Assembly: GCF_048403405.1 (NCBI RefSeq)
Contig: NZ_CP183129.1
Length of the DNA: 64,000 nt
Source of the DNA: Escherichia coli
Lineage (GTDB): Bacteria; Pseudomonadota; Gammaproteobacteria; Enterobacterales; Enterobacteriaceae
Reading direction: 5' to 3' (one strand)
In this document: piece after piece, positions 1-64,000 of the stretch
Layout: every line of letters begins with the position of its first letter
Numbering within the stretch: position 1 is the stretch's first letter
Translations under genes and position numbers: made by a program
The notes under the pieces: generated by a model
The model's database searches: none
Seen by the model: the letters and a program-made list of their open reading frames with translations, nothing else
What the model was told of the DNA's origin: nothing

Positions 1-721
1 CCATCAGGTAGGCATTCTCCCGTAGTTGCTCCCAGCAACGGGCATTGCACACCGCAGTGCCAATCATCGCATCTGAATGCCCAACCAGATATTTGGTGGC
101 GGCCTGAATAGAAACATCGATGCCAAAATCCAGCGCCTTAAACAGCACACCGGCTGCCCAGGTGTTGTCGATCATAATGATGGCATCCGGCACCACACTG
201 CGTACGGCGGCAACAATCGCCGGAACGTCGTGGACTTCCATGGTGATGGATCCTGGGGATTCCAGAAATACGATTTTGGTGTTTGGCTGTAGATACTTAA
301 CGATATCGGCACCAATCAGCGGATCAAACCATGATGTCGTTACGCCCAGTTTGCTGAGGATTTTGCTACAGAAATCCTGACTCGGTTCATAGGCGGTGTT
401 GGTCATCAACACATGATCGCCCTGTTCGACAAAAGCAAGAATAGAATTAGCAACCGCCGCCGCCCCGCAGGGGAACAGCACGCAGCCTGCGCCACCTTCC
501 AGTTCGCACATCGCCTCTTGTAAGGAGAAATGGGTTAACGTTCCGCGCCGTCCATAAAACAACTCGCCATTGGCGCGATTGCGCGTCGCGTGTTTTTTGG
601 CTTCCACACTGTCAAAGACCAGCGAAGAAGCGCGCTGAATCACGCTATTTACCGCGCCGAGAGTGTATTTTTTGCTGCGTCCTGCATTCACCAGTTGAGT
701 ATCAAGCTTTTTGTCCGCCAT
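1..721 (-). CDS. metC: cystathionine beta-lyase, N-terminal part (gene runs off the window edge)
   Basis: Reverse-strand translation from ATG (complement of 719-721) reads [36 protein letters not shown]..., recognisable as E. coli MetC; absent from ORF track because it is truncated by the window start. Confidence 0.9.
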
Positions 722-972
722 CTCGGGATTCCTGTTTTTATACGTCTGGATGTCTAAACTAGCATGAATATTCGCGGGCGCATCCTGAAGAATTGGCATA
801 AAGCAGAAAATTTTCGCAAATGGCGTGCTGGTGACTTTTTTACTGCGTAAACGCAAGGAAAAGAAAGCAAAGGTACGGCAGTATGCAAATAGTAATGAGA
901 ACGACTATCAATTCGACGTCGTTTTGATATTATTATGCGCAGATTTTGTGACTTGCGTCCTGGAGATACACA

Positions 973-1707
973 GTGGGTAATAATTTAATGCAGACGGATC
1001 TTTCCGTCTGGGGTATGTATCAGCACGCCGATATTGTCGTTAAGTGCGTGATGATTGGGCTTATTTTGGCCTCCGTAGTCACCTGGGCAATCTTCTTCAG
1101 TAAGAGCGTAGAGTTCTTCACTCAGAAGCGTCGCCTTAAGCGCGAGCAGCAACTGCTGGCTGAAGCGCGTTCCTTAAACCAGGCCAACGATATCGCCGCT
1201 GATTTTGGTAGCAAAAGCTTAAGCCTGCATTTGCTCAATGAAGCGCAGAATGAGCTGGAACTGTCAGAAGGCAGCGACGATAACGAAGGTATTAAAGAAC
1301 GTACCAGCTTCCGTCTGGAGCGTCGGGTCGCCGCAGTAGGTCGTCAAATGGGCCGCGGTAACGGTTATCTGGCAACCATCGGCGCGATTTCGCCGTTCGT
1401 TGGTCTGTTTGGTACGGTCTGGGGCATCATGAACAGCTTTATTGGTATCGCGCAAACGCAGACCACTAACCTGGCAGTCGTTGCGCCGGGTATTGCAGAA
1501 GCTCTGTTAGCAACGGCAATCGGCCTCGTGGCAGCGATTCCGGCGGTCGTTATCTATAACGTATTTGCACGCCAGATTGGCGGCTTTAAAGCGATGCTGG
1601 GTGATGTTGCAGCGCAGGTATTGTTGCTGCAAAGCCGTGACCTGGATCTGGAAGCCAGCGCCGCTGCGCATCCGGTTCGTGTCGCACAAAAATTACGCGC
1701 AGGATAA
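973..1707 (+). CDS. exbB: TonB-system energizer ExbB
   Basis: 244-aa ORF, GTG start, MGNNLMQTDLSVWGMYQHADIVVKCVMIGL... matches ExbB; followed 6 nt later by exbD. Confidence 0.96.
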   Translation: MGNNLMQTDLSVWGMYQHADIVVKCVMIGLILASVVTWAIFFSKSVEFFTQKRRLKREQQLLAEARSLNQANDIAADFGSKSLSLHLLNEAQNELELSEGSDDNEGIKERTSFRLERRVAAVGRQMGRGNGYLATIGAISPFVGLFGTVWGIMNSFIGIAQTQTTNLAVVAPGIAEALLATAIGLVAAIPAVVIYNVFARQIGGFKAMLGDVAAQVLLLQSRDLDLEASAAAHPVRVAQKLRAG

Positions 1708-1713
1708 TGTCCG

Positions 1714-2139
1714 ATGGCAATGCATCTTAACGAAAACCTCGACGATAACGGCGAAATGCATGATATCAACGTGACGCCGTTTATCGACGTGATGTTGGTT
1801 CTGCTGATTATCTTTATGGTGGCGGCACCGTTAGCGACGGTAGATGTGAAGGTGAACTTGCCTGCTTCTACCAGCACGCCGCAGCCGCGCCCGGAAAAAC
1901 CGGTTTATCTGTCGGTGAAGGCAGACAACTCGATGTTTATCGGTAACGATCCGGTCACCGATGAAACAATGATTACGGCGTTGAATGCGTTAACCGAAGG
2001 CAAGAAAGACACCACCATCTTCTTCCGAGCGGACAAAACCGTCGATTACGAGACGTTGATGAAGGTAATGGATACGCTGCATCAGGCGGGTTACCTGAAG
2101 ATAGGTCTGGTCGGCGAAGAAACTGCCAAAGCGAAATAA
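1714..2139 (+). CDS. exbD: TonB-system energizer ExbD
   Basis: 141-aa ORF MAMHLNENLDDNGEMHDINVTPFIDVMLVLLIIF... matches ExbD. Confidence 0.96.
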   Translation: MAMHLNENLDDNGEMHDINVTPFIDVMLVLLIIFMVAAPLATVDVKVNLPASTSTPQPRPEKPVYLSVKADNSMFIGNDPVTDETMITALNALTEGKKDTTIFFRADKTVDYETLMKVMDTLHQAGYLKIGLVGEETAKAK

Positions 2140-2146
2140 AAATGAT

Positions 2147-2180
2147 GCCCGGTTGCTTTTCACAACCGGGCATTTTTTTA
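2147..2180. terminator. rho-independent terminator hairpin between convergent exbD and yghA
   Basis: Stem cccggttg / caaccggg with 7-nt loop followed by run of T (cattttttt); usable in both directions. Confidence 0.7.
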
Positions 2181-3062
2181 ACCTAAATGCTCGCCGCCGC
2201 AGACACCGTGCACTTCTGCGGTGACGTAGCTCGACTCCTGACTTGCCAGGTAAACATATACAGGGGCCAGTTCCGCCGGTTGCCCCGCACGCTTCATCGG
2301 CGTTTTCTGACCAAACTGCGGGATCTTATCCTGCGTCTGTCCGCCGGAAATTTGCAGTGCTGTCCAGATCGGGCCAGGTGCAACAATATTCACACGAATA
2401 CCTTTCTCCGCGACCTGTTTTGCCAGGCCTCGGCTGTAGTTCAGAATCGCCGCCTTCGTAGCCGCATAGTCCAGTAAATGCGGGCTTGGCTGGTATGCCT
2501 GGATTGACGAAGTGGTGATGATACTGGCACCTTTCGGTAGCAGGGGGATCGCTTCCTGGGTTAGCCAGAACAGCGCGAAAACGTTAATGGCAAAGGTCTT
2601 TTGAAACTGTTCGCTGGTGAGGTCTGCAATATCAGGAATGGCAACCTGTTTCCCGGCGACCAGCGCCATAATATCCAGCCCGCCTAACGCCTTATGCGCT
2701 TCGTGAACCAGCGAACGGGCGAATTTCTCATCGCTTAAATCGCCTGGCAGCAGGACGGCTTTGCGTCCGCATTCTTCAATGATCTTTTTCACATCCTGAG
2801 CGTCTTGTTCTTCTACGGGAAGATAACTGATCGCCACGTCAGCCCCTTCACGCGCGTAAGCAATGGCGGCAGCGCGACCGATTCCGGAATCGCCCCCTGT
2901 CACCAGTGCTTTACGATCTTTCAGGCGACCGCTACCTACATAGGTTTTCTCGCCGCAATCCGGCACCGGTGTCATTTTCGCCTGGATGCCTGGCGTCGGT
3001 TGTTTCTGTTTGGGATATTCACCAGTGTAATACTGCGTGGTCGGGTCTTTTAAATGAGACAT
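2178..3062 (-). CDS. yghA: short-chain dehydrogenase/reductase family oxidoreductase YghA
   Basis: ORF track 2178..3065; protein [21 protein letters not shown]... with [15 protein letters not shown](P)-binding motif; start trimmed to second Met. Confidence 0.93.
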
Positions 3063-3183
3063 CATTTTTCTCCCTTCAGGTTCAACGTCCTTTAAGGGTA
3101 GACGCTCTCGATGCGTTGATAAGGGAACCAGGAAGATCCCTAACCCTCAGAATTATGCGACAAAGGTTTAACGGATATGTTGA

Positions 3184-3747
<564 letters not shown>

Positions 3748-3786
3748 TCTGATTCGGGCGCGGTTCTCGCGCCCGTTATTAACAGG

Positions 3787-4827
3787 TCATTTATCGGAAG
3801 ACGCCTGCCACAGATTCAGCTCGCCATCGGCGATATGCTGATCAATCTGCGCCAGCTCCTCGGTGCTAAATGTCAGATTATTCAGCGCCTGCACGTTCTC
3901 CTCAAGTTGCTCCGCGCGGCTGGCACCAATCAATACCGAGGTGACGCGATCATCTTTCAGCAACCAGCTTAACGCCATTTGCGCCATTGATTGTCCACGC
4001 TGCTGTGCCATTTCATGCAATAAGCGCAGGCTGTTGAGGTTGGCTTCGGTGAGCATTTTCGGCGTCAGACCACGAACTTTATTCCCTTCACGATGCATCC
4101 GTGAATCTTGCGGAATACCGTTGAGATATTTTCCGGTCAGCAATCCCTGAGCCAGAGGAGTAAAGGCAATGCAGCCCACGCCGTTATTTTGCAGAGTATC
4201 CAGCAGGCCGCTTTTATCCACCCAGCGGTTCAGTAAATTGTACGAAGGTTGATGAATTAACAGCGGAATTTTCCACTCGCGCAGTAACTCGACCATTTTT
4301 TGCGTCCGCTCTGGCGAGTAAGAGGAGATCCCGACATAAAGCGCCTTACCGCTTTGTACCGCATGAGCCAGCGCAGAGGCGGTTTCTTCCATCGGCGTAT
4401 TTTCATCGACGCGATGAGAGTAAAAGATATCGACATACTCAAGCCCCATACGCTTCAGGCTTTGGTCGAGGCTGGCGAGCAGGTATTTACGTGAACCGCC
4501 AGAGCCGTAAGGGCCGGGCCACATATCGTAGCCAGCCTTGGTAGAGATAATCAGTTCATCGCGATAAGCGGCAAAATCCTCGCGCAGCAGGCGACCAAAG
4601 TTCTCTTCTGCGCTTCCTGGAGGCGGCCCGTAATTGTTGGCTAAATCAAAGTGCGTAATGCCTAAATCAAACGCTTTACGCAGGATCGCACGCTGTGATT
4701 CCAGCGCGTTAACGTGACCGAAATTGTGCCATAAACCGAGCGATAACGCGGGCAGGCGTAAACCGCTTTTTCCGCAATAACGGTACTGCATCTGCCCGTA
4801 ACGCTCGGGATTCGCTAACCAGACCAT
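3787..4827 (-). CDS. gpr: L-glyceraldehyde 3-phosphate reductase (aldo-keto reductase)
   Basis: 346-aa ORF MVWLANPERYGQMQYRYCGKSGLRLPALSLGLWHNFG... matches Gpr (YghZ). Confidence 0.95.
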   Translation of the reverse strand: MVWLANPERYGQMQYRYCGKSGLRLPALSLGLWHNFGHVNALESQRAILRKAFDLGITHFDLANNYGPPPGSAEENFGRLLREDFAAYRDELIISTKAGYDMWPGPYGSGGSRKYLLASLDQSLKRMGLEYVDIFYSHRVDENTPMEETASALAHAVQSGKALYVGISSYSPERTQKMVELLREWKIPLLIHQPSYNLLNRWVDKSGLLDTLQNNGVGCIAFTPLAQGLLTGKYLNGIPQDSRMHREGNKVRGLTPKMLTEANLNSLRLLHEMAQQRGQSMAQMALSWLLKDDRVTSVLIGASRAEQLEENVQALNNLTFSTEELAQIDQHIADGELNLWQASSDK

Positions 4828-4983
4828 GACCTCTCCTTTCCACCATTCAATTTCGAAACAATGTTTCTAGTTTAGCGATTCATCAGCGCGTATCCCGTAG
4901 TCTGGCTCACAGAGTGACGAAAAACTGGGCAAAAACACGCGCTTATGCTTTGCTTAAAAAAACACCAACTGAGGAGTGCAACG

Positions 4984-5871
4984 ATGCCGCGTTTAACCGC
5001 CAGAGATTTCCCACAAGAGTTGCTGGATTACTATGACTATTACGCTCACGGGAAAATCTCGAAACGTGAGTTCCTCAACCTTGCGGCGAAGTATGCGGTA
5101 GGCGGGATGACGGCATTAGCGTTGTTTGATTTGCTCAAGCCAAATTATGCGCTGGCGACTCAGGTAGAGTTTACCGACCCGGAAATTGTTGCTGAGTACA
5201 TCACGTATTCTTCACCAAATGGTCACGGCGAGGTGCGGGGTTATCTGGTGAAGCCCGCAAAGATGAGCGGCAAAACGCCAGCCGTAGTGGTGGTGCATGA
5301 GAATCGTGGACTGAATCCGTATATCGAAGATGTGGCACGGCGAGTGGCGAAGGCGGGGTATATCGCCCTGGCACCTGACGGCTTAAGTTCCGTTGGAGGT
5401 TATCCGGGTAATGATGATAAAGGTCGTGAGCTGCAACAGCAGGTTGATCCAACCAAACTGATGAATGATTTCTTTGCCGCAATTGAGTTTATGCAACGCT
5501 ATCCGCAAGCGACAGGCAAAGTGGGTATTACCGGATTTTGCTATGGCGGTGGCGTATCGAACGCGGCAGCGGTCGCGTATCCGGAACTGGCCTGCGCGGT
5601 GCCGTTTTATGGTCGACAGGCACCCACCGCCGATGTGGCGAAGATTGAAGCGCCTTTACTACTCCACTACGCGGAACTGGACACCCGAATCAACGAGGGC
5701 TGGCCTGCTTACGAGGCGGCGTTGAAAGCCAATAATAAGGTCTATGAGGCGTATATCTATCCGGGGGTTAATCACGGATTCCATAATGATTCCACGCCCC
5801 GTTATGACAAATCTGCCGCCGATCTTGCCTGGCAAAGGACGCTGAAATGGTTCGATAAATATCTCTCCTGA
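4984..5871 (+). CDS. yghX: dienelactone hydrolase family protein YghX, apparently intact
   Basis: ORF track 4945..5871; likely start ATG 4984 preceded by gaggag RBS at 4970-4975; uninterrupted reading frame. Confidence 0.85.
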   Translation: MPRLTARDFPQELLDYYDYYAHGKISKREFLNLAAKYAVGGMTALALFDLLKPNYALATQVEFTDPEIVAEYITYSSPNGHGEVRGYLVKPAKMSGKTPAVVVVHENRGLNPYIEDVARRVAKAGYIALAPDGLSSVGGYPGNDDKGRELQQQVDPTKLMNDFFAAIEFMQRYPQATGKVGITGFCYGGGVSNAAAVAYPELACAVPFYGRQAPTADVAKIEAPLLLHYAELDTRINEGWPAYEAALKANNKVYEAYIYPGVNHGFHNDSTPRYDKSAADLAWQRTLKWFDKYLS

Positions 5872-5989
5872 TAGGTTTATCTCTTACGGGATTACGTCTT
5901 AAACAAGCATGAAAAAATAGCGTGCGCAAAAGTCGTTCTTTGCCTAAAATATCGCTATATATGGCAATATATAGCGAATGAGGTGAACG

Positions 5990-6277
5990 ATGAATAACCA
6001 TTTTGGTAAAGGCTTAATGGCGGGATTAAAAGCAACGCATGCCGACAGTGCGGTTAATGTGACAAAATACTGTGCCGATTATAAACGCGGTTTTGTATTA
6101 GGCTACTCACACCGGATGTACGAAAAGACCGGAGATCGCCAGCTTAGCGCCTGGGAAGCGGGTATTCTGACGCGCCGCTATGGACTGGATAAAGAGATGG
6201 TAATGGATTTCTTTCGTGAGAATAATTCCTGTTCTACGTTGCGCTTTTTTATGGCCGGTTATCGCCTCGAAAATTGA
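5990..6277 (+). CDS. yghW: small protein YghW (unknown function)
   Basis: 95-aa [38 protein letters not shown]...; gaggtg RBS 5-10 nt upstream. Confidence 0.88.
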
Positions 6278-6465
6278 TCAAACATACGTATTATCTTGCT
6301 TTAATTAATTACACTAATGCTTCTTCCCTTCGTTTTAGCGCCCCGCCGCAGTATCATGATATCGATAACCATAATAAATGTGTGGTAAATGGCGCATCGA
6401 TCGCATTATTGATTTTGCGATTGAGGCAAAATATATGCCAGGTCTTCGCAACGGAATAACTATAA

Positions 6466-7584
6466 ATGACTGGAGATAACACCCTCATCCATTCTCACGG
6501 CATTAACCGTCGTGATTTCATGAAGCTTTGTGCAGCATTAGCCGCCACCATGGGGTTAAGTAGCAAAGCCGCTGCAGAGATGGCCGAATCGGTTACTAAC
6601 CCGCAGCGTCCGCCAGTTATCTGGATTGGCGCGCAGGAGTGTACCGGTTGTACGGAATCTCTGCTTCGTGCAACGCATCCAACGGTAGAAAACCTCGTGC
6701 TGGAGACTATCTCTCTGGAGTATCACGAAGTGCTTTCCGCCGCCTTCGGTCATCAGGTCGAAGAGAACAAACATAACGCTCTCGAGAAGTACAAAGGGCA
6801 GTATGTGTTAGTGGTGGATGGTTCCATCCCATTAAAAGATAATGGTATTTATTGCATGGTTGCCGGTGAGCCGATTGTGGATCACATCCGCAAAGCGGCG
6901 GAAGGCGCAGCAGCCATTATCGCTATCGGTTCCTGCTCTGCGTGGGGCGGTGTTGCCGCAGCTGGAGTTAACCCAACTGGCGCTGTCAGCCTGCAAGAAG
7001 TTCTGCCAGGCAAAACTGTAATCAACATTCCTGGCTGCCCGCCGAACCCGCACAACTTCCTCGCGACCGTTGCGCACATCATCACTTACGGCAAGCCGCC
7101 GAAACTGGATGACAAAAACCGTCCGACCTTCGCCTATGGCCGTCTGATTCACGAACACTGCGAACGTCGCCCGCACTTCGATGCTGGTCGTTTTGCCAAA
7201 GAGTTCGGTGATGAAGGCCACCGCGAAGGCTGGTGCCTGTACCACCTCGGCTGTAAAGGGCCAGAAACTTACGGCAACTGCTCAACGCTGCAATTCTGCG
7301 ATGTTGGCGGTGTGTGGCCGGTGGCGATTGGTCACCCGTGCTATGGCTGTAACGAAGAAGGTATCGGCTTCCATAAAGGCATCCATCAGCTTGCCAACGT
7401 CGAAAACCAGACTCCGCGTTCACAGAAACCGGATGTTAACGCTAAAGAAGGCGGCAACGTCTCTGCGGGCGCTATTGGTTTGCTCGGCGGTGTGGTTGGG
7501 CTGGTTGCCGGTGTCAGCGTGATGGCGGTGCGTGAACTGGGTCGTCAGCAAAAGAAAGATAACGCTGACTCACGGGGAGAATAA
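6466..7584 (+). CDS. hybO: hydrogenase-2 small subunit
   Basis: 372-aa ORF with twin-arginine signal ([25 protein letters not shown]) and Fe-S cysteine clusters. Confidence 0.96.
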
Positions 7585-7586
7585 CC

Positions 7587-8573
7587 GTGAACAGACGTAA
7601 TTTTATTAAAGCAGCCTCCTGCGGGGCATTGCTGACGGGCGCGTTGCCGTCTGTCAGTCATGCGGCTGCTGAAAACCGCCCGCCAATTCCGGGATCGCTG
7701 GGGATGTTGTACGACTCGACCTTGTGCGTAGGCTGCCAGGCTTGCGTCACCAAGTGTCAGGATATCAACTTCCCTGAACGTAACCCGCAAGGGGAACAGA
7801 CCTGGTCGAACAACGACAAACTGTCGCCGTATACCAATAACATCATTCAGGTGTGGACCAGCGGCACAGGGGTCAATAAAGACCAGGAGGAGAACGGCTA
7901 CGCGTACATTAAGAAACAGTGTATGCACTGCGTCGATCCGAACTGTGTCTCTGTGTGCCCGGTCTCTGCACTGAAAAAAGATCCGAAAACCGGCATTGTC
8001 CATTACGACAAAGATGTGTGCACCGGCTGCCGTTACTGCATGGTCGCCTGCCCATACAATGTGCCGAAGTACGACTACAACAACCCGTTTGGTGCGCTGC
8101 ATAAGTGCGAGCTGTGCAACCAGAAAGGTGTGGAACGTCTCGATAAAGGCGGTCTGCCTGGCTGCGTAGAAGTGTGCCCGGCGGGTGCGGTGATTTTTGG
8201 TACGCGTGAAGAGCTGATGGCGGAGGCGAAAAAACGTCTGGCGCTGAAGCCGGGCAGCGAATACCACTATCCGCGTCAGACGCTGAAATCTGGTGACACT
8301 TACCTGCATACGGTGCCGAAATATTATCCGCATCTGTACGGCGAGAAAGAGGGCGGCGGTACTCAGGTTCTGGTACTGACGGGTGTGCCTTATGAAAATC
8401 TTGACCTGCCGAAACTGGACGATCTTTCTACTGGTGCGCGTTCCGAACATGTCCAACACACCCTGTATAAAGGCATGATGCTACCACTGGCTGTGCTGGC
8501 GGGCTTAACCGTGCTGGTTCGTCGCAACACCAAAAACGACCATCACGACGGAGGAGACGATCATGAGTCATGA
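7587..8573 (+). CDS. hybA: hydrogenase-2 ferredoxin-type Fe-S subunit
   Basis: 328-aa ORF, Tat-type N-terminus [10 protein letters not shown], multiple CxxCxxC 4Fe-4S motifs. Confidence 0.95.
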
Positions 8574-9741
8574 TCCACAACCGCTGGGCGGCAAAATCAT
8601 CAGTAAACCGGTCATGATTTTTGGACCGTTAATCGTCATCTGTATGCTCCTGATTGTGAAGCGTCTGGTGTTCGGTCTAGGCTCAGTCTCTGACCTGAAC
8701 GGCGGCTTCCCGTGGGGTGTGTGGATCGCGTTTGACCTGTTGATCGGCACCGGCTTTGCCTGTGGCGGCTGGGCGCTGGCGTGGGCGGTATACGTCTTTA
8801 ACCGTGGGCAATACCATCCGCTGGTGCGTCCGGCGCTGTTGGCGAGTCTGTTCGGTTACTCACTGGGTGGCTTGTCGATCACCATCGACGTTGGTCGCTA
8901 CTGGAACCTGCCGTACTTCTACATTCCGGGTCACTTCAACGTGAACTCGGTACTGTTCGAGACGGCGGTCTGTATGACCATCTACATCGGCGTGATGGCA
9001 CTGGAGTTTGCTCCGGCATTGTTTGAACGATTGGGCTGGAAGGTGTCGCTACAGCGTCTGAACAAGGTGATGTTCTTCATCATCGCGCTCGGTGCGCTGC
9101 TGCCGACTATGCACCAGTCTTCAATGGGGTCGCTGATGATCTCGGCGGGCTACAAGGTGCATCCGTTGTGGCAGAGCTATGAAATGTTGCCGTTGTTCTC
9201 GCTGCTGACGGCGTTCATCATGGGCTTCTCGATTGTCATCTTTGAAGGTTCGCTGGTGCAGGCGGGTCTGCGTGGCAACGGTCCGGATGAAAAGAGTCTG
9301 TTCGTTAAGCTGACCAACACCATCAGTGTGTTGCTGGCGATTTTCATCGTGCTGCGCTTTGGCGAGCTTATCTATCGCGACAAGCTGTCGTTAGCGTTTG
9401 CCGGTGACTTCTATTCCGTGATGTTCTGGATTGAAGTCCTGCTGATGCTCTTCCCGCTGGTCGTTCTGCGTGTGGCGAAGCTGCGTAATGATTCCCGCAT
9501 GCTGTTCCTGTCAGCACTGAGCGCGCTGTTAGGTTGTGCAACCTGGCGTCTGACCTATTCGCTGGTGGCATTCAACCCGGGCGGCGGTTACGCCTACTTC
9601 CCGACCTGGGAAGAACTGTTGATTTCTATTGGTTTTGTGGCTATTGAGATTTGCGCTTACATCGTACTCATTCGTCTACTGCCGATACTTCCTCCTTTAA
9701 AACAAAACGATCATAATCGTCATGAGGCGAGCAAAGCATGA
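8563..9741 (+). CDS. hybB: hydrogenase-2 integral membrane subunit
   Basis: 392-aa hydrophobic polytopic protein; overlaps hybA end and hybC start as in the hyb operon. Confidence 0.94.
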
Positions 9742-11441
9742 GCCAGAGAATTACTATTGATCCGGTAACCCGTATTGAGGGGCATTTACGCATCGATTGC
9801 GAAATCGAAAATGGCGTCGTTTCGAAAGCATGGGCTTCCGGTACCATGTGGCGCGGCATGGAAGAGATCGTGAAAAACCGCGATCCGCGCGATGCATGGA
9901 TGATTGTGCAACGTATCTGTGGCGTATGTACTACCACTCACGCGCTGTCTTCCGTTCGTGCGGCAGAAAGTGCGCTGAATATCGACGTTCCGGTTAACGC
10001 GCAATACATCCGTAACATCATTCTGGCTGCGCACACCACGCATGACCATATCGTTCATTTCTATCAGCTTTCGGCGCTGGACTGGGTGGACATCACTTCT
10101 GCACTGCAAGCTGACCCAACCAAAGCCTCCGAAATGCTGAAAGGTGTTTCGACCTGGCACCTGAACAGCCCGGAAGAGTTCACCAAAGTTCAGAACAAGA
10201 TCAAAGATCTGGTTGCCAGCGGTCAGTTGGGGATTTTCGCCAATGGCTACTGGGGTCACCCGGCGATGAAACTGCCGCCGGAAGTGAACCTGATTGCGGT
10301 AGCGCACTACCTGCAGGCGCTGGAGTGCCAGCGTGACGCTAACCGCGTCGTGGCGCTGCTGGGCGGTAAAACGCCGCACATTCAGAACCTGGCAGTAGGT
10401 GGGGTCGCTAACCCGATCAACCTCGACGGTCTGGGCGTGCTGAATCTTGAGCGTCTGATGTACATCAAGTCCTTCATCGACAAGCTGAGCGACTTTGTTG
10501 AGCAGGTTTATAAGGTTGATACCGCGGTTATCGCCGCGTTCTATCCGGAATGGCTGACGCGCGGTAAAGGTGCGGTGAACTACCTGAGCGTGCCGGAATT
10601 CCCGACCGACAGTAAAAACGGCAGCTTCCTGTTCCCGGGCGGCTACATTGAGAATGCGGATCTGTCCTCGTATCGTCCGATCACTTCTCATTCCGATGAA
10701 TACCTGATCAAAGGCATTCAGGAAAGCGCGAAGCACTCCTGGTATAAAGACGAAGCGCCGCAGGCACCCTGGGAAGGTACCACCATTCCGGCTTATGATG
10801 GTTGGTCTGACGACGGGAAATATTCCTGGGTGAAATCACCGACTTTCTACGGCAAAACGGTAGAAGTGGGTCCGCTGGCTAATATGCTGGTGAAACTGGC
10901 GGCAGGTCGCGAATCTACCCAGAATAAACTGAATGAAATCGTTGCGATTTATCAGAAACTGACTGGCAACACGCTGGAAGTGGCGCAGCTGCACTCCACG
11001 CTGGGCCGTATTATTGGTCGTACCGTTCACTGCTGCGAATTGCAGGATATCCTGCAAAATCAATACAGTGCACTGATCACCAATATCGGCAAAGGCGATC
11101 ACACCACCTTTGTGAAGCCGAACATTCCGGCAACGGGTGAGTTCAAAGGCGTAGGTTTCCTCGAAGCACCGCGCGGTATGCTCTCTCACTGGATGGTGAT
11201 CAAAGACGGTATTATCAGTAACTACCAGGCAGTTGTTCCATCAACCTGGAACTCTGGCCCGCGTAACTTCAATGATGACGTCGGTCCTTACGAGCAGTCG
11301 CTGGTGGGTACACCGGTTGCCGATCCGAATAAACCGCTGGAAGTGGTGCGTACCATTCACTCCTTCGACCCGTGCATGGCCTGTGCGGTACACGTAGTGG
11401 ATGCCGACGGCAACGAAGTGGTTTCAGTGAAGGTTCTGTAA
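9738..11441 (+). CDS. hybC: hydrogenase-2 large (NiFe) subunit
   Basis: 567-aa ORF; N-terminal RIEGH motif and C-terminal DPCMACAVH NiFe ligand motif. Confidence 0.96.
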   Translation: MSQRITIDPVTRIEGHLRIDCEIENGVVSKAWASGTMWRGMEEIVKNRDPRDAWMIVQRICGVCTTTHALSSVRAAESALNIDVPVNAQYIRNIILAAHTTHDHIVHFYQLSALDWVDITSALQADPTKASEMLKGVSTWHLNSPEEFTKVQNKIKDLVASGQLGIFANGYWGHPAMKLPPEVNLIAVAHYLQALECQRDANRVVALLGGKTPHIQNLAVGGVANPINLDGLGVLNLERLMYIKSFIDKLSDFVEQVYKVDTAVIAAFYPEWLTRGKGAVNYLSVPEFPTDSKNGSFLFPGGYIENADLSSYRPITSHSDEYLIKGIQESAKHSWYKDEAPQAPWEGTTIPAYDGWSDDGKYSWVKSPTFYGKTVEVGPLANMLVKLAAGRESTQNKLNEIVAIYQKLTGNTLEVAQLHSTLGRIIGRTVHCCELQDILQNQYSALITNIGKGDHTTFVKPNIPATGEFKGVGFLEAPRGMLSHWMVIKDGIISNYQAVVPSTWNSGPRNFNDDVGPYEQSLVGTPVADPNKPLEVVRTIHSFDPCMACAVHVVDADGNEVVSVKVL

Positions 11442-11935
11442 TGCGTATTTTAGTCTTAGGGGTTGGCAATATTTTGCTGACCGATGAAGCCATCGGCGTG
11501 CGGATTGTCGAAGCGTTAGAGCAACGATACATTCTGCCGGATTATGTTGAGATCCTCGATGGCGGCACGGCGGGAATGGAGCTGCTTGGCGACATGGCAA
11601 ATCGCGATCATCTGATTATTGCGGATGCCATTGTGTCGAAAAAGAACGCGCCGGGAACGATGATGATCCTGCGGGATGAAGAAGTTCCGGCGTTGTTTAC
11701 CAACAAAATCTCTCCGCATCAGCTTGGCCTGGCCGACGTATTGTCGGCCCTGCGCTTCACCGGTGAGTTTCCGAAAAAGCTGACCCTGGTCGGCGTGATC
11801 CCGGAATCGCTGGAGCCGCACATCGGCTTAACGCCGACGGTCGAAGCGATGATTGAACCTGCGCTTGAGCAGGTTCTGGCTGCGCTGCGCGAATCAGGCG
11901 TGGAAGCCATCCCACGGGAGGCGACTCATGACTGA
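11441..11935 (+). CDS. hybD: hydrogenase-2 maturation endopeptidase
   Basis: ORF track 11372..11935 extended; MRILVLGVGNILLTDEAIGVRIVEAL... starts at ATG 11441 overlapping hybC stop (TAATG). Confidence 0.93.
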   Translation: MRILVLGVGNILLTDEAIGVRIVEALEQRYILPDYVEILDGGTAGMELLGDMANRDHLIIADAIVSKKNAPGTMMILRDEEVPALFTNKISPHQLGLADVLSALRFTGEFPKKLTLVGVIPESLEPHIGLTPTVEAMIEPALEQVLAALRESGVEAIPREATHD

Positions 11936-22447: not shown

Positions 22448-23011
22448 ATGATGTCATCTCGTTTGATTATTGCGCTGATTATCATGCTCTTAGCCCCGGG
22501 TGTGCAGGCGCACAATTTCGTCACTGGTAAAACGGTTACCCCTGTTTATATCCAGGAAGGCGGCGAGCTGCTTCTGAATAGCGACGACGAAATTCACTAC
22601 CAAAAGTGGAACAGCACACAGCTGGCGGGAAAAGTCCGCATTATTCAGTATATCGCCGGGCGTAAGTCGGCGAAGAAAAAGAACTCACTGTTAATTAAAG
22701 CGGTTGAAGCGGCAAACTTTCCGCAGGATCGTTTTCAGCCTACCACCATTGTGAACACTGATGATGCCATCTTTGGTACCGGCTATTTTGTCGTTGGCAA
22801 AATCGAAAAAAATAAACGCCGCTATCCATGGGCGCAATTCGTTATTGACGGCAATGGACAGGGACGCGTTGCCTGGCACTTGCAGGAGCAGAGTTCAACC
22901 ATTCTGGTGCTGAATAAAACCGGGCAAATTCAGTGGGCAAAGGACGGCAGCCTGACGCCGGAAGAGGTAGATCATGTCATTGCGCTGGCGCAGAAGCTGA
23001 TCAATGAATAA
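22448..23011 (+). CDS. YtfJ-family periplasmic protein (paralog)
   Basis: 187-aa ORF with signal peptide MMSSRLIIALIIMLLAPGVQA; extensive similarity to E. coli YtfJ (e.g. TIVNTDDAI, LTPEEV...LAQKL). Confidence 0.8.
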   Translation: MMSSRLIIALIIMLLAPGVQAHNFVTGKTVTPVYIQEGGELLLNSDDEIHYQKWNSTQLAGKVRIIQYIAGRKSAKKKNSLLIKAVEAANFPQDRFQPTTIVNTDDAIFGTGYFVVGKIEKNKRRYPWAQFVIDGNGQGRVAWHLQEQSSTILVLNKTGQIQWAKDGSLTPEEVDHVIALAQKLINE

Positions 23012-23041
23012 AAAACTCAAAGGATTGAGGGCGTTAGTGAG

Positions 23042-24112
23042 ATGAAGCTGGTTGAACACTACATCATGCGTGGTACGCGCCGTCTGGTGCTGATTATCGT
23101 CGGTTTTCTGATCTTTATTTTCGCCAGCTACTCCGCACAGCGTTATCTGACCGAAGCGGCAAATGGGACATTAGCTCTTGATGTTGTGCTGGATATCGTT
23201 TTCTACAAAGTGCTGATTGCACTGGAGATGTTGTTACCTGTTGGACTGTATGTGTCAGTTGGCGTGACGCTAGGGCAGATGTATACCGATTCGGAAATCA
23301 CAGCTATCTCTGCGGCGGGGGGCAGTCCGGGACGCTTGTACAAAGCCGTTCTTTATCTGGCGATACCGCTAAGTATTTTTGTCACCCTTCTGTCGATGTA
23401 TGGTCGTCCGTGGGCTTATGCGCAGATTTATCAACTGGAGCAACAGTCACAGTCGGAGCTGGATGTTCGCCAGTTGCGGGCAAAGAAATTTAACACTAAC
23501 GATAACGGACGAATGATCCTTTCGCAGACGGTTGATCAGGATAATAATCGCCTGACTGACGCGCTGATTTATACTTCTACTGCCAATCGAACCCGCATTT
23601 TCCGCGCCCGTTCGGTTGATGTGGTTGACCCATCACCTGAGAAACCGACCGTTATGTTGCATAACGGGACCGCCTATCTTCTCGATCATCAGGGGCGTGA
23701 CGACAACGAACAGATCTACCGTAATCTGCAATTACATCTGAATCCGCTGGATCAAAGCCCTAACGTCAAACGCAAAGCAAAATCGGTCACGGAGCTGGCG
23801 CGCTCCGTCTTTCCAGCCGATCATGCCGAACTGCAATGGCGACAAAGCCGTGGCCTGACAGCATTGTTGATGGCGCTGCTGGCCATTTCATTAAGTCGGG
23901 TAAAACCGCGGCAAGGGCGATTTTCAACATTATTGCCACTGACGTTGCTGTTTATTGCCATTTTTTATGGCGGCGACGTCTGCCGTACGCTGGTGGCTAA
24001 CGGCGCGATTCCCCTCATTCCTGGTTTGTGGTTAGTACCCGGACTCATGCTAATGGGCCTGCTGATGCTGGTCGCACGCGACTTCTCTTTGCTGCAGAAA
24101 TTTTCCCGATGA
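23042..24112 (+). CDS. LptF/LptG (YjgP/YjgQ) family permease paralog, first of pair
   Basis: 356-aa ORF; N-terminal RY(L/I) motif, TM helices flanking a central periplasmic domain, LptF-like architecture. Confidence 0.8.
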   Translation: MKLVEHYIMRGTRRLVLIIVGFLIFIFASYSAQRYLTEAANGTLALDVVLDIVFYKVLIALEMLLPVGLYVSVGVTLGQMYTDSEITAISAAGGSPGRLYKAVLYLAIPLSIFVTLLSMYGRPWAYAQIYQLEQQSQSELDVRQLRAKKFNTNDNGRMILSQTVDQDNNRLTDALIYTSTANRTRIFRARSVDVVDPSPEKPTVMLHNGTAYLLDHQGRDDNEQIYRNLQLHLNPLDQSPNVKRKAKSVTELARSVFPADHAELQWRQSRGLTALLMALLAISLSRVKPRQGRFSTLLPLTLLFIAIFYGGDVCRTLVANGAIPLIPGLWLVPGLMLMGLLMLVARDFSLLQKFSR

Positions 24113-25188
24113 ATGTTTTCAGTCGCTATTTAATCCGTCATCTCTTTCTCGGTTTTGCCGCCGCCGCAGGGCTATTGCTGCCGCTTTTTACCACCTTCAA
24201 CCTGATTAACGAACTGGATGATGTCAGCCCGGGCGGTTATCGCTGGACTCAGGCGGTGCTGGTGGTGCTGATGACCTTACCGCGTACACTGGTCGAACTT
24301 TCGCCGTTTATCGCCTTATTGGGAGGGATTGTTGGCCTGGGGCAGTTATCGAAAAACAGTGAGCTTACCGCCATTCGCAGCACTGGGTTTTCTATCTTCC
24401 GTATTGCACTGGTGGCGCTGGTTGCCGGGATATTGTGGACTGTTTCGTTAGGCGCGATAGATGAGTGGGTGGCGTCGCCATTGCAGCAACAGGCGCTGCA
24501 AATCAAATCGACTGCCACCGCGTTGGGGGAGGACGATGACATTACCGGCAATATGCTTTGGGCCAGGCGCGGTAATGAATTTGTGACGGTGAAATCGCTG
24601 AACGAGCAGGGCCAGCCTGTGGGCGTGGAGATATTTCATTATCGCGACGATCTCTCGCTCGAATCCTACATTTTTGCACGCAGTGCCTCCATTGAAGACG
24701 ACAAAACGTGGATCCTGCATGGTGTGAATCATAAAAAATGGTTGAATGGCAAAGAAACGCTGGAAACATCAGATAATCTTGCCTGGCAATCGGCCTTCAC
24801 CAGTATGAATCTTGAAGAGTTATCGATGCCGGGAAATACTTTTTCTGTCCGTCAACTTAATCATTACATCCATTATTTGCAGGAAACCGGGCAACCCAGC
24901 AGCGAATACCGCCTTGCACTGTGGGAAAAACTGGGACAACCCATCCTGACCCTGGCGATGATTTTGCTGGCTGTGCCGTTTACCTTTAGTGCCCCGCGTT
25001 CGCCTGGGATGGGTAGCCGTCTCGCTGTAGGCGTCATCGTGGGCTTACTCACCTGGATCAGCTATCAAATCATGGTCAATCTGGGGTTGCTATTTGCGTT
25101 GAGCGCACCTGTTACCGCGCTCGGTTTACCGGTAGCGTTTGTGATGATGGCGTTGAGCCTGGTGTATTGGTATGACAGACAACATTAA
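24109..25188 (+). CDS. LptF/LptG (YjgP/YjgQ) family permease paralog, second of pair
   Basis: ORF track 24028..25188; likely start ATG 24109 overlapping upstream stop (ATGA); MNVFSRYLIRHLFLGF... LptG-like. Confidence 0.8.
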   Translation: MNVFSRYLIRHLFLGFAAAAGLLLPLFTTFNLINELDDVSPGGYRWTQAVLVVLMTLPRTLVELSPFIALLGGIVGLGQLSKNSELTAIRSTGFSIFRIALVALVAGILWTVSLGAIDEWVASPLQQQALQIKSTATALGEDDDITGNMLWARRGNEFVTVKSLNEQGQPVGVEIFHYRDDLSLESYIFARSASIEDDKTWILHGVNHKKWLNGKETLETSDNLAWQSAFTSMNLEELSMPGNTFSVRQLNHYIHYLQETGQPSSEYRLALWEKLGQPILTLAMILLAVPFTFSAPRSPGMGSRLAVGVIVGLLTWISYQIMVNLGLLFALSAPVTALGLPVAFVMMALSLVYWYDRQH

Positions 25189-25189
25189 A

Positions 25190-25216
25190 CCCGCCGTGGC
25201 GCAGCGCCACAGCGGG
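25190..25216. terminator. hairpin in the 34-bp gap between convergent operons
   Basis: cccgccgtggcgc / gcgccacagcggg imperfect inverted repeat directly after the permease stop codon. Confidence 0.5.
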
Positions 25217-25222
25217 CTCACA

Positions 25223-26395
25223 TTACTGCTTCAGAGTAGCAAATGCCTGAATGATGGCATCGATTTGCTCACGACTGTGGGCAGCGTTTACGCTACAGCG
25301 CAGCAGCGTGATGCCTGCAGGCGCGGCAGGTGGCAGGATAAGATTCACATAAACGCCCAGCGAAATAAGCTCGCGCCAGATGCGTAAACCTTCCTCTTTC
25401 GAACCGATTATTACTGGCACTACCGGGCTAATATGTGAACTTAACTCATAACCCAGTTTTTGCAGACCGTCATACAGATGGTTGGCATTATCCATCAGCT
25501 TTTGCCGCAACTCTGGTTGTGTAGCAATGGTTCTTAACGACGAGCGCACGGTCGCAATGCAGGACGGAGAAGGAGAGGCGGTAAAAATATACGGGCGGCT
25601 GCCGTAGCGCAGCACTTCCATCGCTTCCGAACCGACAGCAAAACCGCCAATCGAGGCCAGACTTTTACTGAAAGTACCAACGATAATATCCACATCATCT
25701 TCAACGCCAACGGCTTCAGCCAGTCCGCGCCCCGTTGCGCCTAACACGCCAAACGAATGCGCTTCATCGACAATCAAATAACCACCGAGACGACGTTTGA
25801 TATCAACAATTTCCGCCAGCGGCGCAACGTCACCGAGCATACTGTAGATGCCTTCAACGATGATAATCGCCTCTTTTGCCCGTTCACCGAGGCGAACCAT
25901 GCGCCGTTCCAGATCTTTAGCATCGTTATGGCGGAAACGAATAATTTCCGCGCCACCGAGAGAACAGGCGTCATAAATACTGGCGTGGCTGTCGGCATCC
26001 AGTAACACCACGGCGTTATGGTCGGCAAGTGCGCTGATGACGCCTAAATTAGCGGTATAACCGGTTGAAAAAACGATAGCGGTAGGGCGATTAAAAAACT
26101 CGGCGATCTCTTTCTCTAACGCCAGATGCGGCGCATAACTGCCGTTTGCCATACGAGAACCGGTGGTGCCGGTGCCTTGGGCCGCTAACGCTGCCTGACC
26201 TTCGGCGATGGCATCATGATTGAAGGTTAATCCGAGATAATTATTGGTCCCGGCCAGAATCACTTTTTTATTGCCGATCCGGCCTTCGGTGGCGGAATAC
26301 ACTCCATCAATACAGGTACCAAACGGCGTTAACCCGTTGTCACTAAATTGCAGTCGCTCGCCAGCAAGACGCGCATATTTATCGTATAGCCCCAT
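25223..26395 (-). CDS. PLP-dependent alpha-oxoamine synthase, serine palmitoyltransferase-like
   Basis: 390-aa ORF; PLP-lysine motif VGTFSKSLASIGG; family also contains BioF/KBL/ALAS, so the SPT assignment is from gene context. Confidence 0.8.
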   Translation of the reverse strand: MGLYDKYARLAGERLQFSDNGLTPFGTCIDGVYSATEGRIGNKKVILAGTNNYLGLTFNHDAIAEGQAALAAQGTGTTGSRMANGSYAPHLALEKEIAEFFNRPTAIVFSTGYTANLGVISALADHNAVVLLDADSHASIYDACSLGGAEIIRFRHNDAKDLERRMVRLGERAKEAIIIVEGIYSMLGDVAPLAEIVDIKRRLGGYLIVDEAHSFGVLGATGRGLAEAVGVEDDVDIIVGTFSKSLASIGGFAVGSEAMEVLRYGSRPYIFTASPSPSCIATVRSSLRTIATQPELRQKLMDNANHLYDGLQKLGYELSSHISPVVPVIIGSKEEGLRIWRELISLGVYVNLILPPAAPAGITLLRCSVNAAHSREQIDAIIQAFATLKQ

Positions 26396-26643
26396 TATTT
26401 ATTCTCCAGCCATGGAAGTAGTGTTTCCATTAATTGCGCAGGGGTTTTGACATCCAGCAGAATATTAATAGGAATGGAAATATCGAATCTGTCTTCCAGC
26501 ATCATTAAGAGATCCATCACTTTGATCGACTCCAGGCCAAGATCGTTGACGAGATCGCTGTCGGGCTTAATTTCCACACCGTTTTCGACCAAATCCTGTA
26601 AACAGGAAAGGATGTAATCCATTACTATTTCACGATTTACCAT
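26395..26643 (-). CDS. dedicated acyl carrier protein
   Basis: 82-aa acidic ORF with phosphopantetheine-attachment motif DLGLESI; stop overlaps start of the downstream synthase. Confidence 0.8.
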   Translation of the reverse strand: MVNREIVMDYILSCLQDLVENGVEIKPDSDLVNDLGLESIKVMDLLMMLEDRFDISIPINILLDVKTPAQLMETLLPWLENK

Positions 26644-26674
26644 AGAAACGTTAACACACCTTTAAACAAGACAA

Positions 26675-27589
26675 TCAAAATAGCCCGTTGCGTAATGCGT
26701 GTTCCAGGCTAATCCCGGGAAACCAATTAATATCTTCAGAAATACGGTTATTACTTGCTGACCAGTCGGCGTGGGTTAATTCACGGATTTTCGAGCGGGT
26801 CAGCATAGGTTCTTTACCCGCCAGACGGCTCAACGCGGTACTGATATCCGCAAGGCAGGTGAGTACCGACAGAGGAATACCAACCATTCGAACGGAACCA
26901 CAACGGGCGTCGGCGGCAAGCTGTCTTACGCGTTGCCAGTCATAGCCGCCGGCGACGCCATCGCATAATTCATAGGTTTGCGTCTGTACAGTTTCGGCGC
27001 TTAACCACTGCCCCACGGCTTGCGCGAAATCGGTGACGTGCAGGAAAGAGAGCTGTGTATCTGGCGCACCAAGTCGTGGCAGCAGGCCGCGCAGCATCCA
27101 GTCAAACAGCGGTTTTAACTCTTTATCGCCGGGACCATACACGGCTGTCGGGCGAAAAATGCCCAGCGTAATTTCGTCAGCCATTGCGGTCAGTCGTTGT
27201 TCGGCGACGTGTTTGGAATTTGCGTACCAGGAGAGTTCGGGATGGCGCGCCGCCAGCGAAGAGATAAACAGAAAACGTTGGCAAAAGCCGCTCTCTTTTG
27301 CCGCTTGCATCAGTCGCAGGCTGCCGTCAACGTTACAGCGGGTAAAAATCTCTTCTTTGTGCCCGCGCACTTGCCCGGCGCAATGGACCACCGCGCTGGC
27401 TCCGGCAACCAGTTCGCTAAGTGAATGAGTATCTTCCAGAGAACCGCGCACCCAGGTGAGATTATCATTGACGTGAGCGCGGGCAGTACGCGTCAATGCG
27501 CGAACGTGAAAGCCGCGGGCGAGCAGGTTATCGATAATATATTTACCGATAAACCCGGTAGCGCCCGTCACCGCGACAGTTTGATTCAT
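26675..27589 (-). CDS. NAD(P)-binding epimerase/dehydratase-fold reductase (CerR-like)
   Basis: 304-aa ORF; N-terminal Rossmann motif VAVTGATGFIGKYI. Confidence 0.8.
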   Translation of the reverse strand: MNQTVAVTGATGFIGKYIIDNLLARGFHVRALTRTARAHVNDNLTWVRGSLEDTHSLSELVAGASAVVHCAGQVRGHKEEIFTRCNVDGSLRLMQAAKESGFCQRFLFISSLAARHPELSWYANSKHVAEQRLTAMADEITLGIFRPTAVYGPGDKELKPLFDWMLRGLLPRLGAPDTQLSFLHVTDFAQAVGQWLSAETVQTQTYELCDGVAGGYDWQRVRQLAADARCGSVRMVGIPLSVLTCLADISTALSRLAGKEPMLTRSKIRELTHADWSASNNRISEDINWFPGISLEHALRNGLF

Positions 27590-29334
27590 GCCAGGGATTC
27601 CTGCACATGAAGGCTTGCAGCATAAGCCTTCTGATAACGTTTTTTCGCTTCCGCACGGGCAGGCTTGCCGGAGGACGTTCGGGGAATACTGTGGGGCGGC
27701 AACAGATCGATAGCCGCGGTCACGCCAAATTCGCTTTGGATCCGTGCTGCCAGCGCGTGGATAAGCTGCCCGCGACGTTCTTCATCGCTGATCCGACACT
27801 GGATCTGCAAAATGATTTTTTCCTGGGCGGTAACAAAAGCAATCGCATCGCCAGAATGAATTTCCGGTTCCTGTTCCGCAATATATTCAATATCCTGCGG
27901 CCAGATATTACGGCCACGAATAATAATCAGATCTTTAATGCGTCCGGTGACATACAGATAACCGTCCAGCAGATAACCGAGGTCGCCGGTGTCTAACCAG
28001 CCCGTCGCGGCAATCTCGTCTTGCGAAACCTGGTCGCCAAAGTAACCGCTCATCAGGCTGGGGCCGGAGATGCAAATATGGCCTACCACACGTTCCGCGA
28101 CAGGTATACCTGCTTCATTGCGGATTTCAATGCCATGTTCCGGCAACGCTTTACCGCAGTTGACGAAAGTCGATACGGCGCGTGTTTCAGCATCCGGCGC
28201 GACGGCTTTGCCCTGATATTCGAGGATGTCGCGATCCACTTCGTTAACCACAACCCCGGAAGCTTCATCAGAGAAGCTGACAGCCAGCGCATTTTCTGCC
28301 AGTCCGTAGCACGGCATGAAAGTTTTATCGTCAAAGTTGACCTGACGGAAACATTCAGCGAATTGATGGAGTTGTTCTGCGGAGATGGGTTCTGCACCAA
28401 TACCAGCGACGCGCCAGCAGGAAAGATCCAGTTCAGCGAGATCTTTTTCATTCACGCGGCGCTGGCACAATTCATAGCCAAACGGCGGCGCAACGGAAAC
28501 GGTGCCGCGATTTTTACTGATCAATTTAAGCCATTGCAGAGGACGCATGGCAAAATCCTGAGTGCGCAAATAATCTACTGAAAGCTGCGTGGCGACGGGG
28601 GTCAGGAGAAAGCCGACCAGTCCCATATCATGGTAGAAAGGCAGCCAGGAGACGCAGCGGTCGCCAGGGCGTAATTTAATGCCATCGTGGCTTATAGCAC
28701 GTAGATTAGCCATCACTTCGCGATGGGTGATAATGACGCCACGGGGAAAACGGGTGCTGCCGGAGGTGTACTGGAGGTAGGCGATATCGTTCGGAACTGG
28801 ACGCTGGAGCGCAACATCGGCTTCCGGTAATGCCTTAAACCAGGCGTGGCTTAAAACATGTAATTCGGGGTTGTTATGCGTAGCGGCATTGACCAGTGGC
28901 AACCACTCATCACCAGTGATAATGGCTGCGGGCTGGCAACTTGCCAGTAAACCCTGCAGTTTGGCGCTCCAGGAATCCCGCTGACCGACGCCCATTGGAA
29001 TCGCCAACGGGACGGCGACTAAGCCGGCATACTGGCAGGAAAAAAAAGCCTCTACGAACCCGCTACTGGTTTCGGCAATCAGCGCCACGCGATCGCCTTT
29101 TTTCAGGTTCAGCGATAACAACCGCTTCGCACCAGCTTCGGCACGCGCTTTTAACGTCTGATATTCCAGTTGATCTTCAAGTTGGCAACGTCTGTCATAA
29201 AAATTCATTCCGGCGCTACTCAGAGCGGCGTAGTCCAAAGCATCAACCAGCGTTGGAAAATCGGCATAGCGCATAGGTAGGGAATGCGTAAAGATTTTAT
29301 TAGACATATACACCACGAAAAAATTGGATATCAA
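27586..29334 (-). CDS. AMP-dependent synthetase/ligase (fatty acyl-AMP / acyl-ACP ligase-like)
   Basis: 582-aa ORF; adenylation motif YTSGSTRFPRGV; the true start may be the internal ATG at complement of 29305-29307 (MSNKIF). Confidence 0.8.
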   Translation of the reverse strand: MISNFFVVYMSNKIFTHSLPMRYADFPTLVDALDYAALSSAGMNFYDRRCQLEDQLEYQTLKARAEAGAKRLLSLNLKKGDRVALIAETSSGFVEAFFSCQYAGLVAVPLAIPMGVGQRDSWSAKLQGLLASCQPAAIITGDEWLPLVNAATHNNPELHVLSHAWFKALPEADVALQRPVPNDIAYLQYTSGSTRFPRGVIITHREVMANLRAISHDGIKLRPGDRCVSWLPFYHDMGLVGFLLTPVATQLSVDYLRTQDFAMRPLQWLKLISKNRGTVSVAPPFGYELCQRRVNEKDLAELDLSCWRVAGIGAEPISAEQLHQFAECFRQVNFDDKTFMPCYGLAENALAVSFSDEASGVVVNEVDRDILEYQGKAVAPDAETRAVSTFVNCGKALPEHGIEIRNEAGIPVAERVVGHICISGPSLMSGYFGDQVSQDEIAATGWLDTGDLGYLLDGYLYVTGRIKDLIIIRGRNIWPQDIEYIAEQEPEIHSGDAIAFVTAQEKIILQIQCRISDEERRGQLIHALAARIQSEFGVTAAIDLLPPHSIPRTSSGKPARAEAKKRYQKAYAASLHVQESLA

Positions 29335-29678
29335 AAATAAAATGACAATAATGCGGTGGATTATATAGGCATAAAAGATAAATGAGATAGTATTTTCATC
29401 AGTGTGAAAATGAACATTGATTTAAATAATGAGTTTGAGTTTTTTTGTTTTTATTGTGAATGATATTTAATTTATGAATGTATTAAGAAGAAGCCTTGTC
29501 CGGTCGCCTTAAATCGACAAAAGGCATTGTGGCGCTTCTGTGTAGTCTCTGACCTTATCGTAATCATTAATAAATGCTATTTATTCGTCGTTTGTATTCA
29601 TTGGGTTGATTATTAAGGTGCCGTTCGTTGCTGTTGCAACCTGTTTGTCACCGTTAATTATTTGTTACCCACAGAACT

Positions 29679-30821
29679 ATGGAATGCGATCTGCTGATGA
29701 TTAAAATTGAAAAAGTAATTAATAAAAATGACCTTAAGGCATTTATCGCTTTTCCGTCATCACTTTATCCCGACGATCCAAACTGGATACCCCCTTTATT
29801 CATTGAACGCAACGAGCATTTGTCTGCGAAAAATCCGGGGACGGACCATATCATCTGGCAGGCGTGGGTGGCAAAAAAAGCCGGGCAGATAGTTGGGCGA
29901 ATTACCGCGCAAATCGATACCTTGCACCGTGAGCGTTACGGTGAAGATACCGGTCATTTCGGCATGATTGACGCCATTGATGATCCGCAGGTTTTTGCCG
30001 CGTTGTTTGGCGCAGCGGAAGCGTGGTTGAAGTCACAAGGAGCAAGTAAGATCAGCGGGCCTTTCAGCCTGAATATCAATCAGGAAAGCGGATTACTGAT
30101 TGAAGGTTTCGATACACCACCCTGTGCGATGATGCCGCACGGTAAACCGTGGTATGCCGCGCATATTGAACAATTGGGTTATCACAAAGGCATTGATTTA
30201 CTGGCGTGGTGGATGCAGCGAACCGATCTTACTTTCTCTCCGGCGCTAAAAAAACTGATGGATCAGGTGCGCAAAAAGGTGACCATTCGCTGCATCAATC
30301 GCCAGCGGTTTGCCGAAGAGATGCTGATCCTGCGTGAGATTTTCAACTCTGGCTGGCAGCATAACTGGGGATTTGTGCCGCTTACCGAACATGAGTTCGC
30401 GACTATGGGCGATCAGCTTAAGTACCTGGTGCCGGACGATATGATCTACATCGCCGAGATTGATTCTGCACCCTGTGCGTTTATTGTCGGCTTACCGAAC
30501 ATCAACGAGGCGATTGCCGATCTGAACGGATCGCTCTTTCCCTTCGGCTGGGCAAAATTGCTGTGGCGTTTAAAAGTCAGCGGTGTGCGAACTGCGCGAG
30601 TACCGCTGATGGGCGTGCGGGACGAGTATCAGTTCAGCCGCATCGGCCCGGTGATTGCGTTGTTATTGATTGAAGCCTTACGCGATCCGTTTGCCCGCCG
30701 GAAGATCGATGCGCTGGAGATGTCATGGATCCTCGAAACCAATACAGGCATGAATAACATGCTGGAACGCATTGGGGCGGAGCCGTACAAGCGTTACCGA
30801 TTGTATGAAAAGCAGATTTGA
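29679..30821 (+). CDS. yghO: YghO, putative GNAT-fold N-acyltransferase, apparently intact
   Basis: 380-aa uninterrupted ORF divergent from the ligase operon; assignment as yghO is by position next to glcC and recollection of the K-12 map. Confidence 0.7.
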   Translation: MECDLLMIKIEKVINKNDLKAFIAFPSSLYPDDPNWIPPLFIERNEHLSAKNPGTDHIIWQAWVAKKAGQIVGRITAQIDTLHRERYGEDTGHFGMIDAIDDPQVFAALFGAAEAWLKSQGASKISGPFSLNINQESGLLIEGFDTPPCAMMPHGKPWYAAHIEQLGYHKGIDLLAWWMQRTDLTFSPALKKLMDQVRKKVTIRCINRQRFAEEMLILREIFNSGWQHNWGFVPLTEHEFATMGDQLKYLVPDDMIYIAEIDSAPCAFIVGLPNINEAIADLNGSLFPFGWAKLLWRLKVSGVRTARVPLMGVRDEYQFSRIGPVIALLLIEALRDPFARRKIDALEMSWILETNTGMNNMLERIGAEPYKRYRLYEKQI

Positions 30822-30827
30822 TGGCAG

Positions 30828-31592
30828 TCACCCCTGCTTCATCTCCAGCGGCACCGCCGAGCGAATCAAATGGTGGCCTTCCAGCTCGATATCGTGGAGA
30901 TTCTTTTTCACGGTCCGCACATGATCGCGTGCTGCGCGCTGGGCGACGTGCGGCAGACGCTGCAACACCGCGTTGTAGATCCGTGCATGCTGGCGATCGA
31001 TCTGCTTTTTTTGCTGTGGTCGATGGTAGAGATTATTTACGCTGGCAAACACTGAATTAAACATCAGATCGGTCAATGATTGCAGCGTAAACACCAGCAC
31101 CTGATTGTGGGAAGCCTGACAAATGGCGAGATGGAAAGCGTGATCCAACTGCGCATGTTCGATCAGCGAAATCTCTTTGTTGTTCTCACTGGCGGCGAGC
31201 ATTTTTTCATAACAGCGGGTTATCACAACAAAATCAGCCTGCGTTCCCAGCGTTGCCGCCAGCCTTGCCGATTCGCCCTCCAGCAATGCGCGAACGTCGA
31301 GCAGATCATACAGCGTTCGCGGCTGCGTACTGAACAGATGGATCAGCGGGCTGGTGTCCTGCACCCGATTAAGCCGTGCGACACGAGAATCGCGACCCTG
31401 CGCCGTTTCAATAATCCCGCGCCCGCGCAGCACGGTCAGCCCTTCACGCAGTGCGGAGCGTGAGAAGCCGAGCTTTTCACACAGTCGACGTTCCGAGGGA
31501 AGCGGCTGACCGACCTTCAGTACGCCGTCGATAATTAACCGTTCGATACTCTCTGCAACCACTTCGCAAATAGGGCGACGTTCATCTTTCAT
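30828..31592 (-). CDS. glcC: GntR-family glycolate operon activator
   Basis: ORF track 30828..31652; protein MKDERRPICEVVAESIERLIIDGVLKVGQPLPSERRL... begins 20 codons in. Confidence 0.94.
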   Translation of the reverse strand: MKDERRPICEVVAESIERLIIDGVLKVGQPLPSERRLCEKLGFSRSALREGLTVLRGRGIIETAQGRDSRVARLNRVQDTSPLIHLFSTQPRTLYDLLDVRALLEGESARLAATLGTQADFVVITRCYEKMLAASENNKEISLIEHAQLDHAFHLAICQASHNQVLVFTLQSLTDLMFNSVFASVNNLYHRPQQKKQIDRQHARIYNAVLQRLPHVAQRAARDHVRTVKKNLHDIELEGHHLIRSAVPLEMKQG

Positions 31593-31842
31593 TCCCGGAC
31601 CTCGTGCACAGGTAGGACCAATTTTTCTGTTCTTAACTCGCAAAACACGCACATCACGTAAGTGATTACGTTACATCAATTTAACATTAAGTTAACCAAG
31701 GCAAGGTCACAGAGCTGGAAAAAAAATGGTCTGACCGGTAGCTAAAGAGATAGACGAAAACGAAAAGCCCGCTTAATAACTGTTCACAGAAGCAGCGCGC
31801 AAAAATCAGCTGCCACACAACACAACAAAGCGAAGCCTACTC

Positions 31843-43520: not shown

Positions 43521-44057
43521 ATGTTACGCGATAAATTTATTCACTATTTTCAGCAATGGCGTGAACGCCAGTTAAGCCGTGGCGAACACTGGCTGACACA
43601 ACACCTGGCGGGGCGTTCTCCGCGTGAAAAAGGCATGTTACTGGCAGCGGTAGTGTTCCTGTTTAGCGCCGGATATTACGTCCTCATCTGGCAGCCGTTG
43701 AGCGAACGGATAGAACAACAGGAGACGATGTTGCAGCAGCTGGTGGCGATGAACGCGCGACTGAAGAGCGCCGCGCCGAATATTATTGCGGCGCGAAAAT
43801 CCGGCACGACAACGCCAGCACAGGTATCGCGGGTCATCAGCGACAGCGCTTCCGCGCACTCTGTGGTCATCAAACGGATTGCCGAGCGTGGGGAGAATAT
43901 TCAGGTCTGGATAGAACCTGTGGTGTTTAATGACCTGCTGAACTGGTTAAAGGCGCTGGATGAAAAGTACGCGCTGCGGGTGGCACAAATTGATGTCAGT
44001 GCGGGTGAGAAGCCTGGGATGGTGAATGTGCAGCGACTGGAGTTTGGGCGGGGGTAG
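43521..44057 (+). CDS. gspM: type II secretion protein GspM (YghD)
   Basis: 178-aa ORF MLRDKFIHYFQQWRERQLSRGEHWLTQHLAGRSPREKGMLLAAVVFLF... with single TM helix. Confidence 0.85.
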   Translation: MLRDKFIHYFQQWRERQLSRGEHWLTQHLAGRSPREKGMLLAAVVFLFSAGYYVLIWQPLSERIEQQETMLQQLVAMNARLKSAAPNIIAARKSGTTTPAQVSRVISDSASAHSVVIKRIAERGENIQVWIEPVVFNDLLNWLKALDEKYALRVAQIDVSAGEKPGMVNVQRLEFGRG

Positions 44058-44692
44058 GTATTGCCATTTCCTTAACCCCACCTGATAACCCTTAGCCCAA
44101 TGGTGAGTGCGGAACTGTCAAACCCGCTCACCGGGCTGAGTTTCGATGTAGCAAGAATTATCTCCCTCCAGACCACCACGGAATATTCGGTAACACTGAA
44201 GGAACCTGTTTTTCACCATGTAGCCTTCGTTAATCGACACCTTTCTCAGACTGTAAAGTTGCTTAAGTGTTTTGACACATTATGATTATTAATAGTTGTA
44301 ATAAATCATTGAGTAACAATTGATAGGCAAAAACATATAGGATAATTCTAGTGTGATCTGTATTTTGTGTAACCTGGAAGTTAGTAAAATTCCTGGAGAT
44401 AATCAGAAAGGGAATTTCAAATAAGCATAATAATTTCCAGTGAAACTATTCGTCGATTTTAAGAAATGTCTGCTCAGGTATATCTACTGAGGGATGGTGT
44501 TGGTTGTAACACTGGTTAAAATAAACACACAAAAATAATCAAGATGTATATTTTAATCGACAAAAATAATTACTCGCGGAATTATTGATGGGTGTTAAAT
44601 AACACCGTTTAAATGTGATGTAAATCACAAATGTGACTGTAAAGAGGGTGCTGTAGATATAAATAAGAAGTACATGAGTGAATTTTAAATAG

Positions 44693-45096
44693 GGAAATAG
44701 TTTCTTGCTAAACAATTTATTGGTAATCAATCGCATGCGTTCTGGTTTGAGATAGATTACAGGTGTTACTACGCATAAAATTCATGGGTGGTATTATAAT
44801 CAAGTAGTTAACAGTAATAGTGAAAAATAATTTCTTGCGAAATTAGCGGCCCGTTTTGAATAAGTGTGTTCCGGAGTAATCCAGAACGCATGCTGCTTTA
44901 CATCTTTTTCAAGCCATATTGGTTAAGCAAAAAGAAGTAGAAATAATTTCCTGAGAAATTAACTCAACATTCTGAAACGGCCAGTTTTCTGAAATTACCA
45001 GAAGACCGAATACATTCATGCCTGAAGAATGGATTAGAAGAAACGAGACGGAAATAGATCTATTTATCCCTGCGGAAATAATTTCTGCTGAAATTG
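44693..45096. repeat. four dispersed copies of a ~22-bp motif (GAAATAATTTCyTGmgAAATT) in the kpsM upstream region
   Basis: Copies at 44693-44718, 44822-44849, 44940-44960 and 45074-45096, spaced 117-135 bp apart, all in the same orientation. Confidence 0.6.
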
Positions 45097-45190
45097 TTTG
45101 CGGCTATTAAAAAGGTCAAACCGTCTGACTAAATTTTATCCAGTTACAAACAAGTATTACCTCCAGTGTATTGGTAGCTGTTAAGCCAGG

Positions 45191-45198
45191 GGCGGTAG
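45191..45198 (+). promoter_or_regulatory. ops element (RfaH recruitment site) in the kpsM leader
   Basis: GGCGGTAG core, 33 nt upstream of the kpsM start codon, within ccaggggcggtagcatacc. Confidence 0.75.
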
Positions 45199-45230
45199 CA
45201 TACCTGAAGAGAATAGGATCACATCACCAA

Positions 45231-46007
45231 ATGGCAAGAAGTGGATTTGAAGTCCAGAAAGTCACCGTAGAGGCATTATTTCTACGAGAAATACGAACAC
45301 GCTTTGGTAAGTTCCGTCTGGGATATCTGTGGGCGATTCTCGAACCCTCTGCGCATTTGCTGATACTGTTGGGCATTTTTGGTTACATTATGCACCGCAC
45401 GATGCCAGACATCTCGTTCCCGGTGTTTTTACTTAATGGCCTGATTCCCTTTTTTATCTTTAGCAGTATCAGCAAACGTTCTGTAAGTGCTATTGAAGCG
45501 AACCAGGGGCTGTTTAATTATCGCCCAGTAAAACCCATCGATACGATCATTGCGCGCGCCCTGCTTGAGACGCTGATTTACGTTTCTGTTTATATTCTGC
45601 TTATGCTCATTGTCAGGATGGCAGGCGAATATTTCGAGATAACAAATTTTTTACAACTTGTGGCTACCTGGAGTCTGCTGATCATTCTTTCATGCAGCGT
45701 CGGCTTAATATTCATGGTCGTTGGTAAAACCTTCCCCGAAATGCAAAAGGTTCTGCCGATACTTCTTAAGCCCCTTTATTTCATCTCCTGCATCATGTTC
45801 CCTCTGCACTCAATTCCAAAGCAATACTGGTCATATCTACTCTGGAACCCACTAGTGCATGTCGTGGAGTTAAGCCGTGAGGCCGTTATGCCTGGCTATA
45901 TTAGCGAAGGTGTGAGTCTGAACTACCTGGCAATGTTCACATTGATAACTCTGTTCATTGGTCTGGCGTTATATCGAACTCGTGAGGAGGCAATGCTGAC
46001 ATCATGA
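45231..46007 (+). CDS. kpsM: group 2 capsule ABC exporter permease
   Basis: ORF track 45171..46007; MARSGFEVQKVTVEALFLREIRTRFGKFRLGYLWAILEP... begins at ATG 45231. Confidence 0.93.
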   Translation: MARSGFEVQKVTVEALFLREIRTRFGKFRLGYLWAILEPSAHLLILLGIFGYIMHRTMPDISFPVFLLNGLIPFFIFSSISKRSVSAIEANQGLFNYRPVKPIDTIIARALLETLIYVSVYILLMLIVRMAGEYFEITNFLQLVATWSLLIILSCSVGLIFMVVGKTFPEMQKVLPILLKPLYFISCIMFPLHSIPKQYWSYLLWNPLVHVVELSREAVMPGYISEGVSLNYLAMFTLITLFIGLALYRTREEAMLTS

Positions 46008-46675
46008 TTAAGATTGAGAATTTGACGAAGTCATATCGCACGCCAACGGGTCGACATTATGTGTTTAAGGATTTAAACCTCGAAATCCCTTCAGGAAAAA
46101 GTGTTGCCTTTATTGGTCGTAATGGTGCGGGTAAATCAACGTTACTGAGAATGATTGGTGGCATTGACCGCCCCGACAGTGGAAAGATCATCACTAATAA
46201 AACAGTATCATGGCCAGTCGGCCTTGCAGGTGGATTTCAGGGAAGTTTAACCGGACGCGAAAACGTAAAATTTGTTGCGCGGTTATACGCGAAGCAAGAA
46301 GAACTGAAAGAGAAAATTGAGTTTGTTGAAGAATTTGCCGAACTTGGCAAGTACTTCGATATGCCGATTAAAACTTACTCATCAGGTATGCGATCGCGTT
46401 TAGGCTTTGGTTTAAGCATGGCATTTAAGTTTGATTATTATATCGTCGATGAAGTAACGGCGGTCGGTGATGCCAGGTTTAAAGAAAAATGCGCTCAATT
46501 GTTTAAAGAAAGGCATAAAGAATCTAGCTTTTTAATGGTTTCACATAGTTTGAATTCATTGAAAGAGTTTTGTGATGTGGCGCTATTCATACCTAGAGAT
46601 CATCAGACTTGTCTTTATCAGAATATTAATGACGCAATTAAGTTATATCAAAATGATGAAAATTTGAACATTTAG
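46004..46675 (+). CDS. kpsT: group 2 capsule ABC exporter ATPase
   Basis: 223-aa ORF with Walker A GRNGAGKST and ABC signature YSSGMRSRL; overlaps kpsM stop. Confidence 0.93.
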   Translation: MIKIENLTKSYRTPTGRHYVFKDLNLEIPSGKSVAFIGRNGAGKSTLLRMIGGIDRPDSGKIITNKTVSWPVGLAGGFQGSLTGRENVKFVARLYAKQEELKEKIEFVEEFAELGKYFDMPIKTYSSGMRSRLGFGLSMAFKFDYYIVDEVTAVGDARFKEKCAQLFKERHKESSFLMVSHSLNSLKEFCDVALFIPRDHQTCLYQNINDAIKLYQNDENLNI

Positions 46676-46686
46676 TGGAGCTAAAA

Positions 46687-47082
46687 ATGCGTAAAGTTAT
46701 CACCTTTGGTACATTTGATGTATTACATATAGGTCATATAAATATCTTAAAAAGGGCAAAAAAAATGGGGGACTATCTAATAGTTGGCGTCTCATCCGAT
46801 TATTTGAATTTCTCAAAAAAACAGAGGTATCCTGTTTATCCGGAAACTGAGCGTCTTGAAATAATTAGGTCCTTAAAATTTGTAGATGAAGTTTTTATTG
46901 AAGAGTCATTGGAATTAAAGGGCGAGTATATTAAAAAATTTAAGGCAGATATCTTAGTGATGGGAGATGATTGGCTAGGGCGATTTGATGAATATAAGGA
47001 ATTATGTGAAGTATCATATCTGCCAAGAACTGTTGGTATTTCAACGACAGAACTAATTTCTCAAATCAAAAGATATGGTTAA
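46687..47082 (+). CDS. glycerol-3-phosphate cytidylyltransferase (TagD-like)
   Basis: ORF track 46675..47082; MRKVITFGTFDVLHIGHINILKRAKKMGDYLIVGVSSD... HxGH nucleotidyltransferase motif, strong similarity to Bacillus TagD. Confidence 0.88.
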   Translation: MRKVITFGTFDVLHIGHINILKRAKKMGDYLIVGVSSDYLNFSKKQRYPVYPETERLEIIRSLKFVDEVFIEESLELKGEYIKKFKADILVMGDDWLGRFDEYKELCEVSYLPRTVGISTTELISQIKRYG

Positions 47083-47097
47083 TTTTGGAGAGGGATT

Positions 47098-48333
47098 TTG
47101 AAATTTCATTCAGAGATAAAAAACTCTATAAAAAATGCGAAGAAATTCAAAGGTATTTTATTTGTTAATATAATATCTTATCTGCTGCTAACAATTGCGA
47201 TAAGAAAAGGTCATTCGAAAGAGATTTTAAAATTTAAGTGGTTGATTTTACTTTTTGGCGGGAGTGTCGCTAAATATTTTGTTGCTAGGGCTTCATTTCT
47301 TAATGGTGATTATATATTTGCTAAGAAATTATATCAAGAGATAATTAAGGTAAACCCAATACATACTGATAGCTATTATGGGTTGGCTGATGTTTATAGA
47401 CTAACCGGAAATAAATTAGAAGCGAAGGATGTACTCATTCAAGTTTTTAATTTTTCTGATCGTTTGAAAACTTGGCTATTATTGGCGAACTTGGTTGATA
47501 CAAAAAAAGATTATGATGAATTATTGAATCATTGGGAAAGGGAATGTTCTTATAGGAATATACTTAAGTATCATTATGATGTGAACGATTACCTTATAAT
47601 TGCTGCGTTAAGGGCTAAACTATATGAAGAAGCATTAAATCGGGTTAAAGTATTGTTGGGAAGTATAAATTCTGAGGCTTTTATCTTACCAAAAACTAGC
47701 AATAAAAACTTTTCTGTTAATGCTGCTAAAATTGCATTATTAGGTCTAAAAAAAATATTGGATGCTAATAAAATACAGTTTTTTTTAGTTAGCGGAACAT
47801 TACTTGGTTGTATTCGTGATAAAAAATTACTAAAACATGACAAAGATATTGATATAGGAGTATGGAGCGAAACAAATCTATCCGTATTATCAACGAAAAT
47901 TGCTTGCTCTGGCTTGTTTGATATTGCACCTATGCGCTCACCGTATACGTTGAGAATAAAACATGTTAATGGTGTGGCAATCGACATATTTTTTCATTAT
48001 CGAGATCATGACAGCTATTGGCATGCGGGTTCAAAGCTGAGATGGAACAATACTCCATTTAATTTGATTTCTTATGGTTTTCTTGGGAACGTGTTTTTAA
48101 TACCAGAAAATTATGATTTATATTTGACTGAGAATTATGGAAACTGGATGCAAGAAAAAATGAAATTTGACTCTGCATTCGATACACCCAATCATGAAAT
48201 AGTTAATATGTATGAATTAAAAATACACGCGTATAAAAAGCTAATAATAAACATGAAAATTGGTAGTGTTGAAGGCGTTAGATATTATGAAGATAAATTA
48301 AATGAACTTGGGTGTATTATATCTAAGCCTTGA
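47098..48333 (+). CDS. two-domain protein: N-terminal TPR-like region plus C-terminal LicD-family phosphotransferase domain
   Basis: 411-aa ORF (TTG start after ggagaggg RBS); LicD-type motif SGTLLGCIRDKKLLKHDKDIDIG. Confidence 0.65.
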   Translation: MKFHSEIKNSIKNAKKFKGILFVNIISYLLLTIAIRKGHSKEILKFKWLILLFGGSVAKYFVARASFLNGDYIFAKKLYQEIIKVNPIHTDSYYGLADVYRLTGNKLEAKDVLIQVFNFSDRLKTWLLLANLVDTKKDYDELLNHWERECSYRNILKYHYDVNDYLIIAALRAKLYEEALNRVKVLLGSINSEAFILPKTSNKNFSVNAAKIALLGLKKILDANKIQFFLVSGTLLGCIRDKKLLKHDKDIDIGVWSETNLSVLSTKIACSGLFDIAPMRSPYTLRIKHVNGVAIDIFFHYRDHDSYWHAGSKLRWNNTPFNLISYGFLGNVFLIPENYDLYLTENYGNWMQEKMKFDSAFDTPNHEIVNMYELKIHAYKKLIINMKIGSVEGVRYYEDKLNELGCIISKP

Positions 48334-48386
48334 GGTCTATATAACTGAATATATTAAATATTAAAAAATAATCATGGGGACATAGT

Positions 48387-51300
48387 ATGTTGTTAACTAA
48401 GTTAGCTAAAAAAATATGCCAATCCAAAGAATATATTAACGGAATTTCTCTATACAAAAAAAAAGAATGGGAGAAGGCATTATTGTTCTTTGAGAAATCA
48501 ATCATAAAAAAAACAAAACATGCGGAGAGCTATTTTAAAGCAGGAATATGCAATCTTAAATTGCATAGATATGAAGAGGCATTTAAATATATAAGTAAAG
48601 CATTAGAATTGGAACCCTCAAATATACAGTGGAAAGAACAACTCGAACAGTGTGCAAGGCATCTTGATAAGTTAAATAATCATATGGTGAGCAAATCATC
48701 TACTGAAGAAGATTTATTAAGGGAAAAACTTAATACAGACTTTAATAATCCAAAATTACACGATAGACTTGCTGAGGTTCTTCATAAAAAAGGGCGTTGG
48801 TGGCAGGAAGTTGATACGCTGAAAAACGCAATAAAATTAGATCCTTCAATACCTGAACGTTATTTCAAACTTGGCACCGCATTAGAAAAGATGGGGCGTT
48901 TTAATGAGGCTAGTATATATTATAAAAAAGGACTTGAATTTAATAAAAAACATGATGCTATTTGGTATTATGCACTCGGATATTCGCTTGAATCTGATGA
49001 AACAAACAATGTAGAAAATGTCCGTAGTTCTAAAATAGCATATGCGACAGCTATATCGTTAGACAAAAAATTAAATAGTAATAAATTTGGAATAGGAGCA
49101 TTTCATCAATATAAGGGACGCTGGGCTAAGGCTATTGATGCGTATGAAAAACATACATCCATAAATCCATTATGTGCAGAGCTATATTATAGGCTCGGAT
49201 TATCTTATGATAGATGTTATCAATGGGATAAAGCCGCAGAGAATTATCGCAAGGCATTATCACTCGATGAAAATCATCCTTATTGGCATTATAGGCTAGG
49301 GTTTGTTTTAGAGAGAAGTCAAAAGTATCTTGATGCTGCTGTTGCTTATCAATTTGCAGCACAAAGCAATATCAAACATATCTCGATTTGGTACTATAGA
49401 TCTGGGTACGCATATGCTAAGGCTAATAAATACAGGCAATCCTGTGAAATGTATATAAAAGCATATGACTCTTCTCAGGAAATTTATGCATCACAAATAA
49501 AAGTTATTGATAACAATGATACCCATTTAAACTCTTACAGAAAAAAACTTAAATATGAAAGCAGGATTAATACTTTAGAGTCAGCAATTTCTAATTCATG
49601 CATAAATTATGGATTATGGTATGAATTAGGTAAAACATATGAATCTTCATGTAATTGGAATGATGCTGTCATTGCATATCATGAAGGTATTATGAGAAAC
49701 AATACATATACCAAAGACTATTATTATAGAATCGGATATTCATTATTCCGCGATGGGAATTATCAACAGGCATGTAATTTTTTTCGTAAAATAGAGATTT
49801 TTGGAACACCGTATGGGGCTCCTGATGATATTCTAACAAAAAATTTAACTTTTAGGAGGAATGCTACATACACTGAATTTTATGAAACATTATCAATTGA
49901 AAAAAACACTATACTTTATGAAAGCTTTCATGGTGCAAGTATTTCTTGTAACCCATATGCATTATTTTTAGATATTATTGATGATCAACGATTTGATAAT
50001 TTCAGACATATTTGGGTTATCAATAATGAAAAAAAAATCCCTGAGCAGCTAAAAAATAAAAAAAATGTATATTTTGTTTCAAGGCAAAGTGATTTATACA
50101 TGCAATGTTTGGCATCATGTGAATTTTTGATAAATAATGTTAGTTTTCCTGAGTATTTTATAAGAAAGAAAGGGCAGCGATATTTAAATACTTGGCATGG
50201 AACTCCTATAAAATTTCTTGGAAAAGATATTAAAGATGAATTTTTAGCACATAAAAATGTGGCTAGAAATTTCCTTCACACAACACATTTACTTAGTCCT
50301 AATACACACACAACTAATATTTTATTAGATAGGTATGATATATCTAATATATTTAGTGGGGAAATTAAAGAGTTAGGTTATCCTCGCATTGACCGGACTA
50401 TTAATCTTAGCTCTGAACGGAAGGAATATATACGTAGGAAAATTAATGCGAACGTTTACGATAAAGTAGTCTTGTATGCTCCAACTTGGAGAGGAATACA
50501 TGGAAAGGCAACTTTAGATATAGAAAAACTAAAGAACGATCTTGAAAAGTTGGCTGACCAGGATTGTCATATCGTTTTCCGTGGTCATCATATGATCGAA
50601 AAATTAGTAAGTGAGCAGAATATTTCTGGTATAACAATTGTTCCTTCTGAGATTGACACGAATGAGTTACTAGGGGCGATTGATATTCTTATCACAGATT
50701 ATTCAAGTATTGCTTTCGATTTTTTTGTAATGAATAGACCAGTAATTTACTATGCGTATGATATTGAGCAATATAATAATGAGAGAGGGTTGTATTTTCC
50801 TCTAAATGAATTACCTGGAACCGTTTGTTTTAATGATGTAGAGTTACTTAACACGTTAAGTGGATATCTTCGTAATGAAATATATTTCGATGCATCTAAA
50901 GGTATTGATAAGTTTTGTAAAAATGATGATGGAAGTGTATGTGGAAAAGTAATTGAATGGTTCTTCTTTGAAGAAAAATCCATATTGCTTAATAAAAACA
51001 AAAATAAAAATATACTTTTTTATATTGGTCCATTTATTCCAAATGGTATATTGTCATCATGGCTAAATCTTATATCGGTAATTGATCGTGATAAATATAA
51101 TATTTCTTTGGTTGTTGACCCAAAATTAATTCATGGTTTTCAAGAACGGTTCGAGCAGTTTAAGAGAGTCTCTCCAGATATTCAAGTCATTGGAACTTGT
51201 GGAAACATGCTTTATAATATTGAAGAGAAATGGCTTAATGATAAATTAAATAATCAATTCACCCTGGCAAGTAAGGAAATGTATGATATTCTTGATCATG

Positions 51301-52187
51301 CTTACCAACGAGAGTTTTTAAGGCTCTTTGGCTATAGTCATATTGATCATCTAATCCATTTTGAAGGTTATAATCAATCTTGGGTTATCCGGTTTGCTAA
51401 TGCTCCGAAAGATACAGTTAGAAATAAAATAATATTTCAACATAATGATAAGTTGAGCGAGTGGAGAGAAAGATTTCCATATCTTAGAGTTGTTTTTGAT
51501 TTTTATAAATCTTACAATAAAATTGTTTCTGTTTCTGAAAAAACGATGGAGTTGAACAGAGATAACTTAAGCGAATTTTTTAATATTGAGCATGATAAGT
51601 TTATTTATTGTGATAATGTTCAGAATCCAGATGAGGTGATTAAAAAATCTGATGATATTGATACAAGTGGATTTATTTTTGAAAATGATAAAATCTACTT
51701 TATAACTTTGGGCAGACTTTCAGTCGAAAAAGATCAACAAAAGTTGATTAATGCCTTTTGCAGATTACAAAAATTATATCCTAATATTGAGTTATTAATT
51801 CTTGGAGACGGCCCCCTCAAGATTGATTTACAACGCCAGATTATAACTTTAGGACTTGAAAAATCCGTACATCTTCTGGGACGCATATCAAATCCTTTTC
51901 CACTGCTAAAGAGAGCTGACTGTTTTGTCCTCTCTTCAAATCATGAAGGGCAACCTATGGTTCTTTTCGAAGCAATGATTCTAGATAAACCTATAATATC
52001 AACTGACATTACTGGTTCTAGAAGTGCTCTTGAAGGGCGTTCTGGTGTATTAGTTGAAAATAGTGTAGACGGTCTCTTCAACGGAATGCGGGACTTTATC
52101 TTGGGAAGGTTGGAGTTTAAACATTTTGACATTGAATCTTATCAAAAAAATGCTTTGTCGATGTTTTATGAAAAATGCCTTCATTAA
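48387..52187 (+). CDS. multidomain capsule polymerase: TPR repeats, TagF-like CDP-glycerol glycerophosphotransferase, GT4 glycosyltransferase
   Basis: 1266-aa ORF; TPR repeats in the first ~450 aa; TagF-family motif NTWHGTPIKFLG; GT-B/GT4 motif NHEGQPMVLFEAM near the C-terminus. Confidence 0.8.
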   Translation: MLLTKLAKKICQSKEYINGISLYKKKEWEKALLFFEKSIIKKTKHAESYFKAGICNLKLHRYEEAFKYISKALELEPSNIQWKEQLEQCARHLDKLNNHMVSKSSTEEDLLREKLNTDFNNPKLHDRLAEVLHKKGRWWQEVDTLKNAIKLDPSIPERYFKLGTALEKMGRFNEASIYYKKGLEFNKKHDAIWYYALGYSLESDETNNVENVRSSKIAYATAISLDKKLNSNKFGIGAFHQYKGRWAKAIDAYEKHTSINPLCAELYYRLGLSYDRCYQWDKAAENYRKALSLDENHPYWHYRLGFVLERSQKYLDAAVAYQFAAQSNIKHISIWYYRSGYAYAKANKYRQSCEMYIKAYDSSQEIYASQIKVIDNNDTHLNSYRKKLKYESRINTLESAISNSCINYGLWYELGKTYESSCNWNDAVIAYHEGIMRNNTYTKDYYYRIGYSLFRDGNYQQACNFFRKIEIFGTPYGAPDDILTKNLTFRRNATYTEFYETLSIEKNTILYESFHGASISCNPYALFLDIIDDQRFDNFRHIWVINNEKKIPEQLKNKKNVYFVSRQSDLYMQCLASCEFLINNVSFPEYFIRKKGQRYLNTWHGTPIKFLGKDIKDEFLAHKNVARNFLHTTHLLSPNTHTTNILLDRYDISNIFSGEIKELGYPRIDRTINLSSERKEYIRRKINANVYDKVVLYAPTWRGIHGKATLDIEKLKNDLEKLADQDCHIVFRGHHMIEKLVSEQNISGITIVPSEIDTNELLGAIDILITDYSSIAFDFFVMNRPVIYYAYDIEQYNNERGLYFPLNELPGTVCFNDVELLNTLSGYLRNEIYFDASKGIDKFCKNDDGSVCGKVIEWFFFEEKSILLNKNKNKNILFYIGPFIPNGILSSWLNLISVIDRDKYNISLVVDPKLIHGFQERFEQFKRVSPDIQVIGTCGNMLYNIEEKWLNDKLNNQFTLASKEMYDILDHAYQREFLRLFGYSHIDHLIHFEGYNQSWVIRFANAPKDTVRNKIIFQHNDKLSEWRERFPYLRVVFDFYKSYNKIVSVSEKTMELNRDNLSEFFNIEHDKFIYCDNVQNPDEVIKKSDDIDTSGFIFENDKIYFITLGRLSVEKDQQKLINAFCRLQKLYPNIELLILGDGPLKIDLQRQIITLGLEKSVHLLGRISNPFPLLKRADCFVLSSNHEGQPMVLFEAMILDKPIISTDITGSRSALEGRSGVLVENSVDGLFNGMRDFILGRLEFKHFDIESYQKNALSMFYEKCLH

Positions 52188-52289
52188 AGCATTAATCTAT
52201 ATCATGATCGTCAAGAACCATTGATTGATTTGTAAGGAGGTATACCTCCTTACAAATTAAAGTAAATTTAGTTAAGTTAATAAATAATT

Positions 52290-53318
52290 ATGAATAAGAC
52301 AGTTTTACATATTAACAGTAATATAACCACAGATGAAATTAGTTTATTGTTGCAGGCATCCAAGTATAAATATATTCATTTTGAAATAATTGGGAAAGGT
52401 GATTCATGTAAAAATTTAATTGAGTTTTCATATCATGATTATAATAAAAAAAAACAATTAATTGCTTTAACTAATGCTGGTTTTATGTCGTACGTTCATC
52501 GTGGAAATGTAACTTCATTGGTTCACTTTGATGAGATAAAAAACCTCTGGATTCCAGTAAAAGAAAAAAAGTTTTCTATTAATTCTGATGGGATTGTATA
52601 TACGTTACAACGGGCTGCATGCAAAATAAATGAAAAGCTACTGATTGTTTTCTCTCAGATGCCAATTGAACCATATTCTGCAAGCTTGTACAGATATTTT
52701 GCAAAAAACTTTTCTACAATTGATAAATATATTGGAAAAAATGTTTCTATATTAAGAGTGGCTGATATCGGAGGAATTACTGGCTCATTTTACTTAAATA
52801 CAAATGCATTACCAACCAATGCTGATAAAATTAAAAGCCTTATATTAGAAGTTATTGAACAATGTCAAATAAAATCAGATGATGTCGTACTTTATGGATG
52901 CTCAAAAGGAGGTACGGCAGCCGTTTATCATGGATTAACTAATAATTATAAAATAGTAGCGGTGGATCCTATATTAAATGATGAACATTATATAAATAAT
53001 AAAAATGATCTACATTTAATAGAGGGAGTTTTTCCTCAGCCAAAGGAAGAGTTATTCAAAAAAGTCATTGATGACTATTTAATAAACTATAAGGGGAATA
53101 TGTCTTATTTTATTGTTTCACAAAATTCGGAACAGTACAAATATATTATGGATATTATAAATCCAATCATCACTTATTCAACAGTTGCAAATAGCATCAA
53201 TGATAAAATTAAAAGCCATCCTGATGTTGGGCCACAATCAATTCATATGATTGTAGCAATGATTAATATGGCTCTTTCTGGAATAAAACTATCTAACGGC
53301 ATCTATGATTTTGTTTAA
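52290..53318 (+). CDS. hypothetical protein with serine-hydrolase-like GxSxG motif (possible polymer-modifying enzyme)
   Basis: 342-aa ORF in AT-rich region 2; motif VVLYGCSKGGTAAVYHG resembles an alpha/beta-hydrolase nucleophile elbow. Confidence 0.55.
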   Translation: MNKTVLHINSNITTDEISLLLQASKYKYIHFEIIGKGDSCKNLIEFSYHDYNKKKQLIALTNAGFMSYVHRGNVTSLVHFDEIKNLWIPVKEKKFSINSDGIVYTLQRAACKINEKLLIVFSQMPIEPYSASLYRYFAKNFSTIDKYIGKNVSILRVADIGGITGSFYLNTNALPTNADKIKSLILEVIEQCQIKSDDVVLYGCSKGGTAAVYHGLTNNYKIVAVDPILNDEHYINNKNDLHLIEGVFPQPKEELFKKVIDDYLINYKGNMSYFIVSQNSEQYKYIMDIINPIITYSTVANSINDKIKSHPDVGPQSIHMIVAMINMALSGIKLSNGIYDFV

Positions 53319-53323
53319 ATAAT

Positions 53324-64000: not shown

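What the first reader, a model, noticed from the sequence alone, without database searches (positions are those of the whole stretch)
4945..5871. yghX is an intact reading frame here
My recollection is that the K-12 dienelactone hydrolase homolog yghX is annotated as a frameshifted pseudogene. In this window the frame is uninterrupted (about 295 aa from the RBS-preceded ATG at 4984), so this strain probably retains the functional ancestral allele.
Basis: partly seen in the sequence, partly recalled or inferred. Interest (0 to 1): 0.4.

Follow-up and report, generated by a model that had tools for sequence, protein, structure and literature searches.

The report
Intact yghX hydrolase gene, pseudogene in K-12
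This E. coli strain carries the normal, uninterrupted version of a hydrolase gene (yghX) that the laboratory strain K-12 lost through two small deletions; this is the usual state in about 70% of sequenced E. coli and is already annotated, so it is ordinary.

Summary
Window 4984-5871 (+) is an uninterrupted 295-codon yghX gene preceded by a GAGGAG ribosome-binding site. The longest mechanical ORF starts at 4945, but homologues and the K-12 yqhI start place the real start at 4984.

K-12 MG1655 annotates yghX as a pseudogene. It differs by two deletions, not one: TA at window 5092-5093 (codon 37) and one C at 5453-5454 (codon 157).

Allele-specific probes on 5,426 complete E. coli genomes gave these counts:
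- The TA deletion is in 1,505 genomes.
- The C deletion is in 1,199 genomes, apparently nested within the first group.
- About 70% of genomes have neither deletion.

All 80 retrieved orthologues from other species are full length (73-97% identity, dN/dS about 0.03). Intact is therefore the ancestral and majority state.

The catalytic Cys186/Asp233/His264 are present, and the O157 orthologue has a crystal structure (PDB 4ZV9). One caveat: this allele has Ser76 where all 80 homologues have Pro.

Two side results. The N-terminus resembles a twin-arginine (Tat) export signal, with KR replacing RR. The K-12 "small protein" YqhI is the N-terminal stump of frameshifted YghX.

Verdict: already known, low interest.

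The parts
4984..5871 (+). yghX coding sequence, 295 codons plus stop; YghX-family (dienelactone-hydrolase-fold) hydrolase precursor
   Evidence: ORF listing and sequence. Identical CDS annotated in strain U1. NF041440 585 bits; Pfam DLH residues 84-294 plus YqhI-like residues 1-36.
4945..4983 (+). In-frame upstream extension of the mechanical ORF (13 codons from an earlier ATG); probably not translated
   Evidence: Homologues and RefSeq start at 4984. The K-12 yqhI start at the equivalent ATG was validated by tagging (PMC6001520).
4972..4977 (+). Shine-Dalgarno sequence GAGGAG, 6 nt before the ATG
   Evidence: Read directly from the sequence.
4984..5157 (+). N-terminal 58 residues. Residues 1-25 form a conserved extension (Pfam YqhI-like). 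S26-K27-R28-E29-F30-L31 (5059-5076) is a Tat-like motif. Residues 32-51 are a moderately hydrophobic stretch. A56-L57-A58 (5149-5157) is an AxA site.
   Evidence: Alignment of 81 orthologues: R28 and F30 invariant, position 27 K in 59 and R in 22, A56/A58 near-invariant. Of 43 full-length cluster representatives, 33 have RR and 3 have KR. TIGR01409 reaches threshold in one homologue and is sub-threshold in five more. The PDB 4ZV9 construct begins at about residue 59.
5092..5093 (+). TA dinucleotide in codon 37 (TAT), present here and deleted in K-12-type alleles; the first, older lesion
   Evidence: Alignment with NC_000913.3. ATCC 8739 has only this deletion on the K-12 SNP haplotype. The deletion-allele probe hits 1,505 genomes.
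5453..5454 (+). CC in codon 157 (ACC); one C is deleted in K-12; the second, nested lesion
   Evidence: Alignment. The deletion-allele probe hits 1,199 genomes and the intact probe hits 4,221.
5233..5865 (+). Dienelactone-hydrolase (alpha/beta-hydrolase) catalytic domain, residues 84-294
   Evidence: Pfam PF01738, E = 3e-48. AF2 model mean pLDDT 94.8. The model superposes on 4ZV9 at TM 0.98 and rmsd 1.1 A, and on 1DIN at TM 0.84.
5539..5541 (+). Cys186 codon (TGC), nucleophile in the G-F-C-Y-G-G motif
   Evidence: Invariant in 81/81 close orthologues. The Cys triad of 4ZV9 is described in PMC11878206 and PMC8533429.
5680..5682 (+). Asp233 codon (GAC), triad acid
   Evidence: Invariant in 81/81 orthologues and in the 51-sequence distant alignment.
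5773..5775 (+). His264 codon (CAC), triad base
   Evidence: Invariant in 81/81 orthologues.
5209..5211 (+). Ser76 codon (TCT): lineage-specific substitution at a position that is Pro in all 80 homologues and in K-12, O157 and other E. coli alleles
   Evidence: Column counts. The Ser76 haplotype probe hits only 145 of 5,426 genomes. Other E. coli alleles have Pro76.
3787..4827 (-). gpr (yghZ), aldo-keto reductase, divergently transcribed neighbour
   Evidence: ORF and annotation. An AKR neighbour occurs in 36 of 81 loci.
5990..6277 (+). yghW (DUF2623), downstream neighbour

Best explanation
Window 4984-5871 is the intact, ancestral-type yghX gene of E. coli. It encodes a 295-residue precursor of a dienelactone-hydrolase-fold enzyme that uses a Cys186-His264-Asp233 triad to hydrolyse an ester, lactone or thioester bond. 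The natural substrate is unknown.

Shown: the frame is intact and the catalytic residues are present. The family is under strong purifying selection. The O157 orthologue folds into a crystallisable DLH domain. K-12 lost the gene through two nested deletions, TA in codon 37 first and then one C in codon 157.

Inferred: the first 58 residues act as a twin-arginine-type (Tat) signal peptide, here with S-K-R-E-F-L in place of S-R-R-x-F-L, preceded by an unusually conserved 25-residue extension. On this reading the folded enzyme is exported to the periplasm and cleaved after Ala58.

Also inferred: the gene is expressed. In K-12 the same start codon drives synthesis of YqhI, a 47-residue protein made of the first 36 residues of YghX plus 11 frameshifted ones. 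YqhI synthesis is induced by low Mg2+.
For: - Intact ORF and RBS. RefSeq CDS identical. NF041440 585 bits against a 460 cut-off.
- K-12 pseudogene annotation. Two deletions located. Nestedness shown by ATCC 8739 (TA deletion only) versus CFSAN061762 (both), on one SNP haplotype.
- Population counts. TA present in 3,490 + 290 genomes, TA deleted in 1,505. C present in 4,221, C deleted in 1,199. RefSeq flags the deleted alleles as 'frameshifted'.
- Outgroups: 588 confirmed relatives, and the best 80 are all full length at 73-97% identity. dN/dS is 0.03-0.07.
- Triad and the H105/E106 motif are invariant.
- PDB 4ZV9 (O157 Sakai, residues about 59-294) scores E = 8e-160. The AF2 model has pLDDT 94.8 and TM 0.98 to 4ZV9. 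The 4ZV9 Cys triad is described in PMC11878206 and PMC8533429. The protein was purified as 'EcoDLH' (bioRxiv 10.1101/2025.10.30.685675).
- Tat-like signal. RR is present in 33 of 43 distant full-length representatives and in 22 of 81 close orthologues. R28 and F30 are invariant and AxA is conserved. TIGR01409 scores 17.4 bits (cut-off 16.7) in P0033 and 13.7-16.4 bits in five others, all at the same position. KR variants are known to work with Tat (PMC1182353).
- YqhI sequence and its validation (PMC6001520). Low-Mg2+ induction (PMC11429745).
Against: - No enzymatic activity has been shown for this allele. Ser76 replaces a Pro that is invariant in 80/80 homologues.
- EcoDLH showed no phosphotriesterase activity in the one panel found, and no natural substrate is known.
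- Neither the NCBIfam nor the Pfam scan returned a Tat-signal match on the window protein itself.
- AlphaFold2 gives residues 1-60 a pLDDT of 87-92 as three short helices. This is atypical for a disposable signal peptide and fits a structured N-terminal domain.
- The simple sigma-70 consensus scan found no + strand promoter upstream.
- The full-length ORF status of every genome was not determined. Only the two K-12 lesion sites were scored.
Confidence: 0.9

Rival explanations
1. The frame is intact but the enzyme is impaired. The lineage-specific Pro76-to-Ser change, at a residue invariant across the whole family, destabilises the first beta-hairpin. On this reading the allele is 'intact' only in the annotation sense.
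For: Pro76 is present in 80/80 homologues and in K-12, O157 and B2-type E. coli alleles. Ser76 is confined to 145 of 5,426 genomes.
Against: The AF2 model built on the Ser76 sequence is confident throughout, with pLDDT 97-98 around residues 70-90. All catalytic residues are intact. The allele persists in 145 genomes without further lesions being noticed. Residue 76 lies within the first predicted strand (68-77), just before the turn to the next strand (82-91).
Confidence: 0.12
2. The N-terminal 58 residues are not a cleaved Tat signal. They are instead a permanent, folded N-terminal module, either a cap or lid on a cytoplasmic enzyme or an uncleaved membrane anchor. The RR/KR-x-F-L resemblance would then be coincidental or vestigial.
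For: AF2 pLDDT is 87-92 for residues 1-60, modelled as three short helices. The n-region is unusually conserved and has its own Pfam family, PF23678. No Tat HMM hit was found on the window protein. Seven of 43 distant representatives lack the motif.
Against: The h-region varies freely in sequence among distant homologues while staying Ala/Gly/Ser/Thr-rich and hydrophobic, as signal peptides do. AxA is conserved at the junction, and one homologue has a lipobox there. TIGR01409 matches at exactly this position in 6 of 15 homologues. The crystallised construct lacks residues 1-58 and folds normally.
Confidence: 0.3
3. The intact frame is an artefact (assembly error) or a secondary reversion of a K-12-like pseudogene, rather than retention of the ancestral allele.
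For: Among E. coli alleles the window sequence is closest to the K-12/ATCC 8739 haplotype, differing by 11 SNPs in the CDS.
Against: The same intact state occurs in thousands of independent genomes and in every outgroup examined. The window matches strain U1 at all but 8 of 64,000 bases. Exact re-insertion of TA and C would be needed for a reversion.
Confidence: 0.02

Closest known systems
[quoted passage not shown]
   Same: Same gene, with about 97-98% identity over residues 59-294. Same Cys-His-Asp triad. The AF2 model superposes at TM 0.98 and rmsd 1.1 A.
   Different: The window allele has Ser76 (O157 has Pro), Val69 (Phe), Ser135 (Asn) and Tyr229 (Phe). The crystal construct lacks the N-terminal 58 residues.
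K-12 yghX pseudogene (b4658) plus yqhI (b4755)
   Same: Orthologous locus between gpr and yghW. Same promoter region, RBS and start codon. Eleven SNPs within the CDS.
   Different: K-12 lacks TA (codon 37) and one C (codon 157). It makes only the 47-residue YqhI stump and no hydrolase.
Dienelactone hydrolase ClcD of Pseudomonas knackmussii (PDB 1DIN)
   Same: Alpha/beta-hydrolase DLH fold (TM 0.84). Cys nucleophile in a G-x-C-x-G motif, and His/Asp triad.
   Different: Only about 25% identity. ClcD is a cytoplasmic chlorocatechol-pathway enzyme without the 58-residue N-terminal region. YghX is not in an aromatic-degradation operon, and dienelactone activity is untested.
Natural Tat signal peptides with a KR motif (Salmonella TtrB), and RR-to-KR mutants of SufI and TorA
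   Same: K-R-x-F-L motif followed by a mildly hydrophobic h-region and AxA.
   Different: Tat dependence of YghX has not been tested. YghX has a conserved 25-residue extension ahead of the motif and no known cofactor.

Membership tests
YghX family hydrolase (NCBIfam NF041440) | Whole-protein score above the curated cut-off (460 bits) with end-to-end coverage of the 292-position profile | tested here: met
   585.4 bits; residues 3-294 match profile positions 1-292.
Dienelactone hydrolase family (Pfam PF01738) | Match to the DLH profile and DLH alpha/beta-hydrolase fold | tested here: met
   164.7 bits against a cut-off of 21. The model superposes on 1DIN at TM 0.84 and on 4ZV9 at TM 0.98.
Dienelactone hydrolase family (Pfam PF01738) | Cys-His-Asp catalytic triad (G-x-C-x-G nucleophile elbow) | tested here: met
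   C186 (GFCYGG), D233 and H264 are present and invariant in 81 orthologues. The triad is described for 4ZV9.
Dienelactone hydrolase family (Pfam PF01738) | Hydrolysis of dienelactone (carboxymethylenebutenolide) to maleylacetate | not testable with these tools
The only activity report found for EcoDLH is a negative phosphotriesterase test.
Tat (twin-arginine) exported proteins | S/T-R-R-x-F-L-K motif at the n/h boundary of an N-terminal signal | tested here: inconclusive
   The window has S-K-R-E-F-L-N, a KR variant. Neither HMM scan returned a Tat-signal match on it. RR is present in 22/81 close and 33/43 distant relatives. TIGR01409 passes in 1 of 15 homologues tested and falls just below threshold in 5.
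Tat (twin-arginine) exported proteins | Mildly hydrophobic h-region followed by an AxA signal-peptidase site | tested here: met
   Residues 32-51 have a mean Kyte-Doolittle value of 1.16. A56-L57-A58 is conserved. The crystal construct starts just after it.
Tat (twin-arginine) exported proteins | Export that depends on TatABC | not testable with these tools
   Requires fractionation or reporter fusions in a tat mutant.
K-12-type yghX pseudogene | TA deletion in codon 37 and/or C deletion in codon 157 | tested here: not met
   Both sites carry the undeleted sequence in the window.

The most novel reading that the evidence does not exclude
The YghX family is highly conserved (73-91% identity from E. 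coli to Pseudomonas, Rhizobiales and Rhodobacterales). It may be a Tat-exported periplasmic cysteine hydrolase whose signal peptide carries a conserved, AlphaFold-confident 25-residue extension. The experimentally validated K-12 'small protein' YqhI would then be only the decapitated signal-peptide stump of frameshifted YghX. The low-Mg2+ induction and the non-complementable deletion phenotype ascribed to yqhI would reflect yghX regulation or the locus, not a dedicated small-protein gene. Neither YqhI paper read here mentions yghX as a pseudogene.
Probability: 0.5. Interest if true: 0.3.

Novelty: already known. Interest (0 to 1): 0.1.

Why it matters
It matters little for discovery. RefSeq already annotates intact yghX in most E. 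coli strains with a dedicated family model, and the O157 protein has a deposited crystal structure.

It is useful as a reminder that K-12 is the exception at this locus. Metabolic engineers use K-12 yghX as a neutral integration site (PMC7677707), which would not be neutral in roughly 70% of E. coli strains. It also shows that the catalogued K-12 small protein YqhI is a by-product of pseudogenisation.

If the Tat-export reading is right, non-K-12 E. coli have one more Tat substrate than the K-12-based lists show.

Tried and rejected
- A sigma-70 consensus scan of 4700-6100 found no + strand promoter upstream of yghX. Expression is therefore argued only from K-12 YqhI data.
- Pfam and NCBIfam scans at E <= 10 returned no Tat-signal match on the window protein. 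The Tat reading rests on homologues and motif anatomy.
- A literature search for 'dienelactone hydrolase' plus 'twin-arginine' found nothing on this family. The alpha-proteobacterial Tat survey does not mention it.
- A lipobox scan of 150 representatives gave only one convincing case, P0133. This is weak support.
- A probe for a hypothetical TAC (Tyr37) intact allele matched nothing. The genomes left unscored at site 1 are largely a third intact haplotype, with 290 exact matches. About 140 genomes remain unscored.
- 'EcN_Sk', which matched the C-deletion probe, was checked as a possible independent event in a B2 strain. It carries the K-12-type gpr allele and a frameshifted yghX, so it is not independent.
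- The aldo-keto-reductase neighbour (36 of 81 loci) was considered as a functional clue. Within enterics it is plain synteny, and AKRs are too common for the Pseudomonas cases to mean much.
- The old proposal that YghX is a cPHB polymerase, based on its GXCXG motif (PMC3709699), has no experimental support in the text read.

Full report
**Observation.** The + strand carries an ORF from 4945 to 5871 (308 aa from the first ATG) with no interruption. The supported start is the ATG at 4984, preceded by GAGGAG at 4972-4977, which gives 295 residues. RefSeq annotates exactly this CDS as 'YghX family hydrolase' (WP_001445837.1) in E. coli strain U1. The whole 64-kb window equals the U1 chromosome (NZ_CP041359.1 488351-552350, reverse strand) apart from 8 mismatches, none of them in yghX. 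Neighbours are gpr/yghZ (3787-4827, minus strand) and yghW (5990-6277), then the hyb operon. The protein scores 585 bits on NCBIfam NF041440 (cut-off 460). It contains Pfam DLH (residues 84-294) and 'YqhI-like' (residues 1-36).

**K-12 comparison.** NC_000913.3 annotates yghX (b4658) as a pseudogene at 3146856-3147691 and a separate 47-codon gene, yqhI (b4755), over its 5' end. Alignment of the window with K-12 shows two deletions in K-12. TA is missing at window 5092-5093 (codon 37, TAT). One C is missing from the CC at 5453-5454 (codon 157). Fourteen substitutions also occur across the aligned 1.1 kb, eleven of them inside the CDS. The deletions sum to 3 nt, so the first 36 codons and the last ~138 codons share a frame. 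The ~120 codons between them are shifted and full of stops. The annotated K-12 pseudogene starts at an out-of-frame ATG (window-equivalent 5033), which masks the first deletion. The true 5' end is what K-12 calls yqhI. YqhI reads MPRLTAKDFPQELLDYYDYYAHGKISKREFLNLAAK followed by 11 frameshifted residues.

**Population frequency.** I used 50-53-nt probes centred on each lesion, so that megablast's 28-nt seed requirement makes them allele-specific. Results among 5,426 complete E. coli genomes:

| Site | Allele | Genomes | Calls |
|---|---|---|---|
| Site 1 (TA) | TA present, window-type flanks | 3,490 | 12 |
| Site 1 (TA) | TA present, third haplotype (exact matches) | 290 | 79, 80 |
| Site 1 (TA) | TA deleted | 1,505 | 13 |
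| Site 1 (TA) | Unscored | about 140 | derived |
| Site 2 (C) | C present | 4,221 | 14 |
| Site 2 (C) | C deleted | 1,199 | 15 |

- ATCC 8739 carries the K-12 SNP haplotype with only the TA deletion, while CFSAN061762 has both. The TA deletion therefore came first and the C deletion arose within that lineage.
- RefSeq flags both types as 'frameshifted'.
- Carriers of the deletions include K-12, W3110, MC4100, ATCC 8739 and ETEC H10407.
- O157:H7, O145 and the urinary isolate 1162C are intact.
- If nesting holds, about 72% of genomes have neither deletion.
- Rare other lesions exist. One example is an IS1-associated truncation in strain IAL7255.

**Ancestral state and constraint.** A scan of one genome per species found at least 588 relatives. 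The best 80 are all uninterrupted at 293-305 aa. They span Citrobacter, Enterobacter, Klebsiella, Yersinia, Erwinia, Pseudomonas, Rhodoferax, Rhizobium, Brucella, Paracoccus and Thalassospira, at 73-97% identity. In the alignment, 107 of 295 positions are invariant. dN/dS between the window and other species is about 0.03-0.07. Intact is thus both the ancestral and the majority state. Apart from the two deletions, K-12 differs from the window by only 8 synonymous and 3 non-synonymous changes in the CDS, so the loss is recent.

**Likely function.**
- *Catalytic residues.* The triad Cys186 (GFCYGG), Asp233 and His264, and the HENRG motif, are invariant in the 81 close orthologues.
- *Structure.* PDB 4ZV9 is the 2.0 A structure of the O157 Sakai orthologue, covering residues about 59-294. 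It has no publication but is cited as an E. coli DLH with a Cys triad. An AF2 model of the window protein (mean pLDDT 94.8) superposes on 4ZV9 at TM 0.98, and on ClcD (1DIN) at TM 0.84.
- *Activity.* The protein has been purified as 'EcoDLH' and showed no promiscuous phosphotriesterase activity. No natural substrate is known.
- *Caveat.* The window allele has Ser76 where all 80 homologues and other E. coli alleles have Pro, and Arg7 where 78 have Lys. The Ser76 haplotype is in only 145 genomes. 'Functional' is therefore probable, not shown.

**N-terminus.** Residues 26-31 are S-K-R-E-F-L. They are followed by AAKYAVGGMTALALFDLL and then KPNYALA.
- In Pseudomonas orthologues the motif is N-R-R-E-F-L-D.
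- Among 43 full-length representatives of 50%-identity clusters, 33 have RR, 3 have KR and 7 have neither. Their h-regions vary freely in sequence but stay Ala/Gly/Ser/Thr-rich.
- TIGR01409 (Tat signal) reaches its cut-off in P0033 (17.4 against 16.7 bits) and scores 13.7-16.4 bits at the same place in five others. It does not match the window protein.
- KR variants are known to be Tat-competent (PMC1182353).
- The 4ZV9 construct starts right after the AxA.
- Against a simple signal peptide: the 25 residues ahead of the motif are strongly conserved, and AF2 models residues 1-60 as three short helices with pLDDT 87-92.

I rate Tat export as the better reading (about 0.55-0.6), with a structured N-terminal module or anchor as the rival (about 0.3).

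**Expression.** No consensus promoter was found. In K-12, YqhI is detectable when tagged (PMC6001520). Its synthesis rises at low Mg2+ independently of PhoQP (PMC11429745). yghX transcripts also appear in K-12 transcriptomes. The same start codon and RBS are present in the window, so expression of the full-length protein is likely. Neither YqhI paper mentions yghX as a pseudogene or a frameshift.

**Nuance.** In alleles with only the TA deletion (1,505 minus 1,199, roughly 300 genomes if nesting holds), an alternative ATG opens a 278-codon ORF. It encodes MTITLTGKSRNVSSSTLRRS fused to the native hydrophobic stretch and the complete catalytic domain. Those alleles may not be null, whereas K-12-type alleles certainly are.

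**Verdict.** The finding is accurate and its interpretation is supported. It describes a known, annotated strain polymorphism in which K-12 is the minority state. Novelty: already known. Interest: low.

Noticed in passing
K-12 locus L001 4598-4741 (yqhI), equivalent to window 4984-5091 plus the shifted frame: The validated K-12 small protein YqhI (47 aa) is the first 36 residues of YghX plus 11 frameshifted residues. It is a by-product of the TA deletion. The two YqhI papers read do not mention this.
   Followed up: partly
L083 684-1520 (ATCC 8739), equivalent to window 5033-5871: Alleles with only the 2-bp deletion keep a 278-codon ORF from an alternative ATG. It fuses a new basic N-terminus (…STLRRS) to the native hydrophobic region and the whole catalytic domain, so they may still make an exported enzyme.
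   Followed up: partly
window 4984-5160 (residues 1-59): AlphaFold2 models the signal-like N-terminus with pLDDT 87-92 as three short helices, which is unusual for a signal peptide. The motif L-Y-D-x-Y-x-H ahead of the RR/KR is conserved even in homologues at 40% identity.
   Followed up: partly
window 5952-5977: A perfect 11-bp inverted repeat, TCGCTATATAT-(TGCC)-ATATATAGCGA, lies just upstream of the yghW RBS. It overlaps the region where a constitutive K-12 promoter was mapped in the yghW-yghX spacer (PMC3946193). The 5869-5990 RNA fold has z = -3.5. It may be an operator or a stem-loop.
   Followed up: no
window 25223-29307 (minus strand): A cluster is annotated in strain U1 as fatty acyl-AMP ligase, NAD-dependent epimerase/dehydratase, acyl carrier protein and serine palmitoyltransferase (spt). 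It resembles bacterial sphingolipid or ceramide-type biosynthesis gene sets.
   Followed up: no
window 19462-25188: Next to the spt cluster lies an extra LptF/LptG-family permease pair, a YtfJ-family protein, two hypothetical proteins and a 'lipopolysaccharide biosynthesis protein'. This pair is distinct from the essential lptFG locus elsewhere on the chromosome.
   Followed up: no
window 40403-44057: Decayed type II secretion remnant. gspL is frameshifted and gspK is annotated as a partial gene next to an IS4 element whose transposase is itself frameshifted. yghD (GspM family) is intact.
   Followed up: no
window 45231-62431: kps-type capsule locus. It holds kpsF/E/D/U/C/S-like genes, a serotype-specific region with a 3.8-kb CDP-glycerol glycerophosphotransferase gene, and an ABC exporter pair.
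   Followed up: no
window 63242-64000: An IS110 transposase fragment and a frameshifted AbiEii/AbiGii-family toxin gene lie at the window edge.
   Followed up: no
window 973-1707: exbB is named 'tol-pal system-associated acyl-CoA thioesterase' in the U1 RefSeq annotation, whereas K-12 annotates the gene at the corresponding position next to exbD as Ton complex subunit ExbB. This looks like an annotation naming error.
   Followed up: no
L088 3002-3097 (strain IAL7255): An independent yghX lesion: only a 175-bp 3' remnant survives, next to an IS1 element and relocated beside mdtM/yjiN.
   Followed up: partly
loci L077, L081, L082 (Pseudomonas, Thalassospira) and window 3787-4827: An aldo-keto reductase lies next to yghX in 36 of 81 loci. 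It is divergent in enterics and convergent and immediately downstream in some Pseudomonas and Thalassospira loci. This could be a functional link or chance.
   Followed up: partly

What the first reader, a model, noticed from the sequence alone, without database searches (positions are those of the whole stretch)
5952..5977. Perfect 11-bp inverted repeat abutting the yghW ribosome-binding site
tcgctatatat ggca atatatagcga is a 26-bp palindrome ending 3 nt before the yghW Shine-Dalgarno sequence. It has the geometry of a dimeric repressor operator, or could form an RNA hairpin at the 5' end of the transcript that influences translation.
Basis: seen in the sequence. Interest (0 to 1): 0.35.

Follow-up and report, generated by a model that had tools for sequence, protein, structure and literature searches.

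The report
ModE molybdate-repressor operator before yghW
The palindrome is a near-perfect binding site for ModE, the molybdate-sensing dimeric regulator of E. coli, sitting on the yghW promoter; ModE control at this locus is already published, so the finding is real but ordinary.

Summary
The 11-4-11 inverted repeat at 5952-5977 is real. It is the core of a 28-bp ModE box at 5951-5978, ATCGCTATATA-TGGCAA-TATATAGCGAa. It matches 19 of the 20 specified positions of the published E. coli ModE consensus ATCGnTATATA-N6-TATATAnCGAT (PMC545781). That is a better match than the boxes I found at modA, moaA, dmsA and napF in MG1655 (2-4 mismatches).

A box with at most 3 mismatches lies upstream of yghW in all 80 Enterobacteriaceae species sampled, whatever the neighbouring genes. 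In 79 of them it ends 10-21 nt before the start codon. Conservation is at the level of sequence, not base pairing: the consensus "N" positions vary freely and are complementary in only 39 of 81 sequences.

Salmonella transcriptome work places yghW in a "molybdate" module with modABC. A 2013 paper reports ModE control of morA, a gene overlapping yghW in antisense.

The most likely mechanism is that molybdate-bound ModE dimer occludes or blocks the yghW promoter, so yghW is derepressed when molybdate is scarce. The RNA-hairpin reading is not supported. Still open: the yghW transcription start, the role of morA, and the function of YghW (DUF2623).

The parts
5951..5978 (.). ModE box (operator): ATCGCTATATA-TGGCAA-TATATAGCGAa
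   Evidence: 19 of 20 specified positions of the E. coli ModE consensus ATCGnTATATA-N6-TATATAnCGAT (PMC545781; scan). It is the only site in the 64-kb window within 3 mismatches of the core pattern. A box with at most 3 mismatches is present upstream of yghW in 80 of 80 species.
5951..5961 (.). Left half-site ATCGCTATATA
   Evidence: Box positions 3-4 and 6-11 are invariant or nearly so (1.9-2.0 bits) across 80 species. Position 5, the consensus N, is variable: C in 62, T in 16, A in 2.
5962..5967 (.).
   Evidence: It is hypervariable even within Escherichia: TGGCAA, TGACAA, TTACGA, TGTTTA, TTTTTG, TTGTAA, TAATTA. Outside Escherichia, positions 12-13 are usually AT, which completes TATAAT on the + strand (70 of 81 sequences).
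5968..5978 (.). Right half-site TATATAGCGAa
   Evidence: Box positions 18-23 and 25-26 carry 1.8-2.0 bits. Position 24, the consensus N, is G in 42, A in 34 and T in 4 species. The final A (5978) is the single mismatch to the consensus.
5940..5945 (+). Predicted -35 hexamer TTGCCT of the yghW promoter
   Evidence: Shimada et al. 2014 (PMC3946193) list TTGCCT-17-GACAAT for yghW, inside an RpoD-holoenzyme genomic SELEX site between yghX and yghW. The hexamer is invariant in Escherichia. This is a prediction, not a mapped start.
5963..5968 (+). Predicted -10 hexamer (GGCAAT here, GACAAT in K-12), inside the ModE box
   Evidence: One search gives the K-12 sequence, and searches show the strain difference. 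In this strain the key A at the second hexamer position is replaced by G. The assignment is inferred, and the tool's stricter promoter scan does not report it.
5980..5985 (+). Shine-Dalgarno sequence GAGGTG of yghW
   Evidence: Read from the sequence. It stays unpaired in the predicted fold.
5990..6277 (+). yghW coding sequence (95 aa, DUF2623), the gene the box is attached to
   Evidence: ORF. Pfam DUF2623, E = 4.6e-53. RefSeq annotation.
5911..5926 (+). Conserved upstream block GAAAAAATAGCGTGCG of unknown role; it is uncertain whether it belongs to the system
   Evidence: It is invariant across Escherichia, including E. albertii where the flanks diverge. A related AAATAGCGCT block lies about 16-25 nt upstream of the box in other genera. 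It resembles a ModE right half-site (ATAGCG).

Best explanation
The palindrome is the operator of ModE, the homodimeric molybdate-sensing transcription factor, placed on the yghW promoter. When molybdate is plentiful, molybdate-bound ModE binds the two half-sites (ATCGCTATATA and TATATAGCGAa, 6 bp apart). Because the box overlaps the -10 region and start site, or lies at most a few bases downstream of them, binding keeps RNA polymerase from initiating or clearing. When molybdate is scarce, ModE leaves and yghW is expressed together with the modABC molybdate transporter. Shown here: the match to the consensus, its conservation and fixed position across 80 species, and co-variation of yghW with modABC (from the literature). 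Inferred: repression rather than activation, and occlusion as the mechanism, because the transcription start has not been mapped.
For: (1) The published E. coli ModE consensus is ATCGNTATATA-[N6]-TATATANCGAT (PMC545781). Window 5951-5978 has 1 mismatch in 20 specified positions. In MG1655, the modA, moaA, dmsA and napF upstream regions each show one box, with 4, 4, 3 and 2 mismatches. (2) The core pattern CGNTATATA-N6-TATATANCG with up to 3 mismatches occurs once in the 64-kb window, against 0.19 expected by chance for matches with up to 3 mismatches. (3) All 80 species carrying yghW have the box with at most 3 mismatches (48 are perfect). In 79 of them it ends 10-21 nt before the start codon, and 72 of 80 match the core exactly. 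Information content is about 2 bits at exactly the specified consensus positions and drops at the consensus N positions and in the spacer. (4) The box stays with yghW although the upstream neighbour changes (yghX, gpr, another gene or unrelated DNA), and hybO is downstream in only some genera. (5) TATAAT lies on the yghW strand at box positions 8-13 in 70 of 81 sequences, but on the opposite strand in only 15 of 81. The modA box likewise contains TATATT in its left half. (6) The box ends 12 nt before the ATG, so no promoter fits downstream of it. (7) In Salmonella, yghW belongs to a 7-gene 'molybdate iModulon' with modABC (PMC9764980). yghW and modABC also fall together in a second data set (PMC6173445). 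(8) RpoD holoenzyme binds the yghX-yghW spacer in genomic SELEX, and the predicted -10 lies inside the box (PMC3946193). (9) Kurata et al. [quoted passage not shown] (10) E. coli encodes ModE, whose structure has been solved.
Against: No transcription start for yghW could be retrieved: the supplementary tables were truncated or the papers not held. The tool's sigma-70 scan (at least 9 of 12 matches) reports no + strand promoter here or in three other genera. 'Overlaps the core promoter' is therefore an inference from distance and from the conserved TATAAT. The Kurata paper could not be read. From my memory of its abstract, it assigns the ModE-dependent promoter at this locus to the antisense gene morA, not explicitly to yghW. 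The Salmonella text does not give the sign of yghW's weight in the module.
Confidence: 0.88

Rival explanations
1. The ModE box serves mainly, or additionally, the minus strand. It would control or terminate the published antisense gene morA. On the minus strand the palindrome followed by TATTTT could act as a weak intrinsic terminator, or a minus-strand promoter (TTCATC-17-TATATT, my reading) could start inside the box.
For: The literature lists yghW/morA as an antisense overlapping pair, with morA under direct ModE control. The scan scores the palindrome as terminator-like on the minus strand only: 11 pairs, 3 G-C, tail TATTTTAGGC. A 26-codon TTG-initiated ORF (6035..5955, minus strand) runs antisense to the yghW 5' end and stops inside the palindrome. 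An A-tract just upstream of the box, which is a T-tract on the minus strand, is conserved in 69-74 of 80 species.
Against: No antisense ORF is conserved outside Escherichia, whereas the box is universal and at a nearly fixed distance from yghW. TATAAT is conserved on the yghW strand (70 of 81) and not on the minus strand (15 of 81). The stem is A+T-rich with only 3 G-C pairs. No terminator-like call was made at the box in three other genera. No minus-strand promoter was found inside yghW. The exact position of morA could not be checked.
Confidence: 0.2
2. The palindrome works as an RNA hairpin in the yghW 5' leader. It would need a promoter upstream of 5952 or read-through from yghX, and would affect mRNA stability or translation.
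For: If fully transcribed, the stem folds at -13.7 kcal/mol with a z-score of -4.7. No + strand terminator separates yghX from yghW, so read-through transcripts would contain it.
Against: The stem positions are either invariant, which says nothing about structure, or fail to keep pairing. Box pair 5/24 is Watson-Crick in 39, G-U in 10 and mismatched in 32 of 81 sequences on the + strand. The Shine-Dalgarno sequence is not sequestered. The predicted promoter starts transcription inside the right arm. The upstream gene differs between genera. There is no Rfam match. Sequence-level identity to a protein-binding consensus explains the conservation fully.
Confidence: 0.05
3. ModE bound here activates yghW, as it does at moaA, dmsA and napF, rather than repressing it.
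For: ModE is annotated as a dual regulator. By established knowledge, several of its targets are activated.
Against: By established knowledge, activating ModE sites lie upstream of the -35 region. Here the box ends 12 nt from the ATG and contains the only plausible -10 elements. yghW groups with the ModE-repressed modABC genes and moves in the same direction as them.
Confidence: 0.05
4. It is a generic A+T-rich site, such as an H-NS nucleation site, a copy of a repeat element, or a chance palindrome.
For: The half-site resembles the H-NS high-affinity motif TCGATAAATT (from my memory). The region is A+T-rich.
Against: It is single-copy: the median is 1 place per genome across 5421 E. coli genomes. 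It shows position-specific conservation that mirrors the ModE consensus, including its N positions. The H-NS column in the Shimada table row for this spacer is empty. Chance is excluded.
Confidence: 0.02

Closest known systems
modA operator (ModE box of the modABC promoter, E. coli)
   Same: Same inverted repeat CGnTATATA-N6-TATATAnCG. The box lies within about 20 nt of the start codon: the modA box ends 17 nt before the modA ATG and the yghW box 12 nt before the yghW ATG. The left half-site contains a -10-like TATAxT. The downstream gene is co-regulated with molybdate supply.
   Different: The yghW box is closer to the consensus (1 mismatch against 4). The controlled gene encodes a 95-aa DUF2623 protein of unknown function rather than a transporter. 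The transcription start and ModE footprint for yghW were not available to me.
ModE boxes of activated promoters (moaA, dmsA, napF)
   Same: Same recognition sequence, with 2-4 mismatches to the consensus.
   Different: Those boxes lie further from the start codon. In the MG1655 loci the moaA box ends about 170 nt before the ATG, the dmsA box about 70 nt and the napF box about 200 nt (coordinates). That is compatible with activation from upstream of the promoter. The yghW box leaves no room for that.
yghW/morA antisense pair (Kurata et al. 2013, J Bacteriol 195:4496)
   Same: Same locus and same regulator. The paper's title and two citing papers state that morA is under direct ModE control and overlaps yghW.
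   Different: I could not read the paper. I therefore could not verify whether its ModE site is this palindrome, or where the morA promoter and ORF lie. My comparative data tie the box to yghW rather than to any conserved antisense ORF.

Membership tests
ModE operator (ModE box) | Match to the E. coli consensus ATCGnTATATA-N6-TATATAnCGAT | tested here: met
   19 of 20 specified positions at 5951-5978 (consensus, scan). The 18-position core is matched exactly, and it is the only site in the window within 3 mismatches.
ModE operator (ModE box) | Two inverted half-sites separated by 6 bp, suited to a homodimer | tested here: met
   Half-sites at 5951-5961 and 5968-5978 with spacer 5962-5967. The 6-bp spacing is kept in all 80 species.
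ModE operator (ModE box) | Same motif present at accepted ModE targets of the same organism | tested here: met
   In MG1655, the modA, moaA, dmsA and napF upstream regions each contain one box, with 4, 4, 3 and 2 mismatches.
ModE operator (ModE box) | The organism encodes ModE | tested here: met
   modE is annotated in E. coli MG1655, and its product is identical over its full length to PDB ModE chains 1O7L and 1B9M. modE lies outside this 64-kb window. Its presence in the other 79 species was not checked.
ModE operator (ModE box) | Conservation pattern of a protein-contacted site: specified positions fixed, N positions and spacer free | tested here: met
   About 2 bits at box positions 3-4, 6-11, 18-23 and 25-26; 1.1 and 0.8 bits at the N positions 5 and 24; 0.6 bits at spacer positions 16-17.
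ModE operator (ModE box) | Physical binding of molybdate-bound ModE | not testable with these tools
   Only indirect evidence: the title of Kurata et al. 2013 and the papers citing it. The paper itself is not held.
ModE operator (ModE box) | Molybdate- or ModE-dependent expression of the adjacent gene | not testable with these tools
   Literature only. Salmonella yghW is in the molybdate iModulon with modABC, and both appear in the same down-regulated list. No E. coli expression data were retrieved.
ModE operator, repressing class (like modA) | Box overlaps the -10 region or the transcription start | tested here: inconclusive
   The published predicted -10 (5963-5968) lies inside the box, and a conserved + strand TATAAT lies at box positions 8-13 in 70 of 81 sequences. 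However, no mapped start site was found, and no hit passed the tool's promoter threshold.
Intrinsic (rho-independent) terminator | G+C-rich stem followed directly by a U run on the transcribed strand | tested here: not met
   On the + strand the tail is ATGAGGTG, with no T run. On the minus strand the loose scan criteria are met, but only 3 of 11 pairs are G-C. No such call was made at the box in three other genera.
Cis-regulatory 5' leader hairpin or known RNA family | Base pairing maintained by compensatory change, ribosome-binding site involved, or a match to a curated RNA family | tested here: not met
   The variable pair 5/24 is Watson-Crick in only 39 of 81 sequences. The Shine-Dalgarno sequence is unpaired. 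No Rfam hit at E <= 1.

The most novel reading that the evidence does not exclude
The box has two functions. As DNA it is the ModE operator of yghW. On the minus strand the same palindrome plus its conserved flanking A/T tract ends or gates the antisense morA transcript, so that ModE occupancy and antisense transcription interact. Because the yghW box is the closest match to the ModE consensus among the five E. coli ModE-box sites compared here and is universally conserved, YghW (DUF2623) would also be an unrecognised core component of the molybdate-starvation response in Enterobacteriaceae.
Probability: 0.1. Interest if true: 0.4.

Novelty: already known. Interest (0 to 1): 0.15.

Why it matters
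It matters little as a discovery. The ModE recognition sequence has been known since the late 1990s, ModE control at the yghW/morA locus was published in 2013, and yghW already appears in a molybdate module in Salmonella transcriptome analyses.

The useful outcome is a clean assignment: the palindrome is a protein operator, not an RNA element. There is also a modest comparative point. The box is a closer match to the consensus than the modA box and travels with yghW through 80 species. That marks the uncharacterised DUF2623 protein YghW as a conserved molybdate-responsive gene whose function is still unknown. Its predicted fold is all-helical and has no match among solved structures.

Tried and rejected
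1. Transcription start data. I searched the supplements of Kim et al. 2012 and Ettwiller et al. 2016. The tables are truncated in the held copies and do not reach 3.14 Mb. Thomason et al. 2015 is not held.

2. Primary ModE papers. Kurata 2013, Studholme & Pau 2003 and Anderson 2000 are not held. Keyword searches for morA/ModE were swamped by unrelated hits.

3. E. coli iModulon membership. The PRECISE-1K paper has no held supplement and does not mention molybdenum in its text.

4. RpoS SELEX peak. The peak listed for 'yghW/yghZ' is at 3145934 in what appear to be older (U00096.2) coordinates. After an estimated shift of about 2 kb to the current numbering it falls at the gpr/yghX end of the region, about 1.2 kb from the palindrome. 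I set it aside as irrelevant.

5. Promoter scans. The stricter sigma-70 scan gave nothing on the + strand here or in Kluyvera, Citrobacter or Salmonella.

6. YghW function. Pfam gives only DUF2623. There is no PDB sequence match. The AlphaFold2 model is confident (pLDDT 87, six helices), but Foldseek against the PDB found nothing with E < 1.

7. Conserved antisense ORF. None was found outside Escherichia.

8. Autoregulation by YghW. I considered this early and dropped it once the ModE match emerged.

9. Repeat-element origin. Rejected because the sequence is single-copy in E. coli genomes.

Full report
Observation. The window is the E. coli gpr-yghX-yghW-hybO region. TCGCTATATAT at 5952-5962 and ATATATAGCGA at 5967-5977 are perfectly complementary 11-nt arms around GGCA. 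The 26-mer is unique in the window and was never reproduced in shuffles. Perfect inverted repeats of this size are expected 0.2 times per shuffled window. The window holds seven; several of the other six look like G+C-rich terminator hairpins. The palindrome ends 2 nt before GAGGTG (5980-5985), and the yghW ATG is at 5990.

Comparative evidence. YghW is a DUF2623 protein; the 271 database relatives found come, wherever a source names them, from Enterobacteriaceae. I fetched the yghW locus from 80 species, including Escherichia, Citrobacter, Salmonella, Klebsiella, Raoultella, Kluyvera, Kosakonia, Enterobacter, Lelliottia, Phytobacter, Cedecea, Buttiauxella and Shimwellia. Upstream of yghW the flanks are unalignable between genera. 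A block with the consensus ATCGCTATATAATTTtaTATATAaCGAT, however, is present in every species.

Lead to ModE. A literature search on yghW found a Salmonella transcriptome study. Its 'molybdate iModulon' consists of modA, modB, modC, STM0770, STM0771, STM3142 and yghW (PMC9764980). A second Salmonella study lists modABC and yghW in the same down-regulated set (PMC6173445). This pointed to ModE, the molybdate-sensing regulator.

Identification. Rodionov et al. give the E. coli ModE consensus as ATCGNTATATA-[N6]-TATATANCGAT (PMC545781). Window 5951-5978 reads ATCGCTATATA-TGGCAA-TATATAGCGAa, one mismatch in 20 specified positions. Scanning MG1655 DNA upstream of four ModE targets long accepted in the literature found exactly one box in each. 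They have 4 (modA), 4 (moaA), 3 (dmsA) and 2 (napF) mismatches. The yghW box is therefore the best match of the five. In the whole 64-kb window it is the only site within 3 mismatches of the core pattern. E. coli encodes ModE, whose structure has been solved.

Conservation profile. All 80 species have the box with at most 3 mismatches; 48 are perfect and 72 match the 18-position core exactly. The box ends 10-21 nt before the start codon in 79 of 80 species. Information content is 1.8-2.0 bits at exactly the positions the consensus specifies. It falls to 1.1 and 0.8 bits at the two consensus N positions and to 0.6 bits in the centre of the spacer.

Variation within Escherichia. The half-sites are invariant while the spacer is hypervariable: TGGCAA here, TGACAA in K-12, TTACGA in O157:H7, and four further versions.

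Link to yghW. The box stays with yghW although the upstream neighbour changes. It is yghX in Escherichia, Klebsiella and Raoultella, divergent gpr in Kluyvera, a different gene in Citrobacter, and unrelated DNA in Buttiauxella and Cedecea. hybO is downstream in only some genera.

DNA site or RNA structure. If fully transcribed, the stem would be stable (-13.7 kcal/mol, z = -4.7), but it would leave the Shine-Dalgarno sequence free. Across 81 sequences the stem positions are almost all invariant, which says nothing about pairing. The one position that varies appreciably (box 5/24) is Watson-Crick in 39, G-U in 10 and mismatched in 32 on the + strand. Selection is therefore on base identity, as expected for a protein-contacted site, not on pairing. 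No Rfam family matches.

Mechanism: distance argument. The box ends 12 nt from the ATG. No promoter can lie downstream of it, so it either overlaps the core promoter or sits at the very start of the transcript. Both are repressing geometries.

Mechanism: promoter evidence. Shimada et al. found RpoD holoenzyme binding in the yghX-yghW spacer and predicted the promoter TTGCCT-17-GACAAT (PMC3946193). Here that corresponds to 5940-5945 and 5963-5968 (GGCAAT in this strain), with the -10 inside the box. Outside Escherichia a perfect TATAAT occupies box positions 8-13 on the yghW strand in 70 of 81 sequences. Its mirror image on the other strand occurs in only 15 of 81. This asymmetry is not needed for a symmetric dimer, but it is expected if the left half-site doubles as the yghW -10. 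The modA box has the same layout, with TATATT in its left half and the box ending 17 nt before the ATG.

Mechanism: conclusion. Together with the modABC co-variation, the best-supported model is that molybdate-bound ModE occludes the yghW promoter and that yghW is derepressed under molybdate limitation.

Caveats on the mechanism. I could not obtain a mapped transcription start. The tool's stricter sigma-70 scan reports no + strand promoter here or in three other genera, because the -35 elements are weak.

The antisense question. Two papers cite Kurata et al. [quoted passage not shown] The paper is not held. From my memory of its abstract, genomic SELEX and reporter assays found ModE-dependent promoters for morA (antisense to yghW) and morB (antisense to torY), and MorA is a short peptide with an unusual start codon.

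Minus-strand features in the window. I see three: a terminator-like score for the palindrome plus TATTTT, a 26-codon TTG ORF (6035..5955) that stops inside the palindrome, and a possible weak promoter, TTCATC-17-TATATT (my reading). None of the antisense ORFs is conserved outside Escherichia. The terminator-like call was not repeated in three other genera. A conserved A-tract 5' of the box keeps a minus-strand U run possible. I rate a minus-strand role as a possible Escherichia-specific addition, not the conserved function.

Comparison and novelty. The element works like the modA operator and passes every sequence-level test for a ModE box. Physical binding and molybdate-dependent expression in E. 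coli could not be tested here and rest on the literature. The site class, the regulator and ModE control at this locus are all published, so the finding is already known.

What remains open. The yghW start site, the relation to morA, a conserved AAATAGCG block upstream (5911-5926), and the function of YghW are all unresolved. The confident all-helical model of YghW (pLDDT 87) has no structural relative in the PDB.

Noticed in passing
window 5911-5926: The block GAAAAAATAGCGTGCG is invariant across Escherichia, including E. albertii where the surrounding spacer has diverged. A related AAATAGCGCT block lies about 16-25 nt upstream of the ModE box in other genera. It resembles a lone ModE right half-site (ATAGCG). 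It could also be a promoter element or another factor's site.
   Followed up: partly
window 5962-5967: The 6-bp spacer of the ModE box is hypervariable within Escherichia (seven versions in nine sequences), while both half-sites are fixed. Because the published predicted -10 (GACAAT in K-12) lies here, strains may differ in basal yghW promoter strength. This window's GGCAAT lacks the key A at the second hexamer position.
   Followed up: partly
window 6035..5955, minus strand: A 26-codon TTG-initiated ORF ([26 protein letters not shown]) runs antisense to the yghW 5' end, and its stop codon lies inside the palindrome. It is a candidate for the published short antisense gene morA, but this is unverified. 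It is conserved only within Escherichia.
   Followed up: partly
window 4945-5871: yghX is an intact 308-codon ORF in this strain, whereas it is annotated as a frameshifted pseudogene in K-12 (BW25113 and MG1655). The window therefore comes from a non-K-12 E. coli; the 141-bp query (5860-6000) spanning this spacer matches strain 118UI at 100%.
   Followed up: partly
L087 (E. coli NBRC 3301), locus 2561-3723: In this strain the match to the yghX-yghW spacer stops at the equivalent of window position 5920. An IS5 transposase gene follows, and then yghO. The ModE box, yghW and the neighbouring genes up to yghO therefore appear to have been lost to an IS5-associated deletion.
   Followed up: no
L006-L028 (Citrobacter and relatives), about 1100-2960: About 1.9 kb of DNA lies between yghX and yghW, and the ORF just upstream of yghW ends in ...DEWVAF. 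This resembles the C-terminal pentapeptide of methyl-accepting chemotaxis proteins. It shows that the ModE box belongs to yghW and not to the upstream gene.
   Followed up: no
window 2145-2173, 16029-16059, 40275-40305, 40386-40415, 41732-41757, 52228-52257: Six other perfect inverted repeats of at least 11 bp occur in the window. Two (2145 and 40386) are G+C-rich stems followed by T runs and look like terminators. The repeat at 52228-52257 is a 30-bp perfect palindrome, ATTTGTAAGGAGGTATACCTCCTTACAAAT.
   Followed up: no
window 5990-6277 (YghW protein): The AlphaFold2 model is a confident six-helix bundle-like fold (pLDDT 87, pTM 0.81). It has no significant Foldseek match in the PDB and no PDB sequence relative. 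This conserved ModE-linked protein has no assignable function.
   Followed up: partly

What the first reader, a model, noticed from the sequence alone, without database searches (positions are those of the whole stretch)
22448..25188. Orphan LptF/LptG-like permease pair with a YtfJ paralog, convergent on the lipid operon
Two adjacent, translationally coupled (ATGA overlap) genes encode LptF/LptG-family permeases, but no LptB-type ATPase gene is nearby. They are preceded by a secreted YtfJ-family paralog. Housekeeping LptFG exports lipopolysaccharide; a second pair placed head-to-tail against a ceramide-like synthesis operon suggests a dedicated export route for that lipid to the outer membrane. 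Whether it borrows LptB or works without an ATPase is unknown.
Basis: inference. Interest (0 to 1): 0.72.

Follow-up and report, generated by a model that had tools for sequence, protein, structure and literature searches.

The report
Sphingolipid-locus LptF2/LptG2 pair in E. coli
Most E. coli strains carry, beside their ceramide-synthesis genes, a second copy of the two membrane subunits of the lipopolysaccharide exporter; it most likely sends the locus's sphingolipid to the outer membrane using the cell's ordinary LptB motor, an idea already shown in Caulobacter and already pictured for E. coli.

Summary
Window 22448-25188 encodes a secreted YtfJ-family protein, then an LptF paralog and an LptG paralog overlapping by ATGA. 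They converge on spt-acpR-cerR-aasR, and no lptB lies nearby.

The window is E. coli chromosome (yghT...yghO, between pitB and glcC). The pair is a true second copy, 27-29% identical to housekeeping LptF/LptG. It is under strong purifying selection and occurs in about 76% of complete E. coli genomes, almost always with the spt operon. K-12 lost it to an IS5 deletion.

Across 79 species-level loci holding relatives of this LptG, all 57 with adequate flanks carry ceramide-synthesis genes within 10 kb. The LptB-docking coupling helices are the best-conserved segments.

Caulobacter LptF2/LptG2 are essential only when anionic sphingolipid is made, and they bind the single LptB (bioRxiv 10.64898/2026.04.12.717747, whose Fig 2B shows the E. 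coli UTI89 locus; also PMC11324152). "Orphan" is misleading, because housekeeping lptFG is also unlinked to lptB.

The Enterobacterales-specific accessory set is not yet explained: YtfJ2 (a Cys-less thioredoxin fold), a CHAD-like protein, the MOP flippase YghQ and the YghRST kinase-like proteins.

The parts
22448..23011 (+). ytfJ2: secreted YtfJ-family paralog (PGAP start 22451). It has a thioredoxin-like fold and no cysteine. It lies 30 nt upstream of lptF2.
   Evidence: Pfam PF09695 at 2.9e-60; TIGR01626 at 215.7 bits. It is 54% identical to K-12 YtfJ. The AF2 model has pLDDT 84, and Foldseek matches ResA/TlpA/Etrx/Prx folds at E about 6e-8. It is present in 39 of 40 Enterobacterales-type loci and 0 of 39 others. 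dN/dS is 0.13.
23042..24112 (+). lptF2: LptF-family permease paralog, 356 aa.
   Evidence: TIGR04407 at 318 bits, cutoff 230. It matches solved LptF chains at 8.5e-32 to 2.6e-20. It is 29% identical to K-12 LptF over the BLASTP local alignment (268 columns), with coupling-helix E85 aligned to LptF E84. dN/dS is 0.04-0.07.
24109..25188 (+). lptG2: LptG-family permease paralog, 359 aa. Its start overlaps the lptF2 stop (ATGA).
   Evidence: TIGR04408 at 303 bits, cutoff 240. It matches solved LptG chains at about 1e-41. It is 27% identical to K-12 LptG over the full length; E85 aligns with LptG E88 and is invariant in alignment A1. The overlap was read. dN/dS is 0.04-0.05.
25186..25220 (.). GC-rich hairpin between the two convergent stop codons; a likely bidirectional terminator.
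   Evidence: The terminator scan found a 16-pair stem. RNA fold gives -21 kcal/mol, z -3.4.
25223..26395 (-). spt: serine palmitoyltransferase.
   Evidence: PGAP annotation. [quoted passage not shown]
26395..26643 (-). acpR: specialised acyl carrier protein.
   Evidence: PMC9386255.
26675..27589 (-). cerR/epi: NAD-dependent reductase of the ceramide pathway.
   Evidence: PMC9386255.
27586..29307 (-). aasR: acyl-AcpR synthetase (fatty acyl-AMP ligase). The longest ORF runs to 29334.
   Evidence: PMC9386255.
29679..30821 (+). yghO: homolog of the bacterial ceramide synthase (N-acyltransferase).
   Evidence: PMC9386255 lists yghO ECD_02850 as 'aca'. It is the ceramide gene most often adjacent to lptF2G2 in other taxa.
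21615..22439 (+). hyp274: cytoplasmic all-alpha protein with a CHAD-like fold. Its start overlaps the yghQ stop by 1 nt (TGATG).
20266..21615 (+). yghQ: MOP-family flippase candidate, intact here and truncated in K-12.
   Evidence: Weak NCBIfam match to the MOP flippase family, 2e-8.
17851..20220 (.). yghT (-), yghS (+), yghR (+): three paralogous P-loop proteins resembling dTMP kinase.
   Evidence: Weak, sub-threshold dTMP-kinase profile hits; annotation. They co-occur with the locus in Enterobacterales.

Best explanation
These are the E. coli orthologs of the 'LptF2/LptG2' pair found in proteobacterial sphingolipid loci.

Proposed mechanism:
1. A ceramide-type lipid is made at the inner membrane by AasR, AcpR, Spt, CerR and YghO (bCerS).
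2. The lipid is possibly decorated by the YghR/S/T kinase-like proteins.
3. A flippase candidate, the MOP-family protein YghQ, moves it to the periplasmic leaflet.
4. An LptF2-LptG2 heterodimer extracts it from the membrane. Each subunit has six transmembrane helices and a periplasmic beta-jellyroll. The heterodimer is powered by the cell's single housekeeping LptB dimer, which docks on the conserved coupling helices.
5. The lipid is then probably handed to the shared LptC/A/D/E bridge for delivery to the outer membrane.

YtfJ2 is a periplasmic accessory specific to the Enterobacterales version of the locus. Its role is unknown.

Shown here: family membership, paralogy, strict genomic linkage to ceramide genes, purifying selection, and conservation of the coupling helix.

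Inferred from Caulobacter experiments and not shown for E. coli: the substrate, the use of LptB, and the route across the periplasm.
For: - **Family and architecture.** NCBIfam LptF and LptG equivalog scores exceed the curated cutoffs across the full profile length. Alignments to solved LptF and LptG chains run end to end. Hydropathy is compatible with three TM helices, a roughly 160-aa loop, then three TM helices; LptG2 gave 6 peaks and LptF2 gave 5 at the threshold used.
- **A second copy.** The pair is 27-29% identical to K-12 LptF/LptG. The housekeeping pair is present in 5425 of 5426 genomes.
- **Linkage within E. coli.** The pair is at least 80% covered in 4105 genomes and the spt operon in 4067. 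The 7.4-kb stretch holding both is at least 80% covered in 4067 of 5426. K-12 lost the stretch from the 3' end of yghQ through aasR at an IS5 element.
- **Linkage across taxa.** Of 79 loci, 69 have ceramide genes within 10 kb, and the other 10 are all truncated. Of the 57 loci with at least 7 kb on both sides, 57 have at least one ceramide gene and 53 have spt. pepA is never adjacent. The taxa include Enterobacterales, Pseudomonas, Azotobacter, Nitrococcus and Nitrosomonadaceae. Metagenomic relatives lie in loci carrying CDP-OH_P_transf, DAGK_cat, Metallophos and NTP-transferase genes, which I read as CPG-type head-group genes; one of them also shows the spt operon.
- **LptB docking.** The windows most conserved against the housekeeping proteins include the coupling helices, at 10/16 and 9/16 identities against 28-31% overall. 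The critical Glu is retained in both.
- **Selection.** dN/dS is 0.04-0.07 for both genes.
- **No dedicated ATPase.** None lies in the window or in the Enterobacterales flanks. lptB has a median of one place per genome.
- **Experiments in the homologous system.** bioRxiv 10.64898/2026.04.12.717747 reports lethality that depends on spt or cpgB, an F2-G2 complex and LptB pull-down; its Fig 2B includes the E. coli UTI89 locus. PMC11324152 names LptC2/F2/G2 and proposes transport.
Against: - No experiment exists in E. coli. My searches found no report that E. coli makes a sphingolipid, and an assay of cell-free extracts of BL21 carrying an empty vector detected no 3-oxo-sphinganine.
- The pair is co-transcribed with yghSRQ-hyp274-ytfJ2, not with spt. 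In E. coli alone, the substrate could therefore be a product of that operon.
- E. coli has no LptC2. The Enterobacterales locus also lacks the head-group genes (CDP-OH_P_transf, DAGK_cat and others) seen in the non-enterobacterial loci, so the exported head group is unknown.
- I did not compare the E. coli proteins directly with the Caulobacter sequences. Common origin of the duplication is inferred through the Pseudomonas and Azotobacter loci.
- Whole-genome absence of a second, divergent lptB-like gene was checked only at DNA-similarity level.
Confidence: 0.72

Rival explanations
1. The pair exports a different amphiphile, not the ceramide lipid. Candidates are a product of the co-transcribed yghSRQ-hyp274-ytfJ2 genes, for example a lipid-linked glycan or a phosphorylated glycolipid, or a modified LPS form.
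For: In E. coli the pair sits in the yghS...lptG2 operon, on the opposite strand from spt. YghQ is a MOP-family flippase candidate, a family typical of lipid-linked glycan flipping. PGAP names the genes LPS exporters.
Against: Across taxa, the constant neighbours of the pair are the ceramide genes. YghQ, hyp274 and YtfJ2 are absent from all 39 non-enterobacterial loci, which still keep lptF2G2 beside spt or bCerS. All Enterobacterales loci with enough flank also contain the spt operon. The Caulobacter genetics tie F2/G2 essentiality to spt and cpgB.
Confidence: 0.1
2. The pair does not borrow LptB. It is driven by another NTPase, for example the locus-encoded P-loop proteins YghR/S/T or another ABC ATPase, or it acts passively.
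For: No lptB lies in the locus. Three P-loop proteins are encoded in the same gene cluster.
Against: YghR/S/T resemble nucleotide kinases, not ABC ATPases, and they are missing from many loci that keep lptF2G2. The coupling helices and their catalytically coupled Glu are the best-conserved parts against housekeeping LptF/G. Caulobacter F2/G2 pull down LptB, and there is no second lptB there.
Confidence: 0.08
3. The locus is a silent or decaying relic in E. coli, and the pair has no current function.
For: Lost in K-12 and absent from about a quarter of complete genomes without obvious cost. No E. coli sphingolipid was found in the literature searched.
Against: dN/dS is 0.03-0.14 for all 13 genes of the cluster between Escherichia lineages. 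Intact full-length orthologs are kept in synteny in dozens of Enterobacterales species. [quoted passage not shown]
Confidence: 0.07

Closest known systems
Caulobacter crescentus LptF2/LptG2 (CCNA_01214/CCNA_01213 = CC_1156/CC_1155), the sphingolipid-locus paralogs of the LPS exporter (bioRxiv 10.64898/2026.04.12.717747; PMC11324152)
   Same: - It is a second LptF/LptG pair encoded inside the ceramide-synthesis locus.
- There is no lptB in the locus.
- The full LptF/G architecture is kept.
- The E. coli UTI89 locus is drawn as homologous in that preprint's Fig 2B.
- Relatives in A. vinelandii and P. luteola, species for which PMC11324152 reports good orthologs of most of the Caulobacter cluster, are 48% identical to the E. 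coli LptG2.
   Different: - E. coli has no LptC2 and none of the CDP-OH_P_transf, DAGK_cat, Metallophos or NTP-transferase genes found in the non-enterobacterial loci.
- Instead it has YtfJ2, a CHAD-like protein, the MOP-type flippase candidate YghQ and YghR/S/T.
- The lipid product and any phenotype in E. coli are unknown.
- Direct sequence comparison with the Caulobacter proteins was not done here.
Housekeeping E. coli LptB2FGC lipopolysaccharide extractor (LptF b4261, LptG b4262; PDB 6MHU and others)
   Same: - Same protein family and same length.
- Same gene order, with overlapping lptF-lptG stop and start.
- Conserved coupling-helix Glu: LptF E84 aligns with E85, and LptG E88 aligns with E85.
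- Also genetically unlinked to lptB.
   Different: - Only 27-29% identity.
- It sits at the pepA locus rather than in a lipid-synthesis locus.
- The housekeeping pair is universal in E. coli (5425 of 5426 genomes), whereas the second pair is accessory (about 76%).
- LptG residues K34, K40 and K41, which I recall from the literature as implicated in lipid A contacts, align with N31, D37 and D38 in LptG2. That difference is not diagnostic, because P. aeruginosa LptG also lacks these lysines.
YtfJ / HI0045 family (PF09695), E. coli K-12 YtfJ (b4216)
   Same: 54% identity, the same length and a signal peptide. It is a full-length Pfam and TIGRFAM match.
   Different: YtfJ2 is fixed immediately next to lptF2 in Enterobacterales sphingolipid loci (39 of 40 loci), while K-12 ytfJ lies between ytfI and ytfK at an unrelated locus. 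No function is known for either.

Membership tests
LptF/LptG permease family (PF03739; NCBIfam TIGR04407 LptF, TIGR04408 LptG) | Full-length profile match above the curated family cutoff, with each protein scoring best on its own subfamily. | tested here: met
   LptF2 scores 318 bits on LptF (cutoff 230) against 65 on LptG. LptG2 scores 303 bits on LptG (cutoff 240) against 85 on LptF. Profile coverage is 2-346/347 and 2-349/351. Precomputed Pfam PF03739 is recorded on the orthologs.
LptF/LptG permease family (PF03739; NCBIfam TIGR04407 LptF, TIGR04408 LptG) | Six transmembrane helices with a periplasmic beta-jellyroll of about 150 aa between TM3 and TM4. | tested here: inconclusive
   Nearly gap-free alignment to solved LptF and LptG chains over residues 4-350. 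Hydropathy peaks fall in a 3 + 3 pattern around a 160-170 aa polar segment; LptF2 gave 5 peaks at the threshold used. No 3-D model of the pair was made here, so the jellyroll is inferred from alignment.
LptF/LptG permease family (PF03739; NCBIfam TIGR04407 LptF, TIGR04408 LptG) | Coupling helix with the conserved Glu (LptF E84, LptG E88) that couples to LptB. | tested here: met
   LptF2 E85 and LptG2 E85 align to these residues. The coupling-helix windows show 10/16 and 9/16 identities against 28-31% overall. E85 is invariant in 14 LptG2 relatives.
LptF/LptG permease family (PF03739; NCBIfam TIGR04407 LptF, TIGR04408 LptG) | Forms an LptB2FG complex and extracts LPS from the inner membrane. 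| not testable with these tools
   This needs biochemistry. Context argues that the substrate is not LPS.
Sphingolipid-locus LptF2/LptG2 (as defined in Caulobacter) | Encoded within or adjacent to the ceramide-synthesis genes (spt, acpR, cerR, aasR, bCerS). | tested here: met
   The pair lies 34 nt from the spt stop in the window. 57 of 57 relatives with adequate flanks have ceramide genes within 10 kb.
Sphingolipid-locus LptF2/LptG2 (as defined in Caulobacter) | It is an extra pair in an organism that also has a housekeeping lptFG, and there is no lptB duplicate. | tested here: met
   Housekeeping lptFG is present in 5425 of 5426 E. coli genomes. lptB has a median of one place per genome and is absent from the window and the locus flanks. 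A highly divergent lptB paralog elsewhere in the genome is not excluded.
Sphingolipid-locus LptF2/LptG2 (as defined in Caulobacter) | Descends from the same duplication as the Caulobacter and Sphingomonas F2/G2 genes. | not tested
The link is indirect, through the A. vinelandii and P. luteola loci that PMC11324152 reports as holding orthologs. The NJ tree of LptG relatives was star-like.
Sphingolipid-locus LptF2/LptG2 (as defined in Caulobacter) | Deletion is lethal only when the (anionic) sphingolipid is made; physical interaction with LptB. | not testable with these tools
   Shown for Caulobacter only.
YtfJ_HI0045 family (PF09695 / TIGR01626) | Full-length profile match above the cutoff, plus an N-terminal signal peptide. 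| tested here: met
   PF09695 at 2.9e-60 over profile positions 3-159 of 160. TIGR01626 at 215.7 bits against a cutoff of 151. There is a hydrophobic N-terminus ending VQA|H.

The most novel reading that the evidence does not exclude
Enterobacterales have rebuilt the sphingolipid export and decoration module.

- Caulobacter has LptC2, and the non-enterobacterial loci carry lipid-kinase and CDP-alcohol-transferase type head-group genes. In their place, lptF2G2 is fused in one operon with four other elements: a Cys-less thioredoxin-fold periplasmic protein (YtfJ2), a CHAD-like protein (a fold known for polyphosphate binding), a MOP flippase, and three P-loop kinase-like proteins.
- On this reading, YtfJ2 is a new substrate-specific periplasmic partner of an Lpt-type extractor. 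It could act as an adaptor or chaperone between LptF2G2 and the shared Lpt bridge, or as a head-group-binding factor.
- E. coli would then make a so far undetected, phosphate-rich sphingolipid.
- This would also give the first functional lead for the widespread orphan YtfJ family.
Probability: 0.25. Interest if true: 0.6.

Novelty: already known. Interest (0 to 1): 0.33.

Why it matters
How bacterial sphingolipids reach the outer membrane was an open question until 2024-2026. The answer emerging from Caulobacter is a second LptFG pair that shares LptB.

This window shows that the same device sits in most natural E. coli strains, including BL21, UTI89 and commensals, and across Enterobacterales. 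K-12 deleted it, which is why it escaped classical genetics.

That makes E. coli a tractable host for two questions: how one LptB serves two extractors, and what lipid this locus makes. As a discovery it is not new. Its residual value lies in the enterobacterial accessory genes (YtfJ2, the CHAD-like protein, YghQRST) and in the fact that, as far as my searches show, no E. coli sphingolipid has yet been reported.

Tried and rejected
- **NJ tree.** A tree of about 140 LptG relatives plus K-12 LptG was star-like. It placed LptG2 with P0124, P0126, P0127 and P0131, away from K-12 LptG, but it is too weakly resolved to prove a single origin. I used gene context instead.
- **Short contig.** The contig for P0124 was only 1.8 kb and gave no context.
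- **Substrate-contact residues.** LptG K34, K40 and K41 align with N31, D37 and D38 in LptG2. I rejected this as evidence of a changed substrate, because housekeeping P. aeruginosa LptG also lacks those lysines.
- **YtfJ2 against solved structures by sequence.** No meaningful hit. Only the fold search was informative.
- **LptB-like hits in locus flanks.** The hits at 25-38% identity are generic ABC ATPases. The one examined, in Pseudomonas locus L052, is a fused MsbA-like exporter and not LptB.
- **Apparent exceptions to the linkage.** Serratia marcescens-group, Erwinia endophytica, Tatumella and other loci seemed to lack spt. All are truncated on the side where related species carry the operon.
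- **Literature.** Searches for an E. coli sphingolipid, for yghQ/R/S function and for YtfJ function found nothing decisive.
- **Extra lptB.** A whole-genome protein-level search could not be run. The DNA-level search is only a weak substitute.
Full report
**Where the window comes from.** The 7.4-kb stretch around the finding is 100% identical to the E. coli MS 69-1 chromosome and is found in 4233 of 5426 complete E. coli genomes. RefSeq annotation gives the order gss, pitB, yghT(-), yghS, yghR, a 'lipopolysaccharide biosynthesis protein' (intact yghQ), a hypothetical 274-aa protein, 'YtfJ family protein', 'lptF' and 'lptG'. On the other strand come spt, acyl carrier protein, NAD-dependent epimerase/dehydratase and fatty acyl-AMP ligase. 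Then follow yghO, glcC and glcDEFGB.

**Checking the observation.** The ORFs are at the stated coordinates.
- The first gene is a full-length YtfJ_HI0045 protein. It hits Pfam at 2.9e-60 and TIGR01626 at 215.7 bits against a cutoff of 151. It has a signal peptide and is 54% identical to K-12 YtfJ, so 'paralog' is correct.
- The next two genes score above NCBI's curated equivalog cutoffs for LptF and LptG respectively: 318 against 230, and 303 against 240. Each prefers its own subfamily. Both align end to end with solved LptF and LptG chains.
- The ATGA overlap at 24109-24112 is in the sequence.
- The pair converges on spt. The two stop codons are 34 nt apart and flank a GC-rich hairpin of -21 kcal/mol, z -3.4.
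- The only ABC ATPase in the 64-kb window lies at 46016-46603. It is annotated only as an ABC transporter ATP-binding protein beside an ABC permease, within the low-GC capsule gene region; KpsT/KpsM is my reading.
- The absence of lptB nearby does not make the pair special. The housekeeping lptFG lies at the pepA locus and lptCAB about 1.1 Mb away.

**A genuine, maintained second copy.**
- LptF2 is 29% identical to K-12 LptF and LptG2 is 27% identical to K-12 LptG.
- The housekeeping pair is present in 5425 of 5426 complete genomes.
- Between Escherichia lineages, dN/dS is 0.04-0.07 for lptF2, 0.04-0.05 for lptG2 and 0.13-0.14 for ytfJ2. It is 0.03-0.14 for all 13 genes of the cluster. The locus is therefore under purifying selection and is not decaying.
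- K-12 lacks it because an IS5 element (insH9) replaces everything from the 3' part of yghQ to the region upstream of yghO.

- Within E. coli, the permease pair is at least 80% covered in 4105 genomes and the spt operon in 4067. The combined stretch is at least 80% covered in 4067. The two are gained and lost together.
- Beyond E. coli, close LptG2 orthologs (63-75% identity) occur in Hafnia, Shimwellia, Citrobacter, Pseudocitrobacter, Serratia, Erwinia, Pantoea, Pluralibacter, Sodalis and others.
- I scanned one genome per GTDB species with an alignment of LptG2 relatives (A1). This returned 79 loci from Enterobacterales, Pseudomonas, Stutzerimonas, Azotobacter, Nitrococcus, Methyloversatilis and Nitrosomonadaceae.
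- A tblastn of all the window's locus proteins against these loci gave these results. Ceramide genes (spt, acpR, cerR, aasR, yghO/bCerS) lie within 10 kb in 69 of 79 loci. The ten negatives are all truncated to less than 7 kb on one side. Of the 57 loci with at least 7 kb on both sides, 57 have at least one ceramide gene, 53 have spt and 49 have at least four of the five.
- pepA, the housekeeping neighbour, never appears.
- Gene order varies. The operons converge in Escherichia, Hafnia and Erwinia. The spt operon lies upstream of yghT in Serratia. bCerS sits directly upstream of lptF2 in Pseudomonas, Azotobacter and Nitrosomonas. The linkage holds in every arrangement.
- Two metagenomic relatives at 45% and 37% identity lie in loci with CDP-alcohol phosphatidyltransferase, DAGK-type lipid kinase, metallophosphoesterase and NTP-transferase genes; one locus also has Tam41 and the spt operon. 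I read these as the Caulobacter-type ceramide-phosphoglycerate gene set.
- The invariant partner of this LptFG clade is thus ceramide synthesis, not the yghQRST genes.

**Whether it borrows LptB.**
- The windows most conserved between each paralog and its housekeeping counterpart include the coupling helices. For LptF2 the sequence is TLGQMYTDSEITAISA against TLGKLYTESEITVMHA, 10 of 16 identical. For LptG2 it is LGGIVGLGQLSKNSEL against LGALLGLGMLAQRSEL, 9 of 16 identical. Overall identity is 28-31%.
- The glutamates equivalent to LptF E84 and LptG E88 are retained. These residues are, by established knowledge of LptB2FG, the ones that couple ATPase activity to extraction. The LptG2 glutamate is invariant in 14 relatives.
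- No ATPase gene travels with the pair in Enterobacterales.
- The LptB-like hit examined in a Pseudomonas locus (L052) is a fused MsbA-like exporter, which is a flippase candidate rather than an LptB.
- At DNA level, lptB has a median of one place per E. coli genome. A divergent paralog is not excluded.

**What is already published.**
- The ceramide genes of this very locus have been studied in E. coli BL21(DE3) as ECD_02850-02854. [quoted passage not shown]
- PMC11324152 named the Caulobacter genes LptC2, LptF2 and LptG2. It proposed that, together with a flippase, they move phosphosphingolipids to the outer membrane. It reports orthologs for at least 13 of the 17 cluster genes in Azotobacter and Pseudomonas luteola.
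- The preprint 10.64898/2026.04.12.717747 (April 2026) reports four results. lptF2, lptG2 and lptC2 can be deleted only in spt- or cpgB-deleted backgrounds. F2 and G2 co-purify. Both co-purify with the sole LptB. No lptB duplicate exists.
- That preprint's Figure 2B draws the E. coli UTI89 locus with homologous genes coloured. Its discussion states that lptF2/lptG2 occur in many alpha- and gammaproteobacterial sphingolipid loci, while lptC2 is confined to Caulobacter.
It is experimentally supported in the homologous system.

**What remains open, and the YtfJ paralog.**
- The Enterobacterales locus differs from the Caulobacter and Pseudomonas type. It lacks LptC2 and the head-group genes seen in those loci.
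- Instead, all 39 enterobacterial loci with any upstream sequence carry ytfJ2 next to lptF2. hyp274 is present in 38 of 40 and yghQ in 33 of 40. None of the 39 non-enterobacterial loci has any of the three.
- YtfJ2 models as a thioredoxin-like fold (pLDDT 84). Foldseek hits to ResA, TlpA, Etrx and peroxiredoxins reach about 6e-8. It has no cysteine. By my reading of the fold, a CxxC motif would sit at the strand-to-helix junction; in the 20 aligned sequences that junction reads I-A-G-R-x-S-A-K-x-x-N, with the named residues invariant. It is not a redox enzyme, and its conserved basic loop would suit an anionic ligand. That last point is inference only.
- No function for the YtfJ family turned up in the literature.
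- Together with three P-loop kinase-like paralogs (YghR/S/T) and a MOP flippase candidate (YghQ), this hints at a distinct, possibly phosphorylated, head group. My searches found no paper reporting an E. coli sphingolipid.

**Verdict.** The most likely mechanism runs as follows: ceramide synthesis, then flipping (YghQ), then extraction by LptB2-LptF2-LptG2, then the shared Lpt bridge. My confidence is about 0.7. The substrate, the ATPase and the periplasmic route are inferred from Caulobacter, not shown for E. coli. The residual novelty lies in the enterobacterial accessory genes, above all YtfJ2.

Noticed in passing
[not shown]
   Followed up: partly
window 17851-20220 (yghT -, yghS +, yghR +): Three paralogous P-loop proteins give only weak, sub-threshold dTMP-kinase profile hits. 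They travel with the sphingolipid locus in Enterobacterales, and at about 36% identity in some Pseudomonas loci. They are candidate lipid or head-group kinases of unknown substrate.
   Followed up: partly
L003 (K-12 NC_000913.3 3130146-3131340) versus window about 21300-29600: In K-12 an IS5 element (insH9) replaces the 3' end of yghQ, hyp274, ytfJ2, lptF2, lptG2, spt, acpR, cerR and aasR. This explains why the locus is missing from the reference strain.
   Followed up: yes
window 22448-23011, residues 69-79 of YtfJ2: At the strand-to-helix junction where, by my reading of the thioredoxin-like fold, a CxxC motif would normally sit, YtfJ-family proteins have I-A-G-R-x-S-A-K-x-x-N, with the named residues invariant in 20 sequences, and no cysteine. 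This could be an anion-binding loop.
   Followed up: partly
window about 41600-64000: Downstream of glcA lie a frameshifted IS4 transposase and pseudogenised T2SS genes (gspK, gspL). Next comes a low-GC (30-40%) capsule gene cluster with an ABC permease/ATPase pair (probably KpsM/KpsT), kpsE, kpsF-like, kdsB and glycosyltransferase genes. After that are IS110 and AbiEii remnants. It looks like a mosaic accessory region unrelated to the finding.
   Followed up: partly
L052 (Pseudomonas marginalis) 696-2729 and 11089-13822: The Pseudomonas version of the locus carries three extra genes: a fused MsbA-like ABC exporter next to spt, a DAGK-type lipid kinase, and an OlsC/LpxO-like hydroxylase after lptG2. 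The flippase candidate therefore differs between lineages: MOP-type YghQ in Enterobacterales and MsbA-like in Pseudomonas.
   Followed up: partly
L028, L040, L044 (Serratia) versus window: In Serratia the aasR-cerR-acpR-spt operon lies upstream of yghT, on the same strand as lptF2G2, instead of converging on lptG2. The linkage survives the rearrangement.
   Followed up: yes
L075 (MAG labelled Klebsiella pneumoniae) 8932-11008 and 19203-20530: An lptF2G2-type pair (35% identity) sits next to the full ceramide gene set, with lptA and lptB (64% identical to E. coli LptB) about 8 kb downstream. The organism label looks wrong. In this genome the pair might be the only LptFG.
   Followed up: no
L050 (MAG Pseudomonas sp.) 12202-15312: Here yghS, yghR and yghT homologs are about 70% identical to the E. 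coli proteins, while the rest of the locus is about 50-55% identical. This suggests horizontal transfer of the kinase-like module.
   Followed up: no
window 27586-29334 (-): The longest ORF for aasR starts at TTG 29334, whereas PGAP starts it at 29307. The 5' end of the gene is uncertain by 9 codons.
   Followed up: no

What the first reader, a model, noticed from the sequence alone, without database searches (positions are those of the whole stretch)
25223..30821. Ceramide/sphingolipid-type lipid biosynthesis operon in an E. coli chromosome
Four tightly packed, partly overlapping minus-strand genes encode, in order, an AMP-dependent fatty acyl ligase, an NAD(P)-binding epimerase/dehydratase-fold reductase, a dedicated ACP (DLGLES site) and a PLP-dependent alpha-oxoamine synthase (GTFSKS lysine). 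A YghO-type N-acyltransferase-like gene is divergently transcribed from the same AT-rich intergenic region. As I recall the Caulobacter pathway, this is the same enzyme set and order (serine palmitoyltransferase, dedicated ACP, acyl-ACP synthetase, CerR-type reductase, GNAT-type ceramide synthase). E. coli is not considered to make sphingolipids, and to my knowledge this locus has no experimentally assigned function. From memory of the K-12 map, K-12 retains only an IS5-disrupted yghO at this position, which would explain why it has been overlooked.
Basis: partly seen in the sequence, partly recalled or inferred. Interest (0 to 1): 0.92.

Follow-up and report, generated by a model that had tools for sequence, protein, structure and literature searches.

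The report
Known E. coli sphingolipid (ceramide) gene cluster
The five genes are real and do encode a ceramide/sphingolipid synthesis pathway, but this E. coli locus is already annotated as such and was tested experimentally in 2022, so the finding is correct but not new.

Summary
Window 25223-30821 holds an intact minus-strand operon, aasR-cerR-acpR-spt, and a divergently transcribed yghO. The sphingolipid reading is right:
- The 390-aa enzyme passes NCBI's curated serine palmitoyltransferase model and fails the BioF, KBL, ALAS and CqsA models.
- YghO folds as a tandem GNAT acyltransferase.
- The same five-gene layout recurs around spt in many proteobacteria, including Caulobacter.
- K-12 has lost 8.4 kb here to an IS5-associated deletion.

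The novelty claim is wrong. RefSeq already names the gene spt. Padilla-Gómez et al. 2022 (PMC9386255) cloned the BL21(DE3) copies, which are 96-100% identical to those in the window. They showed that AasR, AcpR and SPT together make 3-oxo-sphinganine, and they named ECD_02852 and yghO as the reductase and N-acyltransferase. A 2026 preprint draws the E. coli UTI89 sphingolipid locus with its LptF2/LptG2 transporter genes.

Two points go beyond the papers I read. First, spt is present in 75% of complete E. coli genomes. Second, a conserved module sits beside the operon: YghR/S/T P-loop proteins, the YghQ flippase and a CHAD-fold protein. This module also accompanies spt in some beta- and gammaproteobacteria and is uncharacterised. 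In the papers I could search, nobody reports the native lipid in E. coli.

The parts
25223..26395 (-). spt, serine palmitoyltransferase (PLP-dependent alpha-oxoamine synthase), 390 aa
   Evidence: NF047599 SPT equivalog scores 598 bits (cutoff 500); the bioF, KBL, CqsA and ALAS models all fall below their cutoffs. Best solved relatives are Sphingomonas SPTs at 376 bits, against about 204 for KBL and 176 for BioF. His159, Asp231, His234, Lys265 and Arg390 (S. paucimobilis numbering) are conserved. It is 99.2% identical to BL21(DE3) SPTEc, which was shown to form 3-oxo-sphinganine.
26395..26643 (-). acpR, dedicated acyl carrier protein, 82 aa, phosphopantetheine serine in DLGLES
   Evidence: Matches ACP models only weakly and below the housekeeping cutoffs. 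[quoted passage not shown] An acpR lies directly upstream of spt in 80 of 82 spt loci.
26675..27589 (-). cerR/epi, NAD(P)-binding extended SDR, 304 aa; predicted (oxo)ceramide / 3-ketosphinganine reductase
   Evidence: Best solved relatives are NDUFA9-type extended SDRs; CerR is described as NDUFA9-like. It is 33-34% identical to the gene in the cerR position of Caulobacter loci. Published value: 34% identity, E 7e-38, to CC_1164. It is 97% identical to ECD_02852. The activity of the E. coli protein has not been shown.
27586..29307 (-). aasR, fatty acyl-AMP ligase acting as acyl-AcpR synthetase (573 aa from the RefSeq start; the ORF extends to 29334)
   Evidence: NF006624 fatty acyl-AMP ligase scores 874 bits (cutoff 600). 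It is 96% identical to ECD_02851/AasREc, which supports 3-oxo-sphinganine formation only with its cognate AcpREc.
29308..29678 (.). AT-rich divergent intergenic region between aasR and yghO (presumed promoters)
   Evidence: GC is 0.40-0.44. Promoter-like matches are no more frequent than in shuffled sequence, so no promoter is mapped.
29679..30821 (+). yghO, bacterial ceramide synthase (bCerS/Aca) homologue, tandem-GNAT N-acyltransferase (probable true start at 29697)
   Evidence: No Pfam or NCBIfam hit. The AlphaFold model has pLDDT 96.1, and its best PDB matches are tandem GNAT proteins at E 1e-15. It is 42-43% identical to the gene after lptG2 in Caulobacter loci, which is the bcerS position. 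Published value: 44% identity, E 1e-107, to CC_1154. A homologue lies within 10 kb of spt in 58 of 82 loci.
25186..25220 (.). GC-rich hairpin (16-bp stem) between the convergent stops of lptG2 and spt; likely bidirectional terminator
   Evidence: Terminator scan. Function is inferred only.
23042..25188 (+). lptF2 (23042-24112) and lptG2 (24109-25188), second copies of the LPS-exporter permeases; candidate sphingolipid exporter
   Evidence: TIGR04407 scores 318 bits and TIGR04408 scores 303 bits, both above cutoff. lptF2/lptG2 homologues lie within 10 kb of spt in 42-43 of 82 loci. The Caulobacter LptF2/G2 bind each other and LptB and can be deleted only when spt is absent; the same preprint draws the E. 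coli UTI89 locus.
17851..23011 (.). Accessory module: yghT (17851-18543, -), yghS (18717-19430, +), yghR (19462-20220, +), yghQ MOP-type flippase (20266-21615, +), CHAD-fold 274-aa protein (21615-22439, +), YtfJ-family protein with an N-terminal signal-like sequence (22451-23011, +)

Best explanation
This is the E. coli copy of the proteobacterial ('Rhodobacteria-type') ceramide synthesis locus.

Proposed mechanism:
1. AasR adenylates a long-chain fatty acid and loads it onto the phosphopantetheine arm of the dedicated carrier AcpR.
2. SPT condenses acyl-AcpR with L-serine, releasing CO2, to give 3-oxo-sphinganine. Steps 1 and 2 have been shown for proteins 96-100% identical to these.
3. YghO, a tandem-GNAT bCerS homologue, adds the second acyl chain to the amino group.
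4. The NDUFA9-like SDR (CerR) reduces the 3-keto group, giving dihydroceramide. Steps 3 and 4 are inferred from homology and synteny with Caulobacter. Their order is disputed in the literature.
5. The neighbouring LptF2/LptG2 permeases probably extract the lipid from the inner membrane for delivery to the outer membrane, perhaps with the YghQ flippase. This is inferred by analogy with Caulobacter.

The locus is the common state in E. coli. K-12 lost it through an IS5-associated 8.4-kb deletion.
For: Family assignment: the SPT equivalog model is passed while the BioF, KBL, ALAS and CqsA models are failed, and the best solved relatives are Sphingomonas SPTs. The catalytic residues are conserved.

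Identity to tested proteins: 96-100% to the BL21(DE3) proteins. For those, co-expression of AasREc, AcpREc and SPTEc gave 3-oxo-sphinganine, AcpREc carried the prosthetic-group label, and SPTEc preferred acyl-AcpR in vitro.

Last two steps: YghO has a tandem GNAT fold, and the SDR is NDUFA9-like, as CerR is. Identity to the syntenic genes in Caulobacter sp. L084 is 55% (SPT), 41% (AcpR), 33% (CerR), 44% (AasR) and 43% (YghO). This agrees with published Table S2.

Co-occurrence in 82 spt loci: acpR 80, cerR 65, aasR 61, yghO 58, lptF2/G2 42-43.

Selection and prevalence: purifying selection within E. coli, dN/dS 0.02-0.16. spt is present in 4092 of 5426 complete genomes. RefSeq annotates 'spt: serine palmitoyltransferase'.
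Against: No paper in the searchable library reports a sphingolipid in unmodified E. coli. The only hint is TLC spots migrating like sphinganine or ceramide in BL21 over-expressing an SPT together with Caulobacter AcpR and AasR.

The activities of E. coli YghO and the SDR have never been assayed. YghO matches no Pfam or NCBIfam model. YghO-family genes also occur away from spt.

Arg378 of the Sphingomonas enzyme is Leu in the enterobacterial SPTs.

The E. coli locus lacks the Caulobacter cpg head-group genes, so the final product is unknown. No promoter or expression condition is known.
Confidence: 0.85

Rival explanations
1. The genes are intact but the locus is effectively silent in E. coli. 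It would be expressed only under unknown host or environmental conditions, so E. coli membranes normally contain no sphingolipid. This is compatible with the enzymology above; it disputes only native production.
For: No report of native E. coli sphingolipids in the searchable library. The control region is AT-rich with no above-chance promoter match. BL21(DE3), which carries the locus, showed no 3-oxo-sphinganine-like TLC spot with empty vectors in PMC9386255. K-12 lost the locus by deletion.
Against: All twelve genes compared show purifying selection between two E. coli lineages, dN/dS 0.02-0.16. The locus is retained in 75% of complete genomes and in about 18 Enterobacterales species. That pattern argues the product is made and matters somewhere.
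Confidence: 0.4
2. The pathway runs in the eukaryote-like order: 3-oxo-sphinganine is first reduced by the SDR to sphinganine and then N-acylated by YghO. This is the Olea-Ozuna/Geiger model. The alternative is acylation first and reduction second, the Stankeviciute/Klein model.
For: PMC9386255 proposes exactly this order for ECD_02852 and ECD_02850. By inspection, the E. coli SDR begins directly with its GATGFIG nucleotide-binding motif, with no obvious signal peptide. That fits a cytoplasmic NAD(P)H-dependent reductase.
Against: In Caulobacter, deleting cerR causes oxidised ceramide to accumulate. CerR behaves as a periplasmic protein while Spt and bCerS are cytoplasmic, which supports acylation first. 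Nothing has been measured for the E. coli enzymes.
Confidence: 0.35
3. The alpha-oxoamine synthase natively uses a substrate other than serine plus a long-chain acyl group, such as BioF-, KBL- or CqsA-type chemistry or cysteate. The product would then not be a sphingoid base.
For: All these enzymes share one fold, and the protein gives sizeable scores to the bioF (334 bits) and KBL (298 bits) models. Arg378 of the Sphingomonas SPT is replaced by Leu.
Against: Every non-SPT model scores below its curated cutoff, while the SPT model is passed. The 99.2%-identical enzyme formed a 3-oxo-sphinganine-like product from labelled L-serine in vitro and in vivo. The gene context is that of ceramide synthesis in 58-80 of 82 loci.
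Confidence: 0.03

Closest known systems
E. coli BL21(DE3) ECD_02850-ECD_02854 (yghO/aca, aasR, epi, acpR, spt), Padilla-Gómez et al. 2022, PMC9386255
   Same: This is the same locus in another strain. It has the same order, orientation and neighbours, and the proteins are 96-100% identical. AasR, AcpR and SPT were shown to give 3-oxo-sphinganine.
   Different: Only allelic differences, plus different annotated starts for aasR (573 aa against 562 aa). That paper cites only E. coli B strains as examples (ETEC B7A and BL21). Here spt is found in 75% of complete E. coli genomes.
Caulobacter crescentus sphingolipid locus CC_1152-CC_1168 (CCNA_01212-01226)
   Same: The operon order aasR-cerR-acpR-spt is the same. 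Both have a bCerS homologue, LptF2/LptG2 paralogues and a MOP-type flippase homologue. Identities are 55% SPT, 44% AasR, 41% AcpR, 33% CerR, 43% bCerS, 23-24% LptF2/G2 and 27% flippase, measured against Caulobacter sp. L084.
   Different: In E. coli bcerS (yghO) lies directly beside the operon and is divergently transcribed, not about 8 kb away. I found no homologues of the ceramide-phosphoglycerate genes (cpgABC and partners) or of lptC2 in the annotated window, and E. coli is not among the cpg-carrying organisms listed. Instead E. coli has yghR/S/T, a CHAD-fold protein and a YtfJ-family protein, which are absent from the Caulobacter loci. The native lipid is known in Caulobacter but not in E. 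coli.
Sphingomonas paucimobilis / S. wittichii serine palmitoyltransferase (PDB 2JG2, 2X8U)
   Same: Soluble homodimer-type SPT. It is 47% identical over the full length, and the PLP lysine and catalytic His/Asp/His/Arg390 are conserved.
   Different: Arg378 is Leu in the enterobacterial enzymes. In Sphingomonadaceae the aasR gene is distant from acpR-spt.
Bacteroidetes / deltaproteobacterial SPT pathway (Bacteroides, Sphingobacterium, Myxococcus)
   Same: The first reaction and the product class are the same.
   Different: This is a separate SPT subgroup. The window protein scores 340 bits against NF047600, whose cutoff is 640. According to the papers read, Bacteroidetes and Myxococci carry only one lptFG copy, and Bacteroides has a candidate eukaryote-like 3-ketosphinganine reductase, BT_0972.

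Membership tests
Rhodobacteria-type serine palmitoyltransferase (NCBIfam NF047599) | Scores above the curated SPT equivalog cutoff and below the cutoffs of sister alpha-oxoamine synthases (BioF, KBL, ALAS, CqsA) | tested here: met
   SPT 598 bits against cutoff 500; bioF 334/426; KBL 298/460; CqsA 221/428; ALAS 220/339. The PDB ranking agrees: SPT 376 bits, KBL about 204, BioF about 176, CqsA 124.
Rhodobacteria-type serine palmitoyltransferase (NCBIfam NF047599) | PLP-binding lysine and catalytic His159/Asp231/His234/Arg390 (S. paucimobilis numbering) | tested here: met
   All are invariant in the alignment of the E. coli, Serratia, Erwinia and S. paucimobilis enzymes. Arg378 is Leu; from my own knowledge this residue is not essential, and I did not test it.
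Rhodobacteria-type serine palmitoyltransferase (NCBIfam NF047599) | Condenses L-serine with a long-chain acyl thioester to give 3-oxo-sphinganine | not testable with these tools
   Published for BL21(DE3) SPTEc, which is 99.2% identical to the window protein.
AcpR (specialised sphingolipid ACP) | Small PP-binding protein with a conserved serine, encoded immediately upstream of spt, distinct from housekeeping AcpP | tested here: met
   82 aa with DLGLES. It scores below the housekeeping ACP cutoffs. Its stop overlaps the spt start. An acpR is present in 80 of 82 spt loci. It is 100% identical to AcpREc, which incorporated labelled beta-alanine, the 4'-phosphopantetheine precursor.
AasR (specialised acyl-ACP synthetase, fatty acyl-AMP ligase type) | FAAL-family adenylating enzyme encoded with acpR and spt that acylates the cognate AcpR | tested here: met
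   NF006624 scores 874 bits against cutoff 600. Present in 61 of 82 spt loci. It is 96% identical to AasREc, whose cognate specificity was shown in vivo. The acylation itself was not tested here.
CerR (bacterial ceramide reductase) | NDUFA9-like extended SDR with an NAD(P)-binding glycine motif, orthologous and syntenic to Caulobacter CC_1164/CCNA_01222 | tested here: met
   N-terminal GATGFIG. NDUFA9 chains are among the best solved relatives. It is 33-34% identical over more than half its length to the gene between aasR and acpR in Caulobacter loci. Published: 34% identity, E 7e-38.
CerR (bacterial ceramide reductase) | Reduces oxo-ceramide or 3-ketosphinganine | not testable with these tools
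   Never assayed for the E. coli protein. There is only a suggestion from TLC spots in BL21.
bCerS / Aca (bacterial ceramide synthase) | GNAT-fold N-acyltransferase orthologous to Caulobacter CC_1154/CCNA_01212 | tested here: met
   Tandem GNAT fold: model pLDDT 96.1, Foldseek E 1e-15 to 2wpw, 5kf1, 7q3a, MshD and Eis. It is 42-43% identical to the gene after lptG2 in Caulobacter loci. Published: 44% identity, E 1e-107. It has no Pfam or NCBIfam model hit.
bCerS / Aca (bacterial ceramide synthase) | N-acylates the long-chain base | not testable with these tools
   Not assayed for E. coli YghO in any paper I could read.
LptF2/LptG2 sphingolipid transporter permeases | Second LptF/LptG pair encoded in the sphingolipid locus | tested here: met
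   The LptF and LptG equivalog models score 318 and 303 bits, above cutoff. The pair lies tail-to-tail with spt. It is present in 42-43 of 82 spt loci. The UTI89 locus is drawn with the Caulobacter one in the 2026 preprint. I did not check that the housekeeping lptFG pair lies elsewhere in this genome. The transport function is not testable here.
CHAD domain (Pfam PF05235), considered for the 274-aa neighbour | All-alpha CHAD fold with conserved histidines and basic residues; matches the Pfam model | tested here: inconclusive
   [not shown]

The most novel reading that the evidence does not exclude
Most E. coli, and many other Enterobacterales, would natively make an outer-membrane sphingolipid that has never been detected. 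Its head group or maturation would depend on a conserved, uncharacterised module beside the ceramide genes. The module comprises three divergent P-loop kinase-like proteins (YghR, YghS, YghT), a CHAD-fold protein (CHAD being a domain otherwise known as a polyphosphate binder) and the MOP-type flippase YghQ. The same module accompanies spt in Luteibacter, Dyella, Methylotenera and Rhodocyclaceae, but is absent from the Caulobacter-type loci that carry the ceramide-phosphoglycerate genes. This suggests a second, possibly phosphate-rich, type of bacterial sphingolipid decoration.
Probability: 0.25. Interest if true: 0.6.

Novelty: already known. Interest (0 to 1): 0.15.

Why it matters
As submitted, the finding adds nothing to the record. 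The locus, its enzyme assignments and the first three activities are published, and the gene is named spt in RefSeq.

What still matters is the gap around it. Textbook E. coli lipid composition comes largely from K-12, which deleted this locus, whereas three quarters of complete E. coli genomes keep it under purifying selection. If the native lipid exists, it would be an unrecognised outer-membrane component of commensal and pathogenic E. coli. By analogy with Caulobacter and Bacteroides sphingolipids, it could bear on envelope stability, polymyxin and detergent sensitivity and host signalling. The neighbouring yghQRST/CHAD module would be the place to look for its head-group chemistry.

Tried and rejected
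- **YghO sequence models.** Pfam and NCBIfam scans of YghO gave no hit, so the acyltransferase question was settled by structure prediction and fold search.
- **Context of distant YghO homologues.** P0121 is a fused double YghO-like protein beside type II/IV secretion ATPases, with no spt nearby. P0168 sits on a 2.4-kb contig. Neither was informative, so I switched to a genome scan seeded with SPT.
- **Stankeviciute et al. 2022 (Nat Chem Biol).** Not held under its DOI or PMC id. Its content is cited only through the papers that describe it.
- **Literature searches for native E. coli or enterobacterial sphingolipids.** These found nothing relevant. Searches on yghQ/R/S/T found only incidental mentions.
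- **CpgB-type ceramide kinase as a model for YghR/S/T.** Rejected: CpgB is an LCB5/DAG-kinase-family protein, whereas YghS and YghT resemble thymidylate kinases only remotely.
- **YghR alignment.** It failed on an in-frame stop in one locus and was not repeated.
- **Promoter scan.** It gave no more matches than shuffled sequence, so no promoter is claimed.
Full report
**1. Observation**

Four intact minus-strand genes are packed with 4-nt and 1-nt overlaps and one 31-nt gap:
- 27586-29334, 582 aa as the longest ORF; RefSeq starts it at 29307, giving 573 aa
- 26675-27589, 304 aa
- 26395-26643, 82 aa, with DLGLES
- 25223-26395, 390 aa, with GTFSKS

A divergent plus-strand gene lies at 29679-30821 (380 aa), across a region of about 40% GC. 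The window is 99.98-100% identical to E. coli MS 69-1 chromosome 772210-836209.

**2. What the proteins are**

- **390-aa protein.** Against NCBIfam it passes the serine palmitoyltransferase equivalog NF047599 (598 bits, cutoff 500). It fails every sister model: bioF 334/426, KBL 298/460, CqsA 221/428, ALAS 220/339. Against solved structures, the Sphingomonas SPTs score 376 bits, far above KBL (about 204), BioF (about 176) and CqsA (124). The PLP lysine and His159, Asp231, His234 and Arg390 (S. paucimobilis numbering) are conserved. Arg378 is Leu in the enterobacterial enzymes.
- **582-aa protein.** It passes the fatty acyl-AMP ligase model NF006624 (874/600).
- **304-aa protein.** It is an extended SDR with NDUFA9-type proteins among its closest solved relatives. 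This matches the published description of CerR.
- **YghO.** It matches no Pfam or NCBIfam model. An AlphaFold model built from 71 homologues (pLDDT 96.1) is a tandem GNAT fold. Its best PDB matches, at E about 1e-15, include the clavulanate tandem GNAT protein, a glucosamine N-acetyltransferase, MAB_4324, MshD and Eis.

**3. Comparative evidence**

A scan of one genome per species, seeded with an SPT alignment, returned 80 loci. I compared the thirteen island proteins with these loci plus two found earlier. Among the 82 spt loci, the numbers with a homologue within about 10 kb are:

| Gene | Loci |
|---|---|
| acpR | 80 |
| cerR | 65 |
| aasR | 61 |
| yghO | 58 |
| lptF2 / lptG2 | 42-43 |

Many loci are short contigs, so these counts are lower bounds.

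The layout 'yghO divergent from aasR-cerR-acpR-spt' recurs in Enterobacterales, Rhodocyclaceae, Methylotenera, Nitrospira, Immundisolibacter and many gammaproteobacterial MAGs.

In Caulobacter sp. L084 the order is flippase-aasR-cerR-acpR-spt ... lptF2-lptG2-yghO homologue. This is the published CC_1166 to CC_1154 map. Identities to the window proteins are 27, 44, 33, 41, 55, 24, 23 and 43% respectively.

**4. It is already known**

- RefSeq annotates 'spt: serine palmitoyltransferase' at this locus.
- Padilla-Gómez et al. 2022 (PMC9386255) worked on the BL21(DE3) genes ECD_02850-02854. The window proteins are 99.2% (SPT), 100% (AcpR), 97.0% (SDR), 96.3% (AasR) and 99.2% (YghO) identical to them.
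  - AcpREc incorporates the phosphopantetheine precursor.
  - AasREc, AcpREc and SPTEc together produce 3-oxo-sphinganine in vivo.
  - AasREc works only with its own AcpR.
  - SPTEc prefers acyl-AcpR over palmitoyl-CoA in vitro.
  - The authors proposed ECD_02852 as the reductase and yghO/ECD_02850 as the N-acyltransferase.
  - Their Table S2 gives 44% identity (E 1e-107) for CC_1154 against yghO, and 34% (E 7e-38) for CC_1164 against ECD_02852.
- Uchendu, Isom and Klein (bioRxiv 2026) show that Caulobacter LptF2/LptG2 form a complex, bind LptB and can be deleted only without spt. They draw the E. coli UTI89 sphingolipid operons alongside.

**5. K-12 and prevalence**

MG1655 aligns to the window up to 29719 on the glc side and from 21334 on the yghQ side, with IS5 between. 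The 8,384-bp loss removes the 3' end of yghQ, the 274-aa gene, the ytfJ-like gene, lptF2, lptG2, spt, acpR, cerR, aasR and the first 40 nt of yghO.

spt is present at 80% coverage or more in 4092 of 5426 complete E. coli genomes. The whole 5.6-kb segment is present in 4067.

Between the window strain and BL21, all twelve genes compared have dN/dS between 0.02 and 0.16. That comparison rests on one pair of strains and small counts.

**6. Mechanism**

- Shown, for near-identical proteins: fatty acid + ATP, via AasR, gives acyl-AcpR; acyl-AcpR + L-serine, via SPT, gives 3-oxo-sphinganine.
- Inferred from homology and synteny: N-acylation by YghO and keto-reduction by the SDR give dihydroceramide. 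The order of these two steps is disputed between the two Caulobacter groups.
- Inferred by analogy: export by LptF2/LptG2 with LptB.
- Unknown: the head group, the expression conditions, and whether wild-type E. coli makes the lipid at all. I found no report in the searchable library.

**7. Beyond the finding**

The genes upstream form a block with the ceramide genes in about 18 Enterobacterales species: yghT, yghS, yghR, yghQ, a 274-aa gene and a ytfJ-like gene.

Outside Enterobacterales, yghR/S/T accompany spt at 40-60% identity, together with a yghQ homologue. This holds in Rhodocyclaceae (L037), Methylotenera (L044, L068), a betaproteobacterial MAG (L048), Luteibacter (L074) and Dyella (L078). 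The 274-aa gene accompanies them in four of these six loci. yghR/S/T and the 274-aa gene are absent from the Caulobacter- and Nitrospira-type loci.

**8. Verdict**

Interest is low for the finding as given. There is a modest residual opportunity in the undetected native lipid and the uncharacterised accessory module.

Noticed in passing
window 17851-22439 (yghT, yghS, yghR, yghQ, 274-aa gene): Three paralogous, very divergent P-loop (thymidylate-kinase-like) proteins, a MOP-type flippase and a 274-aa protein travel with spt. This holds in Enterobacterales and also in Luteibacter, Dyella, Methylotenera and Rhodocyclaceae, but not in Caulobacter- or Nitrospira-type spt loci. They are candidates for sphingolipid head-group or maturation genes and are not discussed in the papers I read.
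   Followed up: partly
[not shown]
   Followed up: partly
L003:11352-11714, L005:11323-11682 and ten other Enterobacterales loci; L087:2203-2556: A small DgkA-type diacylglycerol kinase gene (PF01219) sits next to yghO in Serratia, Erwinia, Mangrovibacter, Tatumella and Rosenbergiella. A homologue also lies about 7 kb from spt in a Halioglobus MAG. It is absent from the E. coli window, where glcC abuts yghO. From my own knowledge, E. coli DgkA can phosphorylate ceramide in vitro, so this could be a ceramide kinase.
   Followed up: partly
window 25186-25220: A 16-bp-stem, GC-rich hairpin fills the 34-bp gap between the convergent stop codons of lptG2 and spt. It is probably a bidirectional terminator.
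   Followed up: no
window 25223-26395 (SPT residue 354): Arg378 of the Sphingomonas paucimobilis SPT is Leu in the E. coli, Serratia and Erwinia enzymes. From my own knowledge this residue contacts the serine carboxylate. All other catalytic residues are conserved.
   Followed up: no
window 29307-29334 and 29679-29697: There are start-codon ambiguities. The ligase ORF begins at a TTG (582 aa), RefSeq uses the ATG at 29307 (573 aa), and BL21's annotation gives 562 aa. yghO is annotated as 380 aa, but orthologues in other genera are mostly 374 aa, which favours the Met at 29697.
   Followed up: partly
window 22451-23011 (+): A second YtfJ-family protein (TIGR01626, 216 bits) with an N-terminal signal-peptide-like sequence is encoded between the CHAD-fold gene and lptF2. 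It is conserved in this position across Enterobacterales. Its role is unknown.
   Followed up: no
window about 40400-44060: Next to glcA lie a frameshifted IS4 transposase and decayed type II secretion genes (a truncated gspK and a frameshifted gspL), followed by an intact gspM-family yghD. This is according to the RefSeq annotation of the near-identical MS 69-1 record.
   Followed up: no
window about 45230-62430: A capsule gene cluster lies downstream: KpsF-, KpsE- and KdsB-type export and synthesis genes, ABC transporter genes, glycosyltransferases and TPR proteins. It is flanked by IS110 and AbiEii pseudogene fragments and is unrelated to the finding.
   Followed up: no
L008:10001-12355: A 784-aa protein made of two YghO-like tandem-GNAT units is encoded in a metagenomic contig beside type II/IV secretion ATPase genes, with no spt nearby. 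The YghO family therefore also occurs outside sphingolipid loci.
   Followed up: no

Follow-up and report, generated by a model that had tools for sequence, protein, structure and literature searches.

Multi-operator repression loops with a spacing of ~115 bp are known for GalR (operators OE and OI, with HU) and for NagC, with CRP between the operators. The repeat analysed here, in the untranslated leader of region 3 of the Escherichia coli group 2 capsule (kps) cluster, resembles such loops in having dyad sites about 113-136 bp apart within or downstream of a promoter, with a bending-protein site in between, here the CRP site (about +250) between copies 2 and 3. It differs from them in presenting six sites instead of two, unequal half-sites, spacings that are not all integral helical turns and no known cognate repressor. 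A second likeness is to pause hairpins of the his/trp type and to RNA thermometers, which are also short weak stems in an attenuating or thermoregulating untranslated leader; an irrelevant loop sequence and a closing C-G pair are shared as well. Unlike these, the kps motif comes in six copies at long, even intervals, its arm sequence is conserved among copies and its stems have no following U-tract or defined pause sequence. To our knowledge, a ~130-nt phased array of pause hairpins has no precedent. The motif is not a classical thermometer since it lies far from the Shine-Dalgarno sequence, and a ROSE/FourU type was rejected, with the nearest copy ending 131 nt upstream of the kpsM ATG. The JUMPstart/ops element (RF01707) is comparable as a cis element on elongation with a small hairpin in the very same leader, but ops is unrelated in sequence, single copy and conserved across genera, and the repeat is not ops-like.

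H-NS nucleation sites and the downstream regulatory elements of silenced operons (the proU DRE; the tCGATAAATT motif of Lang et al. 2007) are the remaining comparison. They too are short AT-rich motifs with a central TpA, clustered in the transcribed part of an acquired, thermoregulated, H-NS-bound operon, and one kps copy lies within a mapped H-NS footprint. The kps motif, in contrast, is a strict 7-4-7 dyad with a conserved C/G at the spacer, occurring in six co-oriented copies ~130 bp apart; it matches the template at only 6-7 of 10 positions, and its first copy is not footprinted by H-NS.

The repeat site is the intergenic region between yghD (gspM-like) and kpsM, within a window of 64 kb, which is the whole stretch of DNA that was analysed. 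The kpsM gene lies on the plus strand and has its ATG at 45231; kpsT and region 2 come next downstream, while region 1 (kpsFEDUCS) is convergent and comes from the far side of the cluster. In extraintestinal E. coli, group 2 capsules (K1, K5, K2 and others) rank among the major virulence factors, and their expression hinges on the PR3 promoter and its unusually long leader. Allele conservation delimits the PR3 core as the invariant block TGATCTGTATT at 44354-44374 (plus strand), with TATTTT as its -10 element. In K5, PR3 transcription starts 741 nt upstream of kpsM (PMC8960920). Laying this distance on the Nissle K5 allele places the presumed start in the window at ~44374, 5 nt 3′ of the invariant block GATCTGTATTTTGTG, and the leader here would be ~857 nt long because 116 nt absent from K5 are present. 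The PR3 untranslated region attenuates the transcription arriving at kpsM and adds to temperature regulation (PMC5738388, PMC8960920). Its 3′ end carries the JUMPstart/ops RfaH loading site (45164-45202, plus strand; Rfam RF01707, 53.6 bits, E = 5e-11), with ops near +819 and separate from the repeat. A CRP site at about +250 and a second promoter, P2, near +245 have also been reported in this leader (PMC12360894). In the window, a near-consensus CRP site TGTGATGTAAATCACA is found at 44615-44630 (about +242..+257), with its core kept in all alleles; in EAEC 042 this site has already been described, with the internal P2 -10 hexamer TATAAA inside it (PMC12360894). The same hexamer reads TGTAAA here. 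This A to G change hits the critical second position and may leave P2 inactive in the present allele.

A repeat search returned six co-oriented copies of the motif, all on the plus strand and all within the transcribed PR3 leader, with starts at 44428, 44564, 44695, 44825, 44941 and 45076 (about +55, +191, +322, +452, +568 and +703). The initial annotation, made from the letters of the sequence, had recognised the last four on the same strand; all of them are present, but the count was incomplete. Its claim of regular spacing (130, 116 and 135 between those four) holds as well. The copy at 44695 is more diverged. Start-to-start spacings for the six copies are 136/131/130/116/135 (CV 0.055), a regularity that was never matched when six sites were placed at random 200,000 times.

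What is conserved is a dyad, AAATAATTTC-N4-GAAAYTA, with a spacer fixed at 4 nt in 6/6 copies. Its symmetric core TAATTTC-N4-GAAATTA extends to AATAATTTC/GAAATTATT, that is, (AA)TAATTTC-N4-GAAATTA(TT). The palindrome GAAATAATTTC, noted in the initial annotation, occurs only in copies 3, 5 and 6. Its left GAAAT varies between copies and alleles, which rules out GAAAT-A-ATTTC (a palindrome we take to be IclR-box-like) as the conserved unit. Copy 1 (TAATAATTTC-CAGT-GAAACTATTC, 44428-44451, 29.1 bits) has an A.C mismatch that is kept in all alleles except one. It is followed by copy 2 (AAATAATTAC-TCGC-GGAATTATTG, 44564-44587, 32.9 bits) and by copy 3 (AAATAGTTTC-TTGC-TAAACAATTT, 44695-44718, 31.9 bits), the most diverged of the six and the first of those annotated initially. 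Copies 4 (AAATAATTTC-TTGC-GAAATTAGCG, 44825-44848, 30.1 bits) and 5 (AAATAATTTC-CTGA-GAAATTAACT, 44941-44964, 31.5 bits) are perfect 7-bp dyads, the latter with a nearly fixed spacer, and copy 6 (AAATAATTTC-TGCT-GAAATTGTTT, 45076-45099, 30.0 bits) can be drawn as a 10-bp stem with a U.G pair.

Run over the whole window with filters off, a covariance model of the motif recovered only the six copies (29-33 bits) and their reverse strands, the next unrelated match scoring 15.7 bits (E = 1.4). The leader contains the word TAATTTC 4 times where 0.14 occurrences are expected (z = 10.7), and the consensus of the initial annotation, allowing up to 3 mismatches, finds 3 matches in the 64-kb window against 0.02 expected from shuffles. 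Stretches of ~100 nt between copies show no mutual similarity (z -1.0 to +1.9), and TRF reported no array at a score of 30 or more. A tandem repeat or minisatellite made by duplication of whole ~130-bp units is ruled out by these two results, which leave a short motif set regularly in unique DNA. As to a dispersed repeat of the REP/ERIC/MITE kind, there are no further full copies elsewhere in the 64-kb window and no motif matches in the plasmid and phage collections; the metagenome matches listed include no arrays besides kps leaders and are otherwise mostly single chance matches. An Rfam search of 43800-45600 at E ≤ 1 returned JUMPstart only, the repeat having no family match. The literature consulted does not mention the motif, and an earlier description is possible.

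The leader was found in 1,621 of 5,426 complete E. coli genomes, in bands of ≥99%, 95-99%, 90-95%, 80-90% and 60-80% identity to this window, the lowest band being represented by a ~78% allele. We compared 28 distinct leaders from E. coli, E. whittamii, Escherichia sp. E1V33 and metagenomes, and the array is present in every full-length one. An alignment of kpsM upstream regions across serotypes, as the initial annotation had proposed, thus finds the motif kept in every Escherichia leader sampled and the spacing conserved. Variable sites amount to 20/108 in the arms, 286/655 in the rest of the leader and 23/24 in the 4-nt spacers (Fisher p = 4e-7 and 1e-7 for the contrasts). Pairwise divergence, when summed, comes to 0.071 in the arms and 0.138 in the remaining leader, compared with 0.160 at four-fold sites of kpsM and 0.357 in the spacers, values that indicate near-neutral unique leader DNA, protected arms and spacers evolving faster than neutral. 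The suggestion that the repeat exceeds chance AT-richness is borne out both by the non-random motif and by purifying selection in its arms (Fisher p = 4e-7). It is a real, selected and apparently undescribed cis element of the kps region 3 leader: a dyad in co-oriented copies, conserved in its arms, polymorphic in copy number and taxonomically restricted.

Spacers of copies 1-4 (44438-44441, 44574-44577, 44705-44708 and 44835-44838) take 6, 9, 10 and 3 distinct tetranucleotides, respectively, in the 28 leaders, with pi of 0.30-0.52 against about 0.13 in the flanks; those of copies 5 and 6 are almost fixed. As sources of this hypervariability, loop inversion was rejected, with no reverse-complement loop pairs seen, and Dcm hot spots explain only a part, with few changes fitting CCWGG.

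Spacing, measured in 13 leaders, is 135-136, 129-132, 129-130, 116 and 135, i.e. kept within about 1-2 nt. There are two exceptions. The most divergent allele has 10 nt inserted within copy 5, and the E. whittamii leader has lost 11 nt (about 13 nt net) from unit 4; the variants of copies 4 and 5 found in the latter are seen again in one E. coli leader. Copy number is polymorphic too. Leaders of the K5/Nissle type are missing exactly one unit of 116 bp, which runs on the plus strand from the spacer side of copy 4 to the left arm of copy 5 (44830-44945, the ends being ambiguous within the repeat). The junction lies inside the repeat, where recombination of copy 4 with copy 5 would be expected to leave it. 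Of about 1,621 complete genomes positive for kps, only 418 have the unit-4 spacer (for the most divergent class this count is a minimum), so that ~3/4 of kps-positive genomes carry five copies. A natural polymorphism of five versus six copies divides lineages. At the same chromosomal site, E. coli MS20658 has a group 3 capsule locus (L163, 2271-3000) that keeps PR3, copy 1 (spacer TACG), a shortened leader, JUMPstart and a frameshifted kpsM remnant.

Outside Escherichia, no array and no recurrent dyad was found upstream of kpsM in 35 loci from other Enterobacterales genera. Their kpsM homologues are 62-84% identical, with ops about 40 nt upstream of kpsM and shorter intergenic regions. The PR3 core block can be aligned with Pantoea, Phytobacter and Enterobacter, where it stands about 290-370 nt from kpsM; with the promoter block that much nearer the gene in other genera, the Escherichia leader is some 450-550 nt longer. 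Single dyads do occur upstream of kpsM in other genera (L013, 2547-2570; L019, 2548-2571; L021, 2531-2555). Candidatus Pantoea formicae (L024) has AATAATTTC-AATTA-GAAACCATC at the copy 1 position, around -232 from kpsM, and Rahnella has a copy-3-like AATAGTTTC-N4-TAAAC(T/C)AAT at -453, which apparently precedes the promoter block; the best model match has E = 0.12, and homology is therefore not secure. Upstream regions of other genera contain 15 occurrences of the left-arm word against 5.7 expected, 14 of the 15 in the orientation of kpsM; Rahnella contributes eight, and two lie in coding DNA. Such traces suggest an old single element that multiplied in Escherichia. Separately, a block at 44318-44374, AATTGATAG-N3-AAAAC...TAGGA followed by the -10 region, is conserved across genera (L009, L011, L024, L028, L030) and suggests a putative upstream factor site at about -55..-30 of PR3.

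Regarding what the copies do, the initial annotation had offered a regulator site, a nucleoid-protein site or an RNA element. A non-random element is supported; the substitutions lean towards a hairpin, and the context leans towards DNA-protein sites. Our preferred reading, a tentative one, is that the copies form hairpins in the nascent RNA or the non-template strand and act as attenuation points. The array probably helps the leader to throttle transcription of the capsule genes. Each copy would give a short AU-rich stem of 7-10 bp with a C-G closing pair and a 4-nt loop of any sequence, formed in the nascent leader RNA or, briefly, in the displaced non-template strand. Such stems could serve as spaced attenuation or pause points that slow RNA polymerase before it reaches ops and acquires RfaH, over 740-860 nt of untranslated, H-NS/StpA-coated DNA. 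Being marginally stable, they are expected to count more at low temperature, where they would add to the attenuating, temperature-dependent effect of the leader: predicted stabilities are about -1 to -6 kcal/mol at 37 °C and -3 to -10 at 20 °C, a predicted gain of 2-4 kcal/mol. If RNA or single-strand structure is indeed the active form, the array would be an unusual distributed attenuator upstream of RfaH loading.

The pattern of substitutions is what points to pairing. Standard pairs fill 83.9% of 360 pair cells, against 30-50% when the partner column is slid. Counted on the sense strand over the inner 7 bp, transitions exchanging Watson-Crick and G.U pairs number 9 (7 + 2) and those exchanging Watson-Crick pairs and mismatches number 2 (1 + 1); the leader background ratio for the same transition classes is 112:96. 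A symmetric duplex-binding protein should leave a 1:1 ratio, unlike the 9:2 seen here. The bias has a binomial p of about 0.03 (p = 0.035 for the polarised 7:1 subset), but with 11 events and a Fisher p = 0.06 versus the local background it is suggestive only. Copy 3 adds one compensatory change, from A-U to G-C, present in all alleles. All six copies are oriented with transcription and score 22-27.5 bits on the plus strand against 11-20 on the minus. We infer that selection acts on pairing and not on the duplex sequence and that RNA is the relevant strand, with the motif copies as candidate pause or attenuation sites.

Folding predictions are uneven across the array. Hairpins of copies 1-4 (-0.8 to -3.6 kcal/mol, z -0.6 to +0.5) are no better than shuffles; copies 5 (z = -2.4) and 6 (z = -4.1) do fold better than these, and only copy 6 is predicted to be strongly stable, at -12.1 kcal/mol with flanks. 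In a whole-leader fold, copies 1 and 3 are paired elsewhere. A globally conserved fold of the leader RNA was rejected, RNAalifold giving a covariation term of only -0.29 kcal/mol over seven leaders. Loop-loop complementarity between copies was likewise discarded for want of a consistent pattern, with one exception, the E. whittamii leader (L006), in which copies 4 and 5 could form an 18-bp duplex.

Alternatively, and only slightly less likely in our view, the copies may be protein sites in duplex DNA. They would then be phased sites of high affinity or nucleation for H-NS/StpA filaments and/or dimeric helix-turn-helix operators (for SlyA or another regulator, such as a LuxR/GerE-type factor), jointly building a temperature-responsive nucleoprotein roadblock on the leader. 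H-NS footprints at PR3 extend over -135..-21 and +141..+219; repression at 20 °C depends on the 3′ one (PMC8960920). Copy 2 (+191..+214) falls inside that 3′ DNase footprint together with an isolated, invariant half-word, AAATAATCA, that has no dyad partner (44533-44541, plus strand, about +160); copy 1 (+55..+78), however, lies between the two published footprints and in neither, and copies 3-6 are outside the mapped ones. In vivo, kps is covered by H-NS/StpA filaments (PMC9765446). With TpA at its centre, the left arm (ATAATT) is similar to the template tCG(t/a)TA(a/t)ATt and to the footprinted fis-1 site GCGATAATTA (PMC2094087), but the match to the template is the partial one given above, judged by eye, and the conserved C...G around the spacer is unlike H-NS features. 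Other DNA sites are known in the leader, namely the CRP site at about +250 and promoter P2 (PMC12360894).

The anatomy itself argues for an operator: 7-4-7 dyads whose half-sites are conserved and whose spacer is constant in length but free in sequence are the classic form. Sequence, and not pairing alone, is conserved among the six paralogues, including the internal mismatches of copies 1-3, and RNA stems are weak. A conserved arm sequence of this kind, with its copy-specific mismatches, is more typical of sequence-specific recognition than of structural RNA. The Rahnella dyad, too, is apparently upstream of the promoter block. Against this stand the unequal conservation of the two half-sites, the left arm being the more conserved, and the 9:2 pairing-preserving bias and the compensatory pair, which a symmetric duplex site does not predict. 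Adjacent spacings are also not all integral helical turns, and 5-6 nt indels occur. A helical-phase rule was considered and rejected: indels of +10, -11 and -116 point that way, but others of -6 and +5 were found as well, and two of the five spacings amount to a half-integral number of turns. The SlyA consensus TTAGCAAGCTAA is matched poorly (4/12). Among the consensus sites of Fur, FNR, CRP, ArgR, Lrp, NagC/Mlc, RcsAB, EvgA and SlyA, none fits both half-site and spacing, and a text search of the literature found no bacterial factor with a TTTC-N4-GAAA site.

Weak motif-like elements upstream of PR1 also count in favour of the protein-site reading. Two were found on the minus strand upstream of kpsF/PR1, a copy-6-like GGAAATAATCAATTGATAAATTGTTT at 62749-62772 and a copy-5-like AATAATCTCCTGAAAAAT at 63012-63035. 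The first, at about -118..-89 of PR1-1, is inside the published H-NS II/SlyA footprint (-121..-79). Each scores 10.7 bits, however, against 22-27 for true copies, no better than several matches in coding DNA; real but weak (region shuffle p = 0.036), they are kept as a lead only. Older papers from the Roberts laboratory reportedly noted short sequences common to PR1 and PR3. Should the copies prove to be protein sites, they could show how H-NS/SlyA complexes are positioned or reveal a missing regulator. For either the hairpin or the protein-site reading, the conserved repeat offers concrete targets, six 24-nt sites, for asking how the leader attenuates and thermoregulates.

A more elaborate form of our preferred hairpin reading, which we regard as unlikely when taken whole, allows us to speculate that the array is a temperature-tuned, co-transcriptional "speed-bump" system setting how many polymerases survive H-NS and Rho to reach ops and RfaH. 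It would be a distributed attenuator of a new kind, would have expanded in Escherichia from a single ancestral, promoter-near copy and would now be polymorphic, with 5 or 6 copies, among pathogenic lineages.

That the copies are functionless relics of a palindrome that once spread or was duplicated, serving now only as a recombination substrate as in the 116-bp deletion, seems to us improbable. The 116-bp unit is dispensable in about 3/4 of kps-positive genomes, copy 5 is split by 10 nt in one allele class, the group 3 locus retains copy 1 only and leaders of other genera do without an array, all as expected of a relic. Yet the rate of change in the arms is about half that seen in the leader around them and at four-fold sites, with spacers changing freely, and this protection holds in alleles down to 77% identity, in E. 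whittamii and in Escherichia sp. E1V33. Spacing, moreover, survives within about 1-2 nt despite 12-25% substitution, and motif similarity is retained where the unique inter-copy DNA has none remaining.

Least probable of all, and in our view very doubtful, is that the left arm AATAAT is a -10-like element of an internal promoter or a sigma70-dependent pause signal: it equals TATAAT at 5/6 positions, its two invariant columns, A3 and T7, match the -11A and -7T that are key in such elements, and the leader does contain an internal promoter, P2 (PMC12360894), but the -10 mutations of P1 and P2 largely abolish the activity of a 440-bp EAEC 042 fragment that should include copies 1-2 (PMC12360894), which argues against copies as promoters, a promoter-like scan gives 5 sites against 4.5 +/- 1.7 in shuffles, and the conserved right arm and fixed 4-nt spacer are left unexplained.

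Two minor observations concern the immediate surroundings of individual copies. Just 5′ of copy 6, at 45053-45066, there is a perfect 14-nt palindrome, AAATAGATCTATTT, with a GATC Dam site; it overlaps a partial dyad with the left arm of copy 6 and is not kept in other alleles. Copy 4 is flanked by a 16-nt inverted repeat (44733-44748 and 44878-44893, 94% complementary), whose 3′ arm lies within the 116-bp unit missing from K5-type leaders and in which the differences of the most divergent allele are, by eye, mostly G.U-compatible.

Follow-up and report, generated by a model that had tools for sequence, protein, structure and literature searches.

A JUMPstart-embedded ops element at the end of the long kpsM leader of an Escherichia coli group 2 capsule locus

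The question raised by this locus is whether the 8-mer GGCGGTAG that precedes kpsM, the first gene of a long capsule operon, is a working ops element at which RfaH is loaded onto RNA polymerase, and whether transcription of the AT-rich genes further downstream depends on it. The locus lies in an Escherichia coli chromosome (contig NZ_CP183129.1), of which a stretch of 64,000 nucleotides was analysed, here called the window. A preliminary description, made from the sequence alone, had proposed that the 8-mer is an ops element and that transcription through the low-GC part of the capsule cluster, known as region 2, depends on RfaH. We conclude that GGCGGTAG is the functional ops of the region 3/region 2 operon of a group 2 capsule locus, that it is part of a JUMPstart element, and that RfaH loads here, a reading to which we assign a probability of about 0.96. 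The evidence supports the proposal, and it also supports the view that the finding was already on record, the position and function of the site since 1997 and its genome-wide context since 2022. The site is thus a functional ops that is already known and explained, and there is nothing novel in the finding itself.

The surrounding genes have the arrangement of a group 2 kps cluster: kpsMT on the plus strand and kpsS, kpsC, kpsU, kpsD, kpsE and kpsF on the minus strand converge on a low-GC region 2, beside the gsp remnant yghD. The features in the direction of transcription of kpsM are as follows.

45215-45218 (+): weak Shine-Dalgarno-like AGGA, 12 nt before the kpsM ATG; duplex with the 16S 3' end, -4.0 kcal/mol
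45231-46007 (+): kpsM, ABC transporter permease, 258 aa (NCBIfam NF050053, E = 5e-55, below the equivalog cut-off)
46004-46675 (+): kpsT, ABC transporter ATPase, 223 aa (ABC ATPase family matches; adjoins kpsM in all related loci)
46687-54319 (+): region 2, K2-type, five genes co-oriented with kpsMT, beginning 12 nt after kpsT

The KpsM protein is 100% identical to CFT073 c3698 and 96-99% identical to the KpsM of K1 and other E. coli strains, and the ATG at 45231 agrees with the PGAP start in related genomes. A longer kpsM reading frame with a TTG start at 45171 was rejected as a mechanical artefact. The Shine-Dalgarno duplex of kpsT is -12.2 kcal/mol, as against -4.0 kcal/mol for kpsM. Region 2 encodes a glycerol-3-phosphate cytidylyltransferase-like protein, a TPR protein, a 1266-aa protein that matches TPR, CDP-glycerol glycerophosphotransferase and GT4 glycosyltransferase families, an XcbB/CpsF protein and a hypothetical protein. 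It is classified as K2-type because of the cytidylyltransferase-like gene and the gene for the 1266-aa protein. The AT-richness attributed to region 2 in the preliminary description is borne out by a GC content of 0.27-0.34 over 46500-54500, compared with 0.42-0.45 in kpsMT and about 0.5 in region 1. PGAP calls the opening gene of region 2 (46687-47082, +) 'pantoate--beta-alanine ligase' or 'FAD synthase family'. Among protein families it resembles glycerol-3-phosphate cytidylyltransferase most closely (TIGR01518, E = 3e-37, below the cut-off), in keeping with a K2 capsule that contains glycerol phosphate, and the PGAP name is probably a database misnaming. A sequence search found no rfaH gene within the 64-kb window.

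The element itself comprises three nested or adjoining features.

45164-45202 (+): JUMPstart, 39 nt, CAGTGTATTGGTAGCTGTTAAGCCAGGGGCGGTAGCATA; full-length match to Rfam RF01707, with GGCGGTAG within its 3' end
45171-45175 (TTGGT) and 45185-45189 (GCCAG) (+): stem of the JUMPstart hairpin, with the 9-nt loop AGCTGTTAA, after the RF01707 consensus structure
45191-45198 (+): ops core GGCGGTAG, exact match, invariant in all kps leaders aligned

The core matches without a single mismatch at 45191-45198 on the plus strand, that is, on the coding (non-template) strand of kpsM. Within the transcribed leader it is thus found on the non-template strand, 3' of the promoter and 5' of the first gene. The complete 12-nt ops, GGCGGTAGCATA, extends over 45191-45202 (+). 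How the distance to kpsM is given depends on the counting convention: 32 nt separate the core from the ATG at 45231, counting from the final base of the core to the A of the ATG gives 33 nt, and 28 nt separate the end of the 12-nt ops (45202) from the ATG. The preliminary description had placed the core 33 nt ahead of the start codon, a count that holds under the second convention, and a review quotes an ops-kpsM spacing of '28 bp' (PMC8960920); the two figures describe the same arrangement, counted in two ways.

Neither the 8-mer nor the 12-mer is remarkable by its frequency. There are two copies of GGCGGTAG in the 64-kb window against 1.34 expected, and two or more occur in 37 of 100 shuffles; similarly, the window contains four 12-mers within one mismatch of GGCGGTAGNNTG, where 2.9 are expected. 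Since these counts are not above chance, the case for an ops element rests on context. The JUMPstart context in which the 8-mer is found is far beyond chance.

The second copy of GGCGGTAG is contained in the 12-mer GGCGGTAGCGAG at 55167-55178 (+), which is antisense inside kpsS (54481-55719, -). Position 11 of this 12-mer is A. With respect to read-through transcription out of region 2, the site is on the non-template strand, and it falls inside the published RfaH ChIP peak as mapped onto the window (see below). Hustmyer et al. place it within a gene, in the wrong orientation for that gene, and do not count it as a site of RfaH loading (PMC9765446). It is most likely a chance occurrence.

The match of 45164-45202 to RF01707 covers model positions 1-38 of 38 and scores 53.6 bits, compared with a gathering threshold of 35 (E = 7.2e-10). 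Its location just 5' of a surface-polysaccharide operon, here kpsMT and region 2, is that of a JUMPstart. The family structure contains a 5-bp hairpin 5' of ops, and the window has the same hairpin with a U-G closing pair, where most members have U-A or C-G. In an alignment of 96 distinct sequences, 97.7% of the cells of the stem are paired, a figure to be read with the restriction that the three inner pairs were fixed beforehand by the search pattern used to collect the JUMPstarts. The outer pair is C-G in 52, U-A in 22 and U-G in 15 of these sequences. The number of cells with changes on both sides of the stem is 26, against 10.3 +/- 2.3 in shuffles; none of 500 shuffles reaches the observed value, and there are no such cells in slid controls. 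With two G-C, one A-U and two G-U pairs and a 9-nt loop, the hairpin is thermodynamically weak. The RNA of 45140-45245 (106 nt) folds no better than its shuffles (z = +1.08), and the hairpin is absent from its minimum free energy fold. The support for the hairpin is thus that of covariation and Rfam. A second stem, CAGT/GCTG, which would form a pseudoknot, was rejected, because its columns are almost invariant and contain 16 C-A mismatches. Both the JUMPstart and its hairpin are already present in the literature and in Rfam.

Conservation of the element was assessed at two scales. Within E. coli, seven distinct kps lineages, 79% to 97% identical to the window overall, were aligned across the whole yghD-kpsM intergenic region. 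The last 80 nt, including the JUMPstart, are the conservation maximum of this 1.2-kb region, with a mean pairwise identity of 0.97-0.98, and the longest invariant run among the seven lineages, 33 nt at 45156-45188, is within these 80 nt. An invariant block of 30 nt (GAAGACCGAATACATTCATGCCTGAAGAAT) is also found at 45001-45030 in all aligned kps leaders; part of it, CATGCCTGAAGA, recurs as CATACCTGAAGA right after ops (45199-45212).

Across species, a 20-base JUMPstart pattern was searched in one genome per species, which gave 111 stretches, mostly from Enterobacterales, of which 110 are distinct. Among these 110, conservation sets in sharply at CAGTG and breaks off at position 12 of ops, a length of exactly 39 nt between random flanks. 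Homologues of kpsM are found 28-34 nt 3' of ops in two other Escherichia species, a second E. coli (E69), two Pantoea and a further genus, with KpsM identities to the window of 82-84% in Pantoea and 73% in the further genus. In the kpsM leaders from outside Escherichia, the JUMPstart is intact and the surrounding sequence is unrelated. In addition, E. coli strain 410 has a JUMPstart that differs from that of the window at three positions between galF and the O-antigen cluster. The distribution of related JUMPstarts, as judged from these matches, is the classical one for the element. The motif, its strand, its membership in the JUMPstart and its conservation can all be read directly from the sequence.

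The role of RfaH can be examined through published data, because the same sequence has been studied in strain CFT073. The window comes from another strain, and its ops and JUMPstart are identical to those of CFT073. The kps locus as a whole is 99.5-99.99% identical to that of CFT073, which has a K2 capsule, with an identical ops region, and the segment 44058-48400 is 100% identical to the O6:K2:H1 strains, ATCC 25922 and CFT073. Only five mismatches to CFT073 are found over 40300-56400, none of them in the JUMPstart, and one more up to 64 kb. The chromosomal backbone to the left of about 40.3 kb is 97.2-97.7% identical to CFT073. Identity jumps at an IS4 element (around 40300), with 97 mismatches in 36058-40300 against the five in 40300-56400, and we take this to mean that the capsule island is far more recently shared than the flanking chromosome. 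Beside this IS4/capsule boundary (40403-44057), gspK is truncated and gspL is frameshifted. In the same segment, 41756-41879 (+) is a full-length match to Rfam RF01405, the STnc490 Hfq-binding sRNA (120.5 bits, threshold 56), located directly 3' of a frameshifted IS4 transposase reading frame (40403-41752) and 5' of the truncated gspK.

A CFT073 coordinate x is converted to the window as 45231 + (3529292 - x), a mapping that is valid because the two sequences are collinear without gaps. It places the published RfaH ChIP peak as follows.

44724-56018 (+): extent of the RfaH ChIP peak, mapped from CFT073 3518505-3529799

An ops occupied by RfaH, with the sequence GGCGGTAGCATA, was identified in CFT073 at 3529321-3529332 by Hustmyer et al. 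(2022, mBio; PMC9765446); it is 817 nt away from the predicted start of transcription and precedes kpsM by 40 nt. The RfaH peak at kps (peak 24) is 70.9-fold, the strongest in the CFT073 genome, and disappears in an rfaH deletion; for comparison, the values are 30.6 at wzx, 19.0 at rfa and 5.7 at hly (PMC9765446). It covers c3698-c3692, that is, kpsM, kpsT and all of region 2, and extends antisense into c3691 (kpsS) (PMC9765446). In the same study, the polymerase travelling ratio from kpsM to the gene of the 1266-aa protein is 0.43-0.66 in the wild type and 0.04-0.07 in the rfaH deletion (PMC9765446). The resulting relative travelling ratio (RTR) of 0.10, an about 10-fold drop of occupancy 5 kb downstream, is the largest effect among the four operons measured, and additional deletion of hns and stpA brings the RTR back to 1.0 (PMC9765446).

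These data support the proposal that transcription of region 2 is RfaH-dependent, since the RTR of 0.10 and the RfaH peak were obtained in CFT073 with an identical ops (PMC9765446). The experiment suggested in the preliminary description, in which region 2 expression and capsule are compared after loss of rfaH or mutation of the core, had also been published: strains in which ops is deleted or rfaH is lost have no K5 capsule and no longer express region 2 (Stevens et al. 1997, via PMC3673904 and PMC8960920). The K5 and K1 kps ops occupy the same locus and the same position before kpsM, in the same JUMPstart and in the same order of long leader, ops, kpsMT and region 2. The K1 ops is identical to that of the window at positions 1-9 and 11-12 and differs at position 10; region 2 is K2-type here.

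The preliminary description can be refined in two respects, the first being that ops lies at the end of a long leader, far from the promoter. The leader contains the following features.

44361-44366 (+): TATTTT, probable -10 hexamer of the region 3 promoter PR3, inside an 18-nt run invariant in all lineages
44385-45230 (+): untranslated kpsM leader, about 846 nt (the CFT073 UTR length is 846 nt), with ops at its 3' end
44431-44448, 44567-44584, 44698-44715, 44828-44845, 44944-44961 and 45079-45096: leader palindromes, six copies

Literature transcription starts, when mapped to the window, fall at about 44374-44385, some 820-850 nt 5' of ops and kpsM. The K5 start, 741 bp before kpsM (PMC8960920), corresponds to 44374-44377 through the alignment with UTI89 and BL21, and the CFT073 RNA-seq start at 3530138 (PMC9765446) corresponds to 44385. 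The leader region differs from that of CFT073 at a single base (44329). By comparison, ops lies 27-67 nt from the transcription start in rfaQ and wzx, against 817 nt in CFT073 kps.

The six phased palindromes in the transcribed leader are imperfect copies of (AAA)TAATTTC-N4-GAAATTA, with AAATAATTTC often on the left side, at a spacing of 116-136 nt. Their arms are conserved between kps alleles while the central 4 nt vary freely, and the units of about 130 nt show little similarity beyond the palindromes. The K1-type (UTI89) and BL21 leaders are without exactly one unit (around 44828-44943), so that they have five copies where the window has six, which makes the leader of the window longer by about 116 nt. 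Neither the region 1 promoter nor the Pantoea and L109 kps leaders contain the motif. A manual tally of single transitions in the arms, taken from the allele alignment, gives four of the G-U type and three of the A-C type, which is no signal for RNA rather than DNA. We know of no regulator whose site matches these palindromes. They could be a regulator-binding array or hairpins of the leader RNA; the former is considered because YbdO binds within the last 300 bp before kpsM. No description of the palindromes was found in a literature search whose range did not include Stevens 1997 and Xue 2009.

The sequence of the 12-nt ops deserves attention, as it deviates from the consensus GGCGGTAGCGTG at A10 and A12 and keeps T11 (45201). 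Among 110 JUMPstart-linked ops sites, C9 and T11 are each present in 109; at position 10, G occurs 100 times and A nine times; and at position 12, the counts are 80 for G, 16 for A, 10 for T and four for C, so that 30 of the 110 are without G12. The auxiliary, pause-enhancing G12 is replaced by A12 here and in all aligned E. coli kps leaders. The other aligned E. coli kps alleles (UTI89, which is K1, SE15, BL21, NCCP12480, TUM13770 and DP051) have GGCGGTAGCGTA, ending in GCGTA, the O-antigen ops of strain 410 ends in GCGTG, and the lineage of the window has GCATA. On this comparison, A12 is typical of kps and A10 is a minority variant of the lineage of the window. The hlyC ops also has A10 (PMC9765446). 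In a census of the A10 variant with a 70-nt BLAST query, partial matches to other JUMPstarts were mixed into the identity bands. The consensus ops sites of rfaQ/waaQ, wzx/rfb and hlyC (GGCGGTAGCGTG or GGCGGTAGCATG) share with the window the core, C9, T11, a leader location on the non-template strand and a surrounding JUMPstart; they retain G12, and with it the TG pause, whereas kps sites have A12.

What these deviations mean for function can be judged from Zuber et al. (2018; PMC5995543). The pause is expected at T11, and G12 is in the TG pause dinucleotide of all validated K-12 RfaH targets (PMC5995543). In reporter assays, every ops substitution except G2C lowered the effect of RfaH, and G12C removed the U11 pause but kept RfaH recruitment (PMC5995543). 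We do not treat G12 as defining, because the G12C variant recruits RfaH, 30 of 110 natural ops sites are without G12, and the exact 12-mer of the window is bound by RfaH in vivo. The single-stranded DNA of 45189-45203, when folded, forms a mini-hairpin of the pairs G2:C9 and C3:G8. The same mini-hairpin is seen in the RfaH:ops crystal structure, in which G5 and T6 are presented to RfaH (PMC5995543), and bases 2-9 of the window ops are identical to the crystallised ops9. Sequence alone is insufficient, however, and leader context matters, since the same 12-mer inside sucA and clbB is not bound by RfaH (PMC9765446). The window ops is off the GCGTG consensus at both A10 and A12, but in CFT073 no RfaH ChIP peak is stronger than the one at the identical site. 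Note that ChIP height also reflects promoter strength, so that this is no proof that the A10/A12 variant is better.

The proposed course of events is as follows. Transcription would start at PR3, about 820-850 nt upstream. When the polymerase is at 45191-45202, the exposed non-template strand GGCGGTAGC would form a small hairpin displaying G5 and T6, and the polymerase would pause around T11, as it does at other ops sites. RfaH would then bind the exposed DNA, open, and remain on the polymerase instead of NusG. The polymerase modified in this way would resist pausing and the Rho-linked termination that is assisted by H-NS and StpA, and would continue through kpsM, kpsT and 7.6 kb of genes of about 30% GC, and antisense into kpsS. 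The refolded KOW domain of RfaH probably also aids ribosome loading on kpsM, by analogy, and the weak Shine-Dalgarno sequence of kpsM agrees with such recruitment. The T11 pause, the DNA hairpin and ribosome recruitment are thus inferred for kps from other ops sites. The second refinement is that the published mechanism is anti-pausing together with counter-silencing of the Rho-linked termination assisted by H-NS and StpA, and not read-through of a discrete terminator. Consensus scans for promoters and terminators over 44000-55000 gave counts equal to those of shuffles, with no excess of intrinsic terminators and no discrete one; the lack of such an excess fits the counter-silencing picture.

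Other readings of the element were weighed against RfaH loading. It might act mainly as RNA, with the JUMPstart hairpin or pairing with RyhB controlling kpsM translation or leader stability and RfaH being secondary. The 5' half of the JUMPstart is stricter than the RfaH contacts require, the hairpin shows compensatory changes, and Rfam files RF01707 as a cis-regulatory RNA; moreover, a role as an mRNA stem-loop was proposed by Marolda and Valvano in 1998 (secondary citation), and a GFP-fusion study found that RyhB activates the kpsM 5' UTR, with a predicted pairing that touches ops (PMC11988350). However, an action at the RNA level leaves both the RfaH ChIP peak and the ten-fold loss of polymerase in the absence of RfaH unexplained, the hairpin is weak and the 106-nt region does not fold better than shuffles, and the RyhB pairing is a prediction. 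We regard this reading as unlikely to be the main account; action as RNA is more plausible on top of RfaH loading than in place of it.

In another reading, a regulator of the capsule genes (for example the LysR-type YbdO, H-NS or SlyA) binds the block as DNA, and the block is not an elongation signal. YbdO does bind a fragment of the 300 bp 5' of kpsM, in vitro and in vivo (PMC9141747), and the region is AT-rich and coated with H-NS downstream. Against this, no motif is defined for YbdO, the mapped H-NS and SlyA footprints are near the promoter, roughly 600-950 nt 5' of ops (PMC8960920), and a 39-nt element that stands before unrelated operons in many genera is better explained by a general elongation signal, so that we consider a regulator site very improbable. 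It is harder still to maintain that the 8-mer is there by chance and that region 2 is driven by other signals, for example internal promoters. The near-chance count of GGCGGTAG in the window would agree with it, as would the 34 ops-like sites, out of 42 in CFT073, that are located in coding sequence and have no RfaH bound (PMC9765446), and promoter-like hexamers abound in region 2, although shuffles have as many. This reading is at odds with the invariance of the site across lineages and genera, the JUMPstart context, the Rfam match, and the published ChIP and genetics; with an RfaH peak that starts at ops and is absent in the rfaH deletion, it is in effect already refuted, and we give it practically no weight.

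Within RfaH loading at ops, the A12 of kps sites, together with the A10 of the window, suggests a more specific conjecture, which we hold to be rather doubtful: the kps ops may be naturally pause-weakened, efficient RfaH loading may rely on the JUMPstart RNA hairpin instead of the TG pause, and the palindromes may separately set the number of polymerases that arrive at the element. The 3' end of the hairpin lies 12 nt behind the T11 pause position. A 5-bp stem with a 9-nt loop 12 nt behind a pause resembles the geometry of the hairpin-stabilised his pause.

Confirmation of ops at this locus adds annotation value only. A modest residual value lies in an ops that is off consensus at two positions and coincides with the strongest CFT073 peak, and in the apparently undescribed palindromes, whose copy number varies between capsule types. 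Biologically the site is of importance, because the capsule ranks among the major virulence factors of extra-intestinal E. coli and RfaH is a target for anti-virulence approaches. If the conjecture on the hairpin were true, JUMPstart and ops would act together as one composite pause signal, with the hairpin accounting for the conservation of 39 nt and not just of 12.

What the first reader, a model, noticed from the sequence alone, without database searches (positions are those of the whole stretch)
48387..52187. 1266-aa single-chain TPR-TagF-GT4 capsule polymerase
One polypeptide combines about 450 aa of TPR repeats, a TagF-type glycerophosphotransferase domain (WHGTPIK motif) and a GT4 glycosyltransferase domain (EGQPMVLFEAM). 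This fused architecture would alternately add glycerol-phosphate and hexose, like the teichoic-acid-like capsule polymerases reported in some Gram-negative pathogens. The TPR module is a plausible chain-length or oligomerisation scaffold.
Basis: partly seen in the sequence, partly recalled or inferred. Interest (0 to 1): 0.7.

Follow-up and report, generated by a model that had tools for sequence, protein, structure and literature searches.

The report
E. coli K2 capsule polymerase c3694

Summary
The ORF is real and exactly as described: window 48387-52187 (+), 1266 aa, no internal stops. It has N-terminal TPR repeats (Pfam hits aa 19-470), a TagF-type CDP-glycerol glycerophosphotransferase domain (PF04464, aa 502-857, E 1.5e-77; WHGTPIK at 603-609) and a C-terminal GT4/GT-B domain (PF00534, E 1e-25; EX7E within EGQPMVLFEAM at 1187-1197).

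The DNA differs by one base (L914 instead of S914) from c3694 of E. coli CFT073 (O6:K2:H1). The gene lies in serotype-specific region 2 of a group 2 kps capsule locus.

Litschko et al. 2018 (PMC5974469) list this protein (AAN82142.1) in the TagF-like/GT-B capsule polymerase family. Diao et al. 2017 (PMC5442458) showed that deleting c3694 abolishes K2 capsule. The homologue Cps3D has a crystal structure (8QOY; phmmer E 1e-249 here).

Catalytic residues are invariant in 54 fused homologues, and the fusion is intact in diverged syntenic loci, so it is not an artefact.

Verdict: observation confirmed, interpretation supported, already known, low interest.

Open points: no in vitro assay of c3694 was found, and there is no CpsA-type primer enzyme in the window.

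Side finding: the last region 2 gene encodes an exported beta-propeller resembling phage receptor-binding proteins.

The parts
48387..52187 (+). Whole ORF, 1266 aa + stop: K2 capsule polymerase (CFT073 c3694 / WP_000927647.1 allele with L914)
48387..48704 (+). N-terminal basic helical segment, aa 1-106 (net charge +8 over aa 1-100). It corresponds to the positively charged helical bundle plus long helix of Cps3D. Pfam TPR hits occur at aa 19-84.
   Evidence: PMC11666461
48705..49787 (+). TPR solenoid, aa 107-467: about 20 long antiparallel helices with one low-confidence loop at aa 364-375
   Evidence: AF2 pLDDT 91.9; Pfam TPR hits
49839..50996 (+). TagF-like glycerol-3-phosphate transferase domain (CgoT equivalent), aa 485-870, including a linker helix
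   Evidence: PF04464 E 1.5e-77; alignment to Cps3D and TagF; Foldseek to TagF 3L7x, TMt 0.72-0.79
50196..50198 (+). Codon of H604 (in WHGTPIK). It aligns with TagF H444 and Cps3D H479, the proposed catalytic base.
   Evidence: invariant in 54 homologues
50586..50588 (+). Codon of H734 (in FRGHH). It aligns with TagF H584.
   Evidence: invariant
51006..52184 (+). GT-B / GT4 retaining glycosyltransferase domain (CgaT equivalent), aa 874-1266
   Evidence: PF00534 E 1e-25; alignment to Cps3D 749-1137, E 7e-95; Foldseek to BshA, TarM and other GT4 enzymes
51714..51731 (+). R1110...K1115 (GRLSVEKD), the nucleotide-diphosphate-binding Arg/Lys pair typical of GT4 enzymes
   Evidence: R, E and K invariant
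51945..51971 (+). EX7E motif, E1187...E1195 (within EGQPMVLFEAM)
   Evidence: both Glu invariant
45231..46675 (+). kpsM and kpsT (region 3; ABC transporter permease and ATPase), immediately upstream on the same strand
   Evidence: (RefSeq annotation)
46675..47082 (+). 131-135 aa cytidylyltransferase, the likely glycerol-3-phosphate cytidylyltransferase that makes CDP-glycerol (CpsB equivalent). RefSeq misnames it pantoate-beta-alanine ligase.
   Evidence: TIGR01518 E 2.7e-37, below the curated cutoff; PMC8262930
47098..48333 (+). 411 aa TPR + LicD-family protein, equivalent to CpsC (the poly(Gro3P) linker polymerase in A. pleuropneumoniae)
   Evidence: PMC11666461
52290..53318 (+). 342 aa XcbB/CpsF family protein, a probable capsule O-acetyltransferase
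   Evidence: NF033892 E 2.6e-89; PDB 9HVZ (acetyl-CoA complex) E 4e-53 and weak SacC hit; PMC13171606
53324..54319 (+). 331 aa exported five-bladed beta-propeller related to phage receptor-binding proteins. It is the last gene of region 2 and its role is unknown.
54481..62431 (-). kpsS, kpsC, kpsU (kdsB), kpsD, kpsE, kpsF (region 1, convergent)

Best explanation
The ORF encodes the K2 capsule polymerase of extraintestinal pathogenic E. coli, a soluble cytoplasmic three-module enzyme of the TagF-like/GT-B (CpsD) family.

Proposed mechanism:
- The C-terminal GT4 retaining glycosyltransferase module transfers alpha-galactose from UDP-Gal onto the free hydroxyl of the terminal glycerol.
- The central TagF-like module, with H604 as general base, transfers sn-glycerol-3-phosphate from CDP-glycerol onto that galactose.
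- Alternation of the two steps gives poly(galactosyl-glycerol-phosphate).
- CDP-glycerol is supplied by the small cytidylyltransferase two genes upstream.
- The N-terminal TPR solenoid holds the growing or primer chain so that elongation is processive. [quoted passage not shown]
- The finished chain is O-acetylated by the XcbB/CpsF protein and exported by KpsMT/KpsED.

Shown here: domain architecture, catalytic residues, homology to the crystallised Cps3D, conservation of the fusion, and genomic context.

Shown by others: gene deletion abolishes K2 capsule, and the homologues Cps3D, Cps7D, Cps11D and Bt188 polymerise with CDP-Gro plus UDP-Gal.

Inferred: the same chemistry and the TPR role for this particular protein.
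For: Identity and genetics:
- The DNA is 1 nt (L914 vs S914) from CFT073 c3694.
- Litschko 2018 lists c3694 (AAN82142.1) among TagF-like/GT-B polymerases, with 44-49% domain identity to characterised enzymes.
- Deleting c3694 abolishes K2 antigen on blots, ELISA and EM (PMC5442458).

Domains, structure and catalytic residues:
- Pfam finds TPR + PF04464 + PF00534.
- phmmer to Cps3D 8QOY gives E 1.1e-249 over the whole length.
- The TagF catalytic residues H444 and H584 align to H604 and H734.
- Cps3D H479 is the proposed base.
- The GT-B module aligns with the Cps3D CgaT domain, with EX7E and the R/K pair conserved.
- All these residues are invariant in 54 fused homologues.
- The AF2 model has pLDDT 91.9 and pTM 0.90, and its top Foldseek hit is 8QOY at E 9e-86.
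- No transmembrane segment is predicted.

Context and family biochemistry:
- The gene sits in low-GC (~31%) region 2, between kpsMT and kpsSCUDEF.
- Its neighbours are a cytidylyltransferase, a TPR-LicD protein and an acetyltransferase.
- The same five-gene region 2 occurs in two diverged loci.
- The TPR role and the poly(Gro3P) primer were demonstrated for Cps3D and Cps7D (PMC11666461).
Against: - No in vitro polymerisation data for c3694 itself were found in the searchable literature. Its donor specificity and linkage positions are therefore inferred from the K2 structure and from homologues.
- The K2 polymer is reported to contain both galactopyranose and galactofuranose units (title of Fischer et al. 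1982, ref. 43 in PMC5974469). The enzyme has only one GT domain, and region 2 has no UDP-galactopyranose mutase gene. How Galf gets in is unexplained.
- The window holds no stand-alone CpsA-type (PF04464) transition transferase. The priming step cannot simply be copied from the A. pleuropneumoniae model.
Confidence: 0.93

Rival explanations
1. The long ORF is an assembly or sequencing artefact, or a recent accidental fusion of separate TPR, TagF and GT4 genes.
For: None found.
Against: The identical ORF is present and intact in 140 complete E. coli genomes. Orthologues at 71%, 66% and 57% identity are 1263-1266 aa and fused, in independent metagenome assemblies. Fifty-four clusters down to 33% identity, from Gamma-, Beta- and Alphaproteobacteria and Arthrobacter, have all three modules. 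The crystal structure of Cps3D shows the same single chain.
Confidence: 0.01
2. The enzyme is not the chain polymerase. It would be a bifunctional primer or transition enzyme that adds only one Gal-Gro-P unit, with another protein (for example the TPR-LicD protein) doing the polymerisation.
For: The window has no CpsA-type transition transferase, so some protein must take over priming. LicD-type CpsC is itself a polymerase, of Gro3P, in A. pleuropneumoniae.
Against: This ORF carries the only glycosyltransferase domain found among the five region 2 proteins, so nothing else there can insert galactose into every repeat. The homologues Cps3D and Cps7D are processive polymerases. Deleting c3694 removes all K2-reactive material.
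Confidence: 0.04
3. The TPR module is mainly an oligomerisation (dimerisation) scaffold, rather than a primer- or polymer-handling module.
For: In Cps1B and Cps3D the TPR domain mediates oligomerisation or dimerisation.
Against: The TPR region here has about 20 long helices over aa 107-467. That matches the long TPR of Cps7D (20 helices, residues 145-477), which folds back on itself and makes Cps7D monomeric. Cps3D residues 287-352 align twice to the query (aa ~295-354 and 407-470), showing roughly 115 extra residues here. The monomer model has pTM 0.90. TPR truncations in Cps3D and Cps7D lose processivity and poly(Gro3P) elongation, and the Cps3D truncations still dimerise.
Confidence: 0.15

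Closest known systems
Cps7D of Actinobacillus pleuropneumoniae serotype 7 (ACE62291.1, 1277 aa), a TagF-like/GT-B capsule polymerase
   Same: Same three-module order (TPR, then TagF-like CgoT, then GT-B CgaT) and nearly the same length (1266 vs 1277 aa). Both have a long TPR of about 20 helices. Domain identities are 48.6% (TagF-like) and 49.1% (GT-B) according to PMC5974469 Fig. S4/S6. Both are encoded in a group 2 capsule locus with a Gro3P cytidylyltransferase and a TPR-LicD protein.
   Different: Cps7D makes ->3)-alpha-Gal-(1->1)-Gro-(3-P. K2/K62 shares its backbone with App9, NmH and T15 (Beynon 1992 title), and the NmH backbone equals that of App3; that backbone is 4-linked Gal and 2-linked Gro. 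The App7 locus has CpsA (a PF04464 transition transferase), and this window has none. Cps7D has been characterised in vitro; no such data were found for c3694.
Cps3D of A. pleuropneumoniae serotype 3 (PDB 8QOY, 1138 aa)
   Same: Homologous over the whole length (E 1.1e-249; Foldseek E 9e-86, TMt 0.73). The catalytic His (H479 in Cps3D, H604 here), EX7E and R/K pair are the same. It probably has the same linkage chemistry as K2 (Gro3P onto O4 of Gal, Gal onto O2 of Gro).
   Different: Cps3D has a shorter TPR (residues 100-357, 14-15 helices) and is a dimer through it. The protein here has about 115 more TPR residues. Domain identity is 44-45%.
TagF of Staphylococcus epidermidis (PDB 3L7I-M), wall teichoic acid poly(glycerol-phosphate) polymerase
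   Same: The central domain is a PF04464 member (E 1.5e-77), matches TagF at E 1e-39 and TMt about 0.75, and has both catalytic histidines. It uses the same CDP-glycerol donor chemistry.
   Different: TagF is a membrane-associated homopolymerase with glycerol as acceptor. Here the acceptor is galactose, and the domain is fused to a GT4 module and a TPR module.
TarM / BshA-type GT4 retaining glycosyltransferases
   Same: The C-terminal domain has PF00534, EX7E, the R/K pair and a GT-B fold.
   Different: Those are stand-alone enzymes that decorate a finished polymer (TarM) or a small molecule (BshA). Here the GT4 module is a backbone-forming half of a polymerase.

Membership tests
TagF-like/GT-B group 2 capsule polymerases (CpsD family; Litschko 2018) | TagF-like (PF04464) domain with the active-site motifs, including the two catalytic histidines | tested here: met
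   PF04464 E 1.5e-77. H604 and H734 align with TagF H444 and H584. W603, H604, G605, P607, K609, H734 and D771-Y-S-S774 are invariant in 54 homologues. I checked the two histidines and surrounding motifs, not each of the five published motifs one by one. PMC5974469 Fig. S5 reports all five for c3694.
TagF-like/GT-B group 2 capsule polymerases (CpsD family; Litschko 2018) | GT-B folded glycosyltransferase domain C-terminal to the TagF-like domain, with conserved Lys/Arg | tested here: met
   PF00534 E 1e-25. Aligned to Cps3D CgaT at E 7e-95. R1110, K1115, E1187 and E1195 are invariant. The AF2 model has two Rossmann-like halves over aa 874-1266.
TagF-like/GT-B group 2 capsule polymerases (CpsD family; Litschko 2018) | TPR domain on the same polypeptide (N-terminal in the TagF/GT-B subgroup) | tested here: met
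   Pfam TPR hits at aa 19-470. AF2 shows about 20 helices over aa 107-467.
TagF-like/GT-B group 2 capsule polymerases (CpsD family; Litschko 2018) | Encoded in the serotype-specific region of an ABC-transporter-dependent (group 2, kps) capsule locus | tested here: met
   Flanked by kpsMT and kpsSCUDEF. GC is about 31% against about 52% in the flanks.
TagF-like/GT-B group 2 capsule polymerases (CpsD family; Litschko 2018) | Polymerises poly(glycosyl-glycerol-phosphate) from CDP-glycerol and a UDP-hexose | not testable with these tools
   Only indirect support: c3694 deletion abolishes K2 capsule (PMC5442458), the K2 polymer is Gal/Gro/phosphate, and the homologues Cps3D, Cps7D, Cps11D and Bt188 are active in vitro.
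A. pleuropneumoniae-type CpsA/B/C/D pathway (Litschko 2024) | CpsB: glycerol-3-phosphate cytidylyltransferase in the locus | tested here: met
   The 135-aa ORF 46675-47082 matches TIGR01518 at E 2.7e-37 (127.6 bits, below the 165.4 equivalog cutoff).
A. pleuropneumoniae-type CpsA/B/C/D pathway (Litschko 2024) | CpsC: N-terminal TPR + LicD-family (PF04991) Gro3P polymerase | tested here: met
   The 411-aa ORF 47098-48333 has TPR hits at aa 58-116 and LicD PF04991 at aa 223-255 (E 4e-4), plus NF045866 (LicD-type Mf1) at E 2.6e-10. The LicD matches are short and weak, so this is architecture-level support only.
A. pleuropneumoniae-type CpsA/B/C/D pathway (Litschko 2024) | CpsA: stand-alone PF04464 transition transferase that puts the first Gro3P on poly-Kdo | tested here: not met
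   None of the other region 2 proteins hits PF04464. An HMM built from 54 CgoT domains finds only c3694 among all 201 stop-to-stop segments of 80 aa or more in the window. A very divergent CpsA, or one encoded elsewhere in the genome, is not excluded.
CAZy GT4 (retaining GT-B glycosyltransferases) | GT-B fold, Glycos_transf_1 C-terminal domain, EX7E motif | tested here: met
   (BshA, TarM and BA1558 among the structural hits). Formal CAZy assignment was not checked.

The most novel reading that the evidence does not exclude
The K2 system may differ mechanistically from the A. pleuropneumoniae paradigm in two ways.

1. It has no CpsA-type transition transferase. Either the TPR-LicD protein or c3694 itself would then start the chain on the poly-Kdo glycolipid.
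2. The single GT4 module of c3694 may accept both UDP-Galp and UDP-Galf, or a Galf-forming step acts on the polymer. Either would produce the mixed pyranose/furanose K2 polymer from one active site.

The evidence excludes neither point.
Probability: 0.25. Interest if true: 0.5.

Novelty: already known. Interest (0 to 1): 0.15.

Why it matters
K2 is one of the commoner capsule types of uropathogenic and bloodstream E. coli (ST73, CFT073, ATCC 25922). Its polymerase could serve as a tool for enzymatic synthesis of vaccine antigen and as a possible anti-virulence target. The gene, its architecture, its family and its requirement for capsule formation are already published, so this finding adds no new biology. 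Three questions remain:
- Direct biochemistry of c3694, including how galactofuranose enters the polymer.
- How the chain is primed without a CpsA homologue.
- What the exported phage-RBP-like propeller at the end of the operon does.

Tried and rejected
I split it into two overlapping halves.
- Sequence search for homologues: the word-indexed search did not return the named Actinobacillus, Neisseria or Bibersteinia enzymes, probably because TPR words dominated the candidate list. I used the PDB entry 8QOY and the published identity matrices instead.
- ORF-level annotation of the K2 cluster: I looked in the supplements of the 2026 kTYPr paper, but two-character K-type labels cannot be searched and nothing usable came back.
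- Primary K2 structure paper (PMC294457): not held. A literature search for K2 and galactofuranose gave only irrelevant hits.
- Papers on c3693, c3695 and c3696: the search returned only noise.
- The 331-aa downstream protein as a divergent CpsA (GT-B fold): rejected. Its AF2 model is an all-beta propeller.
- Artefactual fusion, and a primer-only enzyme: considered and rejected (see rival explanations).
- UDP-galactopyranose mutase (glf) elsewhere in K2 genomes: not searched. The E. coli collection has no protein mode, and I could not filter hits by genome.
- The genome contigs and metagenome-contig scans: not spent, because the fusion question was already settled.
Full report
**1. The observation**

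It has no internal stops or ambiguous bases, and its GC content is 31%. A GGGGA Shine-Dalgarno-like motif lies about 8 nt upstream of the ATG.

It gives:
- multiple TPR_1/2/8/11 hits between aa 19 and 470;
- Glyphos_transf PF04464 at aa 502-857 (E 1.5e-77);
- Glycos_transf_1 PF00534 and Glyco_trans_1_4 PF13692 over about aa 1099-1240 (E 1e-25 and 1e-24).

**2. Where the window comes from**

The ORF is identical, or nearly so, to a gene present once per genome in 140 of 5426 complete E. coli genomes. These include CFT073, ATCC 25922 and a strain labelled O6:K2:H1. Against CFT073 there is one nucleotide difference, giving L914 here and S914 in CFT073.

In CFT073 the gene is C_RS17515 / WP_000927647.1, annotated 'CDP-glycerol glycerophosphotransferase family protein'. 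Its old locus tag is c3694 (GenBank AAN82142.1).

The surroundings are a classical group 2 kps capsule locus:
- kpsM and kpsT lie immediately upstream on the same strand.
- A low-GC block (30-34% against about 52% in the flanks) holds five tightly spaced co-directional genes at 46675-54319. This is region 2.
- kpsS, kpsC, kpsU, kpsD, kpsE and kpsF converge from the other side.

**3. What is already published about this gene**

Litschko et al. [quoted passage not shown] They list 'c3694 of E. coli K2 strain CFT073 (GenBank AAN82142.1)' among the TagF-like/GT-B members (Fig. S3). Its TagF-like domain is 44-49% identical, and its GT-B domain 45-49% identical, to CshC, Cps3D, Cps7D, CszC and the Bibersteinia enzymes (Fig. 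S4/S6). The paper states that all family members carry the five TagF active-site motifs.

Only Cps1B, Cps12B, Ccs2, Cps3D and Cps7D were tested biochemically there. Cps11D and Bt188 were tested later (PMC8262930).

Diao et al. 2017 (PMC5442458) deleted c3694 in CFT073. [quoted passage not shown] The deletion abolished K2 antigen on immunoblots, in whole-cell ELISA and by electron microscopy.

Region 2 as a whole is known as the ksl operon, and its deletion gives capsule-null strains (PMC12488582).

Litschko et al. 2024 (PMC11666461) solved the crystal structure of Cps3D and worked out the pathway in A. pleuropneumoniae:
- CpsB makes CDP-glycerol.
- CpsA (PF04464) puts the first Gro3P on the poly-Kdo glycolipid.
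- CpsC (TPR + LicD) extends it to a poly(Gro3P) linker.
- CpsD (TPR, CgoT, CgaT) builds the Gal-Gro-P capsule on that linker.

In that work the TPR domain was required for processivity and for elongating poly(Gro3P).

**4. Independent checks made here**

Sequence and structure:
- phmmer against PDB sequences puts Cps3D (8QOY) first, with E 1.1e-249 across the whole protein. TagF follows at E 2.5e-39. TarL, TarM and other GT4 enzymes score for the respective domains.
- In the domain alignments, H604 aligns with TagF H444 and with the Cps3D histidine that the authors number H479 and propose as catalytic base. H734 aligns with TagF H584.
- The C-terminal domain aligns with Cps3D CgaT over 390 residues (E 7e-95). 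The GR-x4-K motif (R1110, K1115) and EX7E (E1187, E1195) are conserved.
- In an alignment of 54 full-length fused homologues (33-72% identity), the following are invariant: W603, H604, G605, P607, K609, H734, D771-Y-S-S774, R1110, E1114, K1115, E1187, G1188, Q1189 and E1195 (positions there are offset by -100).
- An AlphaFold2 model of aa 101-1266 built on that alignment is confident (mean pLDDT 91.9, pTM 0.90).
- The model shows about 20 long antiparallel helices over aa 107-467, a linker helix, a two-lobed TagF-like domain to about aa 870, and a GT-B domain over aa 874-1266.
- Foldseek returns 8QOY first (E 9e-86, TMt 0.73), then TagF (TMt about 0.75), and BshA and other GT4 enzymes.
- No 19-residue window reaches transmembrane-like hydrophobicity. 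The first 100 residues carry a net charge of +8, like the basic N-terminal helical bundle described for Cps3D.

Is the fusion real?
They are not.
- Orthologues at 71%, 66% and 57% identity are 1263-1266 aa.
- Two of them lie on independent metagenome contigs with the same gene order: kpsM, kpsT, cytidylyltransferase, TPR-LicD, polymerase, 342-aa protein, ~330-aa protein, then kpsS, kpsC, kpsD and kpsE on the opposite strand. Region 2 proteins there are 50-89% identical to those of the window.
- One of these loci sits in a different chromosomal site, next to lplA, serB, radA and nadR-like genes.
- More distant fused homologues carry source names from Alkalimonas, Comamonas, Pseudomonas, Caballeronia, Methylorubrum, Sphingobium and Arthrobacter.

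**5. The other region 2 genes**

- *46675-47082* is a small cytidylyltransferase. Its closest NCBIfam model is glycerol-3-phosphate cytidylyltransferase (TIGR01518, E 2.7e-37, below the equivalog cutoff). The RefSeq name 'pantoate-beta-alanine ligase' is a misnomer.
- *47098-48333* has TPR repeats followed by a weak, short LicD-family match. This is the architecture reported for CpsC.
- *52290-53318* belongs to the XcbB/CpsF family (E 2.6e-89). It matches PDB 9HVZ, deposited as an XcbB/CpsF protein with an acetyl-CoA complex (E 4e-53), and matches weakly the meningococcal O-acetyltransferase SacC. This fits the 'putative acetyltransferase' said to distinguish K2ab from K2a (PMC13171606).
- *53324-54319* is discussed in section 8.

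No stand-alone PF04464 (CpsA-like) protein is present. Pfam and NCBIfam find none among the other region 2 proteins. An HMM built from the 54 CgoT domains hits only c3694 among all 201 stop-to-stop segments of 80 aa or more in the 64-kb window.

**6. Most likely mechanism**

By homology with Cps3D and Cps7D:
- The GT4 module transfers alpha-Gal from UDP-Gal to the terminal glycerol.
- The TagF-like module, with H604 as base, transfers sn-Gro3P from CDP-glycerol to that galactose.
- Repetition gives poly(Gal-Gro-P).

The K2/K62 backbone is reported to be the same as that of App9, NmH and T15 (title of Beynon et al. 1992), and the NmH backbone equals that of App3. The linkages are therefore expected to be those of Cps3D: Gro3P onto O4 of Gal and Gal onto O2 of Gro.

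The TPR module is long, like that of Cps7D (20 helices, residues 145-477). In Cps7D it folds back on itself and makes the enzyme monomeric. Cps3D has a shorter TPR and dimerises through it. In one search, Cps3D residues 287-352 aligned to two places in the query (about aa 295-354 and 407-470), which shows roughly 115 extra TPR residues here. I therefore predict a monomer whose TPR serves primer and polymer handling and processivity, not oligomerisation. This is inference.

Domain architecture, catalytic residues and context are shown here. The requirement for capsule is shown by others. The chemistry for this particular protein is inferred.

**7. What does not fit or is still open**

- I found no in vitro data for c3694 itself.
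- K2 is reported to contain galactofuranosyl as well as galactopyranosyl units (title of Fischer et al. 1982, cited in PMC5974469). There is only one GT module, and no mutase gene in region 2. I could not check the rest of the genome.
- The absence of CpsA means the priming step must differ from the A. pleuropneumoniae model or use a gene elsewhere.

None of these undermines the family assignment.

**8. Side observation: the last region 2 gene**

The last region 2 gene (53324-54319, 331 aa, 'hypothetical protein') has no Pfam, NCBIfam or PDB sequence match.

- It starts with a signal-peptide-like segment that is conserved in kind in both diverged orthologues.
- A search of 1.84 billion representatives found 179 relatives. 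Most are 500-1400-aa proteins in which this ~300-aa unit is an internal domain.
- All five 700-1020-aa relatives sampled, and less clearly a sixth of 1395 aa, score as phage tail spike or tail fibre proteins in PHROGs. The protein itself hits phrog_22693 (E 8e-17).
- tblastn finds it at 25-37% identity in tail-fibre genes of coliphages (Kayfunavirus, Cbunavirus EK8), Salmonella and Erwinia phages, and Staphylococcus/Mammaliicoccus phages.
- An AF2 model (pLDDT 90.8, pTM 0.88) is an all-beta propeller.
- From my own knowledge, the phi11 RBP propeller binds glycosylated wall teichoic acid.

An exported propeller of that type inside a locus that makes a teichoic-acid-like capsule suggests a K2-binding or K2-trimming protein. 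I did not find it discussed in the papers I read.

**9. Verdict**

The feature is already known: this protein is named in the founding paper of its family, its deletion phenotype is published, and a 35-45% identical homologue has been crystallised. Interest is low for the finding as given.

Noticed in passing
[not shown]
   Followed up: partly
window 44000-62500 (whole kps locus): The locus has a CpsB-like cytidylyltransferase, a CpsC-like TPR-LicD protein and the CpsD-like polymerase. It has no stand-alone CpsA-type (PF04464) transition transferase. An HMM of CgoT domains hits only c3694 in the whole 64-kb window. How the K2 chain is started on the poly-Kdo glycolipid is therefore unclear.
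   Followed up: partly
window 46675-47082 (+): RefSeq names this 131-135-aa protein 'pantoate--beta-alanine ligase' or 'FAD synthase family protein'. Its best family match is glycerol-3-phosphate cytidylyltransferase (TIGR01518, E 2.7e-37; panC only 9e-4), which fits the CDP-glycerol need of the polymerase. This is a likely misannotation.
   Followed up: yes
window 52290-53318 (+): The XcbB/CpsF family protein (342 aa) matches PDB 9HVZ, deposited with an acetyl-CoA complex (E 4e-53), and weakly the NmA O-acetyltransferase SacC. It is probably the K2ab O-acetyltransferase that PMC13171606 reports as frameshifted in K2a. It is intact in this window.
   Followed up: partly
window 48387-52187; proteins P0026, P0027, P0031: Full-length TPR-TagF-GT4 homologues (36-38% identity, 96-99% coverage) are named from Arthrobacter (Gram-positive Actinobacteria) and from Alpha- and Betaproteobacteria (Methylorubrum, Sphingobium, Comamonas, Caballeronia). 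The fused architecture is thus much wider than the Gram-negative pathogen capsules in which it was described.
   Followed up: no
window 50750-51130 (codon 914 at 51126-51128): The window's allele has L914 where CFT073 and most other K2 genomes have S914 (one T/C difference). The residue lies in the N-terminal half of the GT-B domain. Only strain THO-006 matched at 100% among the listed records.
   Followed up: partly
window 40403-44057 (+): Upstream of the capsule locus lie a frameshifted IS4 transposase and truncated or frameshifted gspK/gspL type II secretion genes, as annotated in CFT073. This marks the insertion and decay zone next to the kps island.
   Followed up: no
L002 1-6400 and 22560-23792: In a metagenome contig with a 57% identical polymerase, the same kpsMT / region 2 / kpsSCDE block sits between nadR-like and ABC-F (ettA-like) genes and lacks kpsF and kpsU. 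The cassette therefore moves between chromosomal sites and hosts.
   Followed up: no
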